Shown here one piece after another: positions 1 through 64,000 of a stretch of DNA of 64,000 bases. The stretch comes from a phage. The stretch is from the NCBI GenBank assembly GCA_036253055.1, contig GCA_036253055.1_4124.1. One strand, 5' to 3'. Positions within the stretch are counted from its first letter, which is position 1. Every line of letters starts with the position of its first letter. The position numbers were made by a program, and so were the translations under genes. The notes under the pieces were generated by a model, which ran no database searches, was not told the DNA's origin, and saw only the letters and a list, made by a program, of their open reading frames with translations.

Positions 1-64
1 CATCCCTCACTCTGCTCGACTTTTAGTTTAGTATCGAGTTGGTCAGATATGTTAATGAAAACCA

Positions 65-289
65 TTAGTTCTTTTCCTTTCTTTCTATTTGTTTCATAAG
101 AACATTGATATACTCACCCGCAAACCTATTCTGATACTGCGTCCCCATGAATTCCAACATCCATACTTCAGCAACCTTTTCTTCAATTTCAGTCCATTGT
201 AAGTACATCATAGTGAAGTAAATGGTGTTCTCTTTTTTTCTGGCACTCTTAGCACGGGCCTCGTATTCAAAGTTATTAATGATGTTCAT
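65..289 (-). CDS. small hypothetical protein, paralog family A (LGTxYQ motif)
   Basis: ORF track 74 aa; ATG 287-289; C-terminal FMGTQYQ motif shared with six upstream paralogs. Confidence 0.5.
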   Translation of the reverse strand: MNIINNFEYEARAKSARKKENTIYFTMMYLQWTEIEEKVAEVWMLEFMGTQYQNRFAGEYINVLMKQIERKEKN

Positions 290-503
290 TACATTTGTCC
301 ATTATGTAATTAGTGAGTGCAACGATGTGCTCATGAACATAGCCTTCTTGGAAGTTAGTCCCCAGTACAGCCAACATGCGAATCTCGGTGGTGTTTATCC
401 TGTGTTCCCTTATAGATAAACATTCTTTTTGTGGAAGTGTAAAATATTTGTTTATTACAGCAATGATAATTTTATTCTTCTCTATATTACTTAAATGTTT
501 CAT
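276..503 (-). CDS. small hypothetical protein, paralog family A
   Basis: 75 aa; SD AGGAG upstream of ATG 501-503; LAVLGTNFQE motif; ATGA overlap with upstream gene. Confidence 0.55.
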   Translation of the reverse strand: MKHLSNIEKNKIIIAVINKYFTLPQKECLSIREHRINTTEIRMLAVLGTNFQEGYVHEHIVALTNYIMDKCNEHH

Positions 504-715
504 AGTTTGCTCCTGACGTATTTCTCAAGAGATGACAAATACTTTTCCTCATAATACTCCTGATAGTCTGTTCCCAAGAATGCACCCAAAAGTATTTCAT
601 TTTCCAATACCTCGGCTAAGTTTAAATCAGAAGTCTCTTCGTATATTATGAGGATTTCAAGTTGTCTGGCAGCGATGCGTTCAGTATATTGATATGATTT
701 TTCTAGAATAATCAT
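500..715 (-). CDS. small hypothetical protein, paralog family A
   Basis: 71 aa; FLGTDYQEYY motif; 4-nt overlaps both sides (translational coupling). Confidence 0.55.
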   Translation of the reverse strand: MIILEKSYQYTERIAARQLEILIIYEETSDLNLAEVLENEILLGAFLGTDYQEYYEEKYLSSLEKYVRSKL

Positions 716-924
716 AGTTTACTCTTAATGTGGTTCTGAAGTGCAATAAAGTATTCTCCTACATAATACTCCTGAAAGTCTGTATCCAAAAATGCACCCA
801 TAAGTAAATCCTTCTCCATTACCCTTGATAAGTTAAGATCTGCATTTGAAAGGTATATAAGTAATATTTCAGCCTGGACAGATTTAAAACGTTTCTTATA
901 TTCTTCAGGTGTTAATATAATCAT
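712..924 (-). CDS. small hypothetical protein, paralog family A
   Basis: 70 aa; FLDTDFQEYY motif; 4-nt overlaps. Confidence 0.55.
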   Translation of the reverse strand: MIILTPEEYKKRFKSVQAEILLIYLSNADLNLSRVMEKDLLMGAFLDTDFQEYYVGEYFIALQNHIKSKL

Positions 925-1130
925 AGTTTACTCTTAATATCTTCTATTAAAAATCGAATCCAATCTTGAACATACTCTTCCTGATGGTTTGTGTTCAGTA
1001 CAGCCAACATACGGATCTCTGCTCTTGCAACTTCAATTTCAGTTTTAGGAAGGTCTTTGCTGATATCCACCATTAAGTCCATGTATTTCAAGATAAGACC
1101 GTATGATTGGGTTCGTGTTATAGTTTTCAT
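921..1130 (-). CDS. small hypothetical protein, paralog family A
   Basis: 69 aa; LAVLNTNHQEEYV motif. Confidence 0.55.
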   Translation of the reverse strand: MKTITRTQSYGLILKYMDLMVDISKDLPKTEIEVARAEIRMLAVLNTNHQEEYVQDWIRFLIEDIKSKL

Positions 1131-1327
1131 TGTTTCCTCGTGGACAAAATTTCATTTTTCAATGTATCCACATATTTCGTTACCCATGCATCCTGATAGT
1201 TAGTTCCCAATGTAATCAAAAGGTATAACTCCATTCGTTCTACGTGTGAGTCTGTATTATAAATCTTTGTGAAGTTTTTACGTAACAGTGCTTGATATTC
1301 TTTTTCGGTTAATTTACGCATTTTCAT
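1127..1327 (-). CDS. small hypothetical protein, paralog family A
   Basis: 66 aa; ITLGTNYQDAWV motif. Confidence 0.55.
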   Translation of the reverse strand: MKMRKLTEKEYQALLRKNFTKIYNTDSHVERMELYLLITLGTNYQDAWVTKYVDTLKNEILSTRKQ

Positions 1328-1521
1328 AGTTTACTCGTTACATCTTCAATTAAATACCAAATCCAATCCTTGACATACCTTTCCTGATAGTTAGTCCCAA
1401 TGAATAGTGCCATAATTAATTCACGCTTATAGGCAATACCACGGTCATGTGACTTATACATTATCATAGCCATGTTATTGATAAGTCTTTCGTGGTGTTC
1501 TGCTTGAGTTAAAATACGCAT
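1324..1521 (-). CDS. small hypothetical protein, paralog family A (first gene of 7-gene operon)
   Basis: Start moved to ATG 1519-1521 (SD AAGGGAG 6 nt upstream); track start at 1551 lies in the promoter -10 region; FIGTNYQERYV motif. Confidence 0.5.
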   Translation of the reverse strand: MRILTQAEHHERLINNMAMIMYKSHDRGIAYKRELIMALFIGTNYQERYVKDWIWYLIEDVTSKL

Positions 1522-1770
1522 AGGGACTCCCTTGAAAATAATATCAATCATATAATATATGAATTGTATAAAAAGTCAATAACATTTTATTCGTAATACC
1601 CCTTTATCGAAGTCGCTAAGGTTACCCGCCCTTTAGCCCCCTACGCATTTTGCCATAGTCCAATCCCTTTTATTTTAAAAAAGTCAAGGGATTACCTATG
1701 CATTTTTTTAACGCATTATTTTAAAAACGCCTTGACTTTTTTCTGAATCAGTACTAGATCCCTTTACGCA

Positions 1771-1980
1771 TTAATCCTTCGTTACGCTAACGATTATCTG
1801 TGTATCCCCGTAGTCCTGCCATACTTCCACGCCATCCGTCGCCCTGGTTAGTCGTGCTGTCATCTGCTTAACAGTCTTAGGCTTTAGTGGAACCTGTTGC
1901 AGTACTGTACGCATAGCATCACTGACGTTATCATGTACGCCAGCAATAGTACCTAGAACGCTGTATACTGTATAGAACAT
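1771..1980 (-). CDS. hypothetical protein
   Basis: 69 aa; SD AGGAGGG 7 nt upstream of ATG 1978-1980. Confidence 0.5.
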   Translation of the reverse strand: MFYTVYSVLGTIAGVHDNVSDAMRTVLQQVPLKPKTVKQMTARLTRATDGVEVWQDYGDTQIIVSVTKD

Positions 1981-2048
1981 ATGTATGCCCTCCTGATATA
2001 GTTAAGGCCGCTAGAGAGCGGCCTATGATGTTTGGTGATGTGTAATGC

Positions 2049-2450
2049 TTACAGCCCTAAGATAGTGCGTGCTTCGTTACGTTCCGTCCATAGCTGCATG
2101 ATGTGAGCAAGTAAGTCCTTACTAATGTATCCGGTGTTCATAGCTTCACGGATAGATACATCATAAGCACCGAACCCCGTGCGAACGATACGCACATCAT
2201 TTAGGTTAGTGTTATAGATACCGCCAAGATCAACGGCTTCGAATACTGCATCAACTGAATACTCATTGTTACCATCGTTGAAGTTTTCTAGTGCAATAGT
2301 ATTGGATACCGCCCAACGTTTGCAGTTTCCAATGATGCGGCATTGTTCCGGTTGGAGAGTGCCATTACTTACAGCGTACTCCAGTGCATCTTTACCAAAA
2401 GTCCGAGCCAGTACTAAAACGTCAGCGAAGGAAGTGATTGAGAAGGTCAT
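2049..2450 (-). CDS. hypothetical protein
   Basis: Start moved to ATG 2448-2450 (track N-terminus is translated 5'UTR hairpin); promoter and hairpin at 2470-2532. Confidence 0.5.
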   Translation of the reverse strand: MTFSITSFADVLVLARTFGKDALEYAVSNGTLQPEQCRIIGNCKRWAVSNTIALENFNDGNNEYSVDAVFEAVDLGGIYNTNLNDVRIVRTGFGAYDVSIREAMNTGYISKDLLAHIMQLWTERNEARTILGL

Positions 2451-2504
2451 GATAAAACTCCTTAATTTAGGAGGGAGAACCATTTCCCCCTCTCTATGTA
2501 AAAC

Positions 2505-2532
2505 ATTATACTTGATTCTAAGTACAATGCAA
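2505..2532 (-). promoter_or_regulatory. sigma70-like early promoter (TTGCAT, 16 nt, TATAAT) for gene 2049..2450
   Basis: Minus strand reads TTGCAT-N16-TATAAT, then GTTTTACAT start region and GC-rich UTR hairpin 2470-2492. Confidence 0.6.
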
Positions 2533-2539
2533 GTACTTT

Positions 2540-2866
2540 TTACATTTTAATTCCTGGATTCAGGTAACGATGTGATCCGTATTCTGGATCGGTTTCGGTC
2601 CAGTACTGTAAATCGATAGTACCTTTAGCGTTAATCTTGTCTACCAGCTTATTCATCTTACTGTAGACTACTTCGCTAGGGATGTAGTGTAATCCTTTAT
2701 TATAGAAGTAGTGGTTAGCTTCACTATCGTTTAAGATATAGCGTGCACCGTTTGCGGTTTGTGCAACAATGAAAGAGTATTCTACTTCCCGATCATTACC
2801 ATCAACAGTAATGCGGTCGAAATTGGTACGGATGAAAGCTTTAACGATAGCGATTGAAGTACTCAT
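2540..2866 (-). CDS. hypothetical protein
   Basis: 108 aa; SD AGGAG upstream of ATG 2864-2866. Confidence 0.55.
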   Translation of the reverse strand: MSTSIAIVKAFIRTNFDRITVDGNDREVEYSFIVAQTANGARYILNDSEANHYFYNKGLHYIPSEVVYSKMNKLVDKINAKGTIDLQYWTETDPEYGSHRYLNPGIKM

Positions 2867-2966
2867 GGTGAATCTCCTAACTTTGTGGGCCGTCGCACCA
2901 TTGCCGCCCTACGAGATACATTATTGCAGTACTGATATACTTTGTCAATACTTTTTCTATTAAAAT

Positions 2967-3182
2967 TTATTTACAGAACTGTAGCCCGACTGTGTTCGGA
3001 TAGTACACACATCTTTCACGCTTACCGCTAAACGCAGATATCCAGGATAATTTGTATGCCACTGGTTCCGGTGCAAGAGGATTATTTGAATAATCGAGAA
3101 CTTTAACAATTAAACGGTCCCCAACATACCAGCCAGTTGACTCTTTGATACGGTCGATAATTTCTTGTTTGGTTAACGCCAT
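2967..3182 (-). CDS. hypothetical protein
   Basis: Track start 3215 is a GTG inside the UTR hairpin; ATG 3180-3182 preferred; start uncertain. Confidence 0.4.
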   Translation of the reverse strand: MALTKQEIIDRIKESTGWYVGDRLIVKVLDYSNNPLAPEPVAYKLSWISAFSGKRERCVYYPNTVGLQFCK

Positions 3183-3399
3183 TTTATATCTCGCTCTTTT
3201 GGAGGTGGGCTGCACTATTGCCGCCCTACGAGATACATTATCTCAGTACTGATATACTTTGTCAATACTTTTTTTGAAATAGTTTTGAGTACTGGCATTA
3301 CATCCACCAGCAGATAGTTACTCACCGTTATTAACTATCTTATAGATACTTCTCTGCACCCTGTGGGCTAGTTTTTGTCTATGCGTATATAATAGCAAA

Positions 3400-3429
3400 G
3401 GGACTGACCGGAGTCAATCCCTTTTTTTT
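3400..3429 (-). terminator. hairpin plus T-run (intrinsic terminator-like), overlapping a minus-strand promoter -35
   Basis: GGGACTGAC-CGGA-GTCAATCCC then TTTTTTTT; same element at 5326-5347, 8188-8209, 12213-12232. Confidence 0.5.
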
Positions 3430-3440
3430 ATTCTTTTTTG

Positions 3441-3641
3441 TTAGATGATTCTCCAATCTTCTACCAGGATTTTAATATACCGTACCAGTGATTCGAGTGA
3501 TTCCACTTCCCGATAATCGGTAGCCGTTTGCACTGTACAAGTACAGCCGATCAAGCCATTGCCAAGCTCTTTGATCTGTACATCGATGCAGTTGGCTTTT
3601 GCTTCATTCAGTACTGCAACCAATTCGTTAGCGATTGACAT
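3441..3641 (-). CDS. hypothetical protein
   Basis: 66 aa; SD AGGAG; verified by hand translation. Confidence 0.55.
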   Translation of the reverse strand: MSIANELVAVLNEAKANCIDVQIKELGNGLIGCTCTVQTATDYREVESLESLVRYIKILVEDWRII

Positions 3642-3729
3642 AATGTTTTACTCCTAAAGGTGCGGGAGAACTATTCCCCCGCTCTATGTAAAACATTATA
3701 CATTATCTTGTAGTACTGTCAAATAGTTT

Positions 3730-3987
3730 TTATGAAATATCTTCGATATAGTCGGCCCATGTCATTTGTTCAGTACTATCTAGTGCACCAGGATTATTTG
3801 GATCAAACCATTCGCCATCCCCTAAGTACATTGCAGCCGCTACCGCTTTATAGCCATTATAGGCGTTATTCCACTGCATAGCACGATAGATACGGCCTTT
3901 GATTGGTGTCTGTACTGGTAATGTTTTATGGTCTTCTACGTAGGCCATAGCTTGAGGATTTACCCGATATTGTGTGAACTGTTCCAT
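3730..3987 (-). CDS. hypothetical protein
   Basis: Track start is the promoter TTGACA read as TTG; ATG 3985-3987 used. Confidence 0.5.
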   Translation of the reverse strand: MEQFTQYRVNPQAMAYVEDHKTLPVQTPIKGRIYRAMQWNNAYNGYKAVAAAMYLGDGEWFDPNNPGALDSTEQMTWADYIEDIS

Positions 3988-4062
3988 TATGTTTCCCCTT
4001 GTAGTTAGTAAAGTTATTACATCAGTACTATCACGCATTGTCAATAGTACTGAAATAAAACT

Positions 4063-4287
4063 TTAGATTAGATTATTGATGCCGTTGATGGTAGACTCGC
4101 TTTCTTCTTTCTCCCATTGGCGGTAATACTTCCATGCTTCATGATAGGTGGCGATCAGTTCATCTTTTTGATCCTGAGTACATGCCAGTACTGAATCACT
4201 GTAAGCGGTGTTATAGATAGAATCAAATGATTTCTTCTCTTCTGCCAGGGTAGCTACTTCCCGCATCAGTTCATCAAAGTTAGCCAT
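4063..4287 (-). CDS. hypothetical protein
   Basis: 74 aa; SD AAGGAG. Confidence 0.55.
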   Translation of the reverse strand: MANFDELMREVATLAEEKKSFDSIYNTAYSDSVLACTQDQKDELIATYHEAWKYYRQWEKEESESTINGINNLI

Positions 4288-4370
4288 TTTAGTACTCCTT
4301 ATTAGTGGGGGAGGATATCTCCCCCTATGTAAAACATTATACTTTGTTTTACTTACAATGCAAGTACTTT

Positions 4371-4562
4371 TTAAATTTTATTTCCGATATAGTCCGGCCT
4401 GTTCTTTTCGGTCATACGCTTAAGCATTTTTTGCATATGGCTTATTGCTTGTAGTGTATCCTCTTCCAGCGATGAATCAAGATAATCAGGATCATTCTTC
4501 ACCTTACAATGATTATGATAGCGTAGTACTGCCAGTACTTTTTTAACTTCTTCTACTGTCAT
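4371..4562 (-). CDS. hypothetical protein
   Basis: 63 aa; ATGA overlap with upstream gene 4559..4831. Confidence 0.5.
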   Translation of the reverse strand: MTVEEVKKVLAVLRYHNHCKVKNDPDYLDSSLEEDTLQAISHMQKMLKRMTEKNRPDYIGNKI

Positions 4563-4831
4563 AATAAGTATTCCACTTCGTTTGCTTTCAGGTTAGTATC
4601 AATCATCAGTGGTTTTTTGTAGTCCACAAAACGATTAGTTTTCTCGATAGCGAAGCCCATATAATCCAGTTTGCTTACAGTACATTCATTCTTAAAAACT
4701 TCTTTCGCTGCATTGATGGCTGATTCAATTGATAACCGCCCATCTAAATTAATGTTACCAAATGATCCACCAGCAGAAGTAGGATTACCGTTCATATCTT
4801 TAATAATCATAGTAGCGGAGTAGCTGGACAT
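4559..4831 (-). CDS. hypothetical protein
   Basis: 90 aa; SD AAAGGAAAC. Confidence 0.55.
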   Translation of the reverse strand: MSSYSATMIIKDMNGNPTSAGGSFGNINLDGRLSIESAINAAKEVFKNECTVSKLDYMGFAIEKTNRFVDYKKPLMIDTNLKANEVEYLL

Positions 4832-4915
4832 AATTTTGTTTCCTTTTATTGGTGGGGAGAGCTATTCTCCCCTTGATGTAAACTATTATACAGTACTGAT
4901 ATACTTTGTCAATAC

Positions 4916-5137
4916 TTAATTACGTTTAAAATGATATGTACCGTTATCATCCTGTACGCCCCATACTGATTTACCATCAACACCAGTGAAGCCGGATTGT
5001 AATTCAATATGGAAACCGTTAGCATCAACGACGAAAACTTTTTTATTTTCATCCCGATAGCATTGATATTCTTCACCTGCTTTAAATGCTGCATCATTCA
5101 GAAGATTTGAAGCGTGAACGCAGGTCATAGTAGTCAT
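4916..5137 (-). CDS. hypothetical protein
   Basis: Track N-terminus MFYIERGK is translated promoter/hairpin; start moved to ATG 5135-5137 (SD AAGGAA). Confidence 0.5.
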   Translation of the reverse strand: MTTMTCVHASNLLNDAAFKAGEEYQCYRDENKKVFVVDANGFHIELQSGFTGVDGKSVWGVQDDNGTYHFKRN

Positions 5138-5361
5138 CGTCTTGATTCCTTTTAGTACCAGGGAGAACCATTTCCCCCTCTCGATATAAAACATTATACG
5201 CTCATTGAGATAGTTTGCAAGTACTTTTTATAAAATAGTTTTCAGTACTGAATACTTATATAATAGATACACTTCCGCACCCTATGGGTCAGTGAGTTAT
5301 CTCTCAATGAATATATAATAGCAAAGGGACTGACTGGAGTCAATCCCTTTTTTAATCTTTT

Positions 5362-5946
5362 TTATCGTGTTATAGTTATCGCGTTAACATCACGTTTTTT
5401 ATAGTACTGATTCCAGATATTGCGGGTTAAACCGTAATCAAGTACTTTAATCAAGCCGTTGCGATCCTGGCCGATATTCTGTTTTCTGATATCTCTTATC
5501 GTTAGTGTGGATAATGTATCATCAACGTGATTGAGAGCATCAGCGAAATGGTGATGGCGTTCTACCGTATTACGTTTAATATTGTACTTTAACTCATTGC
5601 ACGCGTTTACATGCTTTACACTGCCTTTGCTTGCAGTACTCAAACGATCCATAACAATAAACAGATTATCAGGATCGCATAAATGCATATGCACTTTAGC
5701 AAAGTACTGTTTAAGGTGCGGACGGTCATAATCTAAAAAATTCCATACCTTACATTCAGTTTCATTTTGTTCTACACCCGCATCACAATTCGCGACCTTA
5801 ATCACTAACCGATCATTTAAAGCGAATACAATACGGGAAGAACCCGCACCGACGATCTCCAGTCCAGCTAACCGACAAGCTGAAAGGATCTCTTTGTTGG
5901 TTTCCATTGCATGAAGTGAACGGATGAATTTAGTATAGTTACGCAT
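5362..5946 (-). CDS. protein kinase-like protein (Ser/Thr kinase fold)
   Basis: Gly-rich loop GAGSSRIVFA, VIKV lysine, catalytic-loop-like DIRKQN, DYG (DFG-like); start moved to ATG 5944-5946 (SD AAGGAG); track start was TTG. Confidence 0.6.
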   Translation of the reverse strand: MRNYTKFIRSLHAMETNKEILSACRLAGLEIVGAGSSRIVFALNDRLVIKVANCDAGVEQNETECKVWNFLDYDRPHLKQYFAKVHMHLCDPDNLFIVMDRLSTASKGSVKHVNACNELKYNIKRNTVERHHHFADALNHVDDTLSTLTIRDIRKQNIGQDRNGLIKVLDYGLTRNIWNQYYKKRDVNAITITR

Positions 5947-5977
5947 TGTGTTGACTCCTTGAGTTAATGAAACTATA

Positions 5978-6220
5978 TTACAGTACTTTACTATCAATGG
6001 CAACTACTTTTTTTACTTGAACTGCGTGGAATACTTCACTCGTATTTTTAGTACTGAATACTTTTGCCGTACCTTGTTCGACCGCAATACGATAGCGACC
6101 GTTAACGTCCACCATATTGATAAAGTCCGGTGTACTGAATGGAGTTACCCGGCATTTAAGAACGGTTAACAGTTCCACCAGCGTTGTAGTCTCTTTGATA
6201 CGTTTTTCTAAAGTAATCAT
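5978..6220 (-). CDS. hypothetical protein
   Basis: Track start is promoter TTGACA read as TTG; ATG 6218-6220 used. Confidence 0.45.
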   Translation of the reverse strand: MITLEKRIKETTTLVELLTVLKCRVTPFSTPDFINMVDVNGRYRIAVEQGTAKVFSTKNTSEVFHAVQVKKVVAIDSKVL

Positions 6221-6273
6221 TTTGTTTTCCCCGTGTTGGTATGCATTCATAGTACTAAAACATTTGAGTACTG

Positions 6274-6528
6274 TCAACGTGATATTAGTTTTATTTTTTT
6301 ATTGTATTGTTGGTGTTCATATAGATTAATTTTTCCAGTACTCTCGATCACTATTCTATTGTTAGTGTCTACATCGATAACACGTAGTTTCCCGTTGCTT
6401 AACTTCCTGGGTAATAGACTACCATTAATAAACTCATTAGCAAGCTGTACGGCCTTTGTGATGATTCTCTGTGGGGCTTTATAGTGTACCCGTAATACAT
6501 TATCGTTTGATAGTTGAACCTTAATCAT
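6274..6528 (-). CDS. hypothetical protein
   Basis: 84 aa; ATG 6526-6528. Confidence 0.5.
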   Translation of the reverse strand: MIKVQLSNDNVLRVHYKAPQRIITKAVQLANEFINGSLLPRKLSNGKLRVIDVDTNNRIVIESTGKINLYEHQQYNKKIKLISR

Positions 6529-6590
6529 TTTGTTTATCCTATAAAAAAGGCGGGAACTATTCCCGCCGTGTTGTTAGTACTGCAAAGTTA

Positions 6591-6986
6591 TTAGATAACC
6601 TGGCGGCGTTTACTGTATACTGTTACACGGTTTCCTTTACGGTCATGACGAATCTCTTTCTGGTTACGAATCAGTTCACTTGGACGCTTAAGGTTTGCCA
6701 GGTGATCCGCGTGAGTCCATGCATTTGCGTTAACTGTAACTTCAATATCAGAACCTTTCAAAAAGTCATCTTGAGCGTTCAGTACTTCAGCCAGTTCTTG
6801 AGCTTTCTTCAGTTCTGCTTCAGTAAGTACTGGTTCAGGTGAATTCACAATATCAGAGATCTCTTTGAACTGTACCGCCCAGCGTTGTCCTTTCGGTGCA
6901 TCTTTGCCCATGTCTTTAAATGTTTCACCTTCTTCACGGGCAACGATGCGAGCTTGTTCACGGGTAGCGAAGAATTTAGTAATCAT
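6591..6986 (-). CDS. hypothetical protein, paralog of 19008..19274
   Basis: Shares FATREQARIVAR..GxTFKDMG..RWAV and C-terminal HDRKGNRVTVYS with 19008..19274; start uncertain (6995 or 6986). Confidence 0.5.
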   Translation of the reverse strand: MITKFFATREQARIVAREEGETFKDMGKDAPKGQRWAVQFKEISDIVNSPEPVLTEAELKKAQELAEVLNAQDDFLKGSDIEVTVNANAWTHADHLANLKRPSELIRNQKEIRHDRKGNRVTVYSKRRQVI

Positions 6987-7085
6987 GGTGTACATCCTAT
7001 TAGTTAAGTTAATTAGTACTACAAGTTAGAGTCTATTATAAAGTACTATCTGGGCAATGTCAAATAGTACTTTAAATGGATTCTA

Positions 7086-7409
7086 TTACATGTCTTTCTT
7101 ACGTTTTACATCGTAGTAACGAACTGTAATTTCTTTGTTGATCTCTTCCTCGATGCGGTGAATAACTTTTTCTTTCGGGTTGAAACCTATTACAGTTTCT
7201 TTAATGATCTCCAAGCCCGTGTATTCGCCTTGTGTACCGTAACCGTAAGTAAAGGTTTCATGTCCCAGGTCTTCCCAGCGGTCACCAATCAATGCAGACA
7301 CGTAGCATGAGTGGTAAGTATTGCCGTGGCTATCAGTCCACCGATTAACTTTAATGTCAAAGGAGGTTACAATTTTCAATTCGACTTTCTGGGTAAGGAT
7401 CATAGTCAT
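7086..7409 (-). CDS. hypothetical protein, paralog of 14147..14470
   Basis: Shares WTDSxGNTYHSC..FTYGY motif with 14147..14470. Confidence 0.55.
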   Translation of the reverse strand: MTMILTQKVELKIVTSFDIKVNRWTDSHGNTYHSCYVSALIGDRWEDLGHETFTYGYGTQGEYTGLEIIKETVIGFNPKEKVIHRIEEEINKEITVRYYDVKRKKDM

Positions 7410-7496
7410 TTTAATTTCTCTCTTTTTGTTAGGAGGGGAACCATTCCCCTCACTTGATGTAAACTATTATACAGTACTAAGATACTTTGTCAATAC

Positions 7497-7631
7497 TTAT
7501 TTGTTTTCTTTTCGTAATTTCTTTTCAGCTTCAACTACATTACGATTTGTGCAAACCACTTCATCGGATAAATCTAACTTCCAGCCAGCCAGGGGATTGG
7601 TTGCTTTTTTAGTGTTGTTTGCTGCTTTCAT
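7497..7631 (-). CDS. small basic protein (44 aa), paralog of 13042..13188
   Basis: Not in track (<60 aa); hand-translated MKAANNTKKATNPLAGW...; SD AAGGAAAC; promoter module upstream. Confidence 0.45.
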   Translation of the reverse strand: MKAANNTKKATNPLAGWKLDLSDEVVCTNRNVVEAEKKLRKENK

Positions 7632-7698
7632 GATGTTTCCTTATTAATTAAGATGTAAACTATTATACAGTACTAAAAACTATTGTCAAACTATTTTA

Positions 7699-7899
7699 TC
7701 AAATTGTTTCCCATTTCATGTTACCCGCTTTACGCTGTGCAACAGGAATAAACATGTTATTAATGTTACTAATATAACCGACCTGTAAGTCACGCTGTGA
7801 ACCATACGCCCGACTTGCTGCATTTTTAGCACCGCGTTCTGATTTATAAACGCCGCTGGATACTGTAAATCCTACTACACCGAAAGTAAAATGTTTCAT
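7699..7899 (-). CDS. hypothetical protein
   Basis: 66 aa; SD GAGGAA. Confidence 0.5.
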   Translation of the reverse strand: MKHFTFGVVGFTVSSGVYKSERGAKNAASRAYGSQRDLQVGYISNINNMFIPVAQRKAGNMKWETI

Positions 7900-8223
7900 T
7901 TTGTATTCCTCTTTGTGGTTGATGTAAGTATTATACTCGTTTACTTGGTATTGTCAAACTATTTTATCAGGGGAGGTTTTCGTATGTCTTACTCCTGGAC
8001 TACTTAACGGGGAGTTACTTGTTTCGTTCCCCGTCCTGATGTAAAACATTATACGCTTATCATGATACTTTGCAAGTACTTTTTAAAAAATAGTTTTCAG
8101 TACTTGATAGTACTAGCCACCAGCATATAATAGATACATTTATGCACCCTGTGGGTTAGATTGTTTCTGTGCATATATAATAGCAAAGGGACTGACCGGA
8201 GTCAATCCCTTTTTTAAATCTTT

Positions 8224-8373
8224 TTAAACTTGTTTTGGGTTGCGATATGTGATAGCGTTCGGGTACATTTGTTTAATGTTATTCCATGCCTGGTTAACAT
8301 TGTAACCACTTGATCGAATCAGTTGGTTACTACCGACACCTTGAAACACTACTTCAAATAAGAATTCTTTCAT
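8224..8373 (-). CDS. small hypothetical protein (49 aa)
   Basis: Not in track; hand-translated; SD GAGGTGA; ATGA overlap with 8370..8543. Confidence 0.4.
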   Translation of the reverse strand: MKEFLFEVVFQGVGSNQLIRSSGYNVNQAWNNIKQMYPNAITYRNPKQV

Positions 8374-8543
8374 GCTTTCACCTCGCTATCTGCTTTGCCT
8401 TTACGCCAGGCCGTTGCTAATTGTTCGCGTTGCCATAAGTCGAGTGATACGTAAAGTTTTGCATTATCACCCTTCGGATATTCGCCAGTAGTACCAATCC
8501 GATAAAACAGATCTTTCAGTACTGATAATTCTACTTGGATCAT
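8370..8543 (-). CDS. small hypothetical protein (57 aa)
   Basis: Not in track; SD AGGAG; stop overlaps next start. Confidence 0.45.
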   Translation of the reverse strand: MIQVELSVLKDLFYRIGTTGEYPKGDNAKLYVSLDLWQREQLATAWRKGKADSEVKA

Positions 8544-8632
8544 TGTATTACTCCTGATTGTGTTAGTACTTCTACGATGGCATGAATGATCATAAGTACA
8601 GCTAACACAACAATCATCGGATTCATTTGCAT
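8540..8632 (-). CDS. hydrophobic micro-protein (30 aa, single TM)
   Basis: Hand-translated MQMNPMIVVLAVLMIIHAIVEVL...; SD AGGAG 8 nt upstream; coupled to downstream gene. Confidence 0.35.
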   Translation of the reverse strand: MQMNPMIVVLAVLMIIHAIVEVLTQSGVIQ

Positions 8633-8649
8633 AAGCTGTACTCCTTCTA

Positions 8650-8862
8650 TTAATCTTTCAGCCAATGATCTTGAATGAATTTTTCACAGAATCCCTGTTT
8701 CATAGATTCTAACAGGCGTTCACGGTGAGCGGCGGCATATTGCTCAGTACTATGCGTTACGCCAGGTTGATAACGTGAAACACCGTCCGGTCCGATATAT
8801 TGAACATCCCACGGTTTTTCGTTAGTATCAGACCATTTACGAACGATTAGTTGACCTTGCAT
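8650..8862 (-). CDS. hypothetical protein
   Basis: 70 aa; SD GAGGAAA; promoter and hairpin 8880-8939. Confidence 0.55.
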   Translation of the reverse strand: MQGQLIVRKWSDTNEKPWDVQYIGPDGVSRYQPGVTHSTEQYAAAHRERLLESMKQGFCEKFIQDHWLKD

Positions 8863-8879
8863 GTTTCTTTCCTCTTAGT

Positions 8880-8899
8880 GGGGAGAATCATTTCTCCCC
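8880..8899 (-). promoter_or_regulatory. conserved 5'UTR hairpin (GGGGAGAA-loop-TTCTCCCC) between promoter and SD
   Basis: Perfect 8-bp inverted repeat; recurs with small variations downstream of most early promoters. Confidence 0.55.
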
Positions 8900-8911
8900 T
8901 TCATGTAAACT

Positions 8912-8939
8912 ATTATACAGTACTAGATTACATTGTCAA
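8912..8939 (-). promoter_or_regulatory. sigma70-like early promoter (TTGACA, 16 nt, TG-extended TATAAT)
   Basis: Minus strand TTGACA..CAGTACTGTATAAT; one of about 40 near-identical modules in the window. Confidence 0.6.
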
Positions 8940-8945
8940 TAGTTT

Positions 8946-9269
8946 TTATTCACCTTGTTTGAATTTAGTTTTCTCCATTGATTCCATGATTGCAACCAAT
9001 ACAGCATGGATCTCACTTAACGCGGCATCACTAAAAGCATTAATGAATAGGCAATCATTCTCGCGAATATTTTTAATGTACTTATCAGCAGTGGTTGCGA
9101 ATTCATTCAACGGCAGATCAAATGCTTTATCCCATAATGGATGGCGTAACTGTAACAGTACTGGATTATCACGGTCACCAGGTGAGAAAGTGCCTGTAAT
9201 GAAACATACACCAGGGATACTTTCGAATTGACAACGAACTTCTTTTGTGATAGTAGTATGAATATACAT
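8946..9269 (-). CDS. hypothetical protein
   Basis: 107 aa; SD GAGGA. Confidence 0.5.
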   Translation of the reverse strand: MYIHTTITKEVRCQFESIPGVCFITGTFSPGDRDNPVLLQLRHPLWDKAFDLPLNEFATTADKYIKNIRENDCLFINAFSDAALSEIHAVLVAIMESMEKTKFKQGE

Positions 9270-9296
9270 TTATTTTTATCCTCTATTAAATTAATA

Positions 9297-9485
9297 TTAC
9301 AGTTTATGAATCAATTCTTTATCTAAGCGATAGCGAACATTATTGATTGTAACTGCATTGTTTTTAATGCTACGCTGTACAGGTCCACCAGCAATAACAA
9401 ACGTTGCCTTATTGCCCCGAACGATGATAGCACTTCCAGGATTACCAAAATCATCTTGTACTAAAATACTTGATAAGTTTTGCAT
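9297..9485 (-). CDS. hypothetical protein
   Basis: 62 aa; SD AAGGAAAG; promoter and hairpin 9503-9561. Confidence 0.5.
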   Translation of the reverse strand: MQNLSSILVQDDFGNPGSAIIVRGNKATFVIAGGPVQRSIKNNAVTINNVRYRLDKELIHKL

Positions 9486-9533
9486 TTGTCTTTCCTTGTA
9501 GTGGGGAGAACTATTCTCCCCTTCATGTAAACT

Positions 9534-9561
9534 ATTATACAGTACTTAAAACTAAATGCAA
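9534..9561 (-). promoter_or_regulatory. sigma70-like early promoter (TTGCAT, 16 nt, TATAAT) for gene 9297..9485
   Basis: Minus strand TTGCAT-N16-TATAAT; UTR hairpin GGGGAGAACTATTCTCCCC at 9503-9521. Confidence 0.6.
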
Positions 9562-9564
9562 GTA

Positions 9565-9921
9565 CTAGGATAAAATCATTATAGGATATTCACAGTTAAT
9601 CAGTACTTCAAAACCAAAACTTTCATACCATTCTTTAAGATTAAACTCGTTATCTTCTCCCGTATCGCATTCTAAGATGATACAATCTGAATCATCGGCG
9701 GCATCAATAAAGGCATTCATTAATTCAGTACCTTCACCGTTACCGCGATTATCGGGATCAACATAAAGAGAATCAATAAACGCTACACGATCATAATCAA
9801 GATCCGGTGCAACAATGCCACGTTTAACAAACCAGTACTGCAATTGTGCTACTTTGCCTTGTACTTGATAGCCAGTGATCTCACCATTGTCTGTAGTACG
9901 CGTGATATGTTGTATACCCAT
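9565..9921 (-). CDS. GNAT-family N-acetyltransferase-like protein
   Basis: Motif-A-like DNRGNGEGTELMNAFIDAA; 118 aa; SD GAGGA. Confidence 0.5.
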   Translation of the reverse strand: MGIQHITRTTDNGEITGYQVQGKVAQLQYWFVKRGIVAPDLDYDRVAFIDSLYVDPDNRGNGEGTELMNAFIDAADDSDCIILECDTGEDNEFNLKEWYESFGFEVLINCEYPIMILS

Positions 9922-9984
9922 GATTTCAATCCTCAGTTAAGATATAAAATATTATACACTAACTAACAGCACTGTCAATACTTT

Positions 9985-10242
9985 TTATCTCATAGATCTA
10001 TGCCAACAATTACGGGGATTGCGTTTGAATATGCTATCATGATCAGCCTGGCAAGTGATGCAGTACTTACACCCCTTAACGGCCAGGCGGCGATTCTCAG
10101 GGATTTTATCGCCGCAGTCGAGGCAATGTATCAGTGATTCTATTTGTGCGTTAATTTGCGTTCTAGCGTGGTTTACAGCGGCCTGAATCACTGCGTTAAT
10201 CTCGTCTTGCTCGGCCCCGTCATTCGCGAATCCAACAGCCAT
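9985..10242 (-). CDS. TraR/DksA-family C4 zinc-finger protein
   Basis: CLDCGDKIPENRRLAVKGCKYCITCQ fits the TraR/DksA C4 zinc-finger pattern. Confidence 0.6.
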   Translation of the reverse strand: MAVGFANDGAEQDEINAVIQAAVNHARTQINAQIESLIHCLDCGDKIPENRRLAVKGCKYCITCQADHDSIFKRNPRNCWHRSMR

Positions 10243-10405
10243 TATTTTAACCTCATTATAAAAATACTATAGTACTGTAATGCTACAATAATACTACTAG
10301 TACTGATTTTATTCAAACCGTATGATACTACATATTCCCCAGCATTACCACGAATGGTAACGCCTTTGTACTTTCTATATAATTTCAACTACGTTTATTG
10401 CCTTT

Positions 10406-10476
10406 GATCAAGATTTGATCAGAATTATACGCCTTATGCTAAATTGATCCAGTACTTTTTTGATCATTTATTGATC
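10406..10476. promoter_or_regulatory. cluster of five TTGATC (GATC) sites in 71 bp
   Basis: GATC at 10406, 10417, 10446, 10462, 10473, each preceded by TT. Confidence 0.45.
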
Positions 10477-10571
10477 GATATTATATAGTTACATTTGTGC
10501 ACCCTATGGGTTAGTGACGTTCTCGTCTTGATGTAAGTATTATGCCAGTACTGGCATAATTTGTCAATAGA

Positions 10572-10769
10572 TTATTTTAACTTTTTTCTGTCATTGATTA
10601 ATGCTTTCAGTACTATACTAATGATCTGCAATGATTCATCAATGACTATAAAATTATTTTCTTTCATTAGATGATAGTTACCATTGATTGTATATTCTAA
10701 GGAGTACTGTTTACGTTTAATTTTTGATAATGTTTCTATTTGTTTTTGTACTGATTTCATGCTAATCAT
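10572..10769 (-). CDS. hypothetical protein
   Basis: 65 aa ORF. Confidence 0.45.
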   Translation of the reverse strand: MISMKSVQKQIETLSKIKRKQYSLEYTINGNYHLMKENNFIVIDESLQIISIVLKALINDRKKLK

Positions 10770-10874
10770 TGTTAAACGTCCTGTAACGCATTCTAACGAG
10801 TTAAACGGTTTAGTACTGGCATTGTATAGGGTAAAGGATTAAAGCCCACCAGCGTTAACCAGTGGGCTATAATC

Positions 10875-11018
10875 TTACATCTTGCGGATAATCTTAACAG
10901 TATCTTTCACCGATTTACCGTCTTGCTGACATTGTTCGATCATCGCGTATTGTTCTGCGGTCAGATCCTCGCCAGTTTTTGCCAGTACTGCGTCGATGAA
11001 TGAATCCAGTGCGATCAT
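10875..11018 (-). CDS. small hypothetical protein (47 aa)
   Basis: Not in track; hand-translated MIALDSFIDAVLAKTGEDL... Confidence 0.4.
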   Translation of the reverse strand: MIALDSFIDAVLAKTGEDLTAEQYAMIEQCQQDGKSVKDTVKIIRKM

Positions 11019-11117
11019 TTTGTTTCTCTCTTAGGTTAAGTTAACTACTGTTTATAAAACTTATTATACAGTACTATCAAACTATGTCAATATCTTTAAT
11101 AGTACTGGTAATATATT

Positions 11118-11297
11118 TTAGCGGTAGTCGTCGTATGCTTTATTCACCTGGCGAATGTAACTTTCAAAGGCTTCGTCTACCGTTTCATACTCCCGAACAT
11201 AATCACCATAGGAAACTACATACATCCCTTTTTGATCTTCAAACGTCATGATGATAGAATCCAGGCCGATGATTTCAGTTTTTGCGATAATAGCCAT
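11118..11297 (-). CDS. small hypothetical protein (59 aa)
   Basis: Not in track (59 aa); SD AAGGAA; hand-translated MAIIAKTEIIG... Confidence 0.45.
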   Translation of the reverse strand: MAIIAKTEIIGLDSIIMTFEDQKGMYVVSYGDYVREYETVDEAFESYIRQVNKAYDDYR

Positions 11298-11380
11298 TTT
11301 AGTATTCCTTAGTAGTGTAGTTGATAAAAGTTATTATGCCAGTACTATCAATCATTGTCAATAGTACTGTGATAATATTT

Positions 11381-11593
11381 TTAGTTAATGATAGTCAGTG
11401 TAAAATTGTAATCCCCTGCCTGGTATAGTACTTTGTCGCCGAATGTACCAACACGTTTCATATTGCAATAGATACCCATAACACTTTTTACATCTTTGAT
11501 ATTCCGAACGCCTGTGATATCCTTGTTGAAATTTTCATGTTCAGAAAATAAAACTTGTTTTGCATTTTTCAGTACAGTGCAGATATTAGCCAT
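11381..11593 (-). CDS. hypothetical protein
   Basis: 70 aa. Confidence 0.5.
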   Translation of the reverse strand: MANICTVLKNAKQVLFSEHENFNKDITGVRNIKDVKSVMGIYCNMKRVGTFGDKVLYQAGDYNFTLTIIN

Positions 11594-11686
11594 TTTGATT
11601 TCTCTCTGTTTGTGGGGAGAACTATTCTCCCCTTGATGTAACTTATTATACAGTACTATAATCTATTGTCAAACTATTTTTTAATA

Positions 11687-12028
11687 TTATTCAAAATCTT
11701 CTGGACCGGACTGATAATCATCTTCACCGTATGCACTTTCTAACTTCTCGCCAGTGTGATCATCAGTTAGTGAGTCATCCTCATAGTTCACGTCTACGCC
11801 TACAATGTAAAACTGGCTATCGTCTGGATCATTGAAATTAATTTTCTGAATGTTTACAATAACGGTATTGATGCCCAGGACACCGCCATCAGCAGTTACA
11901 AAGTACTGATATTTTTCACAACCGCCTGAATTGAAACCGTAATTAATTTCGGCCCGACCATCATTTAAACGCAGTGCCTGGGCGATGATTTCATTTTCAA
12001 AGTTAGATTGAGCAATTGAGATAGTCAT
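11687..12028 (-). CDS. highly acidic hypothetical protein (candidate DNA mimic)
   Basis: 113 aa; D/E-rich C-terminus DDSLTDDHTGEKLESAYGEDDYQSGPEDFE; SD AAGGAAAC. Confidence 0.5.
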   Translation of the reverse strand: MTISIAQSNFENEIIAQALRLNDGRAEINYGFNSGGCEKYQYFVTADGGVLGINTVIVNIQKINFNDPDDSQFYIVGVDVNYEDDSLTDDHTGEKLESAYGEDDYQSGPEDFE

Positions 12029-12238
12029 GATTTGTTTCCTTATTACCAGGGGAAACCGTTTCCCCTTTCGATGTAAAACATTATACGCTTATTGAGATAG
12101 TTTGCAAGTACTTTTTAAAAATAGTTTTCAGTACTCAAACATTATATAATAGATACACTTATGCACCCTGTGGGCTAGTGAGCTATCTCTCAATGAATAT
12201 ATAATAGCAAAATGGCTGACCGGAGTCAACCACTTTTT

Positions 12239-12382
12239 TCATTTATTTTTAGCTTTTAGAATCGCCGCCTTTCGCGTCATGCCTTGCTTGATGTATTCCT
12301 GTACTTTCGCTTTACGTGCATTCGCTTTATTTGCTTTCGTAAACGCCGAACAACTTTTATAATTTAAGCCTGTTGGATTCAT
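12239..12382 (-). CDS. small basic protein (47 aa)
   Basis: Not in track; K/A-rich; hand-translated. Confidence 0.35.
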   Translation of the reverse strand: MNPTGLNYKSCSAFTKANKANARKAKVQEYIKQGMTRKAAILKAKNK

Positions 12383-12472
12383 TTAAATCACCATAAAGAA
12401 TAGATAGGTTACTAACAATGCCGCGATCAATGCACCGACCAGGGCCGAACTATAGTAAGCTAATGATTTCAT
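12383..12472 (-). CDS. hydrophobic micro-protein (29 aa, single TM)
   Basis: Hand-translated MKSLAYYSSALVGALIAALLVTYLFFMVI; ATGA overlap with upstream gene. Confidence 0.3.
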   Translation of the reverse strand: MKSLAYYSSALVGALIAALLVTYLFFMVI

Positions 12473-12621
12473 TTTTTAGCCTGAAAGTAATGTTTAATTT
12501 GTGCGGCGGTCAGTGCACAATTACGCAGGAAGTTTTCTGTATAACTGCGGCGAGTACTGAAAGAGAATTGACCTTTGCCGTTACCGATAGTAACATCAAA
12601 CCGAGCGTTGTATTGTTTCAT
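12469..12621 (-). CDS. small hypothetical protein
   Basis: Start moved to ATG 12619-12621; track N-terminus is translated UTR hairpin. Confidence 0.45.
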   Translation of the reverse strand: MKQYNARFDVTIGNGKGQFSFSTRRSYTENFLRNCALTAAQIKHYFQAKK

Positions 12622-12707
12622 TTTGATTCTCCTGTTATTGGGGAGAACCATTTCTCCCCTCTATGTAAAACATTATACGCGTTTAAAAACTAATTGCAAG
12701 TATTATT

Positions 12708-12959
12708 TTAAACTTTGTATTTTAAACTTTGTGCGACTAATTTCGCACGGTCAATCATATTCTGCCATTTTTGGATCTCTTCTGGTAGAAAACGATATTC
12801 ACCAATTACAATAGTGATACACTGGTCAGCCTTGTCGATGTATGTGGTATCAATCTCTACTTGAACGGGTACACGTTCGCCGTACTCAGTCCCTGGGATA
12901 ATGCAATCATTATCATAAGTTACAGTAGTAGCAGTGTCTTTGATTAAAATTGTTTCCAT
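12708..12959 (-). CDS. hypothetical protein
   Basis: 83 aa; SD GAGGAAAG. Confidence 0.55.
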   Translation of the reverse strand: METILIKDTATTVTYDNDCIIPGTEYGERVPVQVEIDTTYIDKADQCITIVIGEYRFLPEEIQKWQNMIDRAKLVAQSLKYKV

Positions 12960-13041
12960 TATACTTTCCTCGTTAGGTGTAAGGGGAACGTTTTCCCCTT
13001 CATGTAAACTATTATACAGTACTAAAAACTAATTGCAAGTA

Positions 13042-13188
13042 CTATTTTTTAGATTTACGCAAACTTTCTACCATCTCAGGAGTAAGGCCAGGCGGGTAGG
13101 AAACCACTTCATCAACGAAACGTAAAGGGAATACCCCAGCGAAAGGTGAACGTGCTTTCTTAGTATTACTCTTTTTTGATGCTTTCAT
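13042..13188 (-). CDS. small basic protein (48 aa), paralog of 7497..7631
   Basis: Not in track; hand-translated MKASKKSNTKKARSPFAGV...; shares MKA..N.KKA..P.AG N-terminus with 7497..7631. Confidence 0.45.
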   Translation of the reverse strand: MKASKKSNTKKARSPFAGVFPLRFVDEVVSYPPGLTPEMVESLRKSKK

Positions 13189-13257
13189 TTCATATTCCTT
13201 AATTAGTGGGGAGAATCATTTCTCCCCTTCATGTAAAACATTATACGCGTTTAAAAA

Positions 13258-13467
13258 CTAATTGCAAGTACTATTTGAAAGTAAATGCTCATACGCTGCA
13301 TTAACTACGTTTTCAATAACCGACTGTACAGAAAGATCCCCCACGTCCTGGCTATAGTAGAAATCGCTTACAGTGGTGTCATCGTATGCAAATACTTTAC
13401 CAGGTACTGCATCAATCACATACATATTAACCTTTAAGATGTCGATCTTATCCTGTACAGTAAGCAT
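13258..13467 (-). CDS. hypothetical protein
   Basis: 69 aa; 5-nt gap from upstream gene. Confidence 0.5.
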   Translation of the reverse strand: MLTVQDKIDILKVNMYVIDAVPGKVFAYDDTTVSDFYYSQDVGDLSVQSVIENVVNAAYEHLLSNSTCN

Positions 13468-13472
13468 ATTAA

Positions 13473-13745
13473 TTAACCTTTTAAGTACTGGCTTAAGTAG
13501 TCTTGTTGATCTTCGGTGATTGCAGCCATCTTCCCTAGTACTGGATTGATGATATAATCCCCTGTAACGTCCTGTAACGCATTCTCAGGCGGTTTAACGG
13601 CTGGGGTAGCCATAGCCATTGCCTGGACTTGTTCGACGCTGTAACGCTCATAAAGGCGGCATTCTTCCGGTGTTAACATAGCATCAGTACGCTTCATCGG
13701 TTTAATGATGCTTTCGATCTCATTCAGTACTTGATTAACGTTCAT
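13473..13745 (-). CDS. hypothetical protein
   Basis: 90 aa; SD GGGGA. Confidence 0.5.
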   Translation of the reverse strand: MNVNQVLNEIESIIKPMKRTDAMLTPEECRLYERYSVEQVQAMAMATPAVKPPENALQDVTGDYIINPVLGKMAAITEDQQDYLSQYLKG

Positions 13746-13796
13746 GGTATAATCCCCAATATAAGCGGCCTAAATCGACCGCTAACGATGTTTTGA

Positions 13797-14066
13797 TTAA
13801 TAGGTGTATGGTTGACGCTCAAACAATGAATAGACGTTATACGCCCCGCTTATGGGCTTCGCTGGTAAATCAATTTTATATTGTTCACGCTTAAAGATAA
13901 TAAAACGGCAATTGTTTTTAACATCAAAATTGATTGAACGTTCCAGGAGTTTACCATCGTGCACAAATACAAGATAACCGCTTGGTACTTGTTTTGTAGA
14001 ACTGGTTGCAACCATAGACCGACGAACATGTGTACCTGCATCGATTAAAGTACTGATATTTTTCAT
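13797..14066 (-). CDS. hypothetical protein
   Basis: 89 aa; SD AGAGGA. Confidence 0.5.
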   Translation of the reverse strand: MKNISTLIDAGTHVRRSMVATSSTKQVPSGYLVFVHDGKLLERSINFDVKNNCRFIIFKREQYKIDLPAKPISGAYNVYSLFERQPYTY

Positions 14067-14146
14067 TTTACTATCCTCTTAAGTTGATTTAATTTCTTTC
14101 TCCTATGCAGACACTATATCAAAGTATCTGCATAAAGTAAAGCTAA

Positions 14147-14470
14147 TTAAAGATCTTTTTTGCGTTTAACATTCTGTACAGTACAATGCAACGGGATATT
14201 AAGATCATTGCACAAACGATAGAGGGAGGTTTCAACAGTATCAAGCCCGTCTACTGATTCCTTTAAGAGTGATACCGCCGTTTGTTGATATGCATCCTCA
14301 TAGCCATAAGTAAATGATTCAACCGCCAGATCATTCAAGCCGTTATCCAGTTCAACGCTTACATGACAAGAATGATAAGTATTGCCATATGAATCAGTCC
14401 AACGTTTACCGTCAACATTGATTGCATGGATTGCAGCCAGGGAAACGGTGTTGATGATAGTTTTAGCCAT
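14147..14470 (-). CDS. hypothetical protein, paralog of 7086..7409
   Basis: WTDSYGNTYHSC..FTYGY motif; SD AAGGAA. Confidence 0.55.
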   Translation of the reverse strand: MAKTIINTVSLAAIHAINVDGKRWTDSYGNTYHSCHVSVELDNGLNDLAVESFTYGYEDAYQQTAVSLLKESVDGLDTVETSLYRLCNDLNIPLHCTVQNVKRKKDL

Positions 14471-14561
14471 TTTAGTATTCCTTAAATTAATATGTGTCGT
14501 CTTGATAAAATCTATTATGCCAGTACTATCAAACTATGTCAATAGTACTGTGATAATATTT

Positions 14562-14774
14562 TTACTTACTTTCTTTCGCTGCTTTATATGTTGCCACTGC
14601 CATAACCACATCAGCACGAACAAAGTTTTTAACCGTGTCACTGTAATAATTGATCGCATCATCTATATCTGCGAACGTCCGATACATACCGCACCAAGAT
14701 ACTTTATAACCTTCTTTCACTTCTACCAGTTTAACGATAGTCTTGTTAACTTTGATTTTAGTAATGATAGCCAT
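14562..14774 (-). CDS. hypothetical protein
   Basis: Start moved to ATG 14772-14774; track N-terminus is translated UTR hairpin. Confidence 0.5.
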   Translation of the reverse strand: MAIITKIKVNKTIVKLVEVKEGYKVSWCGMYRTFADIDDAINYYSDTVKNFVRADVVMAVATYKAAKESK

Positions 14775-14861
14775 TTTAGTTTCCTCATTATCAGGGAGAA
14801 CCATTTCTCCCCTTGATGTAATGTATTATACTTTATTCGATTTACTTTGCAAGTACTTTTT

Positions 14862-15089
14862 TTAATTTAATTCATCCAGGCAAAGGATACGCTCAACGCC
14901 CAAATCAGTTAAACTAATCGACGGCACTTGATAGGTTTCAATGTATGCTACACTTGCCCACTGACCGAACTCATTAACGGCCCAGGTATTCATTGCATTT
15001 TGCAATTCCGCACCTGCCTTGTTAGTAATGACTGCAACTACTTGTTCGTTGCCAGTAGTACCAGATACGCGAGTAATGATAATAGCCAT
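14862..15089 (-). CDS. hypothetical protein
   Basis: Track N-terminus MFYIERGK is translated promoter; start moved to ATG 15087-15089. Confidence 0.5.
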   Translation of the reverse strand: MAIIITRVSGTTGNEQVVAVITNKAGAELQNAMNTWAVNEFGQWASVAYIETYQVPSISLTDLGVERILCLDELN

Positions 15090-15319
15090 TGTTTTGATTC
15101 CTTTGATTTGGAAGGAGAACCGTTTCCCCCTCTCGATGTAAAACATTATACGCTAATCTCTTAATCGTGCAAGTACTTTTTATTACTTTTTGCAAAATAC
15201 TTTAAACGCTCTCAATCGCATTCTAACGACCTTAACGCCACCAGCTAGGGCGATGTATCAGATAATCAGTTTAATGCGTTAGAATCGATTCTAGGCGGTG
15301 CTGGTGGACTGGAATACTA

Positions 15320-15350
15320 CAGACACAAAAAAGCCCACTGTTTAAGGTGG
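15320..15350 (-). terminator. rho-independent terminator after gene 15375..15857
   Basis: Minus strand AGCCCACC-loop-GGTGGGCT followed by TTTTTTGTGT. Confidence 0.6.
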
Positions 15351-15374
15351 GCTAGTGATTCAGTACTTTAATTG

Positions 15375-15857
15375 TTATGCTTCAACTTTGCGATGAGCTT
15401 CGATCCATTCCTCGCGAGTCATACCGCTTTCTTTGATAGCGTCCAGTACTACCGCAATGCAGTTACCGCGTACAGGAATCAAATGTTCTTCCCCGTTATC
15501 AAGGACAACAGTAACACGTTCTTGAATCCATTTTTTAGGCTTAGATTCCGGCTTATCTTCACCGTACTTAACCGCCAGGGCTTTATGTGCCATTTCAATA
15601 ACCACTTCCAGATCTAAACCAGACACCGCCGCCTGAATACTTTCTATTGTTGCTTGCAGTTCTGCTTCACGGGCTTTTTTCTGTTCTTCCAGTTCTGCTA
15701 CCTTTTTGGCTTGTAGTTCTTTCGCTTCACTGTAAGCAATGTTAAAATTGTTGCGTACTGCTTTCATGGTATCATTATCCAGGTCAGCCAGCAATTCAGC
15801 AGCAATCACAGTATCGTTAGAAATCAGTGCTTTCAGAAATGATTTTACATTAGCCAT
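15375..15857 (-). CDS. possible H-NS-like nucleoid-associated protein
   Basis: N-terminal coiled coil (ELQAKKVAELEEQKKAREAELQ); C-terminus IPVRGNCIAVVLDAIKESGMTREEWI loosely resembles the H-NS DNA-binding region; start at ATG 15855-15857 (SD GAGGA). Confidence 0.35.
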   Translation of the reverse strand: MANVKSFLKALISNDTVIAAELLADLDNDTMKAVRNNFNIAYSEAKELQAKKVAELEEQKKAREAELQATIESIQAAVSGLDLEVVIEMAHKALAVKYGEDKPESKPKKWIQERVTVVLDNGEEHLIPVRGNCIAVVLDAIKESGMTREEWIEAHRKVEA

Positions 15858-16049
15858 TTTATAAATCCTCAATTAAAGTTTAAGTTAGTTTATCAAAGTT
15901 TGTTTGACGTGTCCAGTTTTTCATTCGACTTACTGGCGGTCTACTTAATGTTCCCCGTCTTGATGTAATACATTCTACGCTTTTCCCTGGTAATGTCAAC
16001 TACTTTTTTAAAACTATTTTCAAAGTATACCAGTACTACGATACTACAA

Positions 16050-16085
16050 AAACAAAAAAGCCCACTGTATAAGTGGGCTAGTGAT
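16050..16085 (-). terminator. rho-independent terminator after gene 16097..16396
   Basis: Minus strand AGCCCAC-loop-GTGGGCT followed by TTTTTTGTTTTTG. Confidence 0.6.
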
Positions 16086-16096
16086 TCAGTACTATA

Positions 16097-16396
16097 TTAT
16101 AAACAATTAATTACGCCAGTGAATGTAACTTTCTCTGTATCCATTACAGTAACCGAACCGCGTTTACTTTTTGCATCGTAATAGATGGTCGTGCTACCCT
16201 GATCATCTTCTTCATGGTACGGGCCATTAGCAAACATTGCAGGGGCCAGTTCCAGGGATTTGGTAACGATCTCAGCCGTTTCCTCGTTAGTCATTGCAAC
16301 AGTGCACTGAATGAATTTTTCTTTCTGTACATCAACGGAAGCGTTAACAGCGAAAGAGGAAACAGATAAAGCCAGGGCGATGATTGCAGTTTTCAT
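16097..16396 (-). CDS. secreted protein (signal peptide)
   Basis: N-terminus MKTAIIALALSVSSFAVNA; SD AAGGA; terminator downstream at 16050-16085. Confidence 0.55.
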   Translation of the reverse strand: MKTAIIALALSVSSFAVNASVDVQKEKFIQCTVAMTNEETAEIVTKSLELAPAMFANGPYHEEDDQGSTTIYYDAKSKRGSVTVMDTEKVTFTGVINCL

Positions 16397-16506
16397 TTGT
16401 ATATCCTTTGTTAGTACTAGGGAGTATTCCCGATTAGATGTAAAACATTATACGCGTTTAAAAACTATTATCAAGTACTTTAATATAAAAGTATTTGAAA
16501 AAAAGT

Positions 16507-16535
16507 CTTGACAACTGCATCCAGTACTGGCATAA
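16507..16535 (+). promoter_or_regulatory. plus-strand sigma70-like promoter (TTGACA, 17 nt, CATAAT) driving a short non-coding transcript
   Basis: TTGACA 16507-16512, CATAAT 16530-16535; followed by CCCACAGGGTGC motif and hairpin 16610-16640; no ORF. Confidence 0.45.
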
Positions 16536-16641
16536 TATCTACATAAAGACGAGATAGTCACTAACCCACAGGGTGCATAGATCCGTCTATTAAATGATTC
16601 AGTACTGCAAAATAAAGGGGATCGTTTGATCCCCCTGATTA

Positions 16642-16863
16642 TTACTTAGTAAGATATAAACAAAAATCACCTTTCTTTGATACTCCGCAAGTGTAACGCG
16701 ATGAATAGTTAGAAACGTCTTGTACTTCTGCAATGACGAGCGTATCATCATTTAACTCATCGCAAAAACATACTGCGGGATCTTCTACGCCGATATTGTC
16801 GGCATGTTCCCGCATAGATTTAACCAGTGCTTCAAGCTGGGAAAGAGTAGTGATATTAGCCAT
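16642..16863 (-). CDS. hypothetical protein
   Basis: 73 aa; SD TAAGGAG. Confidence 0.55.
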   Translation of the reverse strand: MANITTLSQLEALVKSMREHADNIGVEDPAVCFCDELNDDTLVIAEVQDVSNYSSRYTCGVSKKGDFCLYLTK

Positions 16864-16947
16864 TGTAAAACTCCTTATTAGTGGGGAGAACCATTTCCCC
16901 CTTGATGTAAACTATTATATAGTACTGGAAACTATTTGCAAGTACTT

Positions 16948-17136
16948 TTAATTAAATTCCATAAAATCATTTTCAACGTGCACAACAATCTGATTATTTT
17001 TAAAGGACGCAGAAAACTCTATACAATCATAAACCGCTTTTTCTGTTACCAGACTATGAGCACCAATCGGATTAATTGGGGATTGAATTGTTTCAATCTC
17101 GTTACCCTGCTCATTTACAATTAAAATATTAAACAT
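16948..17136 (-). CDS. hypothetical protein
   Basis: 62 aa; SD AGGAG. Confidence 0.5.
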   Translation of the reverse strand: MFNILIVNEQGNEIETIQSPINPIGAHSLVTEKAVYDCIEFSASFKNNQIVVHVENDFMEFN

Positions 17137-17210
17137 TGTCGTTACTCCTGGATAGTGTTAACTCGATGTAAACAATTATACAGTACTGGAAACTAATTGC
17201 AAGTACTTTT

Positions 17211-17414
17211 TTAATTTAATTGCTTTAAAACAAAATCAAAGACACCACGCACATCATTGATCATCGCCTGGCGGTTAGCAGGTAACGCATCAGGATCGCC
17301 ACTATCCCAGGCATTAATGAAGCCACTTAAATCATGGAATACTTTATTCCGTAACCCGATCAACTGCAATTCTTTTTCTTCAAGCTCTTTGATACGTTCA
17401 ATTAAATCACTCAT
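17211..17414 (-). CDS. hypothetical protein
   Basis: Start moved to ATG 17412-17414 (SD GAGGA). Confidence 0.45.
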   Translation of the reverse strand: MSDLIERIKELEEKELQLIGLRNKVFHDLSGFINAWDSGDPDALPANRQAMINDVRGVFDFVLKQLN

Positions 17415-17431
17415 TAGATAATCCTCAGTAC

Positions 17432-17716
17432 TCAATTGTAAGATCCACATCGTTCGCAGTAGTGTTCATCTTCCTCATCTTCTACCACTTGCCCGATGAA
17501 ATGATCTACTTTCGCTTTCAGGTTATTATAATCGTTTTCTACTTCCTGTAAACGTTCCTGGTAGTATTCCAGGGCTTCAACAAATGCAGCTTCCTCTGAT
17601 TTTGCTTGCATCGATAAATTCATCCCGCGTGTTTCATCATATAGCCAAAAACCATCGGTGCATTCAGTTATAGATAACGTGTTAGTCAGTACTTTACTAT
17701 TAATTACTTTGCTCAT
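17432..17716 (-). CDS. hypothetical protein
   Basis: 94 aa; C-terminal CERCGSY; SD GAGGA. Confidence 0.5.
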   Translation of the reverse strand: MSKVINSKVLTNTLSITECTDGFWLYDETRGMNLSMQAKSEEAAFVEALEYYQERLQEVENDYNNLKAKVDHFIGQVVEDEEDEHYCERCGSYN

Positions 17717-17801
17717 TAGATAATCCTCATTAAAGGCGGGAACTATTCCCGCTCTCGATATAAAGTATTATACGTTAATCTAATTACTTTGCAAGTACTT
17801 T

Positions 17802-18038
17802 TTAGTGCTTTTTATAAAACATCTCAGCGGTGATATTTTTACCCGTTGGTTGTACTTTATCCAGGATCTTTTGGTGTGCACTACGCCCGAAAGAATAAGA
17901 ACCGTAAACCGTTAGCCAGTAGTCGCCATTTTGGTTTACATGTACCGCACAATAAGGAACGCCCCGCGAATCGTCACCAATGAAGTGTGATACTGTACCC
18001 GTTACGTTTGGCGTTGTAGTTTTGATTTGTTCGATCAT
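17802..18038 (-). CDS. hypothetical protein
   Basis: Start moved to ATG 18036-18038 (SD AGGAG); track start lies in the UTR hairpin. Confidence 0.5.
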   Translation of the reverse strand: MIEQIKTTTPNVTGTVSHFIGDDSRGVPYCAVHVNQNGDYWLTVYGSYSFGRSAHQKILDKVQPTGKNITAEMFYKKH

Positions 18039-18096
18039 TTCTCTTACTCCTGGGATATAGGCGGGAACCATTCCCCGCCATTGATTCAGTACTGAA

Positions 18097-18708
18097 TTAA
18101 TATTCGATAGATTCTACTACATCGTCGATAACGTTAAATTGATATTCGTTACCCTCAATCAGTCCTACAATGTTTTCAGTAGTAAACTGGTCTTCATAAG
18201 CATTTTCTAAATCACGGTACAGCTTACAAGATAATTCTCGGATAGTATCAGTCAGTAAGTTTTCCAGATCCTCAGCCAATGCAGCCTGTTTTACAGTTAA
18301 ATCAGTGTAGCGAGTATCAACGCAACCGCCTACCGTGTTTTCGTGAGCGTAGCGTGATTGGGAACGTTCTACACTCATTTCCAAATCATCTTCGTTCAAC
18401 AGGTGACGGATGGAACGATATTTCGTTAACGCCTTAACCTTGCGTAAAAACTTCTCAGCGTCAACGTGGTCAGTACTGATTGATGCACCGTCACCTTGCG
18501 ACCAAAAACCACTGTATTGCAATTCAGCTTCATCTATGCCGTATTCTGGCAGTACTGTTTCTTTATAGTATTCCAGTACTGATTCAGCAAAGAAATTATC
18601 CTCACTTGCACGTTCCCGATCCCGAACCAGTTCGATAGCCGCCGCTTGTTGTTCTGCGTTCAGTTCAGAAAAATCCATAACGAAAGTAGTAGTAGTGATA
18701 GTTTTCAT
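18097..18708 (-). CDS. acidic hypothetical protein
   Basis: 203 aa; acidic; SD GAGGG. Confidence 0.5.
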   Translation of the reverse strand: MKTITTTTFVMDFSELNAEQQAAAIELVRDRERASEDNFFAESVLEYYKETVLPEYGIDEAELQYSGFWSQGDGASISTDHVDAEKFLRKVKALTKYRSIRHLLNEDDLEMSVERSQSRYAHENTVGGCVDTRYTDLTVKQAALAEDLENLLTDTIRELSCKLYRDLENAYEDQFTTENIVGLIEGNEYQFNVIDDVVESIEY

Positions 18709-19007
18709 TTTGTAACCCTCATTCAGTAGTTGATGTAAGTATTATACGCTTTTAAAAACAATTGTCAAACTATTTTATCAGGGGAGTTTTTCGTGTGCCT
18801 TACTCCTGGGCTACTTAACGGGAAGTTACTTATTTCGTTCCCCGTCCTGATGTAAAACATTATACGCCTTTAAACATAGTTTGCAAGTACTTTTTGAAAA
18901 TAGTTTTTATCTCTTTCATATAGATACATTCCCGCACCCTATGGGCTATCGCCTTGTGTCCGGCTTGTAAGTATTATCTCACTAAGCCGGATAACGGTCA
19001 AGTACTT

Positions 19008-19274
19008 TTATTCAAGTACTGCAATCTTTTTAGTACTGTACACAGTAACGCGGTTGCCCTTGCGGTCGTGCTTTATTTCTACCACGCGACGCGATACACT
19101 ATCAGGACGCTTTAAAGCAGATAGCCAGTACTGAATTGATCGGGCTGTACTTTGCTTTACTACGGCCCAACGTTTACCACGTTCAGATTGTACGCCCATA
19201 TCTTTAAACGTTGCCCCGTCCTGGCGTGCTGCAATCCGAGCTAGTTCACGCGTCGCAAAATATGTAATAGTCAT
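19008..19274 (-). CDS. hypothetical protein, paralog of 6591..6986
   Basis: Start moved to ATG 19272-19274 (SD AGGGG); shared FATRELARIAAR and HDRKGNRVTVYS motifs. Confidence 0.5.
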   Translation of the reverse strand: MTITYFATRELARIAARQDGATFKDMGVQSERGKRWAVVKQSTARSIQYWLSALKRPDSVSRRVVEIKHDRKGNRVTVYSTKKIAVLE

Positions 19275-19357
19275 GCTGTTACCCCTATCGTTGATGTACA
19301 AAAAGAACTTTATTATAAAGTACTATCACCGTGCAATAGTACTTTTAATCTATTCTC

Positions 19358-19597
19358 TTACATTCCAACCATCGCCGCACGGATCGCAGTAGTACTATAC
19401 TTAAAGCCGTCCGGTGTTTTATCTTGTCCAGTCTGTTCTAAAAATAGCATCATATGACGGGCCGCATCATTACGATTAGTGTTAGCGGCAATAAAGTCCT
19501 GGGCCAACCGGTATAATGATTCGTCGTTATTAATCCAAAGGCTTACATTCCATTGAGTTTTGTTTTTGTGTCCTAAGAACATTTTTGATTTAGCCAT
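19358..19597 (-). CDS. hypothetical protein
   Basis: Start moved to ATG 19595-19597; track N-terminus is translated promoter. Confidence 0.45.
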   Translation of the reverse strand: MAKSKMFLGHKNKTQWNVSLWINNDESLYRLAQDFIAANTNRNDAARHMMLFLEQTGQDKTPDGFKYSTTAIRAAMVGM

Positions 19598-19691
19598 TTT
19601 TAAATCCTCTTTATTATAGTGGGGAACTATTCCCCACCTGATGTAAAACATTATACGCTTTTAAACTTAGTTTGCAAGTACTTTATTAAAC

Positions 19692-20054
19692 TTATTCGTA
19701 AATCTTGCCACTGTCAGCCCATACCAGGAAACGAGGCATATTATCCCATGCATCTTGTTTTAAGTTTAAGCCGTGTAATACTTCTGTACTTTCCATTCCT
19801 GGTACTGGCTTGCTATACACTGCAAACATTTCGCCCATGTACTGATAAGCCATCGTTAAATCAGTCTGGATCATCTTATGGATCATTGCATCCAGCATTG
19901 CAGTAGCGGCATACTGTTCACGCTTAAGCGGCAGCATTGCAATCAATTCCCGATAAGCTGCAATGTGAATCCGTACAGTCTCAGCGGGAAGATCTTTCAT
20001 CTCTTCACGGAAAGAAACCAGGTTAAGCATGATAGTATTGATTTGAGTCGCCAT
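19692..20054 (-). CDS. hypothetical protein
   Basis: Start moved to ATG 20052-20054; track N-terminus MFYIESGN is translated promoter. Confidence 0.5.
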   Translation of the reverse strand: MATQINTIMLNLVSFREEMKDLPAETVRIHIAAYRELIAMLPLKREQYAATAMLDAMIHKMIQTDLTMAYQYMGEMFAVYSKPVPGMESTEVLHGLNLKQDAWDNMPRFLVWADSGKIYE

Positions 20055-20417
20055 CGTTTTAATCTCTTTTAAAGTGTAGCGGGAAGTGTTCCCGCTCTCG
20101 ATGTAAAACATTCTACACCTTTCCCAATACTTTGCAAGTACTTTCTACAAATACTTTTAAAATAGTTTTCTTTCTATATAGGGGAACTATCTTTCAGTAC
20201 TGCAACCATCCAGGGGAACTATCTTTCTATATAGTAGTACTATGATTCAGTACTGAATCAATCCACCAAATCATCCCGATACCCCGTAAAACGGCCTCAG
20301 ACGCATTCTAACGCATTAATACACCTAAGCTATACATTTGCACCATTCCAATCATTCCAGGGCTTTACAGGCCGTTTAAACGCGTTAAATTATTTTCAAT
20401 TATTTTGTTTTTAGCTA

Positions 20418-20445
20418 TTGACTCAGTACTAAAAAAGCGTATAAT
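20418..20445 (+). promoter_or_regulatory. plus-strand sigma70 consensus promoter (TTGACT, 16 nt, TATAAT) in ORF-free region
   Basis: Perfect -10 TATAAT 20440-20445; no ORF downstream. Confidence 0.45.
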
Positions 20446-20880
20446 TACTACATAGACGCGAGAAAGCGGATACCCCAGGGGGTGGGAAGATCCGTCCAAA
20501 ATTCAAGATATAAAAAAAGGATACACTCCCGCACCCTAGCAGGTTAACGCACTTTCTCAGTACTGAATTATAGTACCATAGTCCGGCCCAGGATGGCAAG
20601 CAAATTAATTAAAACTTTTTTCATCCAGGGTATTGCTTTATTTTTCCAGTACTGTATAATAGTTCCATCAAGTCGAGAAAGACTCAAGCCCACCGGGTGC
20701 ATAGTTACGCCCAAAATTCAGTACTGAAAAAATTTTTAAAAATATCCGTCCAGGCCGTTGACATTGCCCCCAGTTTATAAGATAATGATTCCAGATTCAG
20801 AAAAATCTAACTCCAGATACTGCGGGGAAACTATCCCCACGCGGTAGGGGAACTATTGGAAAAAACAAAATAAAATTTTG

Positions 20881-21030
20881 ATTTAGCCGTCTATACTTCC
20901 AGACGTGTAACCATCTAGCCGTTTAGCCGTCCAAACGTCTAGCAATCCAGCCATCCAGAAATCTAGCCGTTTAGCCGTCTAGATGGATAGCCATCTTTAC
21001 TTCCAGACTTCTGGAGGGCTAGACATATCT
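20881..21030. repeat. iteron-like direct repeats (TAGCCGT units; 17-mer CTAGCCGTTTAGCCGTC twice)
   Basis: TAGCCGT at 20884, 20916, 20924, 20964, 20972; ACTTCCAGAC twice; in ORF-free region. Confidence 0.5.
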
Positions 21031-21701
21031 ACGTCCAAAATCCACCCAGGGTAACTACGCCCAAAATCCGTCAGTACTATACCATAGATCTATCTTTTGA
21101 AAGGGAGTATTCAGTACTGTCATCATAGCCCTCACTATGTTACCCTAGGAGGATGAAGACTATCATGTAGTACTGAATACTGTTAGAGGGAATCCACCAG
21201 CACAAGCTGGTGGCATAATGCTTTAGATTAAAATCAGTACTGACACCATTCTGTTAATATCAGTACTGTTATTACGATTTTCATATGAGGTTCAAAAAGA
21301 TGTACCACCACAGGAGGAACTATCTTTTCTGTACTGTCTCACGACAGGAGGTAGAGTAAATGAATTGTTCGCAGCAACTCATCACCCTATGTAGAACATT
21401 ATACAGTACTGAATCATAATGTCAATAGCTTTCTTTCATTATTCAGTACTGAAATCGTATAATCTGTATCGCTACAAAACTCATTATATCCCACAAATCC
21501 TATATGTCCCAACGTAAATTTCAACTTTCGAAGATCCAACTTTTATTTCATAGGTACTCCAAAATTTTTAGGATCGAGATTTAGGATGGAGTACTAACCA
21601 ACTTTTTGCTGGAGCCTCAAGGGGTAATTGAATTTTACCCCGAAGGGTAAAAGGGTAATTGAAATTAAGGTGAAAGTAATAATTCAGTACTAATCATTGC
21701 G

Positions 21702-21928
21702 TGATTACTTTTGATTACATTTGATGTAATTTGCAAAATGGAAAAGGAGCTTGGAAACTACAAAGTACGGCAGACTTCCTCTGCCTACTTAGTGGCATAT
21801 CAGTACTGCTACGTTCTTGATTAAACGTGAACATTCCTGTACTCTAGTACTCACTACTGATCACTACAGTGATTATAAATGATTACTTAAATGTTTATAT
21901 ATGATTACTTATGACTACCTATGATTAC
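21702..21928. repeat. cluster of TGATTAC direct repeats
   Basis: TGATTAC at about 21702, 21713, 21880, 21902, 21922, plus variant ATGACTAC. Confidence 0.4.
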
Positions 21929-21968
21929 GGGGTTTAGCCTGGGGAGAATCCTAGTGATCGCATTTGTC

Positions 21969-22008
21969 CAGGCTGAATTTTAACATATGCAACATATGTT
22001 AAAGCCTG
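21969..22008. repeat. large imperfect palindrome centred on TTAACATATG-CAA-CATATGTTAA
   Basis: Perfect 10-bp arms 21980-21989 and 21993-22002, flanked by CAGGCT/AGCCTG. Confidence 0.55.
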
Positions 22009-22044
22009 TATAATGCTTCCACTACGGAGCTTCCCCTAGCTATA

Positions 22045-22236
22045 TTACTTCCTATATATAATCATTAAGATATAGTAGTACTGATTATACTGTACATTCT
22101 CTTTAATATTATAAGGGTCTATAGCAATCTCGGTACATCTGTTAAATGCATATCTATTAAATGCCAGTGGAATTATAGATCTAATCCATACTTGTTCATT
22201 TTCTTTTAGTTTACTTATATAGAAGTTTTTATACAT
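22045..22236 (-). CDS. small protein, paralog family B (about 60 aa)
   Basis: 63 aa; C-terminal YYYILMIIYRK. Confidence 0.5.
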   Translation of the reverse strand: MYKNFYISKLKENEQVWIRSIIPLAFNRYAFNRCTEIAIDPYNIKENVQYNQYYYILMIIYRK

Positions 22237-22251
22237 AGTATTCTCTATTAA

Positions 22252-22434
22252 TTAATATGATAGTACTAGTGTTAGTACTGAGCACAATTGTTCTTTGTAG
22301 TTCTTAGGGTATATAGAATCTTTTATGCACTCATTGAAGTGCCATAGGTATAATCTTGGGTCGCATTCTTTATATATTCTTACGGGGACGAATGTTAGTT
22401 TTCTTATATAGAATTCTTTATGTTCTTTATTCAT
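22252..22434 (-). CDS. small protein, paralog family B
   Basis: MNKEHKEFYIRKL N-terminus. Confidence 0.5.
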   Translation of the reverse strand: MNKEHKEFYIRKLTFVPVRIYKECDPRLYLWHFNECIKDSIYPKNYKEQLCSVLTLVLSY

Positions 22435-22439
22435 ATTAG

Positions 22440-22625
22440 TTAGTGTCTGTATATAAGTAATAGTAAGAATACGTACTGCACATCTTCATCTTTAGTATTG
22501 AGTACTGTACGTATTGCGTCATTAAACAAGAATATAGTACTTGGGTCATGAGAATTTAAAGGGGTTCTGGGTACGGCATGTTTGTAGTTCCCTTTAACAA
22601 ATTGTGTGTAGTATTCTCTATGCAT
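22440..22625 (-). CDS. small protein, paralog family B
   Basis: MHREYYTQF...LLLLIYRH. Confidence 0.5.
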   Translation of the reverse strand: MHREYYTQFVKGNYKHAVPRTPLNSHDPSTIFLFNDAIRTVLNTKDEDVQYVFLLLLIYRH

Positions 22626-22626
22626 A

Positions 22627-22812
22627 TTAGTACCTATATATTAGGGCGAGAATGTAGTACAATTCATATGGAATGTAATTTGGGGTGATCGCACACTGTG
22701 TATGGTAAATGAATTGTTCGGTATTTTTCTTATCCTTGATATCTATTGGGATTAGTGGTATAAGCATTTGGGAGTTTAGATCCAGATGGCTTAAGTAGAA
22801 TTCTTTATGCAT
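22627..22812 (-). CDS. small protein, paralog family B
   Basis: MHKEFYLSHL...YYILALIYRY. Confidence 0.5.
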   Translation of the reverse strand: MHKEFYLSHLDLNSQMLIPLIPIDIKDKKNTEQFIYHTQCAITPNYIPYELYYILALIYRY

Positions 22813-22821
22813 ATTGTTCTC

Positions 22822-23010
22822 TTAGAATACGAAAGCTAGGTACAGGGTATGATACAGTACTCGATGGTAGCTGTCAAAATCTAGTATACATGCTTTAGTG
22901 CACATAGTAAAATACACTTTATCATTTTGTGCATTGATACCGCGAGGTTTATCTAATAGATTAGTTCTGAGGTACATTGGGAAATATTTTGTGTAGTATT
23001 CTTTATGCAT
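22822..23010 (-). CDS. small protein, paralog family B
   Basis: Start moved to internal MHKEYY (ATG 23008-23010) to match family length. Confidence 0.45.
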   Translation of the reverse strand: MHKEYYTKYFPMYLRTNLLDKPRGINAQNDKVYFTMCTKACILDFDSYHRVLYHTLYLAFVF

Positions 23011-23011
23011 G

Positions 23012-23194
23012 TTAGTACCTGAATATAAGTAGGATAGTGTTATATAGCTGGTCATAACTACTACTATTTTCTATACTTCGTTCTATGCAGTTATTGAATC
23101 CCAGTACTGCCAAATCGTTATCCAGAGGGACTTTATATCTGGCGTAGTGTTCAAAAATGCTGGGGAGAAATTGTGTGTAGTATTCTTTGTGCAT
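23012..23194 (-). CDS. small protein, paralog family B
   Basis: MHKEYYTQF...ILLIFRY. Confidence 0.5.
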   Translation of the reverse strand: MHKEYYTQFLPSIFEHYARYKVPLDNDLAVLGFNNCIERSIENSSSYDQLYNTILLIFRY

Positions 23195-23195
23195 A

Positions 23196-23381
23196 TTAGT
23201 ACCTATATATTAGTAAAAGGATGTGATACAGTACTCGATTATAGTCTTCAATATATATCGAGGATTTAGTGCACTGAATGAAGTAGTCTTTTTCGTAGTT
23301 TTTTTCTATACCCAATGGTTCTGTTGGTACAAGGTGTTGGAGATACATTGGGAGTTTCTCTATGTAGTATTCTTTATGCAT
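23196..23381 (-). CDS. small protein, paralog family B
   Basis: MHKEYYIEKLPMYLQ...LLLIYRY. Confidence 0.5.
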   Translation of the reverse strand: MHKEYYIEKLPMYLQHLVPTEPLGIEKNYEKDYFIQCTKSSIYIEDYNRVLYHILLLIYRY

Positions 23382-23382
23382 G

Positions 23383-23571
23383 TTAGTACTTAAATGTTAG
23401 GGCGAGGATGTAATACAGTTTATATGTTCTATCCTCATACATTAGGGTGTACTTAGTACATTCCTGGAACATTGTTTTTGCGTCATCTTTTATGCCCAAT
23501 GCAACGTTTGGTATATGGCTCTGTAGATACATTGGGAGTTTCTCTATGTAGTATTCTTTGTGGTTATTCAT
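23383..23571 (-). CDS. small protein, paralog family B
   Basis: MNNHKEYYIEKLPMYLQ...ILALTFKY. Confidence 0.5.
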   Translation of the reverse strand: MNNHKEYYIEKLPMYLQSHIPNVALGIKDDAKTMFQECTKYTLMYEDRTYKLYYILALTFKY

Positions 23572-23572
23572 A

Positions 23573-23755
23573 TTAGTACCTGAATGTTAGCATTACTACG
23601 TAGTACAGCATATATGGATTATCATCGTATATGAGCGTGTACTTAGTACATTGTTGGAACATTATCTTTGCGTGATCTTTTATTCCTATTGGTTCTGTTG
23701 GTATATGGTGCTGGAGATGCATAGGGATTTTATCCCTGTAGTATTCTTTGTGCAT
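23573..23755 (-). CDS. small protein, paralog family B
   Basis: MHKEYYRDKIPMHLQ...VVMLTFRY. Confidence 0.5.
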   Translation of the reverse strand: MHKEYYRDKIPMHLQHHIPTEPIGIKDHAKIMFQQCTKYTLIYDDNPYMLYYVVMLTFRY

Positions 23756-23765
23756 GTTGTTCTCT

Positions 23766-23948
23766 TTAGTACTTATATATTAGGAGTAAAATGTTATAGT
23801 ACTGGTTCATTGCGTCATCATTTTCTATAGCACGTTTTACGCTATTCATGTAGTTAGATCGAGCGGCACGAGTTATGAGAAGAACTTTGTATGCAGCAAA
23901 GTATTTTTGCTGCACGGGTAGTTTAGAGATATAGTATTCTTTATACAT
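23766..23948 (-). CDS. small protein, paralog family B
   Basis: Start moved to internal MYKEYY (ATG 23946-23948). Confidence 0.45.
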   Translation of the reverse strand: MYKEYYISKLPVQQKYFAAYKVLLITRAARSNYMNSVKRAIENDDAMNQYYNILLLIYKY

Positions 23949-24612
23949 AGTTTGTAATATACGTAATGAGGTGATGCATTTTCTTATTAGTACTGATAAT
24001 TTCCTGTACATGTTTTGTCAGATTGTACGCGTTTTTATAGAGTACTGGATTATCGATTACAGTACTGTACATGAATAGTTCTTCTTCCTGTAGTTCTTTG
24101 TGTTCTAGTTCTTTGAGGAAATCTACAATTGATTTAGTTTCTTCTGTACGTTGTGCTTGCCAGAAGTGCATATTCTCGTGTACTTTTTTTGAACCCATAT
24201 TGTATATGCCACCCATTTGGAATTGTGCTGTATTGACATCGTGGGAGGTGTTACAATTCCCGAAGAAGTATGTATTCCCGAAGTATAGCATTAAAGTGCA
24301 CGGGGTATTATCCAACTGCATATGGATGATGAAGGATGCGTTCTTTAGTACCTTTGTGCTCGTATTAGTACTCAATACTTTTAAATCAGTATTATAGATA
24401 TTCATATAATGAACAGCTATATTATTTTTTTTCATATACAAATCAAGGTTCTTTGATACGTTAACACCATTTGTACTGGATTTTTCCTTTTTATTTCGTT
24501 TCTTTAGTACATTCGGGTGATACGTATATGCAGATGTAACTGATTCTGCCTGAATACTATTGAGGTACTTAAAGTGCTTAAGGTATTGTTTGCTGTGTGC
24601 ATTAAGTTTCAT
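23941..24612 (-). CDS. hypothetical protein (223 aa) inside the family-B array
   Basis: ORF track; AT-rich; no motif recognised; overlaps next gene start by 8 nt. Confidence 0.45.
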   Translation of the reverse strand: MKLNAHSKQYLKHFKYLNSIQAESVTSAYTYHPNVLKKRNKKEKSSTNGVNVSKNLDLYMKKNNIAVHYMNIYNTDLKVLSTNTSTKVLKNASFIIHMQLDNTPCTLMLYFGNTYFFGNCNTSHDVNTAQFQMGGIYNMGSKKVHENMHFWQAQRTEETKSIVDFLKELEHKELQEEELFMYSTVIDNPVLYKNAYNLTKHVQEIISTNKKMHHLITYITNYV

Positions 24613-24622
24613 TTGGTTTCCT

Positions 24623-24802
24623 TTATATAGATGCCAGGGCGAGGATTTCCCTGTAGGGATTATCTTGTGTTAGTACAGCATAAATGCAGCTATTGAGATT
24701 AATATTTTTAGTACTTTTTGTTCCTAGGTTGTAGTAATCAACGAAGGTGTCGTACATGAAACGGTCTTTTATGGTTATACGTTCTATATAGAATTGTTGC
24801 AT
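24623..24802 (-). CDS. small protein, paralog family B (59 aa)
   Basis: Not in track (<60 aa); hand-translated MQQFYIERITIKD...YREILALASI; SD AAGGAA. Confidence 0.45.
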   Translation of the reverse strand: MQQFYIERITIKDRFMYDTFVDYYNLGTKSTKNINLNSCIYAVLTQDNPYREILALASI

Positions 24803-24810
24803 AGTATTCC

Positions 24811-24993
24811 TTAAATAGCGATTAGTTTCATTACTTCTCTGTATGTGTACTTTTCGTTTTGTGCATCTCTTGTGACGACATATAGGAAGGTGTGTTTATC
24901 TTTTTTGTTCCCGCAATTGTAGAAAATATTGAACTTATTGAAGTTGAATCTTTCGGCGTGTTGTAGTTTAGTTAAATAGAATTCTATGTTCAT
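24811..24993 (-). CDS. small protein, paralog family B (subfamily 2)
   Basis: MNIEFYLTKL...YTYREVMKLIAI. Confidence 0.5.
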   Translation of the reverse strand: MNIEFYLTKLQHAERFNFNKFNIFYNCGNKKDKHTFLYVVTRDAQNEKYTYREVMKLIAI

Positions 24994-25001
24994 TTTCTTC
25001 C

Positions 25002-25187
25002 TTACATTTCAATAAGTTTAAGTACTGCTCGGTACGTGTACTTAGTTGTTAGTGCTTCTTTAATAGAAATACAGAAGTAATGTTGTTTGTCTCTTATACT
25101 GCCGCGTTTGTAGTACCACACATGGGAGTTGTGACTGTACTTGTCTCTGTCGGATAGTTGTTGGTAGTAGTAGCTTATATGATTCAT
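25002..25187 (-). CDS. small protein, paralog family B (subfamily 2)
   Basis: ...YTYRAVLKLIEM. Confidence 0.5.
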   Translation of the reverse strand: MNHISYYYQQLSDRDKYSHNSHVWYYKRGSIRDKQHYFCISIKEALTTKYTYRAVLKLIEM

Positions 25188-25239
25188 TATAATGTAATTA
25201 GCCTTACTATATTAAAGTACTCGGTCCCTGGTGTACCTT

Positions 25240-25434
25240 TTAGAACTTAAAGATGAGGTTCAGGATAGAGCGGTACTTAGTTGCAGGGAACGTATGTTCT
25301 ATTGCATCACGTGTCTCCATCCTGAAATCGTAATTGTAATATAGATTATTCTTTCTCATAGGTCGTGCTAAAGAGAATGATAGCTGTTCTTGCTTGTGTA
25401 GTTTACTACAATAGAAATCTTTATGATTATTCAT
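25240..25434 (-). CDS. small protein, paralog family B (subfamily 2)
   Basis: MNNHKDFYCSKL... Confidence 0.45.
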   Translation of the reverse strand: MNNHKDFYCSKLHKQEQLSFSLARPMRKNNLYYNYDFRMETRDAIEHTFPATKYRSILNLIFKF

Positions 25435-25636
25435 AGAAATATATTAGTCCTATTAAACCTGAGTACTGAATATTTTTGTTATTGCATTCGATTGCTTCTA
25501 GAGTACTACGTATACAATTATTAAAGCAATCTCTGGCGTGTGGTGTATCTATACTTAAAGGTGATACACTCCTTAGAAACAATTGTTCTTCGTTGCTAAG
25601 GTATTTGGTGTAGAATTCTTTATGTTCAGTATTCAT
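25427..25636 (-). CDS. small protein, paralog family B
   Basis: MNTEHKEFYTKYL... Confidence 0.45.
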   Translation of the reverse strand: MNTEHKEFYTKYLSNEEQLFLRSVSPLSIDTPHARDCFNNCIRSTLEAIECNNKNIQYSGLIGLIYFYE

Positions 25637-25637
25637 A

Positions 25638-25847
25638 TTAGTACTCGATTAATAGTGTTAAGATGAAATAGTACTGCATAGACTCGTTACCTTCAAGGAA
25701 ATTCCTTATGAGGTTATTTCTGACTGAGTTAAGCAGAAGTGCCGAACGTTTTGCATTTGCAAGTATAATTTGTTGATGCTCTATGCTATTCTGTTCACCT
25801 TTTGACAGAGCACATAGGTAGTACTGCATAATTTGTTCTTGGGTCAT
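25638..25847 (-). CDS. small protein, paralog family B (divergent)
   Basis: 69 aa; ...YYFILTLLIEY. Confidence 0.4.
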   Translation of the reverse strand: MTQEQIMQYYLCALSKGEQNSIEHQQIILANAKRSALLLNSVRNNLIRNFLEGNESMQYYFILTLLIEY

Positions 25848-26089
25848 ATAGATGCCAGTACTAAAAGGTTAATGAATCGTTTACTTTCGTCAGGGTTTTG
25901 AAGTCCCTCAAAGATGTCCTCTATAAAGCAATTCAACATAAGTGCATTTGTTGGGGTAGTACTTTTTTTGAGGGTATTGATTGCACAGAATTTTGAGAGG
26001 AAGAATGCGAAGTCTTCTGCGTTCATGTAGCTCATATAGTTCTTAGTACTTTGGCTAAGTGCTTGGTAGTGATCTATTACATTGTTCAT
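25844..26089 (-). CDS. small hypothetical protein (first gene of array)
   Basis: 81 aa; 4-nt overlap with downstream gene. Confidence 0.4.
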   Translation of the reverse strand: MNNVIDHYQALSQSTKNYMSYMNAEDFAFFLSKFCAINTLKKSTTPTNALMLNCFIEDIFEGLQNPDESKRFINLLVLASI

Positions 26090-46158: not shown

Positions 46159-46353
46159 CTAATCCTCGCTGAAGACAACAATAAGGAATGACACGAATAA
46201 TGCCGCATAACAAGGAGCTATCTTCATGTACCACGGGACTTCATAATACCATGTACCCAATTCATCCCACGAAAAGAGTATACTCAAACCGAAGCCGATT
46301 AGCGATAGTACAATAAAAGAAATCCAGAAACGCGTTGAATATACTAATAACAT
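46159..46353 (-). CDS. small membrane protein
   Basis: 64 aa hydrophobic; SD AAAGGAAC. Confidence 0.45.
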   Translation of the reverse strand: MLLVYSTRFWISFIVLSLIGFGLSILFSWDELGTWYYEVPWYMKIAPCYAALFVSFLIVVFSED

Positions 46354-46391
46354 GTTATGTTCCTTTGTGTAACCGAAGTCAACCCTTTCCT

Positions 46392-46907
46392 TTAATAATT
46401 ATTCATTTCATCTTTGATTTGTTCTTCAATTTCGTCGAACATATCAGTACTAGATTCGTTCTTACTACTTACGTTCTGCATATCTTTAACGTACTGTGGA
46501 CATTCAACATCAGTAAACTTATACCACGTAGGCTTCATCTGGAGCTTCTCAATCAAACGATCACGAGACATTTTAATCTCTGACTCCGTTGGTACGTAGT
46601 CATTACAAAACTCAGCAGGGAAGCCGCTAATGTCGTTTACTTCAGTGTTTTGAATCTTCATACCACGACGCAGACATTCGTTGACAATATCAATATGACG
46701 CTTCTGTAAGTACAATAACTTGTCGTAAAAGAATGTCACATGACCTGAACCTAACAGATAAGTACTATTAATTTTGAAATCACGTACACGCTTACGTGCT
46801 TGAACGTGTTTTTGTACAGCACCAAATACACGTGGGAGTTCACGATATTCAGCCATCAGATGTTGGTCAGCAAGTTCTTTAACGTGTACTAAGTTAATGC
46901 GTGTCAT
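46392..46907 (-). CDS. denV: pyrimidine-dimer DNA glycosylase (T4 endonuclease V-like) with C-terminal extension
   Basis: N-terminus [34 protein letters not shown]...RVRDFKI...[10 protein letters not shown] closely matches T4 DenV as recalled; about 30 extra acidic C-terminal residues. Confidence 0.85.
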
Positions 46908-46974
46908 GTATTCATCCTCTCGTCTTGATGAAATAATTATAGCAAAAAGGGCTGACCGAAGTCAACCCTTTTCT

Positions 46975-47244
46975 TTATTCAATGATCCCCAACTTCACAA
47001 TCTCATACCCGTCCAGATAGCCGTAGGAACACTCAGGTGTTTCATAAGATGAACCATCATGGATGCCCTGGCATTGACTTTTGGAATTCTCAAGCAATCG
47101 TTGCAGTACTGATACGTCATCAAGAACGTAATACAAGTTAGCATATAGGTCAGTTACAATACAGTACTCCAACATATCAAATGTATCAATCGAAATTTCA
47201 ACCTTAGCAAATCGTTTCTTTTCTTTATTATACAGTGCGTACAT
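46975..47244 (-). CDS. hypothetical protein
   Basis: Start moved to ATG 47242-47244 (SD GGAGA); track start was TTG. Confidence 0.4.
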   Translation of the reverse strand: MYALYNKEKKRFAKVEISIDTFDMLEYCIVTDLYANLYYVLDDVSVLQRLLENSKSQCQGIHDGSSYETPECSYGYLDGYEIVKLGIIE

Positions 47245-47245
47245 A

Positions 47246-47617
47246 TTAATCTCCATAATCAAGTTTAACTAACTTACCACCCAGATACCCAAAGTTTTCT
47301 GGCTTCGCATCTGAATAGAAGAAGTCAGTACTCAACTCTGATTTAGATGCTAATGCACACAACTCCACCCAAAATAAACCCCTATGTTGCACTGGCTTAC
47401 AACGTTTCTGTACAGTTACTAGTCCAGTACATGATGACCACAACGTAGGACAGATACTACTATCACTACGATTGGAGTACTGCATCCACGAACGTTCATT
47501 GAGGTTAGCTATCATCCCTGTTAAGAATAGCTTCCAACTTTTAAAGGTTGGAATCTTGATAGCATATTCCCCAATGAGGATAACAGTTCGTGTTGCACCT
47601 TTCAAATCTATATTCAT
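47246..47617 (-). CDS. minimal or truncated protein kinase-like protein
   Basis: YAIKIP (VAIK-like), DAKPENFG (HRDLKPEN-like), KLDYGD (DFG-like) then stop; start uncertain (ATG 47615-47617 or GTG 47662). Confidence 0.35.
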   Translation of the reverse strand: MNIDLKGATRTVILIGEYAIKIPTFKSWKLFLTGMIANLNERSWMQYSNRSDSSICPTLWSSCTGLVTVQKRCKPVQHRGLFWVELCALASKSELSTDFFYSDAKPENFGYLGGKLVKLDYGD

Positions 47618-47625
47618 ATTTTTAA

Positions 47626-47877
47626 TTAGAAGAACACAAACCAAGTCCAGAACAAATTCCACATTACAAATAAAGACATAGTGGTTTTATGTACAATATC
47701 AGCAGTACTGGTCCATCCTCCACCGTGTCCTATTCCATTTATGAATAGAACTAAGAACAAGATACCATTTACTACAATAGTACATACTAAGTACACAAAT
47801 ACATTCCATGCAAGTCCAGGGGATACTAAAGTAAATGGTAAAACTATTAGTAGTATTAGAACTAATAATATTTTCAT
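47626..47877 (-). CDS. small membrane protein
   Basis: 83 aa hydrophobic; SD GAGG. Confidence 0.45.
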   Translation of the reverse strand: MKILLVLILLIVLPFTLVSPGLAWNVFVYLVCTIVVNGILFLVLFINGIGHGGGWTSTADIVHKTTMSLFVMWNLFWTWFVFF

Positions 47878-47916
47878 TTATCGCCTCACTTAATTAACGT
47901 GACATATCACGTAATA

Positions 47917-48093
47917 TTAGTACGAATCAGATTCCCAGTACTCGATTGCTTCTTTCAGCAATTCTTTAGCACGTTGTTTTGCAATGCGAGCGGGAAACTG
48001 ATATGTGTACATTAACTGACGCTTCACTTCATTCAGTGAAAGCTGTTCATGGTACAGTGCATCCATCAGTCGATTACGAGTACGTAGTTTCAT
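47917..48093 (-). CDS. small hypothetical protein (58 aa)
   Basis: Not in track; hand-translated MKLRTRNRLMDALYHEQLSLNEV...; SD AAGGATAA. Confidence 0.4.
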   Translation of the reverse strand: MKLRTRNRLMDALYHEQLSLNEVKRQLMYTYQFPARIAKQRAKELLKEAIEYWESDSY

Positions 48094-48104
48094 ATAAGTT
48101 ATCC

Positions 48105-48659
48105 TTATTTCAAAGAATCATAGTAAGCAGTGTCAAAGATTGGAGTCATAATAACATAGTCAATACGGTCAATGTAAGTTGAACTCCACATTTCTGGTTT
48201 GTCATATAACTGACGCTCGCGTTCATTCATACGAGTCAGTACTTCTTCCAATTTACTACGTGAATCCATCAATGTATTACTCGAACCATAAGTGAAGTAC
48301 TCAGTCCAATGATATTCATATTCAGTACTGATAGATTGAATAGTACCATCTTTGAAATGAGCTAAGGCATAACCTTTCTCTACAAAGTTATCAGGTGGAA
48401 GAACACCATCTGGATTAGTTTTCAATGCTTGTGCTAACTTTTCTTTAATTTCAGTTAACGTGCATACTGAACGAATGTTCTTCAGGTTTGATACTTGAAA
48501 ATCACTGTACTTTCCAAAGAAAAAGACACGCCAATCTTTAGGTTCATTATCAGATACGGTAGCATCAGGGTGATGGGCGAGTAAACGAAGAAGGCCAGCT
48601 TTATGACCGTTAATGTAGATTTCATGGATGTGGTTAGCAGTTTTCTTAAAAGTAATCAT
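48105..48659 (-). CDS. hypothetical protein
   Basis: 184 aa; SD GAGGAA; early-type promoter and hairpin at about 48670-48730. Confidence 0.55.
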   Translation of the reverse strand: MITFKKTANHIHEIYINGHKAGLLRLLAHHPDATVSDNEPKDWRVFFFGKYSDFQVSNLKNIRSVCTLTEIKEKLAQALKTNPDGVLPPDNFVEKGYALAHFKDGTIQSISTEYEYHWTEYFTYGSSNTLMDSRSKLEEVLTRMNERERQLYDKPEMWSSTYIDRIDYVIMTPIFDTAYYDSLK

Positions 48660-48735
48660 GGTAGTTCCTCGATTGTAGGGATGAGAAGTTCATCCCCTTG
48701 ATAAGCATTATACAGTACTGAATGTGTTTGTCAAC

Positions 48736-49116
48736 TCAAAATAAATTCATTTCATGTGCGTATTGTGGTTCAAGATAAGATAAGTTTTTGAAACTGTCTT
48801 TCAATTCCGCATCATCTACGTACACAGTACCAGGTACATTCCCCATAGTGAAGCCAACCCAAACAGTCATGTTTCCAGTTCCTAAGCGGGGCATTGATAG
48901 CGTCCCATCAGGTGAAACATCAAACGCTACACTAAAGTCATCCGTTACAACTTCCGAACCATTTTCCAGAATAATACAACCACGTTCTTTAAGCTTCTGA
49001 ATGTGGATAGCAGCCTCTACAGCACGTTTAAAGTTATAGTAAGACTCTTTATCCTCAAACATAGATTGTTTAACCAGACGCTTGTTTAGCTCGGTTACTT
49101 TGTACATTTGTCGCAT
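48736..49116 (-). CDS. hypothetical protein
   Basis: Start moved to ATG 49114-49116 (TAATG overlap); uncertain. Confidence 0.4.
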   Translation of the reverse strand: MRQMYKVTELNKRLVKQSMFEDKESYYNFKRAVEAAIHIQKLKERGCIILENGSEVVTDDFSVAFDVSPDGTLSMPRLGTGNMTVWVGFTMGNVPGTVYVDDAELKDSFKNLSYLEPQYAHEMNLF

Positions 49117-49370
49117 TATTTCAACACCCATAGTGGTAGGATTTCATATGAACCTGGAGGTGCTGGATTGATAATCTCAGGGTATTCAGTACTGTTAGGA
49201 TTACCACCAGCATTGAACTCAGCAAGTAATAATTCGAGTTCATTCCTATCATGTACAACAAACACGCAATATCCAGTTCCTTCTTCAAGAACTGTAGTTG
49301 AACCCGCACAATCCCATACGGTATCAATACATAATAATTCTTTAGTGTTTTTATTACGCAACGCAAACAT
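49116..49370 (-). CDS. hypothetical protein
   Basis: 84 aa; SD AGGAGA. Confidence 0.5.
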   Translation of the reverse strand: MFALRNKNTKELLCIDTVWDCAGSTTVLEEGTGYCVFVVHDRNELELLLAEFNAGGNPNSTEYPEIINPAPPGSYEILPLWVLK

Positions 49371-49379
49371 ATATGTCTC

Positions 49380-49724
49380 CTATCGATTCGGCATATTCTT
49401 TCGTAGTCGCAAGAGAAATTCAACCACTGACCATGTTGTAATGAAGGCAATATAAGTTGCAAGGAATCCAGTAAGAATAAATGCAACCAGCGTACTACCA
49501 TTTGGGGAATCAGTTTTAATGCCGATGACACCATCGGCTACAGTGAAACATGTAGCCATTAATGTGTAACCTACGTACAACACAAAGAAAAACTCATTCT
49601 CCATTGAAGGATAGAAACGGTTAAACACTTTATAAAATTTAAAGTACAGTAGGATTATACCAACAAAGGCATAGAATGTAAACAGTGTTGTTATAATATA
49701 TGAGATTAGGTTCAAATTATACAT
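49380..49724 (-). CDS. small multi-pass membrane protein, paralog family C (second cluster)
   Basis: Start moved to ATG 49722-49724 (SD GGAG); C-terminal RKNMPNR as in the 39.8-42.6 kb array. Confidence 0.45.
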   Translation of the reverse strand: MYNLNLISYIITTLFTFYAFVGIILLYFKFYKVFNRFYPSMENEFFFVLYVGYTLMATCFTVADGVIGIKTDSPNGSTLVAFILTGFLATYIAFITTWSVVEFLLRLRKNMPNR

Positions 49725-49725
49725 A

Positions 49726-50067
49726 TCAACGCTCCGGTAGATTATCACGTAATGTTTTAATTCGATGATACATTTTCATACCAATATTACCAAAGATACC
49801 ATATCCAAGTACTAAAATGTATGCAATAAGCATAGTAATAATTACTATAGTACCAAAACTATAATGTACACTACTGATACCCATTGTAGTTTCAACGATT
49901 ATTTGAGAAACTGAAAGAATCAAAAGTACAACTACAATTGGATGATTTGGGTACATTCGGTTGAACAACGTTTTGTACTTAAAGAAGCACAGTACTCCAC
50001 CGAATAAGAAGTAAACAATGTAAATGCAAGCAACAGCATAGGCAAACATGTTAGTGTAATAAATCAT
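49726..50067 (-). CDS. small multi-pass membrane protein, paralog family C
   Basis: Start moved to ATG 50065-50067 (SD AAGGA); C-terminal RDNLPER. Confidence 0.45.
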   Translation of the reverse strand: MIYYTNMFAYAVACIYIVYFLFGGVLCFFKYKTLFNRMYPNHPIVVVLLILSVSQIIVETTMGISSVHYSFGTIVIITMLIAYILVLGYGIFGNIGMKMYHRIKTLRDNLPER

Positions 50068-50076
50068 TACCAATCC

Positions 50077-50415
50077 TTACTTTTCAGGGATATTAGAACG
50101 CCATATATCAATGCGATGAACTAGTCCAAAGAACAACCATACTGGAACGGCAGCTATCATAACAACAAATGAAAACCCAGTCAACACCGATACCAGATTT
50201 AATTCATCAGTACTATACCCACATATCAGTACTTCTAATATTCCCCACGTACAGGCACAAAACATCAAGAATGAAATTGGGGCATCATAGTAGATACGTT
50301 CATATAAAGTAGTATATCGGAAGAATGCAATAATATAGCAAAACATATAATACACCCAAACCAAAGATACTACATAAAATGATACTTTGTTTATTAATTC
50401 AAAATATTGTTCCAT
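50077..50415 (-). CDS. small multi-pass membrane protein, paralog family C
   Basis: 112 aa; C-terminal RSNIPEK. Confidence 0.5.
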   Translation of the reverse strand: MEQYFELINKVSFYVVSLVWVYYMFCYIIAFFRYTTLYERIYYDAPISFLMFCACTWGILEVLICGYSTDELNLVSVLTGFSFVVMIAAVPVWLFFGLVHRIDIWRSNIPEK

Positions 50416-50417
50416 TT

Positions 50418-50699
50418 TTACCCCAATATATATTCAGAGAGTAATGTATTAGCTTCATCTTTGTTCTTAAGGTAATACATGTAATATAGATTCGGTTCAC
50501 CATCTTTAGTACTCAAATCGAAGTACTTTAAACTATGTACTTTCATAGTAAAAACAAATAATGACTTAAAACCAATCTCACCGTACTTAATAAACAGTTC
50601 ATCCAAATGAATGTAACTTTTTGATTTGGATAATTCTTTAACGTCTGCATCAATTTCAGATAAAAGATGCTTACCTATTAAGTTTTCAAATGAACGCAT
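50418..50699 (-). CDS. hypothetical protein
   Basis: 93 aa; SD AAAGGA. Confidence 0.5.
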   Translation of the reverse strand: MRSFENLIGKHLLSEIDADVKELSKSKSYIHLDELFIKYGEIGFKSLFVFTMKVHSLKYFDLSTKDGEPNLYYMYYLKNKDEANTLLSEYILG

Positions 50700-50760
50700 G
50701 ATTTTATCCTTTACCGCAATTTTTATGGTTTATTAAGAATACACCAGAACATCAGTTCTG

Positions 50761-51402
50761 TCAATAAAAAACTGGATCTTCTTCAGTAATTGGTATTTCT
50801 CTACGCACATCACACGAAAGAGGATCAGTAATGAATACATTCCCATCTTTATCCATCATTACATTACTTGAATGAATGTCTGGTACAAAACGCCCGTGAA
50901 ACTCTTTCATGATGTTAGCAGCGACCGTTGCAATAGCAATCTCTTCAGAATTACCACGCATATCATTCACTGAAGTAGCGTACTGACCAGCATGTGCATA
51001 AGAATATAAATCTCCAATTTTAGTACTAACAAAGTCATCATAATTATTTTTTTGTTTAATTATAGGATAGTACTTGTCCATCTCATACCATCCAAAGTTT
51101 CCTTGTTCGTTGGCACTGTAGATCACTGGAAGAAACTTGGTTCCTGCGTTTTCAATGCAGTACTTTGCATAAGCACGAAAACCATCCCAGCGTGAAGTGG
51201 TTACTTTAAATGCACGCCCAGGATAGTTTTTATGTTCAACTACTACAGAGTACATCCCCATTCCAAGCAAAGTAAGTCCAGCAGCTTTAACTTGTGGAAA
51301 GATTACGCGTTCAGCATAAGGAATATCAAACTCCATCGCACAACGAGTTTTTGATGGACGCAAAATGTCAATTAAAGTTTTGAATATTTCTTGCTTAGTC
51401 AT
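50761..51402 (-). CDS. protein kinase-like / phosphotransferase-like protein
   Basis: Start moved to ATG 51400-51402 (SD GAGGA); catalytic-loop-like DIHSSNVMM and ITDP (DFG-position). Confidence 0.45.
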   Translation of the reverse strand: MTKQEIFKTLIDILRPSKTRCAMEFDIPYAERVIFPQVKAAGLTLLGMGMYSVVVEHKNYPGRAFKVTTSRWDGFRAYAKYCIENAGTKFLPVIYSANEQGNFGWYEMDKYYPIIKQKNNYDDFVSTKIGDLYSYAHAGQYATSVNDMRGNSEEIAIATVAANIMKEFHGRFVPDIHSSNVMMDKDGNVFITDPLSCDVRREIPITEEDPVFY

Positions 51403-51471
51403 TACTTTATCCTCTGTAGTTAATATCAACATCATAACAAAAAAGGCTGACCGAAGTCAACCCTTTTATTA

Positions 51472-51891
51472 TCATTTACAGTTTTCTATAACTATTGCAC
51501 GTTTTAGTATTTTACTTTCATAAACATACTTAAGATGACCTTCTTCACGAATACGATTGAACACATATCCTAGTTTATCTTTTAGTACTGAAGCGGTATC
51601 AATGTCAAGATTAACTTCAACCCCTCCTGTTAATTTAACTTTATATGTAAAGCTAAAAGCATCACCAGATTCAACCAATGGGACTACTTGTTCATACGTA
51701 TTCAACATAACTCGTTCATCATTAACTAAATTATATATTACAATATCACAAGTTTTTACCCCAATTTCCTCTAATGTAGGAGCATTATCTACTATAACAT
51801 CTTTTACTGTATTTGCAACCTGTTTAGCATCTGCTGCATATACATTAAAACTAAAAAGTACTAAAATAATACTTAAAAAAATCTTTTTCAT
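51472..51891 (-). CDS. secreted protein (signal peptide)
   Basis: N-terminus MKKIFLSIILVLFSFNVYA; SD AAGGA. Confidence 0.55.
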   Translation of the reverse strand: MKKIFLSIILVLFSFNVYAADAKQVANTVKDVIVDNAPTLEEIGVKTCDIVIYNLVNDERVMLNTYEQVVPLVESGDAFSFTYKVKLTGGVEVNLDIDTASVLKDKLGYVFNRIREEGHLKYVYESKILKRAIVIENCK

Positions 51892-51900
51892 TATATATCC

Positions 51901-52224
51901 TTATTTTATTTTACACGTCATATCGGGTTGTGCTGGTTTATTATTTTTAAACGGATTAGGTTTTTTATCTTTCTTTTTATCTTTTAAAGGTTTTTTGTCT
52001 TCTTTTTTATCTTTATCTTTGTCTTTTTTATTGTTATCAGGTTCAGATTGAGTATTACATTGTGCTGGTGATGGGTTCGTCGGGTTACAGCTATTGTCGG
52101 GTGGGAGTTTTACTTCTTTACAATTGTAAAATAGTAAACTTTTATTTGTGGTTAAATTATGAAAACGATAATTACGTTCATTATTATAATAAATTGTTTT
52201 AGTACTTTCAATGTCATTGCACAT
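51901..52224 (-). CDS. Lys-rich, Cys-containing hypothetical protein
   Basis: 107 aa; KKDKDKDKKEDKK tract; weak SD. Confidence 0.4.
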   Translation of the reverse strand: MCNDIESTKTIYYNNERNYRFHNLTTNKSLLFYNCKEVKLPPDNSCNPTNPSPAQCNTQSEPDNNKKDKDKDKKEDKKPLKDKKKDKKPNPFKNNKPAQPDMTCKIK

Positions 52225-52234
52225 TGCTACTGAA

Positions 52235-52486
52235 TCACCGGAACTCTTTTTCTATTCCCATTACATCAGTCTTACGCTCAGATAGTATACCTGAAGTATA
52301 TGAATCTTTGTTATCAAATGCATTAAATCCAATAGTTGTGTCGATGTCGTGTATTATTCCTTTTGTGTATGAAGTGGTATAGAAATCCCCATTTCTGAAA
52401 TCCTGTCTTGCTACGGAGCAATGATAATCTGCACCATAACTAGTACTGGAAAATAATACAATTCCAAATATAATATATTTTTTCAT
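52235..52486 (-). CDS. small secreted protein (signal peptide)
   Basis: Start moved to ATG 52484-52486 (SD GAGGG); N-terminus MKKYIIFGIVLFSSTSYG. Confidence 0.5.
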   Translation of the reverse strand: MKKYIIFGIVLFSSTSYGADYHCSVARQDFRNGDFYTTSYTKGIIHDIDTTIGFNAFDNKDSYTSGILSERKTDVMGIEKEFR

Positions 52487-52558
52487 TGTAATCCCTCTTC
52501 TTAATTCCTCTTTTATATTTACAAAAAAAAGGTTGACCGAAGTCAACCTTTTAAATGT

Positions 52559-54046
52559 TTATTTTTTATCCTTTCCAACACCACTGTCGTACTCTTTGAA
52601 TGAGTTATCAAGTGTAGTTAGTGCATACTCATATGCTTCTGGTGATTCAATGTCAACATCATCTGCACCATTTACTAAATCAGCCCACGCCTTTTGAAGT
52701 TTACGAGCATTGTTACCAACATTATCTTTAATCCAACTAATGTTTTTGTTGATACTTTTACGATCAGCACCTGCTTTTTTGCCAATCTCGGATATCCACA
52801 TCATTAGCTTTTGAAGTTCATGAATTGATTTATCGGTCATTTCAAGATGTTCTTCTTCCATACCTTCGGAATCAGATGAACCAACGTCAATTCCATGTTT
52901 AGCTAATAGTTTACCAAGTTCAAAGAATGCAGCTTCAGCAGGGAAGTCATAACCTTTCTCTTTGTAGTTATTCCATGCACTATCAAACTCGTCAACAAAA
53001 CGGTTAGCATAATCTGGATTTTTAACTAATGCTTTATATACTGCCATTGCATGTTCAAAACCTTCTTTATCTGACCCAAACTCTTCCATCTCAGGACGAT
53101 GAATGTATCCATCCATATCAACGGTATCAGGTATTTCTTCTTGCTCAGGCTCAACATCTTTCTGTTCAACTGCACCCTCTTCATCTGCACGCTTTAGATA
53201 ACCATCTGGTGTTACCTTCTCACCATGTTCTGCTTCATACTTTTTCATAGTGTTGAATGCAGCATCCATAGCTGTTACGAAGCGACTTTTCTCACCTTGT
53301 ACATAAGATTTAAGTGCACTGTTAACTGCATCTGATACGAGCTTAACCTTATCGTCTTTACCTTCTAAACGGTTTTCAAGTTTAGCCAGTACATTCTTGA
53401 CTTGCTGGGCATTAGCACGGTCTGCTTTACCAATATTATCAAAAGTTTTAAGAATACCATCAAGACTTGCTTCACCCTGTTCAGGTTCTTTGGAATCTTC
53501 TTTGTGTGTACCTTCAAGTGCACGCATGATAGTACTGAATACTTCAGTTGGTTCAGTGCTCTTATTACCTTTCATTACATCAAGTACAGCTTGTGCTTTA
53601 CCTTTGAGTTCTTCTTTAGGAACTGCCTGTAGTGCTTTGACAATACCCTGAATCAACTGTGGTTTGTTAGCAAAGATCTTACCTAAGTTATCTGATAACT
53701 CTTTAACAGGGTTAGCAGCTTTAGGTACTTCTGCTTTTGGTTCTTCTTTAGGAACTGCTTGTTCTTTCTCAGCACGTTCCATATCAGCAAGGCGTTGTTT
53801 TTGTGTTGCGTTAAGAAGACCTAATGAGTTAACATAACGTAGCTTTTCTAGCTCAGTCATGTTCTCAGTACTCTTAACTTCACCTGCTTCTGCGTTTGCT
53901 TTACCAGCTAGACCAGTTCCTTGGTTACGTGACCCACGTGAACCTTGACCTGCTTGATAACTATTTGGACGGCGGTTGCGTTCACTCCATTTATCAGAGT
54001 GACCAGCCATGTTACCACCATTTTTATCAGTAAAATTACTTGGCAT
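52559..54046 (-). CDS. large K/E-rich hypothetical protein, paralog of 54316..54699
   Basis: About 495 aa; start uncertain (ATG 54046, 54061 or 54070); shares YxxSLGLL and KALQxVPKEE-like segments with 54316..54699. Confidence 0.5.
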   Translation of the reverse strand: MPSNFTDKNGGNMAGHSDKWSERNRRPNSYQAGQGSRGSRNQGTGLAGKANAEAGEVKSTENMTELEKLRYVNSLGLLNATQKQRLADMERAEKEQAVPKEEPKAEVPKAANPVKELSDNLGKIFANKPQLIQGIVKALQAVPKEELKGKAQAVLDVMKGNKSTEPTEVFSTIMRALEGTHKEDSKEPEQGEASLDGILKTFDNIGKADRANAQQVKNVLAKLENRLEGKDDKVKLVSDAVNSALKSYVQGEKSRFVTAMDAAFNTMKKYEAEHGEKVTPDGYLKRADEEGAVEQKDVEPEQEEIPDTVDMDGYIHRPEMEEFGSDKEGFEHAMAVYKALVKNPDYANRFVDEFDSAWNNYKEKGYDFPAEAAFFELGKLLAKHGIDVGSSDSEGMEEEHLEMTDKSIHELQKLMMWISEIGKKAGADRKSINKNISWIKDNVGNNARKLQKAWADLVNGADDVDIESPEAYEYALTTLDNSFKEYDSGVGKDKK

Positions 54047-54133
54047 TTGATTTCTCTCCATAGATTTCATTTTTTTCTCTATGTCTATATTTATAGTATA
54101 AAGAAAAGGCTGACCGAAGTCAACCTTATTTTG

Positions 54134-54247
54134 TTACTTAGATTGTTCTTGTGCAGGTGGATTTACTTTTTGATCCACTACATAGAATACACCACCAACC
54201 AGTACTGCGGCGATGAGTGCAGCAACTACAAATTTTAAACCTTGCAT
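54134..54247 (-). CDS. hydrophobic micro-protein (37 aa, single TM)
   Basis: Hand-translated MQGLKFVVAALIAAVLVGGVFYVVDQK...; SD GAGGT. Confidence 0.35.
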   Translation of the reverse strand: MQGLKFVVAALIAAVLVGGVFYVVDQKVNPPAQEQSK

Positions 54248-54315
54248 ATATGATACCTCAGTTATATTGAGAAGTTATGATACAACAAAGGGCTGACCTT
54301 AGTCAACCCTTTTTA

Positions 54316-54699
54316 TTACTTCTTGAACTTATGTTTTTCACTTTCGATTGCATTCACGATTTCATCATGAATTTTACGAAGATTGTGAGTTTTCTTTAGA
54401 GATTCATGTAATGCACGGAATGCAGAGTGTACAGTTGCTTTAAAGTGCTCTTTAGGAGTTACTTTAAGTTTCTCGATAATATCACGTACATAGATTGGGT
54501 GATCCTCAAACACACGATTAAGCTCATGACCTAGTGATTCTAGGCTAAATGCTTTTTCACGGGATGGACGATCATGTGCAAGACTTTGGTCTGGTTTTAG
54601 AAGACCTAGTGAATCTAGATACTTGTTCTTATGTGCATTGTCTAGACCAGAAATATCAACATCATGTGATGGATCTTTCTTATTCCATTTATCAACCAT
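54316..54699 (-). CDS. hypothetical protein, paralog of N-terminal part of 52559..54046
   Basis: 127 aa; SD AGGAG. Confidence 0.5.
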   Translation of the reverse strand: MVDKWNKKDPSHDVDISGLDNAHKNKYLDSLGLLKPDQSLAHDRPSREKAFSLESLGHELNRVFEDHPIYVRDIIEKLKVTPKEHFKATVHSAFRALHESLKKTHNLRKIHDEIVNAIESEKHKFKK

Positions 54700-54814
54700 T
54701 TTTATAACTCCTATAAGAGATAAATTTTACTATAATATTTATAGTTCCGTTGTCATTTATATAGAATGACATAAAACATTATATCATAATAAGAATGGTT
54801 GTCCCAAAGTTAAA

Positions 54815-55258
54815 TTAGTACTGATCAAGTTCAGATGTAAAAATGAATGCATCCATGTCTTCCAACGTAAGTTTTAAGTCTGGTACGTACTTAAGAATAA
54901 CGCACTCTGGCTTCTTAATAGCAGCTTGATAAGCAGCAATGGCAAGGGATTCCAACTGCTGTGCTGTATAATTTTTACGTTCTGCATTAAAAACTTTGTT
55001 TTTGATATCACCACCTGGGAGTTTTTCAAACTCACGCATAACTGCGGTAAGAACATCGTCAGCAGTGTTACTATATACCCATTGGGGTAATTGCATTACA
55101 TTATAAATCACACCACTATCATCCATCAAAGAGATCCATTTATATCCATCACTCGCACTAAACAAACGCCCTTTTAGTACTGTGTTATTAGTTAAATTTA
55201 CAAATGCAAAAATATCTTGTTCGTTAAGTTCAATACTATTAACATTTACCCAACTCAT
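54815..55258 (-). CDS. hypothetical protein
   Basis: Start moved to ATG 55256-55258. Confidence 0.45.
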   Translation of the reverse strand: MSWVNVNSIELNEQDIFAFVNLTNNTVLKGRLFSASDGYKWISLMDDSGVIYNVMQLPQWVYSNTADDVLTAVMREFEKLPGGDIKNKVFNAERKNYTAQQLESLAIAAYQAAIKKPECVILKYVPDLKLTLEDMDAFIFTSELDQY

Positions 55259-55271
55259 TACGATTCCCCAT

Positions 55272-55844
55272 TCATAAATCACGAACAATATTCATTAAAC
55301 ACAATTTAGGTTTTATAGCATTCAACACCCATATGCATTCTTTGTAAGTAGCTATTATATCATCTAAATGCTCAGTTACAATGCTTTCTTGAAAATATTC
55401 TTCATCATTGAGCTTTGCTAATTTAGTAACATCACACGTAGGCACTATAGGTCTGGATTGTACACCCATTCCATTATTGATATTAGTGAAATGTACAAAA
55501 TGGTACTTCACAACACCTTTATCTAGATTTACTATACATGACAAGTTTTCCAACTCAGTTAGTTCTTTACTACAAGTAACATTAATGAAACCAGTATTAT
55601 AGGCTCTATAATCATCTACTGATATCTCAAAATCATTACGCTGAAATATAAGTGAAATGAGTTTGTCCAGTGGTTTTACATTCATATATTTTAATGAATT
55701 TACGTATGATACTTCAATCTTAGATGAAATTATTTTTTTACTAAGTGCAGTCAATTCTTTATTAGATTTACCTGTTAATACTATAGGTTTAAACCTAGAA
55801 CTCTTATTTTTCTTTGATACTTTAAAACGACCTTTACGATTCAT
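55272..55844 (-). CDS. hypothetical protein
   Basis: Start moved to ATG 55842-55844 (SD GAGGAAA); track start was GTG. Confidence 0.45.
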   Translation of the reverse strand: MNRKGRFKVSKKNKSSRFKPIVLTGKSNKELTALSKKIISSKIEVSYVNSLKYMNVKPLDKLISLIFQRNDFEISVDDYRAYNTGFINVTCSKELTELENLSCIVNLDKGVVKYHFVHFTNINNGMGVQSRPIVPTCDVTKLAKLNDEEYFQESIVTEHLDDIIATYKECIWVLNAIKPKLCLMNIVRDL

Positions 55845-55851
55845 ATTTTCC

Positions 55852-56073
55852 TCAATTAATAATTTCACATTTAACGTGTGGTTTATATAACATAATTAAC
55901 CCATTTTTAAGTACAATGATTGTTCCTCGGTCAGTAATAGAAACGTTTTTAATTATACTTTTTTTATATGTTTCAACATATTTCTCTTCGTAATTTATAC
56001 ATTTAACATATTCTTTTTGTTTAGCACTTACAACAGTACTGAATAATATCAGTACAAGTACTATATATTTCAT
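55852..56073 (-). CDS. small secreted protein (signal peptide)
   Basis: N-terminus MKYIVLVLILFSTVVSA. Confidence 0.5.
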   Translation of the reverse strand: MKYIVLVLILFSTVVSAKQKEYVKCINYEEKYVETYKKSIIKNVSITDRGTIIVLKNGLIMLYKPHVKCEIIN

Positions 56074-56125
56074 TACTATACCTTATAAACAAAAAGGAAT
56101 TCATTTAAGAATTCCTATTTTACAA

Positions 56126-56419
56126 TCATTTATCTAACATACCATTGTGTAAACGTTCATATACTTCAGTTCGACGCAAATTCACAATATCTTCTGCGTA
56201 TTTTAATGTAAATGCCCATGCTTTTGGATGTACGTTAAGCTTCATACGAATTCGATTTTTCATCAACTCTCCACTTAAACGAATAAATTCGTGTACACCA
56301 CGACTACCGTATTCAGTAATTAAATCATTAATGTACATATCACGAAGAGTTTCATCTGCACATTCTTTAACCATTTCTACGTCAGCGACGATGCTTTCAT
56401 TAACTGAAGTACTGATCAT
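56126..56419 (-). CDS. hypothetical protein
   Basis: 97 aa; SD AAGGT. Confidence 0.5.
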   Translation of the reverse strand: MISTSVNESIVADVEMVKECADETLRDMYINDLITEYGSRGVHEFIRLSGELMKNRIRMKLNVHPKAWAFTLKYAEDIVNLRRTEVYERLHNGMLDK

Positions 56420-56430
56420 TTTAATTTACC

Positions 56431-56697
56431 TTATTTAAATTCGACTGTAATTTTATCACCTTCAACTACGAACTTACAGTTGTAGCGACGTGCCATATCC
56501 ATGTACATATGCTCAGAGTACCAGGGAACATCAATAATCGGATGCTCTGCGTATTGTAGAACTTCACGGTCGCCAACTGTAGTGATGACGAAAGAAATGT
56601 TCATCTCTCGTAAAAACAGTTCAGCACCAGGAGAACGATTAATAAATTCAGTATCATTACGTAAAGTAAATCCATTATATTGTAATTTAAGCTTCAT
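56431..56697 (-). CDS. hypothetical protein
   Basis: 88 aa; SD GAGGA. Confidence 0.5.
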   Translation of the reverse strand: MKLKLQYNGFTLRNDTEFINRSPGAELFLREMNISFVITTVGDREVLQYAEHPIIDVPWYSEHMYMDMARRYNCKFVVEGDKITVEFK

Positions 56698-56711
56698 ATG
56701 TTATCCTCTAT

Positions 56712-57056
56712 TCAATACCATTCTTTAAAACCATTAAGTTCGGCTATGTGAGTAATTATAACACATATAACATTCAGGTCAAGTATAATTTGATCATAAT
56801 TTAATTTTATACGATCATCATTATATGCCCTAAAGACTACATCGTAATCAAAGAAATTTGCGTTTTCATCATTCATTGAAACGATTCGGTATCTACGTCT
56901 TCCATCTGTATTGAATATTGTTAAACACTGTTGAAACTTTCTCATTAACTGTTTAGATAGGATATTATAATATTCAATATCTTTTTGTGAATTACGTGGG
57001 TCATCAGGAAGATAGAATGAAACAAATTTCTTTAATTCTATTTGAGTTTTATCCAT
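56712..57056 (-). CDS. hypothetical protein
   Basis: 114 aa; SD GAGGT. Confidence 0.5.
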   Translation of the reverse strand: MDKTQIELKKFVSFYLPDDPRNSQKDIEYYNILSKQLMRKFQQCLTIFNTDGRRRYRIVSMNDENANFFDYDVVFRAYNDDRIKLNYDQIILDLNVICVIITHIAELNGFKEWY

Positions 57057-57489
57057 ATATTACCTCATGTGTTTCTCTTTTACTTTGTCGGAACTCATCC
57101 TTTGCTTCCTTAACTGACATGATACGAACTAATTTAGCACTACCGCAATAGTACTGAACCTGATTACGACCAATGTCTACATGGTGGTCTGGAACTTCAT
57201 ATACAGATATAGCAAACCCAGCACGATGCAATTTACCTAAGTCCATAGTGAAGAATCTGAACAAATCTTTCAAACTTTGACAGCCAAATACCCATCCACT
57301 TTTGATTGAATAGATCCCATCCTCAGTTGGTTCAGGTTGGAATTGAGAAGGTGTAGTCATGAGCAAACGGTCAAATCCATTTTTAGTACTGTATCTGGTT
57401 GAATACCGTGCAAACGGACCTACAGTTCGTGCAGGATCTAAGTTAGGTTCAATGTAACTAAATTTAAGTTCAAAACGATATACATACAT
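57049..57489 (-). CDS. hypothetical protein
   Basis: 146 aa; SD AGAGGA. Confidence 0.5.
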   Translation of the reverse strand: MYVYRFELKFSYIEPNLDPARTVGPFARYSTRYSTKNGFDRLLMTTPSQFQPEPTEDGIYSIKSGWVFGCQSLKDLFRFFTMDLGKLHRAGFAISVYEVPDHHVDIGRNQVQYYCGSAKLVRIMSVKEAKDEFRQSKRETHEVIYG

Positions 57490-57543
57490 AATTAAAATCC
57501 TCTAATTTATTAAGAGAATTATAACAAAAAAGGCTGACCGAAG

Positions 57544-57735
57544 TCAACCTTTGTTTTGAAGTTCTTGAACTAATTGTCGTACTTCGTTAATATTTTTACA
57601 CTGCTTTACAGTGAAGTAATCATACTTACGACCATAGGTTCTTGGGTCATCACCTTCCATATACTGCTGCACATCAAAGATTTGTAAGTAGGGATGCTGC
57701 ATAACACGAATATTATCACCTTGATAAATCAACAT
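57544..57735 (-). CDS. small hypothetical protein
   Basis: Start moved to ATG 57733-57735 (SD AAGGA). Confidence 0.4.
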   Translation of the reverse strand: MLIYQGDNIRVMQHPYLQIFDVQQYMEGDDPRTYGRKYDYFTVKQCKNINEVRQLVQELQNKG

Positions 57736-57739
57736 AATA

Positions 57740-58090
57740 TCAATCCTTATATTTACACAAGCCACCAAAACTAGTTTCTTTAGCACCACGACGCATCATA
57801 ACTAATTTAGCATATTGTGTACCATTACTATCTTCATATACATCTACTTCAATAAACGCTAAGAAGTTAGGGTCTGTGTCGTTAGAAAACTCAGTGAAGC
57901 TAATGTCGCCTACTGTATGCTCTTTAACAAACGTATATGATTGTCCATCAATATATACAATATCTCTATCGTCACTATCACCTTGATAGATATGTTTAAT
58001 ATTACCATCTGTACAAACTAAACCTTCCAATGGTTCAGCATATGACAATCCACACATTAACATACATACAAAAAATAAAATAATTTTCAT
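57740..58090 (-). CDS. secreted protein (signal peptide)
   Basis: N-terminus MKIILFFVCMLMCGLSYA; SD GGAGGAAA. Confidence 0.55.
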   Translation of the reverse strand: MKIILFFVCMLMCGLSYAEPLEGLVCTDGNIKHIYQGDSDDRDIVYIDGQSYTFVKEHTVGDISFTEFSNDTDPNFLAFIEVDVYEDSNGTQYAKLVMMRRGAKETSFGGLCKYKD

Positions 58091-58092
58091 GA

Positions 58093-58470
58093 TTATTTTC
58101 CTCCAACGTTAAGTGATTTCTTGTACTGATATTCTTTATAAGTACTATACCATATATCACCAACGTAAATCAAGTACCACGTAGCAGGATAAAGAGCCAA
58201 TCCAGTACTGATATATACGAACTTTTGGTCAAGGACATCAAATACATACAGAAGGAAAGTTACTCCCATAATGCAAGAACAAATTAACCACAAGTTATAA
58301 GCAATCGAATCGCAAGCAAAAATAGAATCAAGCTTAGAAATTAGGACATATTTGTTTGTTAAAATGAAATGAATTACTGCAACTAAACAATATCCTGCCA
58401 TAAAAATAGAAATTAAAAAAGACAGAATAATTGGAATATTCAACAACAAAAGTAAAATAGTGTTTACCAT
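58093..58470 (-). CDS. multi-pass membrane protein
   Basis: 125 aa hydrophobic. Confidence 0.45.
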   Translation of the reverse strand: MVNTILLLLLNIPIILSFLISIFMAGYCLVAVIHFILTNKYVLISKLDSIFACDSIAYNLWLICSCIMGVTFLLYVFDVLDQKFVYISTGLALYPATWYLIYVGDIWYSTYKEYQYKKSLNVGGK

Positions 58471-58481
58471 TTTTTTAAGTC

Positions 58482-58841
58482 CTATATTTCACAGTGTAAG
58501 TTCAATTTATCTATATCTAGGTCACGGCGTACCGATGAGTCCAAGTAAATTACTATATAGATATCACCATTACCAGTTCTTGGGTCTACAATTAATATTA
58601 CGTTTGCTAATGTACCAGAATCATCTCTATAAGTCGAGATTTTTTTATTACCGATAATACTTTCTACTTTAAAACGATAAATCACACCATCAACAACTAT
58701 ATTTTTACCATTTCTAGGGTCGTTAGTCAATACATGCCACGTTCCCTTAGTACTACGACAATATGTTTCTGCTGCTGCACCATAACTAAAACATGAAAAT
58801 AATGCACACACAAGTGCTATTAATTTTATATAACTCTTCAT
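58482..58841 (-). CDS. secreted protein (signal peptide)
   Basis: N-terminus MKSYIKLIALVCALFSCFSYGAAA. Confidence 0.5.
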   Translation of the reverse strand: MKSYIKLIALVCALFSCFSYGAAAETYCRSTKGTWHVLTNDPRNGKNIVVDGVIYRFKVESIIGNKKISTYRDDSGTLANVILIVDPRTGNGDIYIVIYLDSSVRRDLDIDKLNLHCEI

Positions 58842-58919
58842 AACAAACCTCTAACGAGAAATACTTCTGTACTATATATATGTACAGAAGTATTTAATAC
58901 TATAGAGATATTTTCACTG

Positions 58920-59246
58920 TTACATCTTATTCGTGAACTTGAATTTGATAATATCAATCCAAATTTTAACATTTCCTGCAAATAGTGCTTTGATTAGCCA
59001 CATAATTGCAACAAAGTTCTCAACTAAATCCAAAGTTTTAACTACTGCACCGAGTGGGAAGATAAAACTCAAAACCCATACAATTACTGAAACCACAACG
59101 ACTGTATAGAAAATACGCACAATCGGTGAATCAAGCATAAACAACTCAGAGAACTCTTTTTTATCATTATCATCAGTAATAAAGCATTCGTAAACCAGAA
59201 GCCAAATCAGAATTAAAGACGGAATTGAAATTAGTACTGATAGCAT
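58920..59246 (-). CDS. membrane protein
   Basis: 108 aa; SD GAGGT; early-type promoter at about 59270-59310. Confidence 0.5.
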   Translation of the reverse strand: MLSVLISIPSLILIWLLVYECFITDDNDKKEFSELFMLDSPIVRIFYTVVVVSVIVWVLSFIFPLGAVVKTLDLVENFVAIMWLIKALFAGNVKIWIDIIKFKFTNKM

Positions 59247-59303
59247 ATTTTTTACCTCAAGTTTAAGTGTTAAGTTTCAGACTACAGGAACCATTATACA
59301 GTA

Positions 59304-59546
59304 CTACGAACGTTTGTCAACATTTGTTTCTTCAATAAGCATAAGATAACTTAACACGAAGAGTAATACCGAAATAATATCAATAACTGTAAAGCTCACT
59401 GGAATGATAATAGACACCAGTACTAATGCCACGTTTAGCAAGAATACAGTAGTGAGATCTACCATCGTTCGTCTAGTGGCTAATGCCACTAGTGTAGGAT
59501 AGAACATAAACAATAGTGCAACAACAAAACTTAGTACTAGATACAT
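59304..59546 (-). CDS. membrane protein
   Basis: 80 aa hydrophobic; SD AAGGTGA. Confidence 0.5.
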   Translation of the reverse strand: MYLVLSFVVALLFMFYPTLVALATRRTMVDLTTVFLLNVALVLVSIIIPVSFTVIDIISVLLFVLSYLMLIEETNVDKRS

Positions 59547-60199
59547 TTCTTTTTCACCTTAATAAAATTATAACACAAAACCACATCAACATCTGGTTCA
59601 TCATACAAGTACTCAAAACGTTCTTTACTTCGTTTAGTACCGATATACTCACCATTCTTATGCCAACGCCATCCACCATCCTTTGGTTGTTCAGACTTAA
59701 GTACTGGGTGATAGCACAGGACAATTTCTTCTGGACCTTCAATTAGGTTCTTGTACTTATTCATAATCTGTTCAAGCGTATCTGCTACACCATAAGATGG
59801 ATGCATAAGATAAGACTCAGGACGTGGACGTCCACTTGGTAGAATATCATCAGTACTATTAAAGATAGCACGGAAGTCTTCAGATGTGTATAGACTTCCA
59901 TCTTCATGGATCATTGGGTATTCATCCACTACATCGTAATCAGTGAAGTGTTCAATTGCATGTCCAGGTCGATAACCTGCAAGGATACCTGCATGTTTAG
60001 TCTGGACAATAGTCATAACAGATGTATTGTTGTTTACAGTTGGATCATGAATTTCAGCCCAGAACGGATGATTTGGGTCAAAAGTTGCATTTACCAATGT
60101 ACACTCACCAATGTAATCAAACATAGTTTCCTTGAAGTTTAAAGAAACCCCACGTAATGCCCAGTCAGGTGAAGTGATGAAATTAAGATTAACTAACAT
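59537..60199 (-). CDS. hypothetical protein
   Basis: Start moved to ATG 60197-60199 (SD GAGGA); track start was TTG. Confidence 0.45.
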   Translation of the reverse strand: MLVNLNFITSPDWALRGVSLNFKETMFDYIGECTLVNATFDPNHPFWAEIHDPTVNNNTSVMTIVQTKHAGILAGYRPGHAIEHFTDYDVVDEYPMIHEDGSLYTSEDFRAIFNSTDDILPSGRPRPESYLMHPSYGVADTLEQIMNKYKNLIEGPEEIVLCYHPVLKSEQPKDGGWRWHKNGEYIGTKRSKERFEYLYDEPDVDVVLCYNFIKVKKKCI

Positions 60200-60230
60200 A
60201 AGTATCCTCAGATGCAATTTTTTGATGTGG

Positions 60231-60446
60231 TTATTGTATCAAAGATGTATCTATTTGTACAACATTTATTGTAACTATTTCGTACATATAGTCAGGTGCA
60301 TTGAACTCAGCATACCACTCAATGATCTCACAGGCAGCATCAACTTGGTTGTTCGCATTAACACGTCTTGCATAGGTACTAGACATTTTATATCTACCAT
60401 TTACATACACGTTATATACACCATGACACCACCACATCTTAGTCAT
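60231..60446 (-). CDS. hypothetical protein
   Basis: 71 aa; start uncertain. Confidence 0.4.
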   Translation of the reverse strand: MTKMWWCHGVYNVYVNGRYKMSSTYARRVNANNQVDAACEIIEWYAEFNAPDYMYEIVTINVVQIDTSLIQ

Positions 60447-60657
60447 TTATGCTAGGCCATACTTTGTATTGTAAGTTCTGGTATTGAAATTTACCAATTT
60501 CATTTTTCTTACGGAATGATTCATCTACTTGAATTTCCGCATCGTACTGACCATCAGCCTGTACAACGTACTTAAATTCTTCTACGTGTGAAAAACGTTG
60601 ACCTTCACCTTCTGGTTTATAGACTTGTACTAAACCTTCAACTAGATATAAATTCAT
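60439..60657 (-). CDS. hypothetical protein
   Basis: 72 aa. Confidence 0.45.
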   Translation of the reverse strand: MNLYLVEGLVQVYKPEGEGQRFSHVEEFKYVVQADGQYDAEIQVDESFRKKNEIGKFQYQNLQYKVWPSIND

Positions 60658-60660
60658 TTA

Positions 60661-60882
60661 TCATTCCTCATCACTTTCAGTTAGCATAATGCTATGTACA
60701 GTTTCCACATAGCGGTGTGTTTTGGGTGTGTTATACTTTGTAATTTCATCAAACAATTTAAACAGTGCATCTACTTCACTAAGAGCACGAATGAATACAT
60801 CCATCTTGGTGACTACTCTGGAAAACCCGCGTATGTTATTAAATTCAGAGACGTGTTCATACACAACATAGTATCTATTCAT
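60661..60882 (-). CDS. hypothetical protein
   Basis: 73 aa. Confidence 0.45.
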   Translation of the reverse strand: MNRYYVVYEHVSEFNNIRGFSRVVTKMDVFIRALSEVDALFKLFDEITKYNTPKTHRYVETVHSIMLTESDEE

Positions 60883-61397
60883 ATATTAAAAAGTTCCATG
60901 AATTCATTGAATAAAGAAGTTCTAATGCACATAACAAATTCAAAGTCAACATCGATGGTGTCAAGTAGTTTGAACAACTTTGGTACTAATGGATCATTCA
61001 CCTCAAAGTTATGAATCAAACTTTGTTGAAACACATTTTCTTCAGTACTATAATCAATAACAAAATATTCAGCAATACCAGGTGGTGTGTAAACATCATA
61101 TAAAATATGGCGGTGATGATTTGTTTTAGAACTAGGGGAATATATAAGTTCTATTTCATAAGATTTATCAGCACTGCGTGCGTAACAAACAATATCAGTA
61201 CTTGTTATTTCTGAACCATCACTTCTCTCTGAAAAACAAACATCAGCATAGCGTTTTCCAGAGAGATTCAAAAGATCATGAGTTGTTTTACCATAACAGA
61301 AATCAGTTTCAATGCGTATCACATCTTGATATTCAATTGGTCTTGTATCGCGGCGTTCACGATTAAACACTAATTTCAACAACTCATTAATATCCAT
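60879..61397 (-). CDS. hypothetical protein
   Basis: 172 aa; TAATG coupling with upstream gene. Confidence 0.5.
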   Translation of the reverse strand: MDINELLKLVFNRERRDTRPIEYQDVIRIETDFCYGKTTHDLLNLSGKRYADVCFSERSDGSEITSTDIVCYARSADKSYEIELIYSPSSKTNHHRHILYDVYTPPGIAEYFVIDYSTEENVFQQSLIHNFEVNDPLVPKLFKLLDTIDVDFEFVMCIRTSLFNEFMELFNI

Positions 61398-61597
61398 TAC
61401 TTAGTCTCAATAACCTTTAGATTTACAAAGTCACCTTTAACCTTCATACATTTGTATTCAGTGCGAGTTTCATCACCAGCATCACGAGGCCAATGAGTTG
61501 CAGAGTAACACTGATCAGGTGTTTTATATACACCTTCACCAACGGTGCGAGTGATTTCACCATTAGTTAGTACTACTGCAAGATATAAAGTAAACAT
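61397..61597 (-). CDS. hypothetical protein
   Basis: 66 aa; SD TAAGGA. Confidence 0.5.
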   Translation of the reverse strand: MFTLYLAVVLTNGEITRTVGEGVYKTPDQCYSATHWPRDAGDETRTEYKCMKVKGDFVNLKVIETK

Positions 61598-61605
61598 ATT
61601 AGTCC

Positions 61606-61752
61606 TTAGAATAATTTATTAATAATAATAGCACCCAAACCAAGTACTGCAATAATTGCAGATACCCACATTACCGCGTTCACTGCACCTGTGAGTTCTT
61701 TATCAAACTCTCGGCACTTCTTGCGGTAATCTTCCCACTCTTTGTTATTCAC
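61606..61752 (-). CDS. small protein with C-terminal TM helix (48 aa), GTG start
   Basis: Not in track; SD AGGAG 7 nt upstream of GTG 61750-61752, which overlaps the upstream TGA (GTGA coupling). Confidence 0.35.
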   Translation of the reverse strand: MNNKEWEDYRKKCREFDKELTGAVNAVMWVSAIIAVLGLGAIIINKLF

Positions 61753-61964
61753 ACTACCACTCCTAATAGGTCGGTAGCTTTCTTGAGAACTACATCAATC
61801 GTTTCCAGTACTGCACCTTTGTGTTCAATTGATACAATATTATTATAAGTATCAAGGTCCAAGTACTCCATATATTCTGTTTTGAATACACGAACTTCAG
61901 TACTGGTGATTTTAATATCACAACCTTTATCCCAAATAACCTGCATCATTTCATTGGTAGTCAT
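61749..61964 (-). CDS. hypothetical protein
   Basis: 71 aa; SD AAGGT. Confidence 0.5.
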   Translation of the reverse strand: MTTNEMMQVIWDKGCDIKITSTEVRVFKTEYMEYLDLDTYNNIVSIEHKGAVLETIDVVLKKATDLLGVVV

Positions 61965-62239
61965 TATTCAACCTTATCATAAACAAGTTTGTGTGTGCTT
62001 AGTACTTTGTTGTGATGTCCAGGGCATTCATATACATACAATCGCTCCTGACGTTTTTCCCAACCACCACAGATACGACCTGATTGTGTACATATTTCAT
62101 ACTCGTTAATAAAAGACTTGCCTGTGAATGTACAATCCTGACGAACTAAGTCTTTTGCACTAAACCTGCCGTCATCATTACATGCTGTAAGAAACATTGT
62201 ACAGAATACAAAGACAACTGTCAATAGTTTTTTAATCAT
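61964..62239 (-). CDS. putative lipoprotein
   Basis: N-terminus MIKKLLTVVFVFCTMFLTAC with lipobox-like LTAC. Confidence 0.5.
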   Translation of the reverse strand: MIKKLLTVVFVFCTMFLTACNDDGRFSAKDLVRQDCTFTGKSFINEYEICTQSGRICGGWEKRQERLYVYECPGHHNKVLSTHKLVYDKVE

Positions 62240-62604
62240 TGAATATCACCCCAACGGAAACCTTTCATATAATTCAAATTCACCTCAACTAGTTCATGTG
62301 TTTTTGTACACCAAATGGAGAGAGTTTTTGTAACATCACCAGGTTCAGATTCATAATTCACACAATAACCTTCAATGCGTAGAGTTTTGTTAGTCCAATG
62401 TTCCCACTCAATCCAAATTTCATTTGGATAATAAACCATATCTTCTTTGAACGTATGGAATTGATCCATTGGTAAATGACCTTTAACTTCAATTACTTCA
62501 GCACTTCGAGCCAGTTTTTCAAGCTTGTACTTTATTTCAGCAAGATATTCTTCATCATTCAGACGAGTGAATAAATCTGTTGCACGGGTTGTATCAAGGC
62601 TCAT
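62236..62604 (-). CDS. hypothetical protein
   Basis: 122 aa; ATGA overlaps both sides. Confidence 0.5.
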   Translation of the reverse strand: MSLDTTRATDLFTRLNDEEYLAEIKYKLEKLARSAEVIEVKGHLPMDQFHTFKEDMVYYPNEIWIEWEHWTNKTLRIEGYCVNYESEPGDVTKTLSIWCTKTHELVEVNLNYMKGFRWGDIQ

Positions 62605-62852
62605 TGTTGTACTCCATTAATCACTGAAGTGTTGATTCGTGTTTTTCCGCTAGTGTATCCAGTACTGGTGTTTGCATTAGGACAATAAACTGTATACAAC
62701 GTTGCACCAGCACCTTCCTGTTGCATACGATAAATCTTACATCCTGCTTCTTTTAATTCAGTAGGGAGTTCAAAATCACTTGTGCGTTCTTTGGTTGAAG
62801 CATCACATGCAGTGAGTAAAAATGCGACGAGTACTGCTACAATGTATTTCAT
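62601..62852 (-). CDS. putative lipoprotein
   Basis: N-terminus MKYIVAVLVAFLLTAC (lipobox-like LLTAC); SD GGAGGT. Confidence 0.5.
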   Translation of the reverse strand: MKYIVAVLVAFLLTACDASTKERTSDFELPTELKEAGCKIYRMQQEGAGATLYTVYCPNANTSTGYTSGKTRINTSVINGVQQ

Positions 62853-63160
62853 TAACGAACCTCCACTTCTTGAGAAAGAGCATGAGTCAGTGCATTTGAG
62901 TTCGAACCATTCATTTCACGCTGACATACAAACATAATGGCATCTTGTACTGAACCTGCGATTTCATACTCACGACCTTCTGGATCAGTTACCAGATGTT
63001 CAACGATACAACCACCTCTCAGTACAGAAGCACCAGTACTTACACTAATTCTGTAACCTAAGAAATCAAACTGCATACATGCGTCAGTAGGTTTCATCCA
63101 ATAACCGCTGTTTTGATTCAAATCGATGATTACAAAACCTTGAGTGTTAGTTTGAAACAT
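62852..63160 (-). CDS. hypothetical protein
   Basis: 102 aa; SD GAGGAA; early-type promoter and hairpin at 63170-63290. Confidence 0.5.
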   Translation of the reverse strand: MFQTNTQGFVIIDLNQNSGYWMKPTDACMQFDFLGYRISVSTGASVLRGGCIVEHLVTDPEGREYEIAGSVQDAIMFVCQREMNGSNSNALTHALSQEVEVR

Positions 63161-63278
63161 AGTTAATTCCTCATTTAATTTAAAAGGGCGGGAACGCAGT
63201 GACGAGTACGATTATGCTGTCTTTCCTTTCACTGCATTCCCTTTGATATAAACATTATACTGCTATTATTCAGTACTG

Positions 63279-63557
63279 TTAATCGATATAAGTACCTTTT
63301 TTAACATCACAGACTTCTTCCATCCAATGTGGATTTTCGTTTTTATCAGTGAAGATTTGTTCTGCTTCTTCTTTTGTTTCAGCTAGGACAATACGATCCC
63401 CTTCATCCAAATCACGGATACGATACACTTTCAGTTCTTGTTTCTTCTCAAGGATATTACACAGTTCACGTGCTTTTTCTTCATCGCACTTCCCTTCATT
63501 AGCATAAAACCAAATTGCTTTTTTAATAAGGTCACGTTCTTCTTTAGAAAAAGACAT
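63279..63557 (-). CDS. hypothetical protein
   Basis: Start moved to ATG 63555-63557 (SD AGGAAA); promoter at about 63590-63640. Confidence 0.45.
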   Translation of the reverse strand: MSFSKEERDLIKKAIWFYANEGKCDEEKARELCNILEKKQELKVYRIRDLDEGDRIVLAETKEEAEQIFTDKNENPHWMEEVCDVKKGTYID

Positions 63558-63727
63558 AATATTTCCTATCATTTGTTAAAGTGGATTTCGTTTGATATAA
63601 ACATTATACAGTACTGATATCTTCTGTCAAGTATTAATCACCAAAAATCATCATATACCCAAAGCAAGCAACACAGATGACTAAAACTAACAATACCAAC
63701 GATAGCCTCTAACATCATTTTATATCC

Positions 63728-63928
63728 TTAATCGATAATTTTATATTCACGATGACCATAGAAGCCAGCTTCAAGGATGCGATTACCATCAGCATCTTCC
63801 AAGTCCCAACCACGGGATGTTTCGGCAATAATAGTCATGATGTGACCTCTTGGGAAAATTCCACTCAGAGTGGATACATCCTCAAGTAATTGAACTTTCT
63901 TTCCAACATTGGAATTCGGTTTAAACAT
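63728..63928 (-). CDS. hypothetical protein
   Basis: Start moved to ATG 63926-63928 (SD AAGGG); uncertain. Confidence 0.4.
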   Translation of the reverse strand: MFKPNSNVGKKVQLLEDVSTLSGIFPRGHIMTIIAETSRGWDLEDADGNRILEAGFYGHREYKIID

Positions 63929-64000
63929 TTTATGGCCCTTATTCATTGATCACATCAAGTACTTTGTCCAGCTTTTTACCAATACTTTCCTTTGGTTTCT

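Follow-up and report, generated by a model that had tools for sequence, protein, structure and literature searches.

What is the role of a 16-nt element that recurs, copy after copy, shortly past promoters in a stretch of phage DNA of 64,000 nucleotides (hereafter the window), and does it act as RNA or as DNA? A preliminary description of the window had listed at least nine copies, always in the transcribed orientation, and regarded them as a leader-RNA or DNA site, possibly for processing, riboregulation, antitermination or protein binding. The Rak2-like jumbo phages (121Q, PBECO4, RaK2, GAP32, CBB and many therapy candidates), among which we place the window, use the host RNA polymerase, and their terminal repeats of ~20 kb are carried in annotation as rows of hypothetical genes; to our knowledge, almost nothing is known of how the first minutes of infection are controlled in these phages.

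By megablast the window belongs to Asteriusvirus, the 121Q/PBECO4-like E. coli jumbo phages of ~350 kb (121Q, PBECO4, JP4 and fEgEco12) within the Rak2-like clade. Positions 1-2804 of fEgEco12 align to 21,789-18,999 of the window with 93% identity, and for that phage the physical ends and a direct terminal repeat of 20,993 bp have been established by PhageTerm and restriction mapping (PMC13070987). Because position 1 of fEgEco12, the experimentally mapped left end, aligns there, we place the left genome end at about 21,789 of the window; on the same alignment the homologue of the ~21-kb direct terminal repeat, an early-gene region, occupies 1600-21789, with an inner border (~1,600) that is extrapolated. 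Its genes are small and lie nearly all on the minus strand, with transcription directed away from the genome end, and a tRNA and tmRNA scan returned no match. Of the phage DNA, this repeat presumably enters the cell first. All copies of the element in the window fall within this homologue, where they span 3.3-20.7 kb.

A search of the window with GCACCCTRTGGGYTAG, allowing up to two mismatches, gave eight matches against 0.07 expected from shuffled sequence, and none of 100 shuffles reached eight, establishing that the repetition is real. On the plus strand the matches start at 3356, 5277, 8144, 10499, 12163 and 18934, and on the minus strand they cover 16561-16576 and 20685-20700, all within 1-3 nt of the positions first given. 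The 16-mer proved to be the core of a module of ~50 nt that consists of an optional hairpin (HP1), a 3-nt junction, a second hairpin (HP2) and a tail. A covariance model of this module, run on the window with filters off, recovered all eight pattern matches together with a variant copy at 20452-20501 on the plus strand (core ATACCCCAGGGGGTGG at 20470-20485; HP1 CGC-gagaaa-GCG; 22.4 bits, E=1.8e-4). This last unit had been absent from the earlier list. A further copy had been listed there as a variant at 20531-20543; it lies in a recognisable but decayed convergent twin of the 20452 unit (20515-20566, minus strand; core GCACCCTAGCAGG), which the model scores only weakly (15.7 bits, E=0.03), and the gap between the two units fits the 13-nt class of intact twins elsewhere. 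The rest of the 64-kb window yielded no further copy (next best E=0.28), so that it holds nine solid copies and one degenerate one.

Read in the sense direction the element is CTARCCCAYAGGGTGC, and every copy in the window shares its strand with a strong sigma70-like promoter, lying 16-25 nt past its -10 box. This position bears out both the constant transcribed orientation noted before and the view that the element is a recurrent part of transcribed leaders, distinct from the sigma70 hexamers. As predicted from the -10 box, the module would start ~4-12 nt after the transcription start site. Four of the nine solid units, all on the minus strand, have a TTGACT-17-TATTAT promoter whose -35 box lies inside the terminator hairpin of the preceding gene; these terminator-plus-promoter composites are nearly identical across ~150 bp and flank small variable ORFs. 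Two of them carry short-form modules without HP1, at 3340-3378 (core 3356-3371; 38.8 bits, E=8e-10; promoter 3417-3389 with hairpin 3424-3397) and 8128-8172 (core 8144-8159; 39.5 bits; promoter 8205-8177 with hairpin 8212-8185), and two carry modules with HP1, at 5261-5310 (core 5277-5292; HP1 UGAG-agauaa-CUCA; 43.9 bits; promoter 5343-5315 with hairpin 5350-5323) and 12147-12196 (core 12163-12178; HP1 UGAG-agauag-CUCA; 40.6 bits; promoter 12229-12201 with hairpin 12236-12209). A second promoter follows the first of these at 3265-3237, and P2 promoters follow the units at 5261, 8128 and 12147 at 5220-5193, 8075-8048 and 12107-12080, respectively. The remaining minus-strand modules are found at 10483-10532 (core 10499-10514; HP1 GACG-agaa-CGUC; 47.9 bits), behind a TTGACA-17-CATAAT promoter at 10567-10539, and at 18918-18968 (core 18934-18949; HP1 GCC-ggacacaa-GGC; 33.6 bits), between a promoter at 19001-18973 and a P2 promoter at 18886-18859.

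On the plus strand, the best-scoring module of the window (16543-16592; core 16561-16576; HP1 GAC-gagaua-GUC; 53.8 bits) belongs to an inverted unit, 16508-16636, that opposes the neighbouring genes: from a promoter at 16508-16536 it runs into the terminator of the upstream gene, a two-way hairpin at 16615-16636. To judge from this layout the unit looks like a small-RNA gene, with a predicted RNA of roughly 90-100 nt. Together with the four composites it involves five of the eight good minus-strand terminators in 1-20 kb. The two end-proximal units are directed outward to the terminus: that at 20452 has its promoter, TTGACT-16-TATAAT, at 20418-20445, and that at 20667-20716 (core 20685-20700; HP1 AGUC-gagaaa-GACU; 48.7 bits) lies behind a TTGCTT-16-TATAAT promoter at 20633-20660 and is followed by a promoter at 20758. 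The 22-kb region as a whole holds 49 promoters scoring at least 10/12, 41 of them on the minus strand; the motif leader stands behind eight of the 49, and the ninth copy lies behind a promoter with a weaker score. Across the terminal repeats of this phage and its relatives, roughly every fifth strong early promoter carries the leader. Most of the other promoters in the region have a different leader, a GGGGAGAA..UUCUCCCC hairpin followed by a ribosome-binding site.

When IMG/VR was scanned for the exact pattern, the motif turned up in 121Q, RaK2, GAP32, CBB and four uncultivated contigs of ~350 kb, and in each of these Rak2-like genomes the matches cluster within ~21 kb or less. Matches beyond the Rak2-like contigs were set aside, being 16-mers that arise by chance in coding DNA and lack the context of the module (loci L005, L007, L008, L010-L012, L015, L016, L018, L020, L022, L024-L026, L028, L030 and L032-L036). 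We also examined the first 24 kb of fENko-Kae01, Serratia BF, Yersinia fHe-Yen9-04, Xanthomonas XbC2 and fEgEco12. In ~300 kb of such early-region sequence the covariance model found 110 copies, 101 of them distinct, at 9-12 per terminal repeat, and the module is conserved across CBB, GAP32, RaK2, fENko-Kae01, Serratia BF, Yersinia fHe-Yen9-04 and Xanthomonas XbC2; it occurs in phages of at least six host genera. The ten copies of fEgEco12 lie between 1,083 and 19,594, with none from there to 24,000, and all ten found in the first 24 kb of fENko-Kae01 lie within its annotated repeat of 19,736 bp; the more distant Pseudomonas phage PA5oct gave no copy by the covariance model. In the sequences scanned, the module occurs only within the terminal repeats of Rak2-like jumbo phages. 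A sigma70-like promoter scoring at least 10/12 lies directly upstream (within 49 nt) of 81% of the 101 distinct copies; for positions drawn at random from these loci the figure is 2.3%.

To understand the module we examined its conservation pattern across these copies. HP1 follows 3-8 nt of leader (usually CAU...) and is present in ~70% of copies; it has a stem of 3-5 bp and a purine-rich loop of 6-8 nt of the GMGAAA or AGAUAA type (GAGAAA, GCGAAA, AGAUAA, AGAACAA, GGAACAAA). Its covariation was tested on sequences anchored solely on the loop, and hence without selection for pairing. All 26 distinct sequences form the inner three pairs, each of which shows 11-13 double changes, and the covariation score is 0.887, compared with 0.22+/-0.04 in shuffles (0 of 500 reach the observed value) and 0.06-0.17 when the partner strand is slid. 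Short-form copies lack the HP1 stem and retain a GAAACAA-like tract; they begin with 11 unpaired nucleotides. The flank pairings proposed earlier (AGAUA with UAUCU and CACU with AGUG) gave way to this structure, AGAUA being the loop of an HP1 whose stem is UGAG/CUCA, followed in turn by HP2.

After the junction of 3 nt, usually CUA, comes HP2, the motif proper, which reads R-CCC, loop, GGG-U. Over the 101 distinct copies 98.8% of its cells are paired; 72 copies close the stem with A-U and 25 with G-U. The stem sequence hardly varies, apart from three independent compensatory changes from C-G to U-A (L040 4183-4232, L039 4521-4571 and L004 6356-6405) and one copy with a broken pair; the compensated stems are ACUC..GAGU in XbC2 and ACCU..AGGU in fHe-Yen9-04 and contig L004. 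These changes occur in single copies, and sister copies of the same genome retain CCC/GGG. The loop may have 3 nt (ACA, AUA, ACC...) or 4 nt (UAUA, UAGA...), and the downstream register stays unchanged. The tail that follows comprises a G (99%), a C (81%; G in XbC2), five purines, a U (95%) and a box of the form V-Y-R-Y-C-Y-R-U, several positions of which vary freely, by transitions only. An intrinsic terminator is not what we find here, the eight nucleotides after HP2 containing on average 1.5 U in a purine-rich tract.

Taken together, the evidence favours a motif that acts as an RNA hairpin in the sense transcript, rather than as a double-stranded operator or a promoter box, since HP1 covaries, HP2 undergoes compensatory changes, its loop is variable, its closing pair may be G-U and the module is strictly co-oriented with its promoter. 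A DNA hairpin in the non-template strand, as at ops, has the same sense as the RNA hairpin and is inseparable from it by sequence.

Other pairings and products of the leader were considered as well. Pairing of the 5' leader with the downstream box was dropped, native flanks being only marginally better than swapped ones (z=-1.7, p=0.046), and mutual information showed no long-range covariation across copies. A tiny leader peptide starting from an AUG or GUG inside the box was rejected, over half of the copies carrying a C at the position in question. The box varies by transitions only, which fits wobble pairing with GGGUG; such pairing holds for 97.2% of cells and for 31-70% when slid. The resulting GGGUG:YRYCY hairpin would exclude HP2 and is the stabler of the two in just 12 of 101 copies; its extension is without covariation, and one compensated copy breaks the pairing. 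The pattern of the box may reflect either this wobble pairing or a pause signal, and is compatible with both.

What lies beyond the module was classified in 104 distinct contexts. A first pass gave 34 convergent twins, 21 promoters, 10 terminators, 5 ORFs and 34 contexts with none of these; since most of this last class were seen on inspection to hold a AGTACTTGCA-N16/17-TATAAT promoter below the first-pass threshold, a second promoter can be counted after roughly half of the units overall. These second promoters have an A/T-rich upstream tract and serve the next gene. About one-third of the units form one half of a convergent pair, with gaps between module ends of 13 nt in ten pairs, 24 nt in two and 31 nt in five. 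Such twins recur at two distances from the left end, ~1.0 kb and 3.7-4.2 kb, in CBB, BF, fHe-Yen9-04 and XbC2, and fENko-Kae01 has only the former. Roughly 15% of the units run into a hairpin terminator, often antisense to their neighbours, as stand-alone units of ~90-100 nt. About 5% lead straight into a gene, which codes for a conserved protein of ~170 residues without a recognised domain that is annotated in several relatives as 'virion structural protein'. Most units have no gene of their own, suggesting that the RNA head, or the act of transcribing it, is itself the product.

We prefer, with a probability of roughly 0.4, to read the module as a promoter-proximal signal by which the host RNA polymerase is paused or reprogrammed, much as at nut, put or ops. 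The signal would work in cis, on the very polymerase that had transcribed it, with HP2 leaving the enzyme as a small nascent hairpin. Hairpin-stabilised pauses such as that of the his leader have the end of the hairpin 11-12 nt upstream of the RNA 3' end, a G at -10 and a pyrimidine-purine step. Downstream of HP2 there are a G (at -10) in 99% of copies, a pyrimidine (-1) in 100% and a purine (+1) in 100%, at fixed spacing, 11 nt past the hairpin; HP2 and its tail would thus reproduce the his-type pause geometry. The paused complex might then serve as a loading point for an elongation or termination factor, as at nut, put or ops, or might itself form a barrier, both at operon borders and close to the genome end. 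Such a pause or barrier would explain why units are found on or facing terminators, before second promoters and in head-on pairs at fixed spacing; with the 13-nt twin gap the two active sites would stand ~29 bp apart, roughly the distance of two polymerases head to head. The near-invariant sequence of HP2 implies recognition of specific bases, by a protein or by the polymerase.

Several features fit this reading less well. The E. coli pause consensus prefers G at +1 and at -11, whereas in the module G occupies the proposed +1 position in just 42% of copies and -11 is U. With 4 bp and a loop of 3 nt, HP2 is small by the standard of classical pause hairpins, and the absence of HP1 from about 30% of copies counts against a pause or loading role. 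A pause at the module would share with the Class I pauses of the his and trp leaders the 11-nt distance from the last hairpin pair, the G-10 and the Y-1/R+1 step; the known Class I pauses are single parts of attenuators coupled to translation of a leader peptide, whereas the module is multi-copy and promoter-proximal.

By analogy, the module would work most like the leader signals of the nut, put or ops type. Lambdoid nut (boxA plus the N-bound boxB) and HK022 put are likewise short structured RNAs after phage early promoters and before terminators, and they act in cis on the host polymerase, as is proposed here for the module. HP1 is similar in kind to boxB, a covarying stem with a purine-rich, GNRA-like loop (compare GAGAAA and GCGAAA in HP1), but boxB, with its 5-bp stem, has a purine pentaloop, which is not the loop of HP1, and HP1 is absent from about 30% of copies. 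The order is also reversed in the module, with the variable hairpin first and the invariant element second, and HP2 is set apart from nut by its 4-bp stem, 3-4-nt loop and invariant stem sequence. Two copies of nut occur per genome, as against 9-12 modules that include convergent pairs, and no N-like protein was found. The nut boxA (CGCTCTTA or GCTCTTTAACAA-like) is absent from the 110 leaders, in which the only near-matches are the promoters' own -10 boxes, GCTATTAT. Like the module, put has two adjacent stem-loops, although at ~70 nt and with much longer stems. The ops element recognised by RfaH resembles the module as an invariant leader element of 12-13 nt that is orientation-dependent, lies at a variable distance from its promoter and includes a tiny hairpin; the U-G pause step of ops, with a factor recruited to the paused complex, is a further likeness by analogy. 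The ops sequence GGCGGTAGNNTG is unrelated, none of the 110 leaders matching it with up to two mismatches, and HP1 is too large for a non-template-strand hairpin.

No NusG/RfaH homologue was detected in Rak2-like phages by tblastn with RfaH (the query matched Salmonella RfaH at 87-88% identity). Searches of the 56 terminal-repeat ORFs against Pfam and PHROGs gave only a DksA/TraR zinc finger, a GNAT, a ParE-like and a kinase-like domain and DUFs, with no known antiterminator or RNA-binding domain, N proteins being too short and divergent for homology search.

The main rival to the polymerase signal, though a doubtful one, is a trans-acting small RNA or decoy: short RNAs made of HP1 and HP2 would titrate or mimic a host target (a nuclease, a chaperone or a defence sensor) or pair with host RNA, and the 9-12 strong promoters of each repeat would yield them in abundance once the first DNA enters. 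The stand-alone units read naturally in this sense, with their order of promoter, module, AGUACUG and hairpin terminator and their often antisense placement (window 16543-16636; conserved units in L002, L003, L006, L031 and L037), as do the geneless twins and the multiplicity of a module with an invariant core in a stretch presumed to be the first into the cell. The terminal repeat of PA5oct, a distant relative, does give rise to two abundant non-coding RNAs (PMC7318152), but these have no match to the covariance model. About half of the units, moreover, have no terminator before the next promoter or gene, so that no defined short product is predicted from them, and the invariant bases sit in a stem rather than in an accessible seed.

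Less likely still is a role in RNA processing or stability, in which HP1 and HP2 would shield the 5' ends of early transcripts, or HP2 would be the site of a sequence-specific endoribonuclease that trims leaders or splits read-through transcripts at operon borders, with twins forming long duplexes for RNase III. The hairpins do lie 4-12 nt from the 5' end, the leaders of the other early promoter class also open with a 5' hairpin, and the units are located at operon junctions. Plain protection of 5' ends, though, requires structure and not an invariant sequence, the short-form copies open with unpaired nucleotides, and the terminal-repeat ORFs include no nuclease domain among the 56 searched. 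The early RNase III sites of T7 offer the nearest parallel, being repeated structured RNAs between early genes that the host polymerase transcribes from the first-entering end. They are hairpins of ~60 nt with an internal loop, whereas a single module falls far short of the ~20-bp duplex needed for RNase III, which only the convergent twins, with predicted stems of at least 13 bp, would supply.

We regard as improbable an operator in double-stranded DNA, at which a phage or host protein bound to ACCC-N3-GGGT past the start site would switch promoters off or on. The core is partly palindromic, +10 to +35 is the classic position of a roadblock, the sequence is invariant across genera and paired inverted sites occur. 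Yet the half-sites are separated by 3 or 4 bp with nothing else changed, both of which a rigid protein dimer would not tolerate, making a dimer site on duplex DNA unlikely. The flanks are asymmetric and strictly co-oriented with transcription, and in 25% of copies a G stands where symmetry needs an A, giving a G-U pair in the sense RNA alone and a C-A mismatch on the opposite strand. The compensatory double changes in single copies beside unchanged sisters, and the joining of the element to HP1 with its covarying stem, speak in the same direction.

A very improbable alternative is that the motif is a passenger of mobile terminator-promoter cassettes, similar to the promoter-early stem-loops (PeSLs), whose repeats serve as recombination points for shuffling small early genes. 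The four composites of the window, with their near-identical ~150 bp beside small variable ORFs, would suit such a role, and relatives differ by indels between units. The pattern agrees with the PeSLs described in T4-like phages (PMC4122927, PMC2839356), in which a terminator stem-loop plus a sigma70-type early promoter recurs between small variable early genes (PMC4122927). The upstream halves of four of the nine solid window units (hairpins 3424-3397, 5350-5323, 8212-8185 and 12236-12209) have just this make-up. The PeSL papers of 2010 and 2014 reportedly define the element by terminator and promoter only, whereas the conserved, covarying part here is the transcribed leader, which is found also behind promoters without a terminator. 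Recombination needs homology, but neither a covarying hairpin nor an invariant 13-mer kept across genera that share only about one-third of their proteins (PMC5259590). Finally, a phage-specific promoter element, in which the motif would replace the -35 box for a modified polymerase with a TATAAT-like -10 box ~13-16 nt downstream, can be dismissed: TATTATA or TATAAT-like strings do occur after several copies in the window, but the final-T positions of such a -10 hexamer are unconserved (entropy 1.3-1.7 bits over 93-101 copies), the changes in loop length would shift the spacing and nothing downstream requires such a promoter.

The module has no counterpart in Rfam 15, with no match in the whole window at the gathering threshold and only scattered sub-threshold chance matches in E-value mode (16480-16680 and 3000-21500), none of them on the module. 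The motif is not printed in this context in the literature searched, and the CBB, fEgEco12 and Sharanji papers do not describe the module. Given that the boxA and ops features fail and that neither Rfam nor the literature contains it, the module is, by its sequence, a putative phage early-leader RNA signal outside every named family. We tentatively suggest that it may represent a new class of promoter-proximal RNA signal, either one that programs the polymerase through a hairpin-locked pause or the shared head of immediate-early decoy RNAs.

These findings give the terminal-repeat region a regulatory grammar of two early promoter classes, each with a leader of its own. One of these leaders, a conserved structured RNA, occurs 9-12 times per repeat and is kept across phages of at least six host genera. 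The module is a candidate new family for the RNA databases, and its invariant 13-nt hairpin provides a handle with which to look for a partner factor and map operon borders; the module may also be of use in engineering or attenuating early expression in therapeutic jumbo phages. If true, either role would constitute a regulatory layer specific to the Rak2-like terminal repeat, presumed to be the first DNA into the cell: programming of the polymerase would serve to load a factor, to bring about antitermination or to set up head-on polymerase barriers close to the genome end, and a decoy role would mean an abundant family of immediate-early RNAs that neutralises a host factor.

Most early promoters in the terminal repeat (the homologue of a ~21-kb direct terminal repeat) that lack the module, a ~50-nt leader RNA with the two hairpins HP1 and HP2, are followed by a second class of leader. 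Across window positions 1,600-21,800 about 25 early promoters share this arrangement, in which a hairpin, GGGGAGAA-uaG-UUCUCCCC, lies at about +8 and is succeeded by a ribosome-binding site, as exemplified on the minus strand by 12072-12050, 4880-4860 and 11640-11620. Copies of GGGAA-N2-4-TTCCC number 14 within the terminal repeat, and the remaining 42 kb of the window contain none.

The hexamer AGTACT is found both within the terminal repeat and beyond it, with 267 copies in the 64 kb of the window (e.g. at 16522-16529, 20425-20430 and 21110-21117) as opposed to the ~22 expected from base composition. It frequently takes the form CAGTACTG. The hexamer is located directly 5' of -10 boxes (AGTACTGGCATAAT, AGTACTGTATAAT), and in promoters of the second class it is fused with the -35 box (AGTACTTGCA). 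It looks like a promoter-associated or factor-binding site. A perfect match to the 12-mer of the E. coli rrn boxA, GCTCTTTAACAA, for which ~0.01 occurrences are expected, is present at 57,919-57,930 on the plus strand; the local genes lie on the other strand and the match is probably due to chance.

Among relatives, convergent twins, i.e. two modules facing each other head-on across an A/T-rich centre, are conserved in their distances (~1.0 and 3.8 kb) to the record's left end in CBB (986-1098 and 3796-3908), Serratia phage BF (975-1104 and 3692-3804), Yersinia phage fHe-Yen9-04 (283-414 and 3286-3399) and Xanthomonas phage XbC2 (948-1060 and 4119-4232). Only the first pair is kept in position in fENko-Kae01 (979-1110).

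The minus-strand ORFs of the terminal repeat that have recognizable domains are a DksA/TraR-type zinc finger (9,985-10,242), a type of factor that binds the secondary channel of RNA polymerase, a GNAT acetyltransferase (9,565-9,921) and a protein-kinase-like protein (5,362-5,946); per-family Pfam summaries additionally place a ParE-like toxin domain on one ORF of the repeat. Elsewhere in the window, small paralogous genes form tandem arrays on the minus strand, namely seven ORFs of ~70 residues at 65-1551 that belong to phrog_4148, and a series of ~60-residue ORFs at 22,045-24,011, directly past the terminus homologue. The sign of the GC skew flips at ~22 kb, yet these ORFs remain on the minus strand. 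Nine to ten consecutive plus-strand ORFs at 26,191-37,931, each of ~340-430 residues, possibly constitute a further paralogous family.

Adjoining the mapped left genome end is a 1.7-kb non-coding stretch (20,112-21,789) that is dense in short repeats, namely four copies of GGGGAACTATC, which is a half-site of the class-2 leader hairpin, along with TAGCCGTC / GCCGTTTAGCCGTC and CCAGAC; it also contains promoters pointing outward. The stretch may have a role in packaging, end protection or replication.

Follow-up and report, generated by a model that had tools for sequence, protein, structure and literature searches.

Three kinase-like proteins of two lineages in an Asteriusvirus, including a conserved predicted kinase core that ends just past its DYG motif

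Introduction

In Hanks-type protein kinases, none of the residues that bind Mg-ATP and carry out phosphotransfer lies beyond the DFG motif. What follows this motif, namely, the activation segment, the P+1 loop, and helices alphaF-alphaI, serves to regulate the enzyme, dock peptides, and hold the spines in place: alphaF anchors both hydrophobic spines, and together with the rest of the C-lobe it scaffolds the catalytic and regulatory spines. To our knowledge, a kinase core without alphaF has no characterized precedent. What, then, is a kinase-like open reading frame (ORF) that stops directly after its DFG-equivalent? This question is raised by a 64,000-nucleotide stretch of phage DNA, here called the window, in which a first-pass annotation had recorded three kinase-like proteins. 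The smallest of these was described as apparently truncated and as either a possible pseudokinase or dependent on a partner, and the set as a whole was taken to suggest phosphorylation-based host takeover.

Results

The window and its three kinase-like genes

Nucleotide identity places the window in a 121Q-like Asteriusvirus, a Rak2-type jumbo coliphage (giant E. coli phage). Positions 46500-52000 are 100% identical to the 121Q genome (NC_025447), and positions 1-10000 align with NC_025447 147484-155260 at 94-98.7% identity, with indels. Gene 306 of 121Q is absent from the window, in which the ~215 nt that bear it in NC_025447 are missing, and the alignment pieces that flank the missing gene overlap by ~60 nt around window positions 6217-6277. 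Judged by these alignments, the window comes from either a separate isolate or a relative with a mosaic genome.

The three kinase-like ORFs are the counterparts of 121Q genes 308, 215, and 205 and are all encoded on the minus strand. They are listed here with gene 216, which adjoins gene 215; motif positions were read from the translations.

5362..5946, minus strand: gp308, 194 aa, kinase-like, PHROG 4301; residues G33-x-G-S-x-R-x-V40, K50, E64, D152-x-x-x-x-N157, and D170-Y-G172, followed by a 22-aa tail; motifs GAGSSRIV (5827-5850), VIK (5797-5805), DIRKQN (5476-5493), and DYG (5431-5439)
47246..47617, minus strand: gp215, 123 aa, minimal kinase core ending one residue past DYG; residues K21, E41, D103-A-K-P-E-N108, and D120-Y-G122; motifs GATRTV (47582-47599), AIK (47555-47563), DAKPEN (47294-47311), and DYG (47252-47260)
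50761..51402, minus strand: gp205, 213 aa, T7K-type kinase domain, no shut-off domain; residues G47-x-G49, K66, D175-x-H-x-x-N180, and D193-P-L195; motifs GMGMYSVVV, AFK, DIHSSN (50863-50880), and DPL (50818-50826)
46975..47244, minus strand: gp216, 89 aa, PHROG 8563, starting 1 nt past the gp215 stop in another frame

Translation placed the kinase motifs that had been quoted for all three ORFs at the expected codons, and the motif residues correspond to invariant columns in the alignments of all three families. A regular expression that required a beta3-Lys motif upstream of a catalytic loop and a DFG-like motif matched 3 of the 376 stop-to-stop ORFs in the window, exactly gp308, gp215, and gp205; together with the family profiles, it revealed no further kinase paralog among these 376 ORFs. 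The description of all three proteins as protein kinase-like held up, through the T7K PHROGs for gp205, a profile match to MKK4/MKK7 for gp308, and a predicted kinase core fold plus homology to gp308 for gp215. It was likewise correct that gp215 stops after DYG without a C-lobe, since a single Asp follows DYG and is itself followed by the stop codon. A feature that had been missed is that gp308 and gp205 also have nearly nothing past the DFG-equivalent (22 and 18 residues, respectively).

gp205 is a T7K-type kinase without a shut-off domain

gp205 matched phrog_15752 ("protein kinase; inhibitor of host transcription") with an E value of 1.2e-98 and phrog_2828, which contains T7 gp0.7, with an E value of 9.3e-17. 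Its homologs bear the precomputed Pfam assignment PF27024, and gp205 itself had no match to the Pfam Pkinase or PK_Tyr_Ser-Thr models. G47-x-G49, K66, D175-x-H177-x-x-N180, and D193-P-L195 are invariant in the family alignment, in which the proteins end ~18 residues later. As in T7 gp0.7 (T7K), the catalytic loop of gp205 has the form D-x-H-x-x-N, and DP(L/V) takes the place of DFG; the T7K-type domain is also like gp308 and gp215 in having little sequence past the DFG-equivalent. Unlike T7K, however, gp205 has DPL, which is invariant across the jumbophage clade of the family alignment, rather than DPV, and no C-terminal shut-off (SO) domain was present in the 18 residues past DPL. The profile matches and this alignment identify gp205 as a T7K-type kinase domain lacking the C-terminal SO/DNA-binding domain. 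This assignment agrees with a report that jumbophages such as G17 have T7K homologs that have lost the SO domain and in which the Val of DPV is poorly conserved (PMC13645617).

T7K was described in 2026 as a hyperpromiscuous Ser/Thr/Tyr kinase with an anti-defense role that disarms many defense systems via mass phosphorylation (PMC13645617). Phosphorylation-based host takeover, as proposed by the first-pass annotation, is plausible by homology for gp205 (PMC13645617) and only for gp205. gp205 was also already known from annotation and the literature: the Sharanji genome paper (PMC11895373) names its ortholog a T7K homolog, and its clade is described in PMC13645617.

The start of gene 205 is given as 51435 in GenBank (224 aa) and was placed at 51402 (213 aa) in the first-pass annotation. 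The true start is probably 51402, with the GenBank start being 11 codons too far upstream, given that gp205 orthologs are typically 213 aa long, that a GAGGA Shine-Dalgarno sequence precedes 51402, and that the following site (51460-51431) overlaps the ATG at 51435, such that transcription would begin downstream of that ATG.

51431..51460, minus strand: promoter-like site, TTGACT-18-TATGAT, TG-extended, within a hairpin just upstream of gp205

gp308 is related to protein kinases by sequence

The matches of gp308 to Pfam fell below the gathering cutoffs, with 17.4 bits against Pkinase (PF00069; cutoff, 31.7) and 18.2 bits against PK_Tyr_Ser-Thr (PF07714; cutoff, 23.1), and PADLOC returned only weak matches to the kinase region of PD-T4-6. 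gp308 matched phrog_4301 ("unknown function") with an E value of 7.1e-43. A profile of its family (12 members) matched the kinase domains of MKK4/MKK7 from the Gly-loop to DFG (E value, 1.6e-4), and G33, G35, S36, R38, K50, E64, D152, D170, and G172 are invariant in the family alignment, with N157 being nearly so. Since the AF2 model of gp308 (pLDDT, 50.6) was too poor for a fold search, it is this sequence evidence that identifies gp308 as a member of the protein kinase-like superfamily.

Homologs of gp308 were found in 58 records, all confined to Rak2-like jumbo phages and a few of them annotated "protein kinase"; the Sharanji paper calls the ortholog WNN14351.1 "another protein kinase, function unknown" (PMC11895373). 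The ortholog in vB_Ec-M-J and its neighbors (15190-18771) lie within the annotated 21.5-kb direct terminal repeat, and G17, CRJP21, WPEC3, WPEC5, and vB_Ec-M-J each have two gp308-matching places. Given the location of the ortholog inside the terminal repeat, the gene is present twice in several related genomes. On a 101-kb contig, a gene for a ParE-like toxin domain (2745-2996) lies directly upstream of a 51%-identical gp308 homolog; the gene upstream of gp308 in the window shows no conservation with it.

gp215 belongs to a large family that ends at DYG

gp215 falls into the same PHROG as gp308 (phrog_4301; E value, 3.7e-44). It had no match in Pfam, NCBIfam, or PADLOC, and a Pfam search with 139 members of its family gave no consistent match. 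The first 15 homologs are 118 to 127 aa long, and all end one residue past D-Y/F/A-G. An exhaustive profile search recovered at least 1,211 clusters at an E value of ≤1e-3, 644 of them at ≤1e-10. The stop codon lies ≤3 residues from DYG in 126 of 160 family members, whose median length is 123 aa. Since the stop after DYG is kept in these 126 members, the apparent truncation is the family norm, and the length and stop of gp215 support neither the truncation that had been suspected nor a pseudogene. By comparison with its homologs, the 123-aa form of gp215 is a native, conserved architecture that is intact rather than truncated.

Only K21, E41, and D120 (the beta3 Lys, alphaC Glu, and DFG Asp, respectively) are invariant in the 139-sequence alignment. 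D103 and N108 are present in gp215, and the family columns D/E100, K102, and N/S105 (profile numbering) are conserved; the catalytic loop reads D-x-K-P-x-N in about two-thirds of the family and E-x-K-x-x-S in about one-third. The Gly-rich loop of gp215 is reduced to one Gly. Its catalytic loop, YSDAKPEN, is nearly identical to that of a classical Ser/Thr kinase, which in PKA reads YRDLKPEN.

The AF2 model of gp215 (pLDDT, 89.6; pTM, 0.79) contains, in order, beta1-3, alphaC, beta4-5, one alphaE-like helix, the catalytic loop, beta7-8, and DYG. When this model was compared with the PDB using Foldseek, the top 50 matches were all kinases. The fold matches included ArkI-type RNA kinases and, by its PDB title, an OspG E2~Ub complex, and those in BFVD were phage proteins annotated "protein kinase domain" or uncharacterized proteins. 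A profile of the 15-member alignment had no match in the PDB, and the 139-member profile matched TTK with an E value of 0.008. The predicted structure thus has a kinase N-lobe and catalytic-core fold. The activation segment and the alphaF-alphaI C-lobe are absent from gp215, and no downstream or partner ORF supplies them. Rare long family members (OBP_197, Kc263, P0138, and P0163) were considered as carriers of a C-lobe and rejected, as their extensions have no Pfam match; read by eye, the extensions of OBP_197 and Kc263 look nonkinase and unlike a C-lobe. The catalytic-loop Lys is missing from long forms such as OBP_197.

Homologs of gp215 occur in 120 phage records from many genera, including T4-like Dhakavirus, some Tequatrovirus, the jumbo phages OBP, Y3, RP12, and PS1, Pseudomonas siphoviruses, and others. 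Nearly all are annotated "hypothetical"; the exceptions are those of Kc263 and pEa_SNUABM_5. Our literature searches turned up no paper on PHROG 4301 or on mini-kinases that end at DFG.

Two lineages and their genomic context

When the gp215 family (139 members) was compared with the gp308 family using hhalign, the two aligned over 117 columns with a probability of 95.6% and an E value of 1.3e-8, and the gp215-family HMM matched the gp308 ORF with an E value of 3e-8. gp308 and gp215 are, by these profile comparisons, distant homologs within PHROG 4301. No relation between the T7K-type family and gp215 was detectable by profile comparison, and its match to gp308 was weak (E value, 0.01). Taken together, the profiles divide the three kinase-like genes into two separate lineages, one comprising gp205 and the other gp308 and gp215.

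All-versus-all clustering of the ORFs around 35 loci identified no universal neighbor, and thus no conserved partner gene, of the gp215 family; the only neighbors that recurred, DenV and RnlB, were limited to particular lineages. The suggestion that gp215 is a pseudokinase or partner dependent fares differently in its two parts: gp215 would not be a pseudokinase by the Lys/Asp/Asp criterion, and dependence on a partner is possible, with no conserved candidate having emerged from these loci. On Salmonella prophage contigs (3001-3372), the 123-aa family member P0014 stands alone between an Rz-type lysis gene and Nu1/terminase genes. Since such a location is typical of morons, prophages may express some members of the family. 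On a 64-kb phage contig, a Tad2-like (anti-Thoeris) gene (1159-1524) lies ~1.5 kb upstream of a mini-kinase homolog. Neither the Tad2-like nor the ParE-like neighbor is conserved in the window.

Promoters and hairpins near the kinase genes

The window contains 16 perfect TTGACA-N16/17-TATAAT sites, relative to 0.1 expected. All of these sigma-70 sites are on the gene strand (minus), where they span positions 3695-63630 (e.g., 4885-4912), with 12 of the 16 lying between 3.6 and 21.5 kb. In most of them, the spacer has a conserved AGTACTG motif right in front of TATAAT, which points to an early promoter class specific to the phage. Several perfect sites flank the gp308 region, and the elements near gp215 and gp308 are as follows.

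48707..48734, minus strand: perfect sigma-70 promoter, TTGACA-16-TATAAT with AGTACTG, heading the gp212-gp216 run that includes gp215
7035..7063, minus strand: nearest perfect sigma-70 promoter upstream of the gp304-gp308 run
6249-6277: weaker promoter match upstream of gp308
5323..5350, minus strand: 12-bp terminator-like hairpin directly after the gp308 stop, holding a TTGACT -35-like hexamer

gp205 has a promoter-like site of its own, which is weaker than the consensus and lies inside a hairpin. This hairpin (~51436-51470) and that at 5323-5350, both on the minus strand, are GC-rich and followed by T-runs, with TTGACT in the stem and a -10-like hexamer downstream. From this arrangement, both are predicted to be terminator/promoter combinations, and in this they are similar to the promoter-early stem-loops known from T4-type phages. 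The hairpin core that they share occurs once more near 46897-47052, where it yields a spurious plus-strand ORF with an "ADRSQPF" peptide. Early transcription of the three kinase genes by the host RNA polymerase would fit the promoter consensus, and the position of the gp308 ortholog inside the terminal repeat of vB_Ec-M-J would likewise agree with early expression.

Discussion

On balance, we lean toward reading the three proteins as kinase-like enzymes of two lineages, with gp308 and gp215 being native minimal kinases that would be made early and would phosphorylate host or defense proteins broadly. A minimal kinase of PHROG 4301 would consist of an N-lobe, one alphaE-like helix, the catalytic loop, a beta-hairpin, and DFG (DYG), with little or nothing after it, and the conservation of its residues suggests that it would use the canonical ones for Mg-ATP binding and phosphate transfer. 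Since there is no activation segment, P+1 loop, or alphaF-alphaI, such kinases would be unregulated, and their substrate site would be open. They would be transcribed early, with the host RNA polymerase using the consensus sigma-70 promoters, and may phosphorylate host or defense proteins as broadly as T7K does. By this analogy, unregulated early minimal kinases for host takeover or anti-defense are the most likely role.

Known small and canonical kinases differ from gp215. The solved chains of OspG, NleH, and HopBF1 comprise 160 to 176 residues and keep helices past DFG, whereas gp215 has 123 residues and no such helices. These three proteins are also secreted effectors that act in eukaryotic hosts, unlike gp215, and no sequence-level relationship between them and gp215 was found. 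SteC is a further minimal bacterial effector kinase in the literature. The RIO/Bud32/ArkI kinases, which have 173 to 270 residues, carry C-terminal helices past the metal-binding Asp and have different catalytic-loop motifs; here, too, no sequence relationship with gp215 was detected. In contrast with canonical Hanks-type kinases (PKA, TTK/Mps1, MKK4/7, and PknB), gp215 lacks the activation segment, the APE motif, and alphaF-alphaI. Relative to their Gly-loop, Arg replaces the third Gly in both gp215 (G-x-[ST]-R-x-V) and gp308 (G-x-G-S-x-R-x-V).

Given that we know of no precedent without alphaF, the stability or activity of the core may need oligomerization or a partner. A core of this kind could self-associate or dock on a partner or substrate, for which OspG, which is activated by E2~Ub, offers an analog. 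A bolder proposal, which we put forward tentatively and regard as possible rather than probable, is that gp215-type proteins are active standalone enzymes of the protein kinase fold with ~120 residues, the smallest known, which comprise nothing but the core for ATP binding and phosphotransfer up to DFG, in which self-association or substrate docking replaces the C-lobe, and which would serve as unregulated early weapons against host or defense proteins across T4-like phages, jumbo phages, siphoviruses, and lambdoid prophages.

Two alternatives draw on the genes that adjoin gp215 and its homologs. Because gp216 begins 1 nt after the gp215 stop in another frame, gp215 might be what decay or a frameshift has left of a full-length kinase whose C-lobe now resides in gp216, and the first-pass annotation had suggested checking 46975..47244 for a C-lobe supplied through a frameshift. 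No C-lobe was found there: gp216 shows no similarity to any of the kinase profiles used in this analysis, belongs to a different PHROG, and is limited to 34 Asteriusvirus records, versus 120 records for gp215 homologs. The stop after DYG is, moreover, conserved across many phage lineages, and homologs elsewhere precede noncoding DNA or unrelated genes; in Salmonella lambdoid prophages, ~400 nt of noncoding cos-region DNA follows the homolog, and in another phage the downstream gene is a 73-aa ORF unrelated to gp216. Since gp216 is a separate family found only in Asteriusvirus and supplies no C-lobe, we reject the split-gene idea and give it almost no credence. The second alternative, that the minimal kinases act with adjoining repair enzymes and phosphorylate nucleic-acid ends or some other nonprotein substrate, such as a small molecule, strikes us as distinctly improbable. 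The gene denV, for a T4 endonuclease V-type pyrimidine-dimer glycosylase (46392-46907), lies two genes downstream of gp215 in 121Q, and DenV is encoded directly downstream in Pseudomonas NP1-like contigs (loci L032 and L035-L038), where the reading frames of the mini-kinase and DenV overlap at the end of the former. In Dhakavirus JS10 and NC-G (loci L045 and L050), the mini-kinase gene is immediately followed by that for RNA ligase 2, and in a Tequatrovirus a tRNA cluster lies ~1 kb downstream of it. Bulky substrates would also fit the open active site, and the ArkI-type fold matches are RNA kinases. However, adjacency to repair genes is seen in ~3 of at least 12 lineages, with most neighbors being unrelated hypothetical genes; the chemistry of DenV needs no kinase; Asteriusviruses reportedly have Prr-countering repair functions of their own; and the type of catalytic loop is that of Ser/Thr protein kinases.

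That loop also bears on whether gp215 and gp308 are catalysts at all. They could instead be noncatalytic nucleotide binders, such as pseudokinase-like scaffolds, decoys, or nucleotide sponges, an explanation that we judge unlikely and yet worth serious attention. It would account for the missing alphaF-alphaI, activation segment, and substrate-binding elements, for the D-to-E and N-to-S substitutions in about one-third of the gp215 family, for the loss of the catalytic-loop Lys in long forms, and for the degenerate Gly-loop. Some family members also sit among small accessory or anti-defense-type genes, as exemplified by the Tad2-like neighbor. On the other hand, the beta3 Lys, alphaC Glu, and DFG Asp are invariant and D/E-x-K-x-x-N/S is conserved (139 to 160 members), and the near identity of YSDAKPEN to a Ser/Thr kinase loop is at odds with a pure binder, which would not need a catalytic base.

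Two of the three kinases, gp205 and gp308, have already been recognized in the Asteriusvirus literature, and gp215 is mostly listed as "hypothetical." What is new is a predicted kinase fold that is cut to its catalytic core and conserved in more than 1,000 phage and prophage clusters. Since Asteriusviruses carry three such enzymes, they would be a good system in which to address redundancy versus specialization. If active, the gp215 family would reveal how small a kinase core can truly be and provide a very small engineerable kinase, and a second, far more widespread mini-kinase family would suggest that phosphorylation-based takeover or anti-defense is common far beyond T7-like phages.

Follow-up and report, generated by a model that had tools for sequence, protein, structure and literature searches.

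The early region of this phage DNA raises the question of whether similar genes lying kilobases apart arose by duplication of whole promoter-gene cassettes, as a preliminary description proposed for three dispersed pairs. The window (the whole 64,000-nt stretch analysed) comes from a 121Q-like Asteriusvirus jumbo coliphage of E. coli, and all three gene pairs lie inside an early gene array equivalent to a direct terminal repeat (DTR):

1614..21789, minus strand: early gene array, equivalent to the ~21 kb DTR

We set these bounds by homology to positions 1-21525 of vB_Ec-M-J, a stretch annotated as DTR in that phage. The array holds ~50 small ORFs, every one on the minus strand, and sequence searches of phage records hit four places instead of two in records holding both repeats. 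The DTR was shown experimentally in fEgEco12 (PMC13070987). Judging from the host-type promoters and from other phages, the array is probably expressed right after infection and acts on host functions, and its genes are presumed to take part in host takeover. As a side observation, Chi occurs in 20-fold excess and the hexamer AGTACT in 12-fold excess.

The six genes are found on the minus strand where the preliminary description had placed them, and the distance of 6-12 kb that it gave within pairs agrees with our measurements (12.3, 7.1 and 5.6 kb for pairs 1, 2 and 3):

6591..6986, minus strand: gene 1A, 131 aa, long form of family 1 (phrog_8127)
19008..19274, minus strand: gene 1B, 88 aa, short form of family 1, linker lost
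7086..7409, minus strand: gene 2A, 107 aa, family 2 (phrog_6246), motif RWTDSxGNTYHS...YGYG...V.DVKRKKD
14147..14470, minus strand: gene 2B, 107 aa, family 2
7497..7631, minus strand: gene 3A, 44 aa, rare accessory cassette
13042..13188, minus strand: gene 3B, 48 aa

Protein identity within pairs is 35-44%, and BLASTP finds all three similarities significant (1A and 1B, 45/129 identical residues, E 5e-22; 2A and 2B, 39/107, ungapped, E 3e-27; 3A and 3B, 21/48, E 4e-8). All pairs thus do reflect duplicated genes or acquired homologs, and an all-against-all BLASTP of 428 ORFs found these three to be the only true paralog pairs among early minus-strand genes. The possibility that chance or composition makes these short, lysine-rich ORFs look alike draws on the short, basic proteins of pair 3 (44/48 aa) and on one further apparent pair (4916-5194 vs 14862-15146, E 4e-7), which proved to be an artefact of translation through a shared 5′UTR module. 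We regard it as next to impossible overall. It is refuted for pairs 1 and 2 by their BLASTP values and by full-length HMM matches of both members to one single PHROG family each, at E values of the order of 1e-28 to 1e-39 (phrog_8127: 1A 1.7e-37, 1B 6.1e-28; phrog_6246: 2A 4.9e-37, 2B 2.8e-39). For pair 3, the Smith-Waterman score of 59 compares with 19.2 +/- 3.4 for shuffles, 0/5000 of which reach it (z 11.8), and with 31 for the next best early protein; hhalign comparison of the 3A and 3B clusters gives 85% probability (E 6e-6). No discussion of phrog_8127, phrog_6246 or the 44-48 aa family was found in the literature searched.

In the 1A protein, a helical linker separates an N-terminal beta-alpha-beta-beta domain from a C-terminal beta-hairpin; the protein is 100% identical to P0003 on a ~350 kb E. 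coli O157 assembly contig. Its linker of ~41 aa is absent from 1B, and over the 86 alignable codons the two genes share 52% of amino acids and 55% of nucleotides. Coding nucleotide identity within pairs is 49-58% (49% for 2A and 2B), with third positions saturated at 31-45%; codon-aligned unrelated gene pairs give 0.42 +/- 0.05.

Between 2049 and 20160 we mapped at least 35 repeated modules that share one order of elements. An AGTACT box in an AT-rich tract comes first, followed by a near-consensus sigma-70 promoter and the start region TTTACATC, and then by a Shine-Dalgarno sequence (SD) and ATG. A/T-rich tracts lie upstream of all 35, AGTACT occupies two fixed positions in 30/35, and 12/35 match the promoter consensus at 12/12 positions, the remainder being mostly TTGCAA-16-TATAAT. 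Many modules also carry a purine/pyrimidine GC hairpin at the mRNA 5′ end, between start region and SD (19/35, stem 7-9 bp, e.g., GGGGAGAA/TTCTCCCC). These 19 hairpins comprise 15 distinct stems with compensatory changes, and their pairing consists of 144 Watson-Crick and 8 G.U pairs, every G.U being valid on the sense strand only. Since they lie ~10-14 nt after the -10, inside the predicted transcript, and have no U-tract, they are unlikely to be terminators of the promoter-early stem-loop (PeSL) type; they look like 5′UTR RNA hairpins, and canonical terminators are present separately. We infer early timing and promoter activity for the modules and a role for the hairpins.

The following elements accompany the three pairs:

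7035..7063, minus strand: 1A promoter, TTGACA-17-TATAAT (12/12)
19312..19345, minus strand: module upstream of 1B, -10 TATAAT kept at 19317-19312
7433..7493, minus strand: 2A module, class B, TTGACA-16-TATAAT, AGTACTG abutting the -10
14514..14565, minus strand: 2B module, class C, two AGTACT boxes, TTGACA-17-CATAAT, extended -10 TG, no hairpin
7662..7689, minus strand: promoter preceding 3A, class B, TTGACA-16-TATAAT, no hairpin
13208..13267, minus strand: 3B module, class A, AGTACTTGCAA-16-TATAAT-GTTTTACAT
6549..6567, minus strand: intrinsic terminator, GGCGGGAATAGTTCCCGCC then T6, closing the unit 7899 > 3A > 2A > 1A

The earlier statement that each gene has its own promoter module holds insofar as a promoter-like module lies directly upstream of every pair member, but the 1B module has no usable -35. 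Comparison of coding with flanking identity supported the proposed duplication of whole promoter-gene cassettes for pair 1 and not for pairs 2 and 3. Local alignment of 115-nt upstream regions makes the pair 1 members reciprocal best matches (rank 1/1 of 32), over a 58-column aligned block that runs from the preceding gene's stop codon to the -10. The 1A promoter is atypical, having neither the TTTACATC start region nor a hairpin, and the region upstream of 1B shares its signature TAATAGAAT..ATTTAAAGTACTAT...GATAGTACTTTATAATA. Compared with 1A, the 1B module has a 5-nt deletion that destroyed the -35 geometry, and it looks like a decayed copy of a 1A-type promoter. Pair 1 would go back to a joint duplication of promoter and gene, followed by loss of both linker and -35 from 1B.

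For pairs 2 and 3, the Smith-Waterman partner ranks of the upstream regions are 19/3 and 14/20, and the modules belong to different classes: 2A and 3B have a 5′UTR hairpin (GAGGGGAA-tgg-TTCCCCTC at 7451-7433 and GGGGAGAA-atga-TTCTCCCC at 13227-13208, respectively), 2B and 3A have none, and the pairs further differ in TTGACA vs TTGCAA and in the extended -10. Core-promoter identity within the three pairs (67-70%) equals the background, which is 0.66 +/- 0.07 in pairwise comparisons among the 35 modules, and places the pairs at its 59th-73rd percentile. The most similar modules, 12028/5137 (0.94) and 14470/11297 (0.92), both precede non-homologous genes; the latter comparison is that of the 2B module with the one upstream of 11297, a gene unrelated to 2B. 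In Erwinia phage Hallingskeid, a family-1 gene is preceded by a module that is likewise close to that of 2B.

The 3A locus shows what can be exchanged. The 3A coding sequence was not found in any of 50,697 phage records, and occurs in a 5-member cluster on ~18 contigs; its slot holds unrelated genes in 121Q, G17, CRJP21 and vB_Ec-M-J. In 121Q, an identical promoter at the same locus drives an unrelated 91-aa gene, so that the promoter preceding 3A belongs to the locus. Of the two junctions relative to 121Q, one directly follows TATAATAGTTTACAT and the other lies 3 nt before the next -35; 3A was thus swapped in between two fixed promoter cores, and the exchanged unit is 5′UTR plus ORF. The 3B gene is 87-100% conserved in 25 phage records, where it is the sole family-3 copy, and 3A is only 44-48% identical to it. 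The 3A gene appears to be a recently exchanged cassette and not a recent copy of 3B.

Copying of promoter and gene as one unit is thus partly supported, in 1/3 pairs, and is directly contradicted for 3A. That all three pairs were copied in this way, with promoters that later diverged or were homogenised with the rest of the module family, would accord with the modules upstream of every member and with pair 1, where even the stop-codon context of the preceding gene is shared; we nevertheless consider it unlikely, given the partner ranks and class differences of pairs 2 and 3, the 92% identity of the 2B module to that of an unrelated gene, and the 3A promoter, which fronts a different gene in 121Q and so was not imported with 3A. 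Pairs 2 and 3 themselves could have been co-duplicated with promoters that were later overwritten, a history that would leave the same data as if they had never been co-duplicated.

The duplications are old, because synonymous sites are saturated (pS 0.81 for 2A/2B) and families 1 and 2 are each represented genus-wide by both copies, in ~37 Asteriusvirus records; the family-1 gene that EJP2 has at the 1B locus is intermediate. Ortholog dN/dS values of 0.05-0.19 for 1A, 1B and 2A indicate purifying selection; those for 2B and 3B are 0.11-0.72, from few substitutions. The pairs are ancient copies amid interchangeable promoter modules, and only one of them still shows a promoter copied with its gene.

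The array around them has been shuffled extensively. Relatives cover 35-76% of positions 6000-20000, in 6-20 pieces at 88-93% identity, and relative to EJP2 the cassette order is extensively rearranged with orientation kept. In comparisons with G17, vB_Ec-M-J, 121Q and CRJP21, 24/36 breakpoint clusters fall in promoter-to-ATG modules, which make up 19.7% of the region (binomial p 1.2e-9), although BLAST HSPs extend into any shared module, so that module breakpoints are expected whichever way genes were replaced. The enrichment agrees with recombination mediated by modules, without being proof of it, and viable breakpoints may survive in intergenic DNA generally rather than in modules specifically.

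We favour, at a probability of about 70%, the reading that old paralogs sit in an array shuffled at shared modules, including old duplications and module-centred recombination. As the modules are 60-94% alike whatever gene follows, they can serve both as early promoters and as homology patches for recombination, which would duplicate, delete, replace and relocate ORFs. With crossovers inside modules, the promoter core would tend to stay at its locus while 5′UTR plus ORF moves, which would decouple promoter similarity from gene ancestry and leave pairs 2 and 3 behind modules of other classes, as they now are.

Some of the paralogs may instead be xenologs, homologous cassettes imported separately from other phages at shared modules, which we consider possible though doubtful. 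The variable 3A slot and the divergence of 3A from the well-conserved 3B point in this direction, and family 2 offers a large donor pool, as public data contain 546 of its representative clusters. The unrelated phage Av-05 has members of both family 1 and family 2. Furthermore, 2B shares 49-51% identity with a homolog from an unrelated metagenomic contig that lacks AGTACT enrichment, against 36% with 2A, which would fit independent acquisition as well as ancient duplication, although the family-2 tree is a distance tree of 107 columns in which unequal rates could mimic this result. Against separate import stand the genus-wide fixation of both copies of families 1 and 2 at conserved loci and the common promoter ancestry of pair 1. 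A single segmental duplication of a contiguous block 3-2-1, one copy of which was later dispersed, is already disfavoured and hardly credible: the A copies are indeed contiguous (3A > 2A > 1A, 7631 down to 6591) in one terminator-bounded unit, and 2 > 1 and 1 > 2 adjacencies occur in EJP2 and Av-05, respectively, but the order on the transcribed strand is 1B...2B...3B...3A-2A-1A, with the B copies reversed (19274, 14470, 13188), divergence is unequal between pairs, 3A is missing from nearly all relatives that have 2A and 1A, and family 1-2 adjacency is missing in RaK2, Hallingskeid and four metagenomic contigs.

In our preferred reading, shuffling at shared modules, these are passive homology patches. 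That the early modules are in addition recognition sites of an active phage-encoded system seems very unlikely to us, although AGTACT is 12-24-fold over-represented across Rak2-like genomes, even within ORFs, against codon constraints. A dedicated phage protein would then bind or modify AGTACT, regulate early transcription and target cassette exchange; if true, the terminal repeat would be an integron-like platform that captures and reshuffles early genes.

Among known systems, the array matches, by analogy, the modular shuffling of PeSLs, mobile regulatory cassettes of T4-type phages (Arbiol et al. 2010, PMC2839356; Comeau et al. 2014, PMC4122927), and Rak2-like phages are themselves distantly related to T4-like myoviruses (PMC5259590). 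Both have an AT-rich tract, a near-consensus sigma-70 promoter and a G-run/C-run stem-loop followed by SD and ATG, repeated dozens of times where the genome is most plastic, amid small early genes that are mostly ORFans, and junctions between close relatives lie inside the motifs, including between -10 and SD, like those of sequenced mini-circles. Unlike in PeSLs, the stem-loop here has a fixed place within the transcript and no U-tract, the array lies inside a long DTR, and the AGTACT palindrome at fixed positions and the TTTACATC start region have not been described for PeSLs. Small hypothetical genes homologous within one genome, attributed to duplication, are likewise known from Rak2-like jumbo phages such as CBB, for which 22 paralogous ORFs were reported (PMC5259590); there, paralogs are listed without analysis of promoters, age or mechanism.

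Among large virulent phages, SPO1 (genes 37-60 of the terminal redundancy) and T5 (pre-early region) have host-takeover gene clusters in their terminal repeats. To our knowledge, these clusters have not been described as arrays of near-identical promoter modules, nor as holding these paralog families. The array resembles them in its dozens of small, function-unassigned genes packed in a long DTR, all co-oriented, with many strong host-type promoters, and presumably the first DNA to be expressed.

The paralog pairs of the early region are in themselves ordinary: they are old duplicates, or imported homologs, lodged in a modular early array that is recombinationally shuffled. A megablast search with 6000-20000 returned 195 phage records, nearly all Escherichia jumbo phages of the genus Asteriusvirus (among them 121Q, PBECO4, G17, CRJP21, and fEgEco12), with the Asteriusvirus matches at 88-93% identity over 35-76% of the query in 6-20 pieces. 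Positions 498-6304 are 98% identical to phage 121Q. The vB_Ec-M-J record annotates DNA homologous to the array as a direct terminal repeat of 21,525 bp, a homology that would place the terminal repeat of the window at about 1614-21789; a ~21 kb repeat was confirmed in fEgEco12 through restriction mapping (PMC13070987). This region carries ~50 small ORFs, all on the minus strand.

The preliminary description had named three dispersed paralog pairs and read them as duplications of whole promoter-gene cassettes. The pairs themselves were borne out (members A and B in each case):

6591-6986 (1A) and 19008-19274 (1B): pair 1, E 5e-22
7086-7409 (2A) and 14147-14470 (2B): pair 2, 36% identity across all 107 residues, gap-free, E 3e-27
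7497-7631 (3A) and 13042-13188 (3B): pair 3, 44% identity, E 4e-8

Conservation in pair 1 is confined to the N-terminal ~40 and C-terminal ~35 residues, separated in 1A by a ~41-residue linker that is missing from 1B; the 1A protein is 100% identical to a protein from a ~350 kb contig of an E. coli O157 assembly. Pair 3, the shortest, has an hhalign probability of 85% and a Smith-Waterman score of 59; none of 5000 shuffles attained that score (mean 19.2, sd 3.4), and the runner-up among the early proteins scores 31. An all-against-all BLASTP of 428 ORFs found no further true paralogs among the early genes. An apparent fourth pair (4916-5194 vs 14862-15146, E 4e-7) proved to be an artefact of a translated shared 5′ UTR, and with correct starts these two genes gave no BLASTP match at E <= 10.

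Upstream of each gene, in the sense of the coding strand, lies a repeated promoter module, and we mapped 35 such modules preceding 33 genes in the range 2049-20160. The order of elements is an A/T-rich tract, an AGTACT box, TTGCAA or TTGACA, 16-17 nt, TATAAT, and the conserved element (G/A)TTTACATC. Next comes, in 19 modules of the 35, a hairpin of 7-9 bp whose offset past the -10 is fixed (10-14 nt), and a good Shine-Dalgarno sequence (SD) and ATG are found 15-25 nt beyond the hairpin position. The hairpins comprise 15 distinct stems with compensatory changes, and their 5′ arms hold a purine at 148 of 152 positions; because all eight G.U pairs (8/8) are valid on the sense strand only, the hairpin is an RNA feature of the 5′ UTR. 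It lacks a U-tract, and the canonical terminators lie away from the hairpins, one of them closing the unit 7899 > 3A > 2A > 1A:

20537, 16636, 16079, 15353, 12236, 8212, 6567, 5350, and 3424 (minus strand): canonical terminators

A start codon within the hairpin loop (an ATG giving a shared MVLP N-terminus) was rejected, as the real starts lie 20-30 nt downstream with a good SD; that reading stemmed from the ORF finder picking the first ATG. An Rfam scan of 1-22500 yielded no credible RNA family, and none for the repeated GCACCCTATGGGT element.

For each pair we compared the identity of coding DNA with that of flanking promoter DNA, the check proposed alongside the cassette reading. Codon-aligned nucleotide identities were 0.55, 0.49, and 0.58 for pairs 1, 2, and 3 against an unrelated-gene background of 0.42 +/- 0.05, with third codon positions 0.31-0.45 identical and pS saturated for 2A/2B (0.81). 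Core promoters (-45 to +16 around the -10) were 0.67, 0.70, and 0.69 identical within pairs; the mean of all 595 module pairs is 0.66 +/- 0.07, and the paralog pairs therefore fall at the 59th-73rd percentile. Likewise, 5′ UTR identities were 0.59, 0.54, and 0.41 vs a background of 0.53 +/- 0.14. The closest module matches stand before unrelated genes (12028/5137, 0.94; 14470, that of 2B, and 11297, 0.92).

Local alignment of the 115-nt upstream regions separated the pairs. Those of pair 1 are reciprocal best matches (rank 1/1 of 32) over a block of 58 columns that takes in the preceding gene's stop codon, AAAGTACTAT, the -35 region, and GATAGTACTTTATAATA, and this signature is kept in the orthologous regions of G17, CRJP21, vB_Ec-M-J, and EJP2; relative to 1A, the 1B module has suffered a 5-nt deletion and its usable -35 is gone. 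Partners ranked 19/3 for pair 2 and 14/20 for pair 3, and within these pairs the modules belong to different classes (B, AGTACTG abutting the -10; C, extended -10 with two AGTACT boxes):

2A: class B, hairpin present
2B: class C (extended -10), no hairpin
3A: class B, no hairpin
3B: class A, hairpin present

On these ranks and classes, the evidence favours duplication of promoter together with gene in pair 1 but not in pairs 2 and 3.

The duplications in families 1 and 2 (those of pairs 1 and 2) are old. Essentially all Asteriusvirus records hold two copies of each, or four where the record includes both terminal repeats, and orthologs are 85-99% identical vs 35-38% for paralogs. Orthologs are under purifying selection, with dN/dS 0.05-0.19 in 1A, 1B, and 2A; the estimates for 2B and 3B are noisier, with few substitutions. 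EJP2, the most divergent member of the genus, has at the 1B locus a long-form protein whose N-half is 1A-like and whose C-half is nearly identical to 1B. This long form dates the pair-1 duplication to before the EJP2 split, and shows that 1B evolved fast once its linker was lost. A single family-1 match was found in RaK2-type Klebsiella and in Erwinia, Yersinia, Serratia, and Cronobacter jumbo phages. For family 2, EJP2 encodes one gene (48% identical to 2B, 40% to 2A), directly followed by a divergent family-1 gene. Since 2B shares 49-51% identity with a homolog from an unrelated contig and just 36% with 2A, separate acquisition of 2A and 2B is a possible origin of that pair.

We compared 1-22000 with G17, vB_Ec-M-J, 121Q, and CRJP21 and clustered the ends of long HSPs. 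These ends recur at the same positions among the four relatives, and 24 of 36 breakpoint clusters fall in promoter-to-ATG modules, which make up 19.7% of the region (p 1.2e-9). The enrichment is consistent with exchange at modules and is not proof of it, because HSPs run into shared modules by construction. At the 3A locus, the window and 121Q are almost identical across gene 7899-7699 and the entire next promoter, up to TATAATAGTTTACAT; beyond it they are unrelated, 121Q carrying a hairpin, a leader, and a 91-aa gene and the window a hairpin-less leader and 3A, until identity resumes 3 nt ahead of the 2A promoter's -35. What was exchanged here is therefore the leader together with the ORF, with promoter cores fixed. 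The cores would act like sockets, and small ORFs with their leaders would swap like plugs. Against EJP2, cassette order is extensively rearranged in the middle of the array with orientation kept.

None of the 50,697 phage records contains the 3A coding sequence, and tblastn of 3A against the phage collection gave no match, even a weak one; the sequence is known in a five-member cluster from ~18 contigs, some of ~350 kb. 3B is the single family-3 copy in 25 records and is 87-100% conserved. Given this absence alongside the conservation of 3B, recent copying of 3B to give 3A is excluded. The two origins left for 3A are an old duplication followed by near-universal loss and, as the simpler account, import of a homologous cassette.

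No Pfam family was found for the six pair proteins, 60 family-2 members, or 10 long family-2 relatives, and a PDB sequence search gave nothing better than E 0.45. Family 1 corresponds to phrog_8127, its N-domain also matching phrog_6265, and family 2 to phrog_6246; phrog_8127 and phrog_6246 are both annotated as of unknown function. Family 1 is bipartite, and its mediocre model (pLDDT 75, pTM 0.33) found nothing significant in the PDB with Foldseek. Family 2 is large (546 representative clusters at E <= 1e-3), some members forming the C-terminal domain of 200-590 aa proteins, and shares the motif RW..SYGNTYHS, then YGYG..Y.QTA, then V.DV.RKKDL. Its very confident model (pLDDT 96.6, pTM 0.87) predicts three long strands, two helices, and a final strand; against the PDB there was nothing significant, with weak RNase H-like drifts (E >= 0.04, TM <= 0.38), and in BFVD it matched uncharacterised phage proteins only (Salva, Av-05; TM 0.71-0.76). 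These two well-defined families, one of which has over 500 relatives and a new fold modelled with confidence, are candidates for functional study. Genes of families 1 and 2 are immediate neighbours at three loci:

L007 (Av-05), 3974-4723
L005 (EJP2), 4944-5654
window, 6591-7409

Av-05 is an unrelated Vequintavirinae phage. Functional coupling, suggested by this adjacency, was dropped because the families are not neighbours in RaK2, Hallingskeid, or four metagenomic contigs.

In anatomy and behaviour the modules resemble the promoter-early stem-loop (PeSL) cassettes of T4-type phages, in which an AT-rich tract, a near-consensus sigma-70 promoter, a G/C stem-loop, and an SD with ATG sit between small ORFans in hyperplastic regions, with recombination junctions within the motif, some of them in the -10 to SD interval (PMC2839356, PMC4122927). 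Unlike PeSLs, the modules place the hairpin at a fixed position inside the transcript without a U-tract, possess an AGTACT box and a conserved start region, and are located in a terminal repeat. In phage CBB, 22 paralogous ORFs have been described, along with RpoD-like early-region promoters that carry UP elements (PMC5259590); our literature search turned up no account of these modules or paralogs for Asteriusvirus or any other Rak2-like phage. The early array is thus a new case of an already known type of organisation. It carries the PeSL concept, described for T4-type phages, over to the Rak2-like jumbo clade and bears on the organisation and evolution of terminal-repeat early genes, the least understood part of jumbo phage genomes. 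For annotators, promoter similarity in this array is uninformative on gene ancestry. Practically, the modules are predicted to offer strong E. coli promoters of graded activity, with 5′ hairpins, for immediate use.

Longer leaders and intergenic blocks are also repeated. Two unrelated genes, 7899 and 18708, share an 87% identical 175-nt double-promoter leader (family D9), in which a long imperfect hairpin (ACGGGGAACGAAACAAGTAACTCCCCGT) comes after a distal class-A promoter, with a proximal TTGACA promoter 118 nt downstream. The class-C module (cAGTACTATTGACA..GTTTGATAGTACTGGCATAAT..TCATCAAGACGACACAT) is near base-for-base alike in the Erwinia jumbo phage Hallingskeid and this coliphage, with different genes downstream; this conservation far exceeds the needs of sigma-70 recognition. 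A ~35-nt repeat (TATTATAT...ATACATTTATGCACCCTGTGGGTTAG) with a small ACCC-N3-GGGT hairpin and no Rfam match is found in longer intergenic regions, between a repeated terminator (AAAGGGATTGACTCCGGTCAGTCCCTTT) and the following class-A promoter; entire intergenic blocks of ~140-175 nt are 85-91% identical across loci (repeat families D9, D11, and D13-D15).

7915-8089 and 18726-18900: double-promoter leader, upstream of genes 7899 and 18708
14514-14565 and 11333-11361, and L009 (Hallingskeid) upstream of 3989: class-C module
5257-5292, 8124-8159, 10479-10514, 12143-12178, 18914-18949, 20511-20538, and inverted at 16558-16598: ~35-nt repeat

More surprising than the paralog finding are the excesses of AGTACT and Chi. 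AGTACT occurs at 267 sites in 1-64000 vs 20.9 +/- 5.1 expected (~12-fold), ranking first among hexamers for over-representation; no other palindrome is enriched in the window, and several, among them CCATGG, CAGCTG, AGGCCT, and AGCGCT, are absent. In 30 of the 35 early modules the placement of AGTACT is fixed, at two positions, one overlapping the -35 and the other adjoining the -10. Within ORFs of at least 200 aa there are 50 sites in all three phases vs 15 +/- 3.2 under synonymous-codon shuffling (3.3-fold). Across the relative loci (L003 of 121Q, L005/L006 of EJP2, L008 of RaK2, L009 of Hallingskeid, and L010/L012/L014), it is 15-24-fold enriched in Rak2-like relatives of several genera, and it is not enriched in phage Av-05 or contig L013. 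We found no paper linking AGTACT to these phages. The E. coli Chi octamer GCTGGTGG is present at 14 sites vs 0.71 +/- 0.86 expected (20-fold), concentrated in the terminal repeat, where 8 of 10 sites are on the coding strand; we infer that this excess may protect linear ends from RecBCD.

3304-21213 (10 sites), 32431-32951 (3 sites), and 49204 (1 site): Chi

Two of the Chi sites, at 21194 and 21206, face each other close to what is presumed to be the left genome end. Non-coding DNA of ~1.5 kb adjoins the presumed left end of the terminal repeat and contains a head-to-tail run of ~14 units of 8 nt, of CGTCTAGC/CATCCAGA type (family D7), which may be related to terminus, packaging, or replication. 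The terminal-repeat region is flanked on both sides by tandem paralogous ORFs that abut or overlap by a few nt and have no individual promoters; similar runs are annotated in 121Q and vB_Ec-M-J. Further along, ~ten paralogous genes are homologous to 121Q genes annotated as RCC1-like "putative DNA condensation protein".

20888-20999: D7 8-nt repeats
65-1551 and 22045-25636 (minus strand): tandem ORFs of ~60-75 aa, within-array identity 25-64%
26191-39155 (plus strand): genes of ~340-430 aa homologous to the RCC1-like genes, mutual identity 25-37%

Follow-up and report, generated by a model that had tools for sequence, protein, structure and literature searches.

Thirteen very short open reading frames (ORFs) in the 64,000-nucleotide stretch of phage DNA analysed here (the window) are very probably real accessory genes that code for small proteins in a jumbo coliphage of the genus Asteriusvirus (121Q/PBECO4 type). 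All of them, referred to below as c01 to c13, lie exactly where the original prediction, which was called by hand, had placed them; all are on the minus strand, and 12 start with ATG and one with GTG. The central reading of that prediction, that these are protein-coding genes, stands: the strength of the Shine-Dalgarno (SD) sequence, the integrity of the frame, and the codon-position bias together with dN/dS all discriminate the candidates from control ORFs.

The window was assigned by megablast to the genus Asteriusvirus, the PBECO4/121Q group of jumbo coliphages, whose genomes are about 350 kb long. From 44000 to 64000 the window matches phage 121Q at 99.8% identity (NC_025447.1, 92245-112244, reverse strand). 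Positions 7000-14000 are a mosaic that is about 92% identical to ELP-22, G17, JP4 and others, and phage 121Q covers only 64% of it. Coding is on the minus strand from 1 to 26 kb and from 40 to 64 kb. The orthologous regions used in the tests were taken from about 14 related genomes; CMSTMSU, which is an UNVERIFIED record, was left out when frame integrity was scored, since many of its genes carry frameshifts.

The length of the ORFs alone is not significant because about 10% of the ATGs in shuffled sequence stay open for at least 30 codons (P = 0.096, 0.028 and 0.009 for at least 30, 45 and 58 open codons after an ATG in the shuffled window), and the window contains several hundred ORFs of 29-59 amino acids. 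Good SD sites, which had been claimed for the set, were found in 11 of the 13 candidates (anti-SD duplex of -5 kcal/mol or lower), whereas 5% of 274 shadow ORFs reach this value. c02 and c10 do not, and start by stop-start coupling instead. Such coupling had also been claimed and is present at several junctions. A 60-aa gene overlaps c02 at an ATGA, c02 and c10 are adjacent at a TAAATG, c01, c07 and c06 are joined by two successive ATGA overlaps, and a 71-aa gene overlaps c04 at a GTGA.

The orthologous copies of the candidates are intact in 77 of 81 instances by a strict same-stop test, compared with 61% for the 179 control ORFs. The remaining four instances are all c10 alleles, in which indels keep the frame and the C-terminus differs slightly; on inspection they too are intact. 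The variable alignment columns of the candidates fall mostly in the third codon position (39, 26 and 120 for positions 1, 2 and 3), whereas those of the 179 control ORFs do not (737, 1083 and 853). The pooled dN/dS, calculated by the Nei-Gojobori method, is 0.16 for the candidates versus 0.88 for the 179 control ORFs, and the single-gene values span 0.00-0.26 for all of the candidates except c12 (0.48). The reading frames are thus conserved in relatives, the point on which the original prediction had offered to be refuted, as intact copies and low dN/dS values are found across the approximately 14 genomes.

The prediction was wrong in calling the ORFs unannotated, since one or more public records list each of the 13 as a 'hypothetical protein'. 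That description holds record by record only; for example, c02 has no annotation in 121Q or G17, nor has c01 in PBECO4. The counterparts in 121Q are gp298 (c01), gp299 (c07), gp300 (c06), gp291 (c08), gp290 (c09), gp287 (c10), gp200 (c03), gp179 (c04) and gp213 (c13). Elsewhere they are G17_00034 (c11), G17_00062 (c12), ELP22_0033 (c02) and NCBI MED6826955.1/WP_311008166.1 (c05). The annotated orthologs in 121Q and its relatives are 72-100% identical in amino acid sequence and have the same lengths, neighbours and junctions; nothing substantive differs beyond the combination of cassettes, which is the window's own. In sum, the finding holds but is an ordinary one: real genes that public records already list as hypothetical proteins.

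Eight of the proteins have full-length PHROG matches with E values of 1e-21 to 1e-45, namely c03, c04, c06, c07, c08, c09, c10 and c13 (families 35037, 38271, 37188, 10572, 34103, 9374, 29913 and 38182, respectively), and all eight families are of unknown function. The match of c02 is weak (phrog_32088, E 0.005), and no PHROG match was found for c01, c05, c11 and c12. Pfam and PADLOC gave nothing above threshold for any of the 13 candidates or their neighbours, Rfam and tRNA scans of the window found nothing, and scans of IMG/VR and JGI metagenomes found few relatives. The literature searched contained no transcriptomic, Ribo-seq or small-protein proteomic data on Asteriusvirus, and the mass spectrometry table of the phAPEC6 virion contains larger proteins only.

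The interest of the finding is low because the genes are already in the records and no function emerged, and for the public knowledge of this phage the genes themselves add nothing. Inhibitors used in host takeover and factors that exclude superinfecting phage are known to be found among small phage proteins, a group often lost to length cut-offs. The hand-called list is accurate, and so it can be used as a validation of the hand-calling method. The added value is modest and consists of the quantified purifying selection, the description of c01 as an optional cassette whose place a promoter module can take, and the flagging of some doubtful 102-nt ORFs.

The peptide c01 (8540..8632, minus strand) has 30 amino acids and a single predicted transmembrane (TM) segment (MQMNPMIVVLAVLMIIHAIVEVLTQSGVIQ), and it is identical to 121Q gp298. 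It belongs to a four-gene unit on the minus strand with the order promoter, leader hairpin, 70-aa gene, c01, c07, c06 and terminator. The promoter is a perfect sigma-70 sequence (TTGACA-16-TATAAT, 8939-8912) and is followed by a 5'-leader hairpin of GGGGAGAA and TTCTCCCC (8899-8880, -13.9 kcal/mol) and by the 70-aa first gene (8650..8862; 121Q gp297, phrog_13428). The start codon of c01 is an ATG with the SD sequence AAGGAG 8 nt upstream. A longer 41-aa reading from a TTG at 8665 was rejected; in G17 and 121Q a stop codon interrupts the extension, and the database entries are all 30 amino acids. The stop codon of c01 overlaps the start of c07 (ATGA), and the SD sequence of c07 lies inside the last codons of c01 (TCAGGAGTAATA).

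The next gene, c07 (8370..8543, minus strand; 121Q gp299, phrog_10572), codes for 57 amino acids and is coupled to both c01 and c06. All 12 copies are intact with a dN/dS of 0.26. A confident AlphaFold2 model of the protein has three helices (pLDDT 83), and a Foldseek search with this model against PDB and BFVD returned its own orthologs and found no other structural relative. The last gene of the operon, c06 (8224..8373, minus strand; 121Q gp300, phrog_37188), codes for a basic protein of 49 amino acids and is also intact in 12 of 12 copies (dN/dS 0.11). The terminator hairpin that follows on the minus strand (8185..8212) is a composite, as it has a -35-like TTGACT in the stem and a TATTAT 17 nt downstream.

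The 30-aa c01 ORF is intact in eight genomes. Its dN/dS is 0.14-0.16 among close orthologs and 0.08 for codons 1-24, values that have low statistical power for c01 alone because the close orthologs differ at only 7-8 variable sites. Conservation of the C-terminal SGVI is partly an RNA-level constraint, because its codons, TCAGGAGTAATA, are the SD sequence of c07. A 26-aa allele (MQMNPLIMLLAVLILAQALIEIGVLK) occurs in an approximately 357-kb contig labelled E. coli; it is 71% identical in nucleotide sequence, keeps the ATGA coupling, and has only hydrophobic-for-hydrophobic substitutions. A HMMER search of 1.84 billion proteins with a c01 profile found its own family and one credible distant homolog, a 29-aa metagenomic peptide (MQMNPFIVVIAIMMAVMAVLEYLSKAGVI); a 753-aa match in the same search was spurious. 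The three peptides have MQMNP, a hydrophobic core and Glu21 in common. These diverged 26-aa and 29-aa relatives support c01 as a real peptide.

The c01 slot itself displays two alternative states. In TH47, ECO103, WPEC5, CMSTMSU, ENA metagenome contig L049 and three JGI contigs, c01 is replaced by an 89-bp cassette that consists of a promoter with -35 and -10 (TATAAT) boxes, a hairpin (GGGGAAtagTTCCCC) and an SD sequence. The JGI metagenome contigs, L051-L053, have this promoter cassette in the c01 slot, yet their c07 protein is identical to that of the window. Because the slot is dimorphic even where c07 is identical, c01 is an accessory, optional gene, and its recombination does not depend on that of the neighbouring genes. 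Given its absence from TH47, ECO103, WPEC5, CMSTMSU and several metagenome contigs, c01 is also dispensable.

A rival reading is that c01, and perhaps also c02, serves only to couple translation: translating it would bring ribosomes to the overlapping start of the next gene and unmask the SD sequence of that gene, in which case its own amino acid sequence would be irrelevant. The ATGA overlaps on both sides of c01 and the position of the c07 SD sequence within the last codons of c01 fit this explanation, as do the absence of an SD sequence of its own from c02 and the fact that the second allele swaps the whole ORF for a promoter and SD cassette that would serve c07 expression equally. However, codons 1-24 of c01 lie outside the SD sequence and have the dN/dS of 0.08 given above, and MQMNP, a hydrophobic core and Glu21 are retained both in the alleles with 71% nucleotide identity and in the independent 29-aa homolog. 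Furthermore, the c02 protein is nearly invariant in nine genomes (of 11 variable sites, 7 are third codon positions), and a pure coupling ORF has no need of a transmembrane helix. We consider the coupling explanation improbable and favor c01 and c02 as genes whose products matter.

Three TM peptides, c01, c02 and c03, had been predicted and all three are borne out; a fourth, c04, has a C-terminal TM segment that had gone unmentioned. The best 19-mer Kyte-Doolittle means are 2.59-2.75 for c01-c04 and no more than 1.45 for the other nine proteins. Thus c01-c04 are predicted to be single-pass TM micro-proteins, each with one hydrophobic segment of about 19 residues. The c01 peptide of the window contains neither Lys nor Arg, and c02 has one Lys, at position 2. 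The second of these, c02 (12383..12472, minus strand), is a peptide of 29 amino acids (MKSLAYYSSALVGALIAALLVTYLFFMVI) with the TM segment at residues 11-29. It is ATGA-coupled to the 60-aa first gene of its operon (12469..12651, minus strand; phrog_7119), which has its promoter at 12699-12672 and its terminator at 12236-12209 on the same strand. All nine copies of c02 are intact, the dN/dS is 0.11, and the gene is annotated in ELP-22, JP4, WPEC5 and SD-15.

The 37-aa c03 (54134..54247, minus strand; 121Q gp200, phrog_35037) is a stand-alone cassette placed between two virion-structural genes. Upstream, on the minus strand, is a composite hairpin/promoter (54277..54314; AGGGTTGACTAAGGTCAGCCCT, then TATCAT), and downstream is a composite terminator/promoter hairpin (54095..54127; AAGGTTGACTTCGGTCAGCCTT and a T-tract, then TATACT). 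c03 is nearly invariant in close relatives and, with one variable site, its dN/dS has low power. The slot varies between relatives; ph0011 has no c03, and JNE01 holds a different gene of 294 nt. The ortholog in vB_Ec-M-J is 59% identical, also has 37 amino acids, and is annotated as a 'membrane protein'; it adjoins genes annotated 'immunity to superinfection'.

The gene with the GTG start, c04 (61606..61752, minus strand; 121Q gp179, phrog_38271), codes for 48 amino acids and is GTGA-coupled to the 71-aa gene upstream (61749..61964, minus strand). The GTG had been called correctly: it is kept in seven genomes, and it is the right start because codons 1-27, which lie upstream of the first internal Met, have a dN/dS of 0.07.

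Small single-pass membrane proteins include AcrZ, MgtS, MgrB and KdpF of E. coli and the superinfection-exclusion proteins Imm and Sp of phage T4. c01-c04 are like this class in having 30-50 residues and one TM helix, and the presence in the c03 slot of vB_Ec-M-J of genes annotated 'immunity to superinfection' recalls T4 Imm/Sp; however, no sequence similarity was found between c01-c04 and AcrZ, MgtS, MgrB, KdpF or Imm/Sp. By analogy with these proteins, the four TM micro-proteins may insert in the host inner membrane, where they might act on host membrane proteins, by binding or modulating them, or keep out superinfecting phage. The soluble small proteins, again by analogy, may be host-takeover factors.

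Type I toxins and small holins or antiholins are also of similar size and hydrophobicity (29-37 amino acids, one TM), and this resemblance would allow the TM micro-ORFs to be toxin-like or holin-like peptides that permeabilise the membrane (type I toxins or lysis timing). A promoter on the plus strand that lies downstream of the c01 operon (8104-8131, 11/12 match) could be taken in the same direction. However, this promoter faces the hairpin with a T6 tract at 8185-8218, and because of that hairpin a plus-strand transcript should end before c06, c07 and c01. In addition, no endolysin or spanin families were detected among the immediate neighbours, c01 and c02 are in early-type sigma-70 units outside any lysis cassette, and the PADLOC defence and toxin models had no match. 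We consider a toxin or holin role slightly less probable still than the coupling role, and action on host membrane proteins or on superinfecting phage would be the more plausible role for c01-c04.

The other nine proteins had been described as small and basic. Five of them are (c05, c06, c10, c11 and c13), whereas c08 and c09 are acidic (pI 4.7 and 4.3, respectively) and c07 and c12 are near neutral. The candidates had also been thought to fill gaps inside operons. This is so for eight of the 13, but c03, c05, c08, c09 and c11 are single-gene units with their own promoters. One of these, c05 (7497..7631, minus strand; 44 amino acids, basic), lies between perfect promoters at 7689-7662 and 7493-7466. 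No DNA or tblastn homolog of c05 was found in 50,697 phage records. A large protein collection contains c05 unchanged, as a 'hypothetical protein [Escherichia coli]' of 44 amino acids on contigs of about 350 kb, and an 86%-identical variant, also of 44 amino acids, in which the frame survives compensating indels. The ORF is intact in three variant loci. Along its whole length, the c05 protein shares 44% identity with c11 (13042..13188, minus strand; 48 amino acids, basic), and c05 is a diverged paralog of c11. The latter has its own promoter at 13267-13240 and is intact in four of four copies, with a dN/dS of 0.16. The c05 slot also differs between relatives; the window has c05 without a 91-aa gene that is directly upstream of c05 in contigs L047-L049 and that occupies the c05 slot in JP4.

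The acidic c08 (10875..11018, minus strand; 47 amino acids; 121Q gp291, phrog_34103) has its own perfect promoter at 11090-11063 and is intact in nine of nine copies (dN/dS 0.03). The acidic c09 (11118..11297, minus strand; 59 amino acids; 121Q gp290, phrog_9374) has its own promoter at 11361-11333 and is intact in eight of eight (dN/dS 0.06). The other three genes are in larger units. c10 (12239..12382, minus strand; 121Q gp287, phrog_29913) codes for a very basic protein of 47 amino acids with a pI of 10.5. c12 (24623..24802, minus strand; 59 amino acids; G17_00062) is the last of seven tandem paralogs (24623-26089) of 59-81 amino acids each, with a promoter at 26141, and its dN/dS of 0.48 is relaxed. 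c13 (47917..48093, minus strand; 58 amino acids, basic; 121Q gp213, phrog_38182) is within a long polycistronic unit, and all six copies are intact (dN/dS 0.12).

The promoters and stem-loops that accompany these genes are repeated elements. Sites of the type TTGACA-N16-18-TATAAT that match at 11 or more of 12 positions number 37 on the minus strand (16 perfect and 21 at 11/12) and five on the plus strand, none of them perfect. Between 6900 and 13400 there are 43 promoter-like sites, versus 24 +/- 5.7 in shuffles. About one third of the sites have, just past the -10 box, a G-run/C-run leader hairpin of the GGGGAGAA..TTCTCCCC type (-12 to -15 kcal/mol). The second type of cassette is a TTGACTNNGGTCA hairpin followed by a T-tract and a -10-like box. 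It occurs 11 times, on the minus strand only, when 0.06 would be expected; its hairpin overlaps the -35 box, and two pairs of compensatory base changes are present among four copies.

These cassettes resemble a known system. The PeSLs (promoter-early stem-loops) of T4-type phages consist of a sigma-70 consensus promoter with a stem-loop that either overlaps the -35 box or follows the -10 box (PMC2839356). They are found in hyperplastic regions full of small ORFans and mediate modular shuffling (Arbiol et al. 2010, PMC2839356; Comeau et al. 2014, PMC4122927). Five positional subclasses have been published, and both types in the window, with the stem-loop after the -10 box and with the stem-loop overlapping the -35 box, are among them. 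As in the T4-type phages, the window cassettes combine a consensus sigma-70 promoter and a G-run/C-run stem-loop, followed by an SD sequence and a start codon, they form dense arrays between small genes of unknown function, and genes are present, absent or replaced at them between close relatives. Unlike the T4-type PeSLs, they belong to the Asteriusvirus jumbo lineage rather than to Tevenvirinae, and they have no sequence homology to T4-type PeSLs. The likeness is one of design and putative function, not homology.

Breakpoints between relatives fall at cassettes in the three slots that were examined. The c01 slot holds either the ORF or the promoter cassette; in the c05 slot, DNA matches to relatives cover only the flanking promoter cassettes; and the c03 slot, which is bracketed by the two composite hairpins, varies in ph0011, JNE01 and vB_Ec-M-J. 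All three behave as the PeSL modular-shuffling model predicts. From the anatomy of the sequence, the small genes at 7-14 kb would be early genes read by the host sigma-70 RNA polymerase, their consensus promoters would be packaged with stem-loops as in T4-type PeSL cassettes, and the repeated cassettes would be recombination points where small genes are gained, lost and swapped. Such recombination would explain why the c01 slot has either a 30-aa ORF or an 89-bp cassette, as well as the differences in the c03 and c05 slots.

One could go further and propose that the early region of Asteriusvirus has a PeSL-like shuffling system with two cassette types, one of promoter and leader hairpin and the other of the TTGACTNNGGTCA terminator/promoter hairpin and a repeated non-coding element of about 120 nt, and that the c01 family (MQMNP, TM helix, Glu21) is an early micro-protein specific to this lineage, directed at a host protein of the inner membrane and interchangeable, through recombination at the cassettes, with a bare promoter module. 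We offer this combined proposal tentatively, as something possible but rather doubtful in its entirety. No paper on such cassettes in Asteriusvirus was found, and the word 'promoter' is absent from the Sharanji and phAPEC6 papers. If true, a modular-shuffling system of this kind would be undescribed for the Asteriusvirus lineage.

A screen of the gaps between long ORFs indicated that the gap ORFs that behave like genes are the ones on the hand-called list; the greedy long-ORF set masked c01, c02 and c05 in this screen, and these three were tested separately. Three 102-nt ORFs that are annotated in some relatives (12128..12229, 5242..5343 and 8097..8186) were rejected, as they have dN/dS values of 0.5-1.6, broken copies and no SD sequence. 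Some of the 102-nt ORFs annotated in relatives over the repeated element are therefore probably not genes. That the 13 candidates are likewise chance open frames in AT-rich intergenic spacers, and their annotations in relatives gene-caller artefacts, might be argued from these spurious neighbours and from the roughly 10% of ATGs in shuffled sequence that precede a 30-codon open frame, but the explanation has next to no probability and is refuted for the set as a whole by three independent discriminators, which set the candidates apart from about 180-270 control ORFs, and by the length and architecture preserved in diverged orthologs. Outside the hand-called list, there is one possible extra gene at 10242..10388, which corresponds to 121Q gp293.

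One further small gene is likely to exist that was missing from the original prediction of 13 micro-ORFs. This 48-aa ORF on the minus strand (10242..10388) starts immediately after the DksA-like gene, and its counterpart in the related phage 121Q is gp293 (147 nt). In a comparison limited to three relatives, its variable sites are distributed 2/2/10 over codon positions 1, 2 and 3, with a dN/dS of 0.18. The 59-aa ORF at 24623..24802, one residue below the 60-aa cut-off of that prediction, is the shortest of seven tandem paralogs (59-81 aa) that occupy 24623-26089 on the minus strand, with a single perfect promoter upstream at 26141. All seven have the C-terminal motif Y-x-Y-R-x-[VI]-L-x-L-I. 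Directly downstream of the 58-aa ORF at 47917..48093 is an 83-aa protein (47626..47877, minus strand), which is very hydrophobic, has the appearance of a multi-TM protein and has no Pfam match.

In one related record, CMSTMSU (MH494197.1, flagged UNVERIFIED; our loci L033 and L037), frameshifts interrupt many of the small genes that are conserved elsewhere, and annotation is sparse. Sequencing or assembly errors have probably affected this record, which is unfit for tests of ORF integrity.

A hairpin containing TTGACTNNGGTCA, which combines a putative terminator and promoter, is present 11 times in the window as compared to 0.06 expected, and every copy is on the minus strand (3417, 8205, 12229, 43515, 45683, 46965, 51460, 52546, 54123, 54306 and 57547). 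A -35-like TTGACT lies within the stem and is followed by a T-tract and then by a -10-like box at a spacing of 17-18 nt.

A conserved non-coding element of about 120 nt, placed immediately after the composite hairpin, is repeated four times (8085-8225, 12110-12250, 5225-5365 and 3300-3440) and has the invariant blocks TATAGATAC, GCACCCTGTGGG and ATATATAATAGCAAAGGGACTGACCGGAGTCAATCCCTTTTTT when read on the plus strand. The element has no Rfam match, and the 102-nt ORFs spanning it that are annotated in some relatives do not behave like genes. At 8104-8131 a plus-strand promoter (11/12 match) is directed into the composite hairpin; because a T6 tract accompanies this hairpin on the plus strand as well, a short convergent RNA could possibly be made.

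Compared with 121Q, the window is a mosaic: the two are 99.8% identical over the 20 kb from 44000 to 64000, but in the early region (7000-14000) identity falls to about 93% and coverage is 64%. Such a pattern would fit an exchange of cassettes that takes place mainly in the early region. The gene for the 30-aa single-TM peptide (8540..8632, minus strand) is present twice in phage G17 (G17_00022 and G17_00635), which suggests that this region is located in the G17 terminal repeat.

The slot between two virion-structural genes (window 54070-54320; loci L040, L041 and L043) also varies in content among the phages. The 37-aa single-TM peptide gene (54134..54247, minus strand) is alone there in the window, 121Q and G17, and is accompanied in vB_Ec-M-J by two additional genes, one labelled 'immunity to superinfection'. 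The slot is empty in ph0011, and JNE01 has a different 294-nt gene there.

Finally, a region of about 1.9 kb (20112-22044) is conserved at 91-95% across 42 Asteriusvirus records and is mostly unannotated; searches of it for ORFs of at least 60 aa, tRNAs and Rfam matches found none. Possible roles for it are those of an origin, a terminal-repeat boundary or a regulatory region. The palindrome CAGTACTG occurs in it more than 12 times, in both orientations, and an array with an 8-bp period extends from 20888 to 21040.

Follow-up and report, generated by a model that had tools for sequence, protein, structure and literature searches.

A palindromic hexamer enriched throughout RaK2-like jumbo phage genomes and held in fixed registers in the early promoters of a terminal-repeat region

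AGTACT, a perfect palindrome, is enriched throughout the DNA of a clade of jumbo phages, is selected at the level of the DNA itself, has symmetric flanks and occupies fixed registers within early promoters. In the window examined, meaning the whole stretch of 64,000 nucleotides of phage DNA (NCBI GenBank assembly GCA_036253055.1, contig GCA_036253055.1_4124.1), 267 copies are present against 20.9 ± 5.1 in dinucleotide-preserving shuffles (ca. 12-fold), none of 100 shuffles coming near that figure. This composition-matched count bears out the enrichment claimed in a preliminary description of the sequence. The same description treated the word as essentially a promoter or intergenic element, which does not hold: 61% of the copies are coding, they fall in three frames, late structural and replication genes are enriched as well, and the feature is common to four genera. 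The promoter copies form a special subset, fixed in position, of sites that are spread genome-wide. AGTACT is tentatively read here as an operator-like site, at which a putative, clade-conserved dimeric DNA-binding protein marks phage DNA and probably shuts off early promoters.

Judged by nucleotide identity (91–94% to JP4, phAPEC6, PBECO4 and G17), the window belongs to an Asteriusvirus (PBECO4/121Q/G17-like), a RaK2-like jumbo coliphage. The G17 genome carries a direct terminal repeat (DTR) of 20.7 kb in two copies, bases 1–20,668 recurring at 100% identity as bases 350,150–370,817. On alignment, G17 base 1 corresponds to window position 1619 and G17 base ~20,668 to ~21,780, and by this homology positions 1619–21,780 are the predicted DTR equivalent, a small-gene early region of "host-takeover" type. 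Terminal redundancies of ~20 kb have been reported from coverage (Korf et al., 2019, PMC6563267), and the DTR of phage UE-S1 has been described as "long-ended T5 type" (PMC12805682). The region contains ~50 ORFs of 44–203 amino acids, all on the minus strand, and 37 promoters. It thus combines both features of the long-DTR early regions of T5/SPO1 type, a long DTR (by homology) and many small, co-oriented, promoter-bearing genes. The terminal repeat would represent an early small-gene array, transcribed by host RNA polymerase from one near-consensus sigma-70 promoter per gene.

A scan for sigma-70-like hexamer pairs (at least 10 of 12 positions matching, TTG.., spacer 16–17) gave the 37 promoter-like sites, which lie between 1619 and 21,800 and are without exception on the minus strand. 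They span 2920–21,425, with the first base of the -35 at 2948, 3265, 3417, 3722, 4912, 5220, 5343, 6277, 7063, 7493, 7689, 7957, 8075, 8205, 8939, 9978, 10567, 11090, 11361, 11672, 12107, 12229, 12699, 13038, 13267, 14542, 14852, 15999, 16474, 16941, 17202, 17794, 18768, 18886, 19001, 19677 and 21425. Perfect 12/12 TTGACA-16/17-TATAAT pairs account for 12 sites, minus strand in every case, and ~27 have the extended TATAAT-nn-TTTACAT module in common. An SD and an ATG follow within ~35–50 nt 3' of each module. Both the hexamers with their spacing (16–18 bp) and the placement ahead of an SD and a gene are those of sigma-70 (host RpoD) promoters, so that the earlier proposal of sigma-70-type promoters, each with an SD of its own, in an early region of small genes stands. 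Its count of about 40 modules was fair, but "near-identical" was overstated, with 12 of the 37 perfect and ~27 carrying the extended module. The ORF mis-calls that it reported at the modules are real, MFYIERGK... arising from the ATG of TATAAT plus G and MVLP... from an ATG in the hairpin loop, and both spurious starts lengthen several mechanical ORFs.

The module at 8866–8945 (minus strand), which drives a 70-aa ORF at 8650–8862, displays the full anatomy. Its -35 TTGACA occupies 8939–8934, followed by a 16-nt spacer whose 3' end is tAGTACTG (AGTACT at 8919–8924), the -10 TATAAT at 8917–8912 and then aGTTTACATgaa (TTTACAT). The hairpin GGGGAGAA-atga-TTCTCCCC, with an 8-bp stem, lies at 8899–8880 (RNA fold -13.9 kcal/mol, z = -3.9), and 3' of it are an SD (aagagg) and the ATG at 8862. 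The position and anatomy originally given for this site are right, the strand of the module being minus.

For 22 promoter modules in the repeat, a hairpin is predicted 3' of the promoter (-9 to -16 kcal/mol), with fold z-scores of -1.8 to -3.9. MAFFT and RNAalifold did not bring the stems of the modules into register, and covariation was assessed by an arm-swap test instead: the 22 hairpins comprise 17 distinct stems, paired at 100% as they stand and at 77% when arms are swapped between modules. In RaK2, hairpins occupy the same place after the promoter, with stems of unrelated sequence. The hairpin is conserved as a structure, its arms covarying. The conserved palindromic 5'UTR hairpin of the preliminary description is therefore upheld as regards structure (arm-swap test, z-scores, RaK2), but it is present in only ~60% of promoters.

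Modules joining a promoter to a 5' hairpin, all on the minus strand, recur along the repeat. Those without further peculiarity are at 4290–4369, 11,599–11,678, 13,194–13,273, 14,779–14,858, 15,099–15,178 and 20,064–20,143. Promoter variation is seen at 2459–2538 (class AGTAC-TTGCAt), 3649–3728 (TTGACAGTACT overlap), 4839–4918 (TTGACA ... cAGTACTG-TATAAT), 5147–5226 (AGTAC-TTGCAA) and 12,626–12,705 (AATAC-TTGCAA, without AGTACT), while two AGTACT copies are present at 9488–9567 (20 bp apart), 12,965–13,044 and 16,868–16,947. The stems differ as well: GAGGGGAA/TTCCCCTC with compensatory changes at 7420–7499, AGGGGAAA/TTTCCCCT at 12,034–12,113, GCGGGAA/TTCCCGC at 17,721–17,800 and GGTGGGGAA/TTCCCCACT at 19,604–19,683, with longer hairpins at 8002–8081 (GACGGGGAAC...CTCCCCGTT) and 18,813–18,892. 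At 21,352–21,431 a perfect TTGACA-16-TATAAT promoter with cAGTACTG is followed by a different 5' hairpin. A lone complete module outside the repeat, at ~48.7 kb (48,680–48,740, minus strand), has TTGACA ... cAGTACTG-TATAAT and the hairpin GGGGATGA/TTCTCATC.

Because the stem starts 10–14 nt 3' of the -10, the hairpin would be part of the transcript if initiation occurs at the usual distance, with ~5–7 unpaired 5' nucleotides if it occurs at the usual A. Such a stem-loop near the 5' end would leave the SD free and most likely stabilise the short early mRNAs, although a leader of the predicted ~5–7 nt exceeds what would be ideal in a classical 5'-end protector. The module hairpins do not resemble intrinsic terminators (GC-rich hairpin plus U-tract), being followed by ACTAA... 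or ACCAA... with no T-runs; terminator-like elements in the window are limited to a hairpin at 6549–6567 and separate AAAGGGATTGACT...CCCTTT elements. Rfam gave no match at the gathering threshold over the whole window.

Of the 37 promoters, 28 have an AGTACT in the interval that runs from the 5' edge of the -35 to the -10, and the other 9 have none. Start offsets from the first base of the -10 cluster at -7/-8 (16 sites) and at -27 to -31 (16 sites; n = 37 promoters). The hexamer thus either abuts the -10 or overlaps the upstream edge of the -35, two registers that are about two helical turns apart. Outside AGTACT the spacers differ in sequence. The same registers are found in RaK2, at 21 and 11 of 38 promoters. 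In promoters with a 17-bp spacer, AGTACTG supplies T-15 and G-14, which is the TG of an extended -10.

Beyond the promoters, the 267 sites (consensus (c)AGTACT(g)) are dispersed over 1750–64,000, at densities of 6.25/kb in the repeat, 6.4/kb at 21.8–26.1 kb, 2.6/kb in the RCC1-like genes and 3.2/kb at 39–64 kb. An earlier statement that AGTACT appears in nearly every intergenic region was incomplete: 103 sites are indeed intergenic (9.3/kb, three times the coding density), but 164 lie inside ORFs (3.1/kb). Coding copies (~164–165) exceed both synonymous-codon shuffles (37.7 ± 5.5) and codon-order shuffles (24 ± 4.7) and are distributed over the reading frames as 69/37/58. Single-base variants of the word reach 1–2.7 times expectation. 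Flanking C at -1 and G at +1 are present in 45–46% of sites compared with a background of 17%. The sites do not hitch-hike on repeats, since the 24-nt flanks are distinct for all 267.

Several trivial or known origins of the word were rejected. The dinucleotide, synonymous and codon-order shuffles, together with the unique flanks and the table of variants, ruled out a composition, codon or repeat artefact, and the lack of directional flanking information and the flat profile around gene starts ruled out the promoter of a phage sigma factor. The LexA box is not present. An extended palindrome, CACCAGTACTGGTG, hinted at by the co-enriched words CACCAG and CTGGTG, was ruled out as these almost never lie beside AGTACT. 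CACCAG and CTGGTG relate to Chi and to Gly/Pro-rich coding, and E. coli Chi is separately enriched in the window.

The enrichment extends to the clade. The whole PBECO4 genome contains 891 AGTACT vs. 118 expected (7.6-fold), with 12–67 sites in every 10-kb bin, and 191 copies of CAGTACTG vs. ~3.4 expected by hand calculation from base composition. The spacing is one site per ~390 bp, overall densities being 2.6–4.2 per kb, and pairs of sites 20, 21 and 22 bp apart are in excess (7, 7 and 5 pairs vs. 2.3 expected per distance). In RaK2, GAP32 and Eneladusvirus the enrichment is 6.3–6.9-fold (replication and structural regions), and in metagenomic jumbo contigs 7–23-fold, against a median of 1.3-fold in unrelated viral contigs. 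An exact 14-mer scan of IMG/VR returned mostly single chance matches and became informative after per-locus scoring of AGTACT density. T4 shows no enrichment (12 vs. 16.7 expected). E. coli K-12 has 6 copies in 100 kb (~0.06/kb), 4-fold under-represented, the word being ~40–70 times denser in the phage clade than in the host chromosome. Between orthologous genes at ~70% nucleotide identity, 27–40% of AGTACT copies occupy the same aligned position, compared with 12–16% for all hexamers, and 22–25 positions are shared where 0.13–0.15 would be expected from independent placement. These alignments point to purifying selection on AGTACT, with turnover of sites. Around start codons the AGTACT profile shows little variation. 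In the searchable literature, including the RaK2, Sharanji, CBB, UE-S1, ph0011 and G17 publications, no mention of AGTACT or CAGTACTG enrichment was found.

Two blocks interrupt this pattern. Window positions 1–1618, abutting the repeat boundary, form the end of an AGTACT-free block (0 sites; seven tightly overlapping ORFs of 66–75 aa) that runs on for 5.6 kb in PBECO4 and G17, with a second block, of 7.6 kb, after it. PBECO4 116.7–124.3 kb has 42 TGTACT(+), zero AGTACA(+) and zero AGTACT; one AGTACT-free block carries only strand-specific AGTACA, with an orientation bias of 42:0 and, at 5.8/kb, a density equal to that of AGTACT elsewhere. At PBECO4 127–132.5 kb the one-sided variant is the opposite one, though the genes there are all on the same strand, and GC skew at four-fold degenerate sites is of opposite sign in the two (+0.20 vs. 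-0.22). Over PBECO4 99–124 kb the summed density of AGTACT and AGTACA is roughly constant at ~5.5/kb, and RaK2 has a sense-strand AGTACA excess downstream of its early region (68 vs. 27). Roughly half of the second-block sites lie at homologous positions of paralogous genes. The island that separates the blocks was considered as a non-coding origin and rejected, its apparent 624-bp gap consisting of unannotated paralogous small ORFs of ~210 bp.

A factor that reads AGTACT is suggested by the roughly tenfold, genome-wide enrichment of the word in the clade. In the reading favoured here, cAGTACTg is a selected, dyad-symmetric site that a putative phage-encoded, sequence-specific dimer would bind. 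Its position in promoters suggests repression, as a protein at either register would occlude RNA polymerase and early transcription would be shut off in consequence. Furthermore, with ~900 copies dispersed over the genome, the protein would gather on the DNA of the phage and not on that of the host, giving a "self" mark or a genome-organising role. A search for the reader with Pfam on the 117 window proteins, the genes near the phage sigma factor and the block genes, together with PHROGs, yielded no DNA-binding candidate. Some observations sit less well with a symmetric dimer, which alone accounts neither for copies selected inside late structural genes nor for sharply bounded AGTACT-free blocks, one with AGTACA only. 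In addition, the fixed registers could partly stem from common descent of the modules, and 9 of the 37 promoters are without the word.

A broader view, which we regard as possible though doubtful, takes AGTACT and one-sided AGTACA together as a strand-aware "self-DNA code" of RaK2-like jumbo phages, read by a core phage machine, the AGTACT-free polar blocks near the repeat marking a fixed direction, e.g. from an origin. The machine could be a replisome or primosome, a RecBCD–Chi-like control of nuclease action, or a genome-wide silencer, and the palindrome would serve both strands. If true, genome signals of the Chi, KOPS and USS type would have here their first equivalent encoded by a virus.

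The operator-like reading has to be weighed against an alternative in which a moving machine reads AGTAC(T) on a single strand, as a primosome or primase site, a helicase-loading site or a Chi/KOPS-like signal. A palindrome would be the cheapest way to put such a word on both strands, and near a fixed origin or genome end one strand would suffice, leaving polar AGTACA blocks. Uniform genome-wide spread in all frames, with density kept through turnover, agrees with this proposal, as do the opposite one-sided variants of the two PBECO4 blocks, the change of GC skew between them, the near-constant summed density and the RaK2 sense-strand excess. The clade also has T4-type primase and helicase genes, T4 itself being without the motif. 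It is nevertheless unlikely. Outside the blocks the one-sided variants reach only 1.7–2-fold, as opposed to 7.6-fold for the palindrome, and the full 8-mer palindrome stands far above prediction from independent half-words. The exclusion of the palindrome from the blocks, going beyond mere dispensability, is left unaccounted for, and the sharp block boundaries are not expected from fork direction. Homologous placement in paralogues of about half of the second-block sites, and the fact that known primase sites are trinucleotides, count against it too.

Slightly less probable still is that phage DNA is modified at AGTACT, for instance by methylation, a high density of the word being selected for genome coverage in the manner of GATC and Dam in E. 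coli. Palindromic hexamers are typical type II methyltransferase targets, one site per ~390 bp resembles the density of a 4-base site, and a predicted Dam-like PF05869 methyltransferase is kept in PBECO4 and RaK2, the DNA of RaK2 reportedly being cut only by methylation-tolerant enzymes (PMC3622015). The two methyltransferases examined, however, are a Dam-like enzyme, most simply GATC-specific, and a Dnmt3/HhaI-like C5 enzyme, and neither resembles an AGTACT methylase; CpG methylation has been described in RaK2 (PMC3622015), but AGTACT is without CpG. The site is 12-fold enriched and not avoided, at odds with a type II restriction-modification (ScaI-type) target, and modification alone gives no reason for fixed promoter registers.

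Little credence is given to AGTACT as the site of a host protein, exploited or titrated by the phage, for example a nucleoid-occlusion factor like SlmA. The SlmA-binding consensus GTGAGTACTCAC does have an AGTACT core, and the motif is common to phages of four enterobacterial host genera. Against this, GAGTACTC, the 10-mer TGAGTACTCA and the 12-mer all have zero copies in the window, and G at -1 is depleted ~3-fold (15 of 267) with C preferred, the opposite of SlmA. We know of no other E. coli regulator with an AGTACT site.

Least credible, and largely refuted, is that AGTACT is a promoter component only (extended -10 or upstream element), its coding copies being cryptic promoters, hitch-hikers or compositional or mutational by-products: the threefold intergenic density, the T-15/G-14 supplied by AGTACTG and the repeated family formed by the modules favour it, but coding sites have no promoter-like flanking information, all 267 flanks are distinct, the enrichment persists through all three kinds of shuffle, one-base variants are not enriched, site positions are conserved between genera above background and the AGTACT profile hardly varies around start codons.

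RaK2-like jumbo phages are almost unstudied with regard to transcription and genome management, while several are in development for therapy. From the layout of promoters, hairpins and terminal repeat, the immediate-early programme can be mapped in concrete terms. More important is the AGTACT signal, since ~900 copies per genome, selected in four genera and 40–70 times rarer in the host, imply an abundant, conserved reader with a genome-wide job, possibly early-gene shut-off, discrimination of phage from host DNA or the organisation of replication. Such a reader should be easily caught by an oligonucleotide bait. Natural controls are available in the AGTACT-free and AGTACA blocks. AGTACT density is also a practical marker of the clade in metagenomes.

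Among the closest known systems are the early promoters of the jumbo phages CBB and GAP32, where RpoD-like early promoters have been predicted, 18 of them by MEME (PMC5259590). They belong to the same clade and have TTGACA-N15-17-TATAAT in a region of short hypothetical genes, some on the terminal repeat; these studies differ in making no mention of AGTACT, fixed registers, 5' hairpins or a genome-wide motif. The GAP32 record carries "promoter" features. The host-takeover module of SPO1 and the pre-early genes of T5 share the long DTR, the many very small co-oriented genes and strong host-sigma promoters with strong SDs, but their sequences and hosts are unrelated. To our knowledge, neither T5 nor SPO1 carries a dispersed palindromic hexamer. 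The hairpins resemble stabiliser stem-loops of the ompA and T4 gene 32 type in being GC-rich and near the predicted 5' end, with the SD unpaired and structure kept while sequence varies; they differ in their predicted leader of ~5–7 nt. The proposed logic of one phage protein covering the genome and repressing early promoters recalls phi29 p6 and SPO1 TF1, although these recognise DNA shape or modification and not a strict hexamer, the SPO1 early-promoter binder TF1 recognising hmU-DNA, and a homologue was not identified in the window phage. The SlmA site of E. coli, GTGAGTACTCAC, has the same core and dyad symmetry with opposite flanks, G/C next to the core there and C/G here. Finally, Chi (GCTGGTGG), USS/DUS, KOPS and GATC/Dam are likewise short words far above chance genome-wide, coding in all frames, their density kept despite turnover. 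AGTACT shares the coding over-representation of polar motifs of the Chi/KOPS type, but lacks their asymmetry and strand bias, its flanks being symmetric and only the regional AGTACA polar. Chi, USS and KOPS are asymmetric and polar, whereas AGTACT is a perfect palindrome, denser (2.6–4.2 per kb) and viral.

The palindromic hexamer AGTACT occurs 267 times in the window against 20.9 ± 5.1 expected, so that the enrichment proposed in the preliminary description is borne out by the count against shuffled sequence; one-base variants reach 1–2.7 times expectation. The same description treated the hexamer as a promoter and intergenic element, a reading which is not upheld. Intergenic sequence holds 103 sites (9.3/kb), yet 164 of the 267 lie within ORFs (3.1/kb) and in all three frames (69/37/58), against 37.7 ± 5.5 expected from a synonymous-codon shuffle and 24 ± 4.7 from a codon-order shuffle. 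Flanks are all distinct within the window, coding sites carry no flanking information beyond C at -1 and G at +1, and the profile near start codons is almost level, dipping over the SD. Density is 6.25/kb in the terminal repeat, 2.6/kb in the RCC1-like genes and 3.2/kb in the remaining 25 kb. PBECO4, assembled to serve as a complete relative, contains 891 copies against 118 expected, with an excess in each 10-kb bin, capsid, tail and replication genes included. AGTACT is therefore a genome-wide signal, not a promoter element.

The signal extends across related genera, being 6.3–6.9 times enriched in conserved regions of RaK2 (Klebsiella), GAP32 (Cronobacter) and an Eneladusvirus (Erwinia), parts of each genome being covered. 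Metagenomic jumbo contigs reach 7–23 times expectation and unrelated viral contigs 1.3 times, while T4 has no enrichment (12 against 16.7 expected). E. coli K-12 has only 6 sites in a sampled 100 kb, which makes AGTACT 40–70 times denser in phage than in host. Between genera, in orthologous genes of about 70% nucleotide identity, 27–40% of AGTACT sites fall at the same aligned position, compared with 12–16% for hexamers in general, and those without a positional match are replaced elsewhere. Individual sites are thus under purifying selection, combined with selection on overall density. In contrast to the AGTACT excess, the palindromic hexamers CCATGG, CAGCTG, AGGCCT and AGCGCT are absent from the whole window (about 6.7 copies of each expected) and GATC is mildly under-represented, which is the usual signature of restriction avoidance.

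Within promoters the hexamer takes defined positions. The focal module, on the minus strand, runs from TTGACA (8939–8934) through a 16-nt spacer ending in tAGTACTG to TATAAT (8917–8912), aGTTTACATgaa, a hairpin (8899–8880; GGGGAGAA-atga-TTCTCCCC), an SD and an ATG (8862). A consensus scan of 1.8–21.8 kb found 12 perfect TTGACA-16/17-TATAAT promoters, on the minus strand only, and our own scan found 37 promoter-like sites at 10 or more of 12 matches. About 27 modules share the extended signature TATAAT-nn-TTTACAT. Three designs recur: TTGACA-N16 with cAGTACTG abutting TATAAT; aAGTAC-TTGCAA-N16-gcgTATAAT; and TTGACA-N17 with AGTACTGg ahead of CATAAT or GATAAT, where the motif supplies the TG of an extended -10. 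At least one site is present in 28 of the 37 promoters, starting at -7/-8 (16 cases) or -27 to -31 (16 cases) from the first base of the -10, and the spacer otherwise varies. Several promoters contain both registers, spaced 20–22 bp, a pair distance over-represented genome-wide, and both registers recur in RaK2, in 21 and 11 of 38 promoters there. A dimer bound at these positions would cover -35 and -10 on one helix face, which is where repressors classically sit.

The strict hexamer, its symmetric flanks and the excess of the 8-mer palindrome CAGTACTG in PBECO4 (191 copies against about 3.4 expected, calculated by hand from base composition) point to a putative dyad-symmetric reader of double-stranded DNA. 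The SlmA site of E. coli has the AGTACT core in common, yet SlmA flanks are avoided in the window, and this candidate was rejected. Pfam searches of 117 proteins from the window, and of the neighbourhood of the phage sigma factor, gave no DNA-binding domain. Pfam matches among the 117 include a DksA/TraR-type zinc finger (ORF at 9985–10242), a ParE-like toxin, a CapR homology domain, a GNAT acetyltransferase, a STAND/AAA NTPase and a pyrimidine-dimer glycosylase (DenV), a set consistent with taking over the host and countering its defences. Of the phage methyltransferases, the C5 enzyme is Dnmt3/HhaI-like, in keeping with the CpG methylation that RaK2 is reported to carry (PMC3622015), and a second methyltransferase is Dam-like.

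Sharply bounded AGTACT-free blocks adjoin the repeat. The window has no AGTACT at 1–1618, the end of a 5.6-kb block which in PBECO4 (126.95–132.5 kb) and G17 (345–350 kb) abuts the repeat boundary; beyond it lie a 2.6-kb island of normal density and a second block of 7.6 kb (116.7–124.3 kb in PBECO4, 335–342 kb in G17). In the second block the variant TGTACT occurs 42 times on the plus strand (read as AGTACA along the sense strand) and never in the opposite orientation, at 5.8/kb, in all three frames and with varied flanks. The repeat-adjoining block has the opposite variant (12 against 1), about half of its sites being at homologous positions of paralogous genes. In PBECO4 a weaker sense-AGTACA excess reaches about 99 kb, AGTACT and AGTACA there adding up to a roughly constant total, and RaK2 has a comparable excess downstream of its early region (68 against 27). 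GC skew at four-fold degenerate sites is of opposite sign in the two blocks. Since all genes of the region lie on one strand, the direction of transcription alone does not account for the polarity, which suggests either a partly strand-specific function or a need for a half-functional site where the palindrome itself does harm. These polar blocks are the main argument for an alternative we regard as unlikely, that a moving machine (replisome or nuclease control) reads AGTACT on one strand; they also underlie a bolder reading of low probability, in which AGTACT and AGTACA would together make up a strand-aware code marking phage DNA. A full-text search, which covered the subscription literature partly and whose silence is not proof, returned no mention of AGTACT or CAGTACTG with phages, and the motif is absent from published accounts of RaK2, CBB, Sharanji, UE-S1, ph0011 and G17. 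A clade-wide palindromic genome signal with polar exceptions thus appears to be undescribed.

About 40 early modules with a conserved hairpin had been described; the promoters stand, with a hairpin (-9 to -16 kcal/mol) following in 22 modules only. Some apparent ORF starts here are artefacts, as had been noted, TATAAT plus G forming the ATG of MFYIERGK... and a hairpin-loop ATG giving MVLP.... Eight predicted 5'UTRs fold at -12.8 to -14.9 kcal/mol (z-scores -1.8 to -3.9) with the SD unpaired. The 22 modules hold 17 distinct stems, every one fully paired (among them GGGGAGAA/TTCTCCCC, GAGGGGAA/TTCCCCTC, GCGGGAA/TTCCCGC and GGTGGGGAA/TTCCCCACT), compared with 77% pairing when arms are swapped between modules, and in RaK2 early promoters this position is taken by hairpins whose sequences are unrelated. 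Structure rather than sequence is therefore conserved, which favours an RNA (or single-strand) element over a protein operator. Terminators are ruled out because U-tracts are absent, and Rfam gave no family match. With the stem beginning 10–14 nt past the -10, the hairpin is predicted, with moderate confidence, to be a 5'-proximal stabiliser. Some RaK2 5'UTR hairpins (about 231.3 kb and 228.4 kb) hold CAGTACTG inside the stem-loop itself (GGGATTCAGTACTGAATCCC), so that DNA motif and RNA structure overlap.

A 5-kb piece around the focal module is 91–94% identical to Escherichia jumbo phages (JP4, phAPEC6, PBECO4, G17 and others), and by sequence the source is assigned to Asteriusvirus, RaK2-like T4-related jumbo myoviruses of about 350 kb; the PBECO4 counterpart lies at about 130.8–194.8 kb. 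Position 1619 is the start of the G17 record, whose first 20,668 bp recur exactly at its end. The G17 authors reported terminal redundancies of about 20 kb from coverage (PMC6563267), and T5-type long direct terminal repeats are described for the relative UE-S1 (PMC12805682). Together these identify the promoter array (about 1619–21780, boundaries inferred from G17) as a direct terminal repeat. In the related phage CBB, RpoD-like promoters were predicted, partly on the terminal repeat (PMC5259590).

Other features were also recorded, with genes called mechanically (longest-ORF greedy). E. coli Chi (GCTGGTGG) is present in 14 copies, with 0.71 expected: on the minus strand at 3304, 4767, 6175, 8117, 9385, 10846, 15238 and 21194 in the repeat region and at 49204, and on the plus strand at 15300, 21206, 32431, 32686 and 32944. 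The eight minus-strand copies in the repeat are so oriented that they would halt RecBCD coming in at the left end of the genome, the first lying 1.7 kb from that end; one plus-strand copy lies about 570 bp inside the right edge, and 21194 and 21206 form an inverted pair (CCACCAGCacaaGCTGGTGG). PBECO4 has 22 copies against roughly 2 expected (hand estimate from base composition). A terminator-like hairpin, AAAGGGATTGACTCCGGTCAGTCCCTTT, recurs on the minus strand at 3397–3424, 5323–5350, 8185–8212 and 12209–12236, its stem including a -35 (TTGACT) whose -10, TATTAT, lies downstream, in a combined terminator-promoter unit; in RaK2 the design occurs repeatedly with a conserved GCCCACMGGGTGC-like sequence after it, and these may be small RNA genes. 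An ORF-free control region of about 1.9 kb at the right edge (20100–22050) holds about 12 copies of the 8-bp tandem repeat TAGCCGTC (20884–20982), several GGGGAACTATC repeats, an inverted pair of CAGTACTG (21235–21268), the Chi pair and a perfect promoter at 21425, and may contain packaging or replication signals. Beyond it, minus-strand ORFs of about 60 aa are spaced about 187–190 bp at 22045–26089 (TRF period 190 at 23323–23752), with AGTACT at 6.4/kb and positive GC skew despite their strand; few are annotated in PBECO4 and their coding status is uncertain. Ten tandem paralogues of about 380–430 aa with RCC1-like beta-propeller repeats (26191–39155) form the only long plus-strand block.

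The module and AGTACT observation of the preliminary description is real and was under-interpreted. The promoters with their hairpins belong to a known kind, host-type early promoters carried on a long terminal repeat. In its many very small genes of one orientation, with strong host promoters of their own, the repeat resembles the pre-early region of T5 and the host-takeover module of SPO1.

Follow-up and report, generated by a model that had tools for sequence, protein, structure and literature searches.

Two small genes that lie side by side at positions 9565-10242 of a 64,000-nucleotide stretch of phage DNA (the whole of which is called the window below) raise the question whether neighbouring phage genes also work together. 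A preliminary description of the locus, which had read one product as an acetyltransferase-like protein and the other as a TraR/DksA-like zinc-finger protein, proposed that both act jointly in the takeover of the host. Both open reading frames were found at exactly the positions given there, on the minus strand, and a third short reading frame lies upstream:

9565..9921, minus strand: minimal GNAT acetyltransferase, 118 aa (Pfam, AlphaFold2, Foldseek, family alignment)
9985..10242, minus strand: DksA/TraR-family C4 zinc-finger protein of the YbiI-like branch, 85 aa (Pfam, PHROG, PDB sequence matches, AlphaFold2, Foldseek, alignments)
10242..10388, minus strand: 48-aa ORF, homologue of 121Q gp293 (PHROG 38664), upstream of the zinc-finger gene

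The source of the window is an Asteriusvirus, i.e., a 121Q-like jumbo phage: positions 8500-11500 are ~98% identical to phage 121Q by megablast, rising to ~99% over both genes. Asteriusviruses are jumbo phages of E. coli with genomes of ~350 kb. In RefSeq, the 121Q counterparts are named gp294, ‘DksA-like zinc-finger protein’, and gp295, ‘GNAT family N-acetyltransferase’; both family names are already part of the public annotation of the 121Q genes. The two reading frames are real genes and not chance ORFs, as is evident from their domain matches (see below), from the conserved homologues of both proteins, from the tail codons of the zinc-finger protein, which vary synonymously across phages, and from GAGG-type ribosome-binding sites 8-9 nt 5′ of the ATG in both genes. 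In the sequence TAATG, the stop codon of the 48-aa ORF and the start of the zinc-finger gene overlap. This ORF and nine neighbouring small ORFs were all assigned to PHROGs of unknown function, and no tRNA genes were found in the whole window.

The zinc-finger protein and its relatives

The proposed TraR/DksA-like nature of the 85-aa protein was borne out by matches to Pfam zf-dskA_traR (PF01258; E 2.2e-11, 44 bits against a cut-off of 24.9) and to PHROG 54, ‘DksA-like zinc-finger protein’. A cysteine spacing at odds with the TraR/DksA family, which had been named as grounds for giving up this assignment, was not found: C40/C43/C61/C64 form a CxxC-x17-CxxC arrangement, the same as C37/C40/C58/C61 of F-plasmid TraR. 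The arginines R51-R52, which are invariant in the clade, lie inside the motif I47-P48-E49-x-R-R and align with TraR R48-R49, which contact the β′ rim helices and β′ Si3 of RNA polymerase (PMC9239242, PMC6970531). Both I-P-E-x-R-R and the G..C..CQ signature are identical to TraR. Among the NCBIfam models, the YbiI equivalog NF008243 is the nearest (79.5 bits, below the cut-off of 96), followed by the TraR subfamily TIGR02419 (50.2 bits, below the cut-off of 59.7) and the TraR equivalog NF010268 (30.4 bits, far below the cut-off of 108). Sequence comparison thus places the protein on the YbiI-like branch of the DksA/TraR family.

The AlphaFold2 model, built with 40 homologues (mean pLDDT 71), comprises a 25-residue N-terminal helix (residues 8-32), a zinc globule and a short helix (62-68), and its Foldseek matches are YbiI, TraR bound to RNA polymerase, and DksA. 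Residues 1-7 and 69-85 are of low confidence (pLDDT ~50); on the C-terminal side, the short helix is followed by a basic tail (residues 72-85, FKRNPRNCWHRSMR) that is poorly modelled but invariant, with R74, R77, H81, R82 and R85 as conserved residues. In TraR, the C-terminal helix contacts β Si1 (PMC9239242, PMC6970531).

The N-terminal tip reads M-A-V-G-F-A-N-D-G-A-E-Q. TraR relies for its function on DxxDxA, a motif at the tip of its N-terminal helix (PMC9239242, PMC6970531), which comes to within ~4 Å of the active-site Mg2+, and two TraR homologues with imperfect DxxDxA motifs are weaker. This motif was sought in the 85-aa protein and is absent; the corresponding stretch is F5-A-N-D8-G-A10, in which a Phe takes the place of the first Asp and only a D-x-A triplet is kept, in a register that matches TraR D6-x-A8 approximately, with a shift of one residue if the first Cys is taken as the reference. 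The invariance of Gly4 and Gly9 in the clade speaks against a plain helix at this tip.

Homologues of the zinc-finger protein were detected by tblastn in 708 phage records, mostly of virulent phages, T4-like or jumbo; with lambda-type Orf73, the likeness is restricted to the finger region. In alignments, the YbiI-like clade has the N-terminal motif MA-x-G-[FWY] in common and one of two C-terminal tails. The tail YNRRGSKDSQLR is found in YbiI and in phages of Slopekvirus, Vequintavirinae, Yoloswagvirus, Alcyoneusvirus and Crifsvirus, whereas PRNCWHRSMR is the tail in Asteriusvirus and in T-even-like phages, VR7, Moon and RZ among them. The start MAVGF is common to YbiI and five other phage homologues, and the invariant termini of the window protein's own clade, MAVGFAKDGAEQ... 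at the start and ...PRNCWHRSMR at the end, are shared with T4-like phages. Both tails are under selection at the protein level, since their codons vary synonymously while the peptide stays fixed. A possible origin of PRNCWHRSMR as a frameshifted YNRRGSKDSQLR was rejected: no alternative frame matches, and both tails vary synonymously. What is new here is a YbiI-like clade of virulent phages with an invariant tip and tail of its own.

Possible action on RNA polymerase

A role in transcription is plausible for the zinc-finger protein alone, and binding inside RNA polymerase's secondary channel is the most likely mechanism, which we favour with somewhat better than even confidence. The zinc-finger globule would dock with R51 and R52 on the β′ rim helices, like TraR and lambda Orf73, and the N-terminal helix with the invariant tip MAVGFA(K/N)DGAEQ would enter the channel. 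Initiation kinetics might then be altered without ppGpp, with rRNA and ribosomal-protein promoters being turned down, and the conserved basic tail might substitute for TraR's C-terminal helix. A TraR-like action is only plausible, because DxxDxA is absent, the NCBIfam scores stay below their cut-offs, and the closest characterised relative is YbiI, the role of which is unsettled. At high level, YbiI relieved a dksA-null strain of its auxotrophy, according to a paper that does not show the data (PMC2613031). The same authors favoured a role in iron metabolism (PMC2613031), and ybiI expression depends on σS. Some zinc-finger proteins of the DksA/TraR family do not act like DksA (PMC9239242). In the literature on Asteriusvirus found here, DksA is mentioned in no paper.

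The protein might not act on RNA polymerase, being instead a small zinc-ribbon protein whose partner is something else, for example nucleic acid, a factor in metal homeostasis, as has been proposed for YbiI, or a phage protein. The family members RSP0166 and SMc00049, which lack a DksA-like function, the position of the σS-dependent ybiI beside the iron genes fiu-ybiX, and the very basic conserved tail, which could bind nucleic acid, are all consistent with this possibility. However, the protein keeps the RNA polymerase contact residues I-P-E-x-R-R of the globular domain and a single long N-terminal helix, similar in length to that of TraR, and the non-functional relatives cited are longer and miss several features. 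A partner other than RNA polymerase is therefore considered unlikely.

Alternatively, the protein could occupy the secondary channel as a competitor or plug rather than as a TraR mimic. It would displace DksA (perhaps also GreA/GreB) and so relieve the damping of phage early transcription by DksA, or it would block the active site of polymerase molecules that are off phage DNA. Host DksA does lower the transcripts of T4 early promoters, and deletion of dksA doubles the burst size (PMC6024815); moreover, the clade occurs in virulent T4-like and jumbo phages and not in temperate ones, DxxDxA has given way to another N-terminus, itself invariant, that contains two glycines and an aromatic residue, and the tail is unlike TraR's C-terminal helix. 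What makes a competitor doubtful is the strict conservation of the tip, which suggests an active effector and not a passive plug, and the reported complementation of a dksA-null strain by YbiI, which has the same N-terminus and would be DksA-like in this respect, not anti-DksA. An extension to the whole Asteriusvirus/T-even-like clade is equally doubtful: its members would be mechanistically distinct secondary-channel effectors of virulent phages, with MAVGFAKDGAEQ in place of DxxDxA and PRNCWHRSMR in place of the TraR C-terminal helix, that plug the active site or antagonise DksA/Gre factors instead of mimicking DksA plus ppGpp. If the favoured binding in the secondary channel holds true, TraR-style host reprogramming would no longer be confined to plasmids and temperate phages but would also occur in large virulent ones, both T4-like and jumbo, and the variant tip and tail could reveal how far the TraR mechanism depends on DxxDxA.

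Promoters and likely early expression

The GNAT gene has a promoter of its own, and further promoter elements flank the two genes:

9951..9978, minus strand: GNAT promoter, perfect σ70 consensus TTGACA-16-TATAAT with 12/12 matches (promoter scan)
9534..9561, minus strand: promoter TTGCAT-16-TATAAT of the next downstream gene, a 62-aa ORF at 9297-9485 (sequence and alignment)
9503..9521, minus strand: 5′-UTR stem-loop GGGGAGAATAGTTCTCCCC, downstream of the promoter 9534..9561 (sequence)
10539..10567, minus strand: near-consensus promoter TTGACA-17-CATAAT, upstream of the pair formed by the gp293-like and the zinc-finger gene (promoter scan)
10288-10316: weaker candidate promoter TTGAAT-17-TATTAT (promoter scan)

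The GNAT promoter begins 7 nt past the stop codon of the zinc-finger gene, and the promoter at 9534..9561 is at the same time the downstream boundary of the GNAT cassette described below. Near-consensus σ70 promoters (at most one mismatch) number 42 in the window, against ~5 expected from first-order Markov random sequences, among which the maximum was 9. Nearly all of them lie 25-60 nt upstream of a small ORF, and 37 of the 42 are on the minus (gene) strand. A conserved 5′ stem-loop follows many of the window's promoters. The one at 9503..9521 is a copy of a repeated promoter-plus-hairpin module, which is present in eight strict copies in the window and was also detected in 121Q and PBECO4 by blastn. 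In phage vB_Ec-M-J, both genes are located at 12.3-13.0 kb of an annotated direct terminal repeat of 21.5 kb; for phage fEgEco12, a 21-kb repeat has been confirmed by restriction digests. Both genes would thus belong to an array of small genes that run in a single direction, each driven by a near-consensus promoter for host σ70. Given the dense near-consensus σ70 promoters and the position in a ~21-kb terminal repeat, both genes are likely expressed early, which would fit transcription by unmodified host polymerase.

The GNAT cassette and the independence of the two genes

The GNAT gene lies on a discrete segment:

9536..9967, minus strand: GNAT cassette (blastn breakpoints; three-way alignment with PBECO4 and Shigella phage SF1-1)

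These 432 bp, which include the GNAT gene, are present in the window and in 121Q, and 13 bp are found in their place in PBECO4, which keeps the zinc-finger gene at 91% identity, although unannotated. The breakpoints of the cassette fall inside both flanking promoter modules (between AAAAGTAT and TGACA...). In the 146-kb Shigella phage SF1-1, the cassette, including its 5′UTR, sits between equivalent promoter modules, with 93% identity of the GNAT protein and 87% identity of the DNA; its neighbours are unrelated to those in the window, and no DksA-like gene was found within 3 kb of the SF1-1 GNAT gene. Klebsiella phage 05F01 carries a copy with 49% identity, and GNAT relatives of 134-139 aa occur in other phage contigs. 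A DksA-like neighbour was found for none of the GNAT homologues in SF1-1, 05F01 and the metagenomic loci L002-L009 and L020-L022, and no DksA-like domain was detected near distant GNAT homologues (37-54% identity), either by tblastn of L002-L012 or in the precomputed Pfam annotation of L020-L022. Conversely, no GNAT neighbour was found for the zinc-finger homologues in VR7 (in its mobD cluster), PMBT1, Kashira, Yoloswag, K64-1 and ECO319P1. Homologues of the zinc-finger protein in T4-like phages, Slopekvirus, Alcyoneusvirus, Yoloswagvirus and Crifsvirus likewise have no GNAT gene next to them.

The distributions of the two genes differ as well. GNAT was found in only 25 phage records, versus the 708 with zinc-finger homologues. 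The zinc-finger protein occurs at 80% identity or more in ~34 phage records, and GNAT in 23 Asteriusvirus records only; by record counts, ~11 of 34 close relatives therefore keep the zinc-finger gene without GNAT, as was checked directly for PBECO4. Taken together, the gap in PBECO4, the cassette in SF1-1, the unlinked homologues on both sides and the record counts indicate that the adjacency is the lineage-specific result of the insertion of a promoter-bounded GNAT cassette, and not the sign of a working pair. The cassette would have recombined in beside the zinc-finger gene, and it offers an example of early-gene shuffling via recombination between near-identical promoter modules.

The joint action in host takeover that the preliminary description had ascribed to the two genes is thus not supported, given the GNAT gene's own promoter, the discrete cassette and the separate distributions. 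In such a functional pair, the zinc-finger protein would sit in the secondary channel and GNAT would, in concert, acetylate RNA polymerase or a transcription factor. The genes are indeed adjacent and on the same strand, no terminator-like site was predicted between them, and a precedent exists in Rac of phage LUZ19, a phage GNAT that triggers cleavage of the RNA polymerase α subunit (PMC7552054). However, only some Asteriusvirus genomes have the two genes side by side, the cassette and distant GNAT homologues occur elsewhere among phages with no DksA-like gene beside them, the homologues of the zinc-finger protein in the five phage groups named above lack a GNAT neighbour, and GNAT has its own consensus promoter. 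Moreover, no sequence relation to Rac of the Pseudomonas phage was detectable: tblastn of the phage collection (E <= 1e-3) returned only phages of Escherichia, Shigella and Klebsiella. A functional pair is hence regarded as very improbable. As no terminator was predicted, co-transcription of both genes by read-through is possible in the window phage, as it is for the whole array, and a local functional link there is conceivable.

Overall, the evidence probably describes two separate accessory early genes, one for a zinc-finger protein that would act on RNA polymerase and one for a minimal GNAT, which became neighbours by cassette recombination; we hold this reading with reasonable but by no means full confidence.

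A minimal acetyltransferase and its possible targets

The GNAT-like identity proposed for the 118-aa protein agrees with its match to Pfam Acetyltransf_1 (E 5.6e-10, 40 bits against a cut-off of 20.7), with further matches above the cut-offs of Acetyltransf_7 and Acetyltransf_10, and with PHROG 1249, ‘acetyltransferase’. The Pfam profile match covers the C-terminal half only (positions 53-116 of 116). Motif A (consensus Q/R-x-x-G-x-G/A) reads R59-G-N-G62-E-G64, in which G62 and G64 are invariant and R59 is conserved in at least 90% of 48 homologues; Y99, at the usual position of the general-acid Tyr, N91 and D86 are conserved in the same set. With motif A intact and these three residues conserved, the enzyme looks catalytically competent and would probably transfer acetyl groups from acetyl-CoA.

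The AlphaFold2 model (48 homologues; pLDDT 86.9, pTM 0.80) shows a compact core without the canonical α1-α2 arm, with two strands and one helix before β4; the full β1-α1-α2 arm of the canonical domain of ~160 aa is absent. In Foldseek, upwards of 25 GNAT structures matched the model at a probability of 1.0 (TMq 0.5-0.67). N-terminal protein acetyltransferases dominate the top matches, and the best target-normalised match is AcrVA5 (TMt 0.76, rmsd 3.0 Å, ~16% identity, E ~1e-4). Since the α1-α2 arm is missing, the acceptor site should be open and a protein would be the likeliest acceptor; the open acceptor face in the model, together with the structural neighbours, tips the balance slightly towards a protein. 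Fold searches of the PDB and BFVD returned generic GNATs only (in BFVD, unnamed viral ones) and did not discriminate between substrates, and no NCBIfam equivalog was approached (best score 21.6 bits against a cut-off of 170).

A word-indexed homologue search had at first yielded 5 relatives only, so that profile and HMMER scans were needed; the profile search gave 50 and the full HMMER scan 290 representatives of the family (E <= 1e-3), most of them 118-145 aa long. All genomic contexts inspected belonged to phage records or phage-like contigs. Some relatives form the C-terminal domains of large multidomain phage proteins, and the fused partners, when checked for clues to function, comprised only an amidoligase domain (in one protein) and a DUF, which is uninformative.

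Apart from transcription, GNAT might serve in counter-defence or as another accessory (moron-type) enzyme, acetylating a host immune protein, as with AcrVA5, or else a small molecule or antibiotic. We regard this as a possibility worth considering, though we do not favour it. It is suggested by the self-contained mobile cassette with its patchy distribution and by homologues of 123 aa (~53% identity), which lie on the strand opposite to their neighbours, among genes for ArdA (anti-restriction), CcdA and Panacea-domain proteins. The prominence of AcrVA5 and of N-terminal protein acetyltransferases in the structural searches and the relatives fused to large phage proteins, including the one with an amidoligase domain, point in the same direction. 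However, likeness at this level (E ~1e-4, 16% identity) is generic to the GNAT fold, guilt by association is a weak guide, and, besides the lack of an NCBIfam equivalog, neither GNAT nor the zinc-finger protein matched any PADLOC model.

What is new for the GNAT protein is that it is a minimal enzyme on a mobile, promoter-bounded cassette. Neither this point nor that on the zinc-finger clade changes current understanding, as the family names were already annotated and a partnership of the two genes is unsupported.

Comparison with known systems

Two characterised phage or mobile-element proteins offer themselves for comparison with the 118-aa GNAT. AcrVA5 (PDB 6IUF, ~92-96 aa) is likewise tiny, encoded on a mobile element and devoid of most of the N-terminal arm; however, the two proteins share 16% identity with no match at the sequence level, and nothing ties the GNAT gene to CRISPR. 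Rac (LUZ19 gp28) is, like the 118-aa protein, a predicted GNAT encoded by a phage, and it shuts down host transcription (PMC7552054). LUZ19 belongs to another phage group, which carries its own RNA polymerase, and the activity of Rac is genus-specific.

For the 85-aa zinc-finger protein, YbiI (PDB 2KGO) is the best match in both sequence and structure (phmmer 4e-12 over residues 1-69; Foldseek 1e-5, 45% identity). They have in common the start MA-x-G-[FW]-A-N-D-x-A, the helix, the zinc spacing and the RR pair, but differ in the tail, which is YNRRGSKDSQLR in YbiI and PRNCWHRSMR in the 85-aa protein; moreover, YbiI is chromosomal, σS dependent and of unsettled function.

TraR (6N57) is the second-best PDB sequence match (1e-5), in the zinc-finger region only. 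Together with lambda Orf73 and P2 Orf82, it resembles the 85-aa protein in being small, single-helix, encoded by a mobile element and equipped with a CxxC-17-CxxC finger, and TraR residues I44, P45, E46, R48, R49, G54 and Q62 have equivalents in the 85-aa protein. Compared to TraR, however, the 85-aa protein has no DxxDxA, an N-terminal segment that is 3 residues longer with an invariant, apparently non-helical MAVGFA start, and a short C-terminal helix followed by the conserved basic tail, and it scores below the cut-offs of TIGR02419 and NF010268. While the TraR group occurs in temperate elements, the clade of the 85-aa protein has its members in virulent phages of the T4-like and jumbo kinds. 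The 85-aa protein would fit a TraR-style reprogramming of host transcription that operates without ppGpp.

Putative early promoters and a predicted 5' stem-loop module

Near-consensus sigma-70 promoters, defined by at most one mismatch to TTGACA-16..18-TATAAT, occur 42 times in the window, against an expectation of about 5, and 37 of the 42 are carried by the minus strand, where nearly all are followed by a small ORF 25–60 nt downstream. Judged from sequence, the minus-strand promoters form a very dense array of predicted single-gene early transcription units. The array and the repeated module are located as follows:

1-26200 and 43400-63700, minus strand: promoter array, from the near-consensus sigma-70 scan
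Starts at 16908, 14819, 13234, 13005, 11639, 9528, 8906 and 4879, minus strand: repeated module ACAT(C/G)AAGGGGAGAA...TTCTCCCC

The repeated module sits immediately downstream of the -10 box and would, by prediction, give the mRNA a GC-rich 5'-terminal stem-loop, which may stabilize the transcript. A reading of this stem-loop as a terminator was rejected, because a T-run is absent. The unrelated 146-kb phage SF1-1 also has this module.

On the plus strand, about 11 paralogous ORFs of 250–430 aa are arranged in tandem at 26191-39155; all three of those sampled matched PHROG 4219, a group of RCC1-repeat proteins named “regulator of chromosome condensation”.

Exchange of the GNAT cassette

The GNAT acetyltransferase cassette (window 9536-9967) was compared with the corresponding loci of PBECO4 (L010, 2538-2550), which lacks the cassette, and of Shigella phage SF1-1 (L011, 2966-3432). 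The alignment shows that the GNAT gene is gained or lost when promoter modules of nearly the same sequence (AAAAGTATTGACA...TATAAT) recombine. Such gain or loss between promoter modules in turn suggests a general promoter-to-promoter mechanism that shuffles early-gene cassettes, both within and between phage groups.

Surroundings and relatives of the zinc-finger gene

Five GATC (Dam) sites, arranged as (T)GATCAA repeats, lie within 71 bp at 10406-10476, upstream of the 48-aa ORF (10242-10388, minus strand) and the zinc-finger gene. This is the densest GATC cluster of the 64-kb window, which averages 2.2 sites per kb, and it could represent a regulatory or SeqA/Dam-sensitive region. The C-terminal half of the 48-aa ORF resembles promoter-type intergenic sequence, and the ORF is possibly not an intact gene but a decayed paralogue. 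It has a short motif, (E/M)YVVSYG, in common with a 59-aa ORF (11118-11297, minus strand).

Some T4-like phages encode a 54-aa ORF (Mosigvirus JS09 gene 077; L016, 1417-1581; PHROG 25948), in which an unrelated N-terminus is joined to all that is kept of the zinc-finger protein, its second CxxC knuckle and its PRNCWHRSMR tail. This ORF is either a remnant or a sign that the PRNCWHRSMR tail has an independent function.

Position within the terminal repeat

The whole region (vB_Ec-M-J, L017, 1-3354; records with two copies) is contained in the ~21-kb direct terminal repeat of Asteriusvirus, so that its genes are present twice per virion genome and lie near a genome end. The terminal repeat of T5 carries the pre-early genes of that phage, and the Asteriusvirus arrangement recalls T5.
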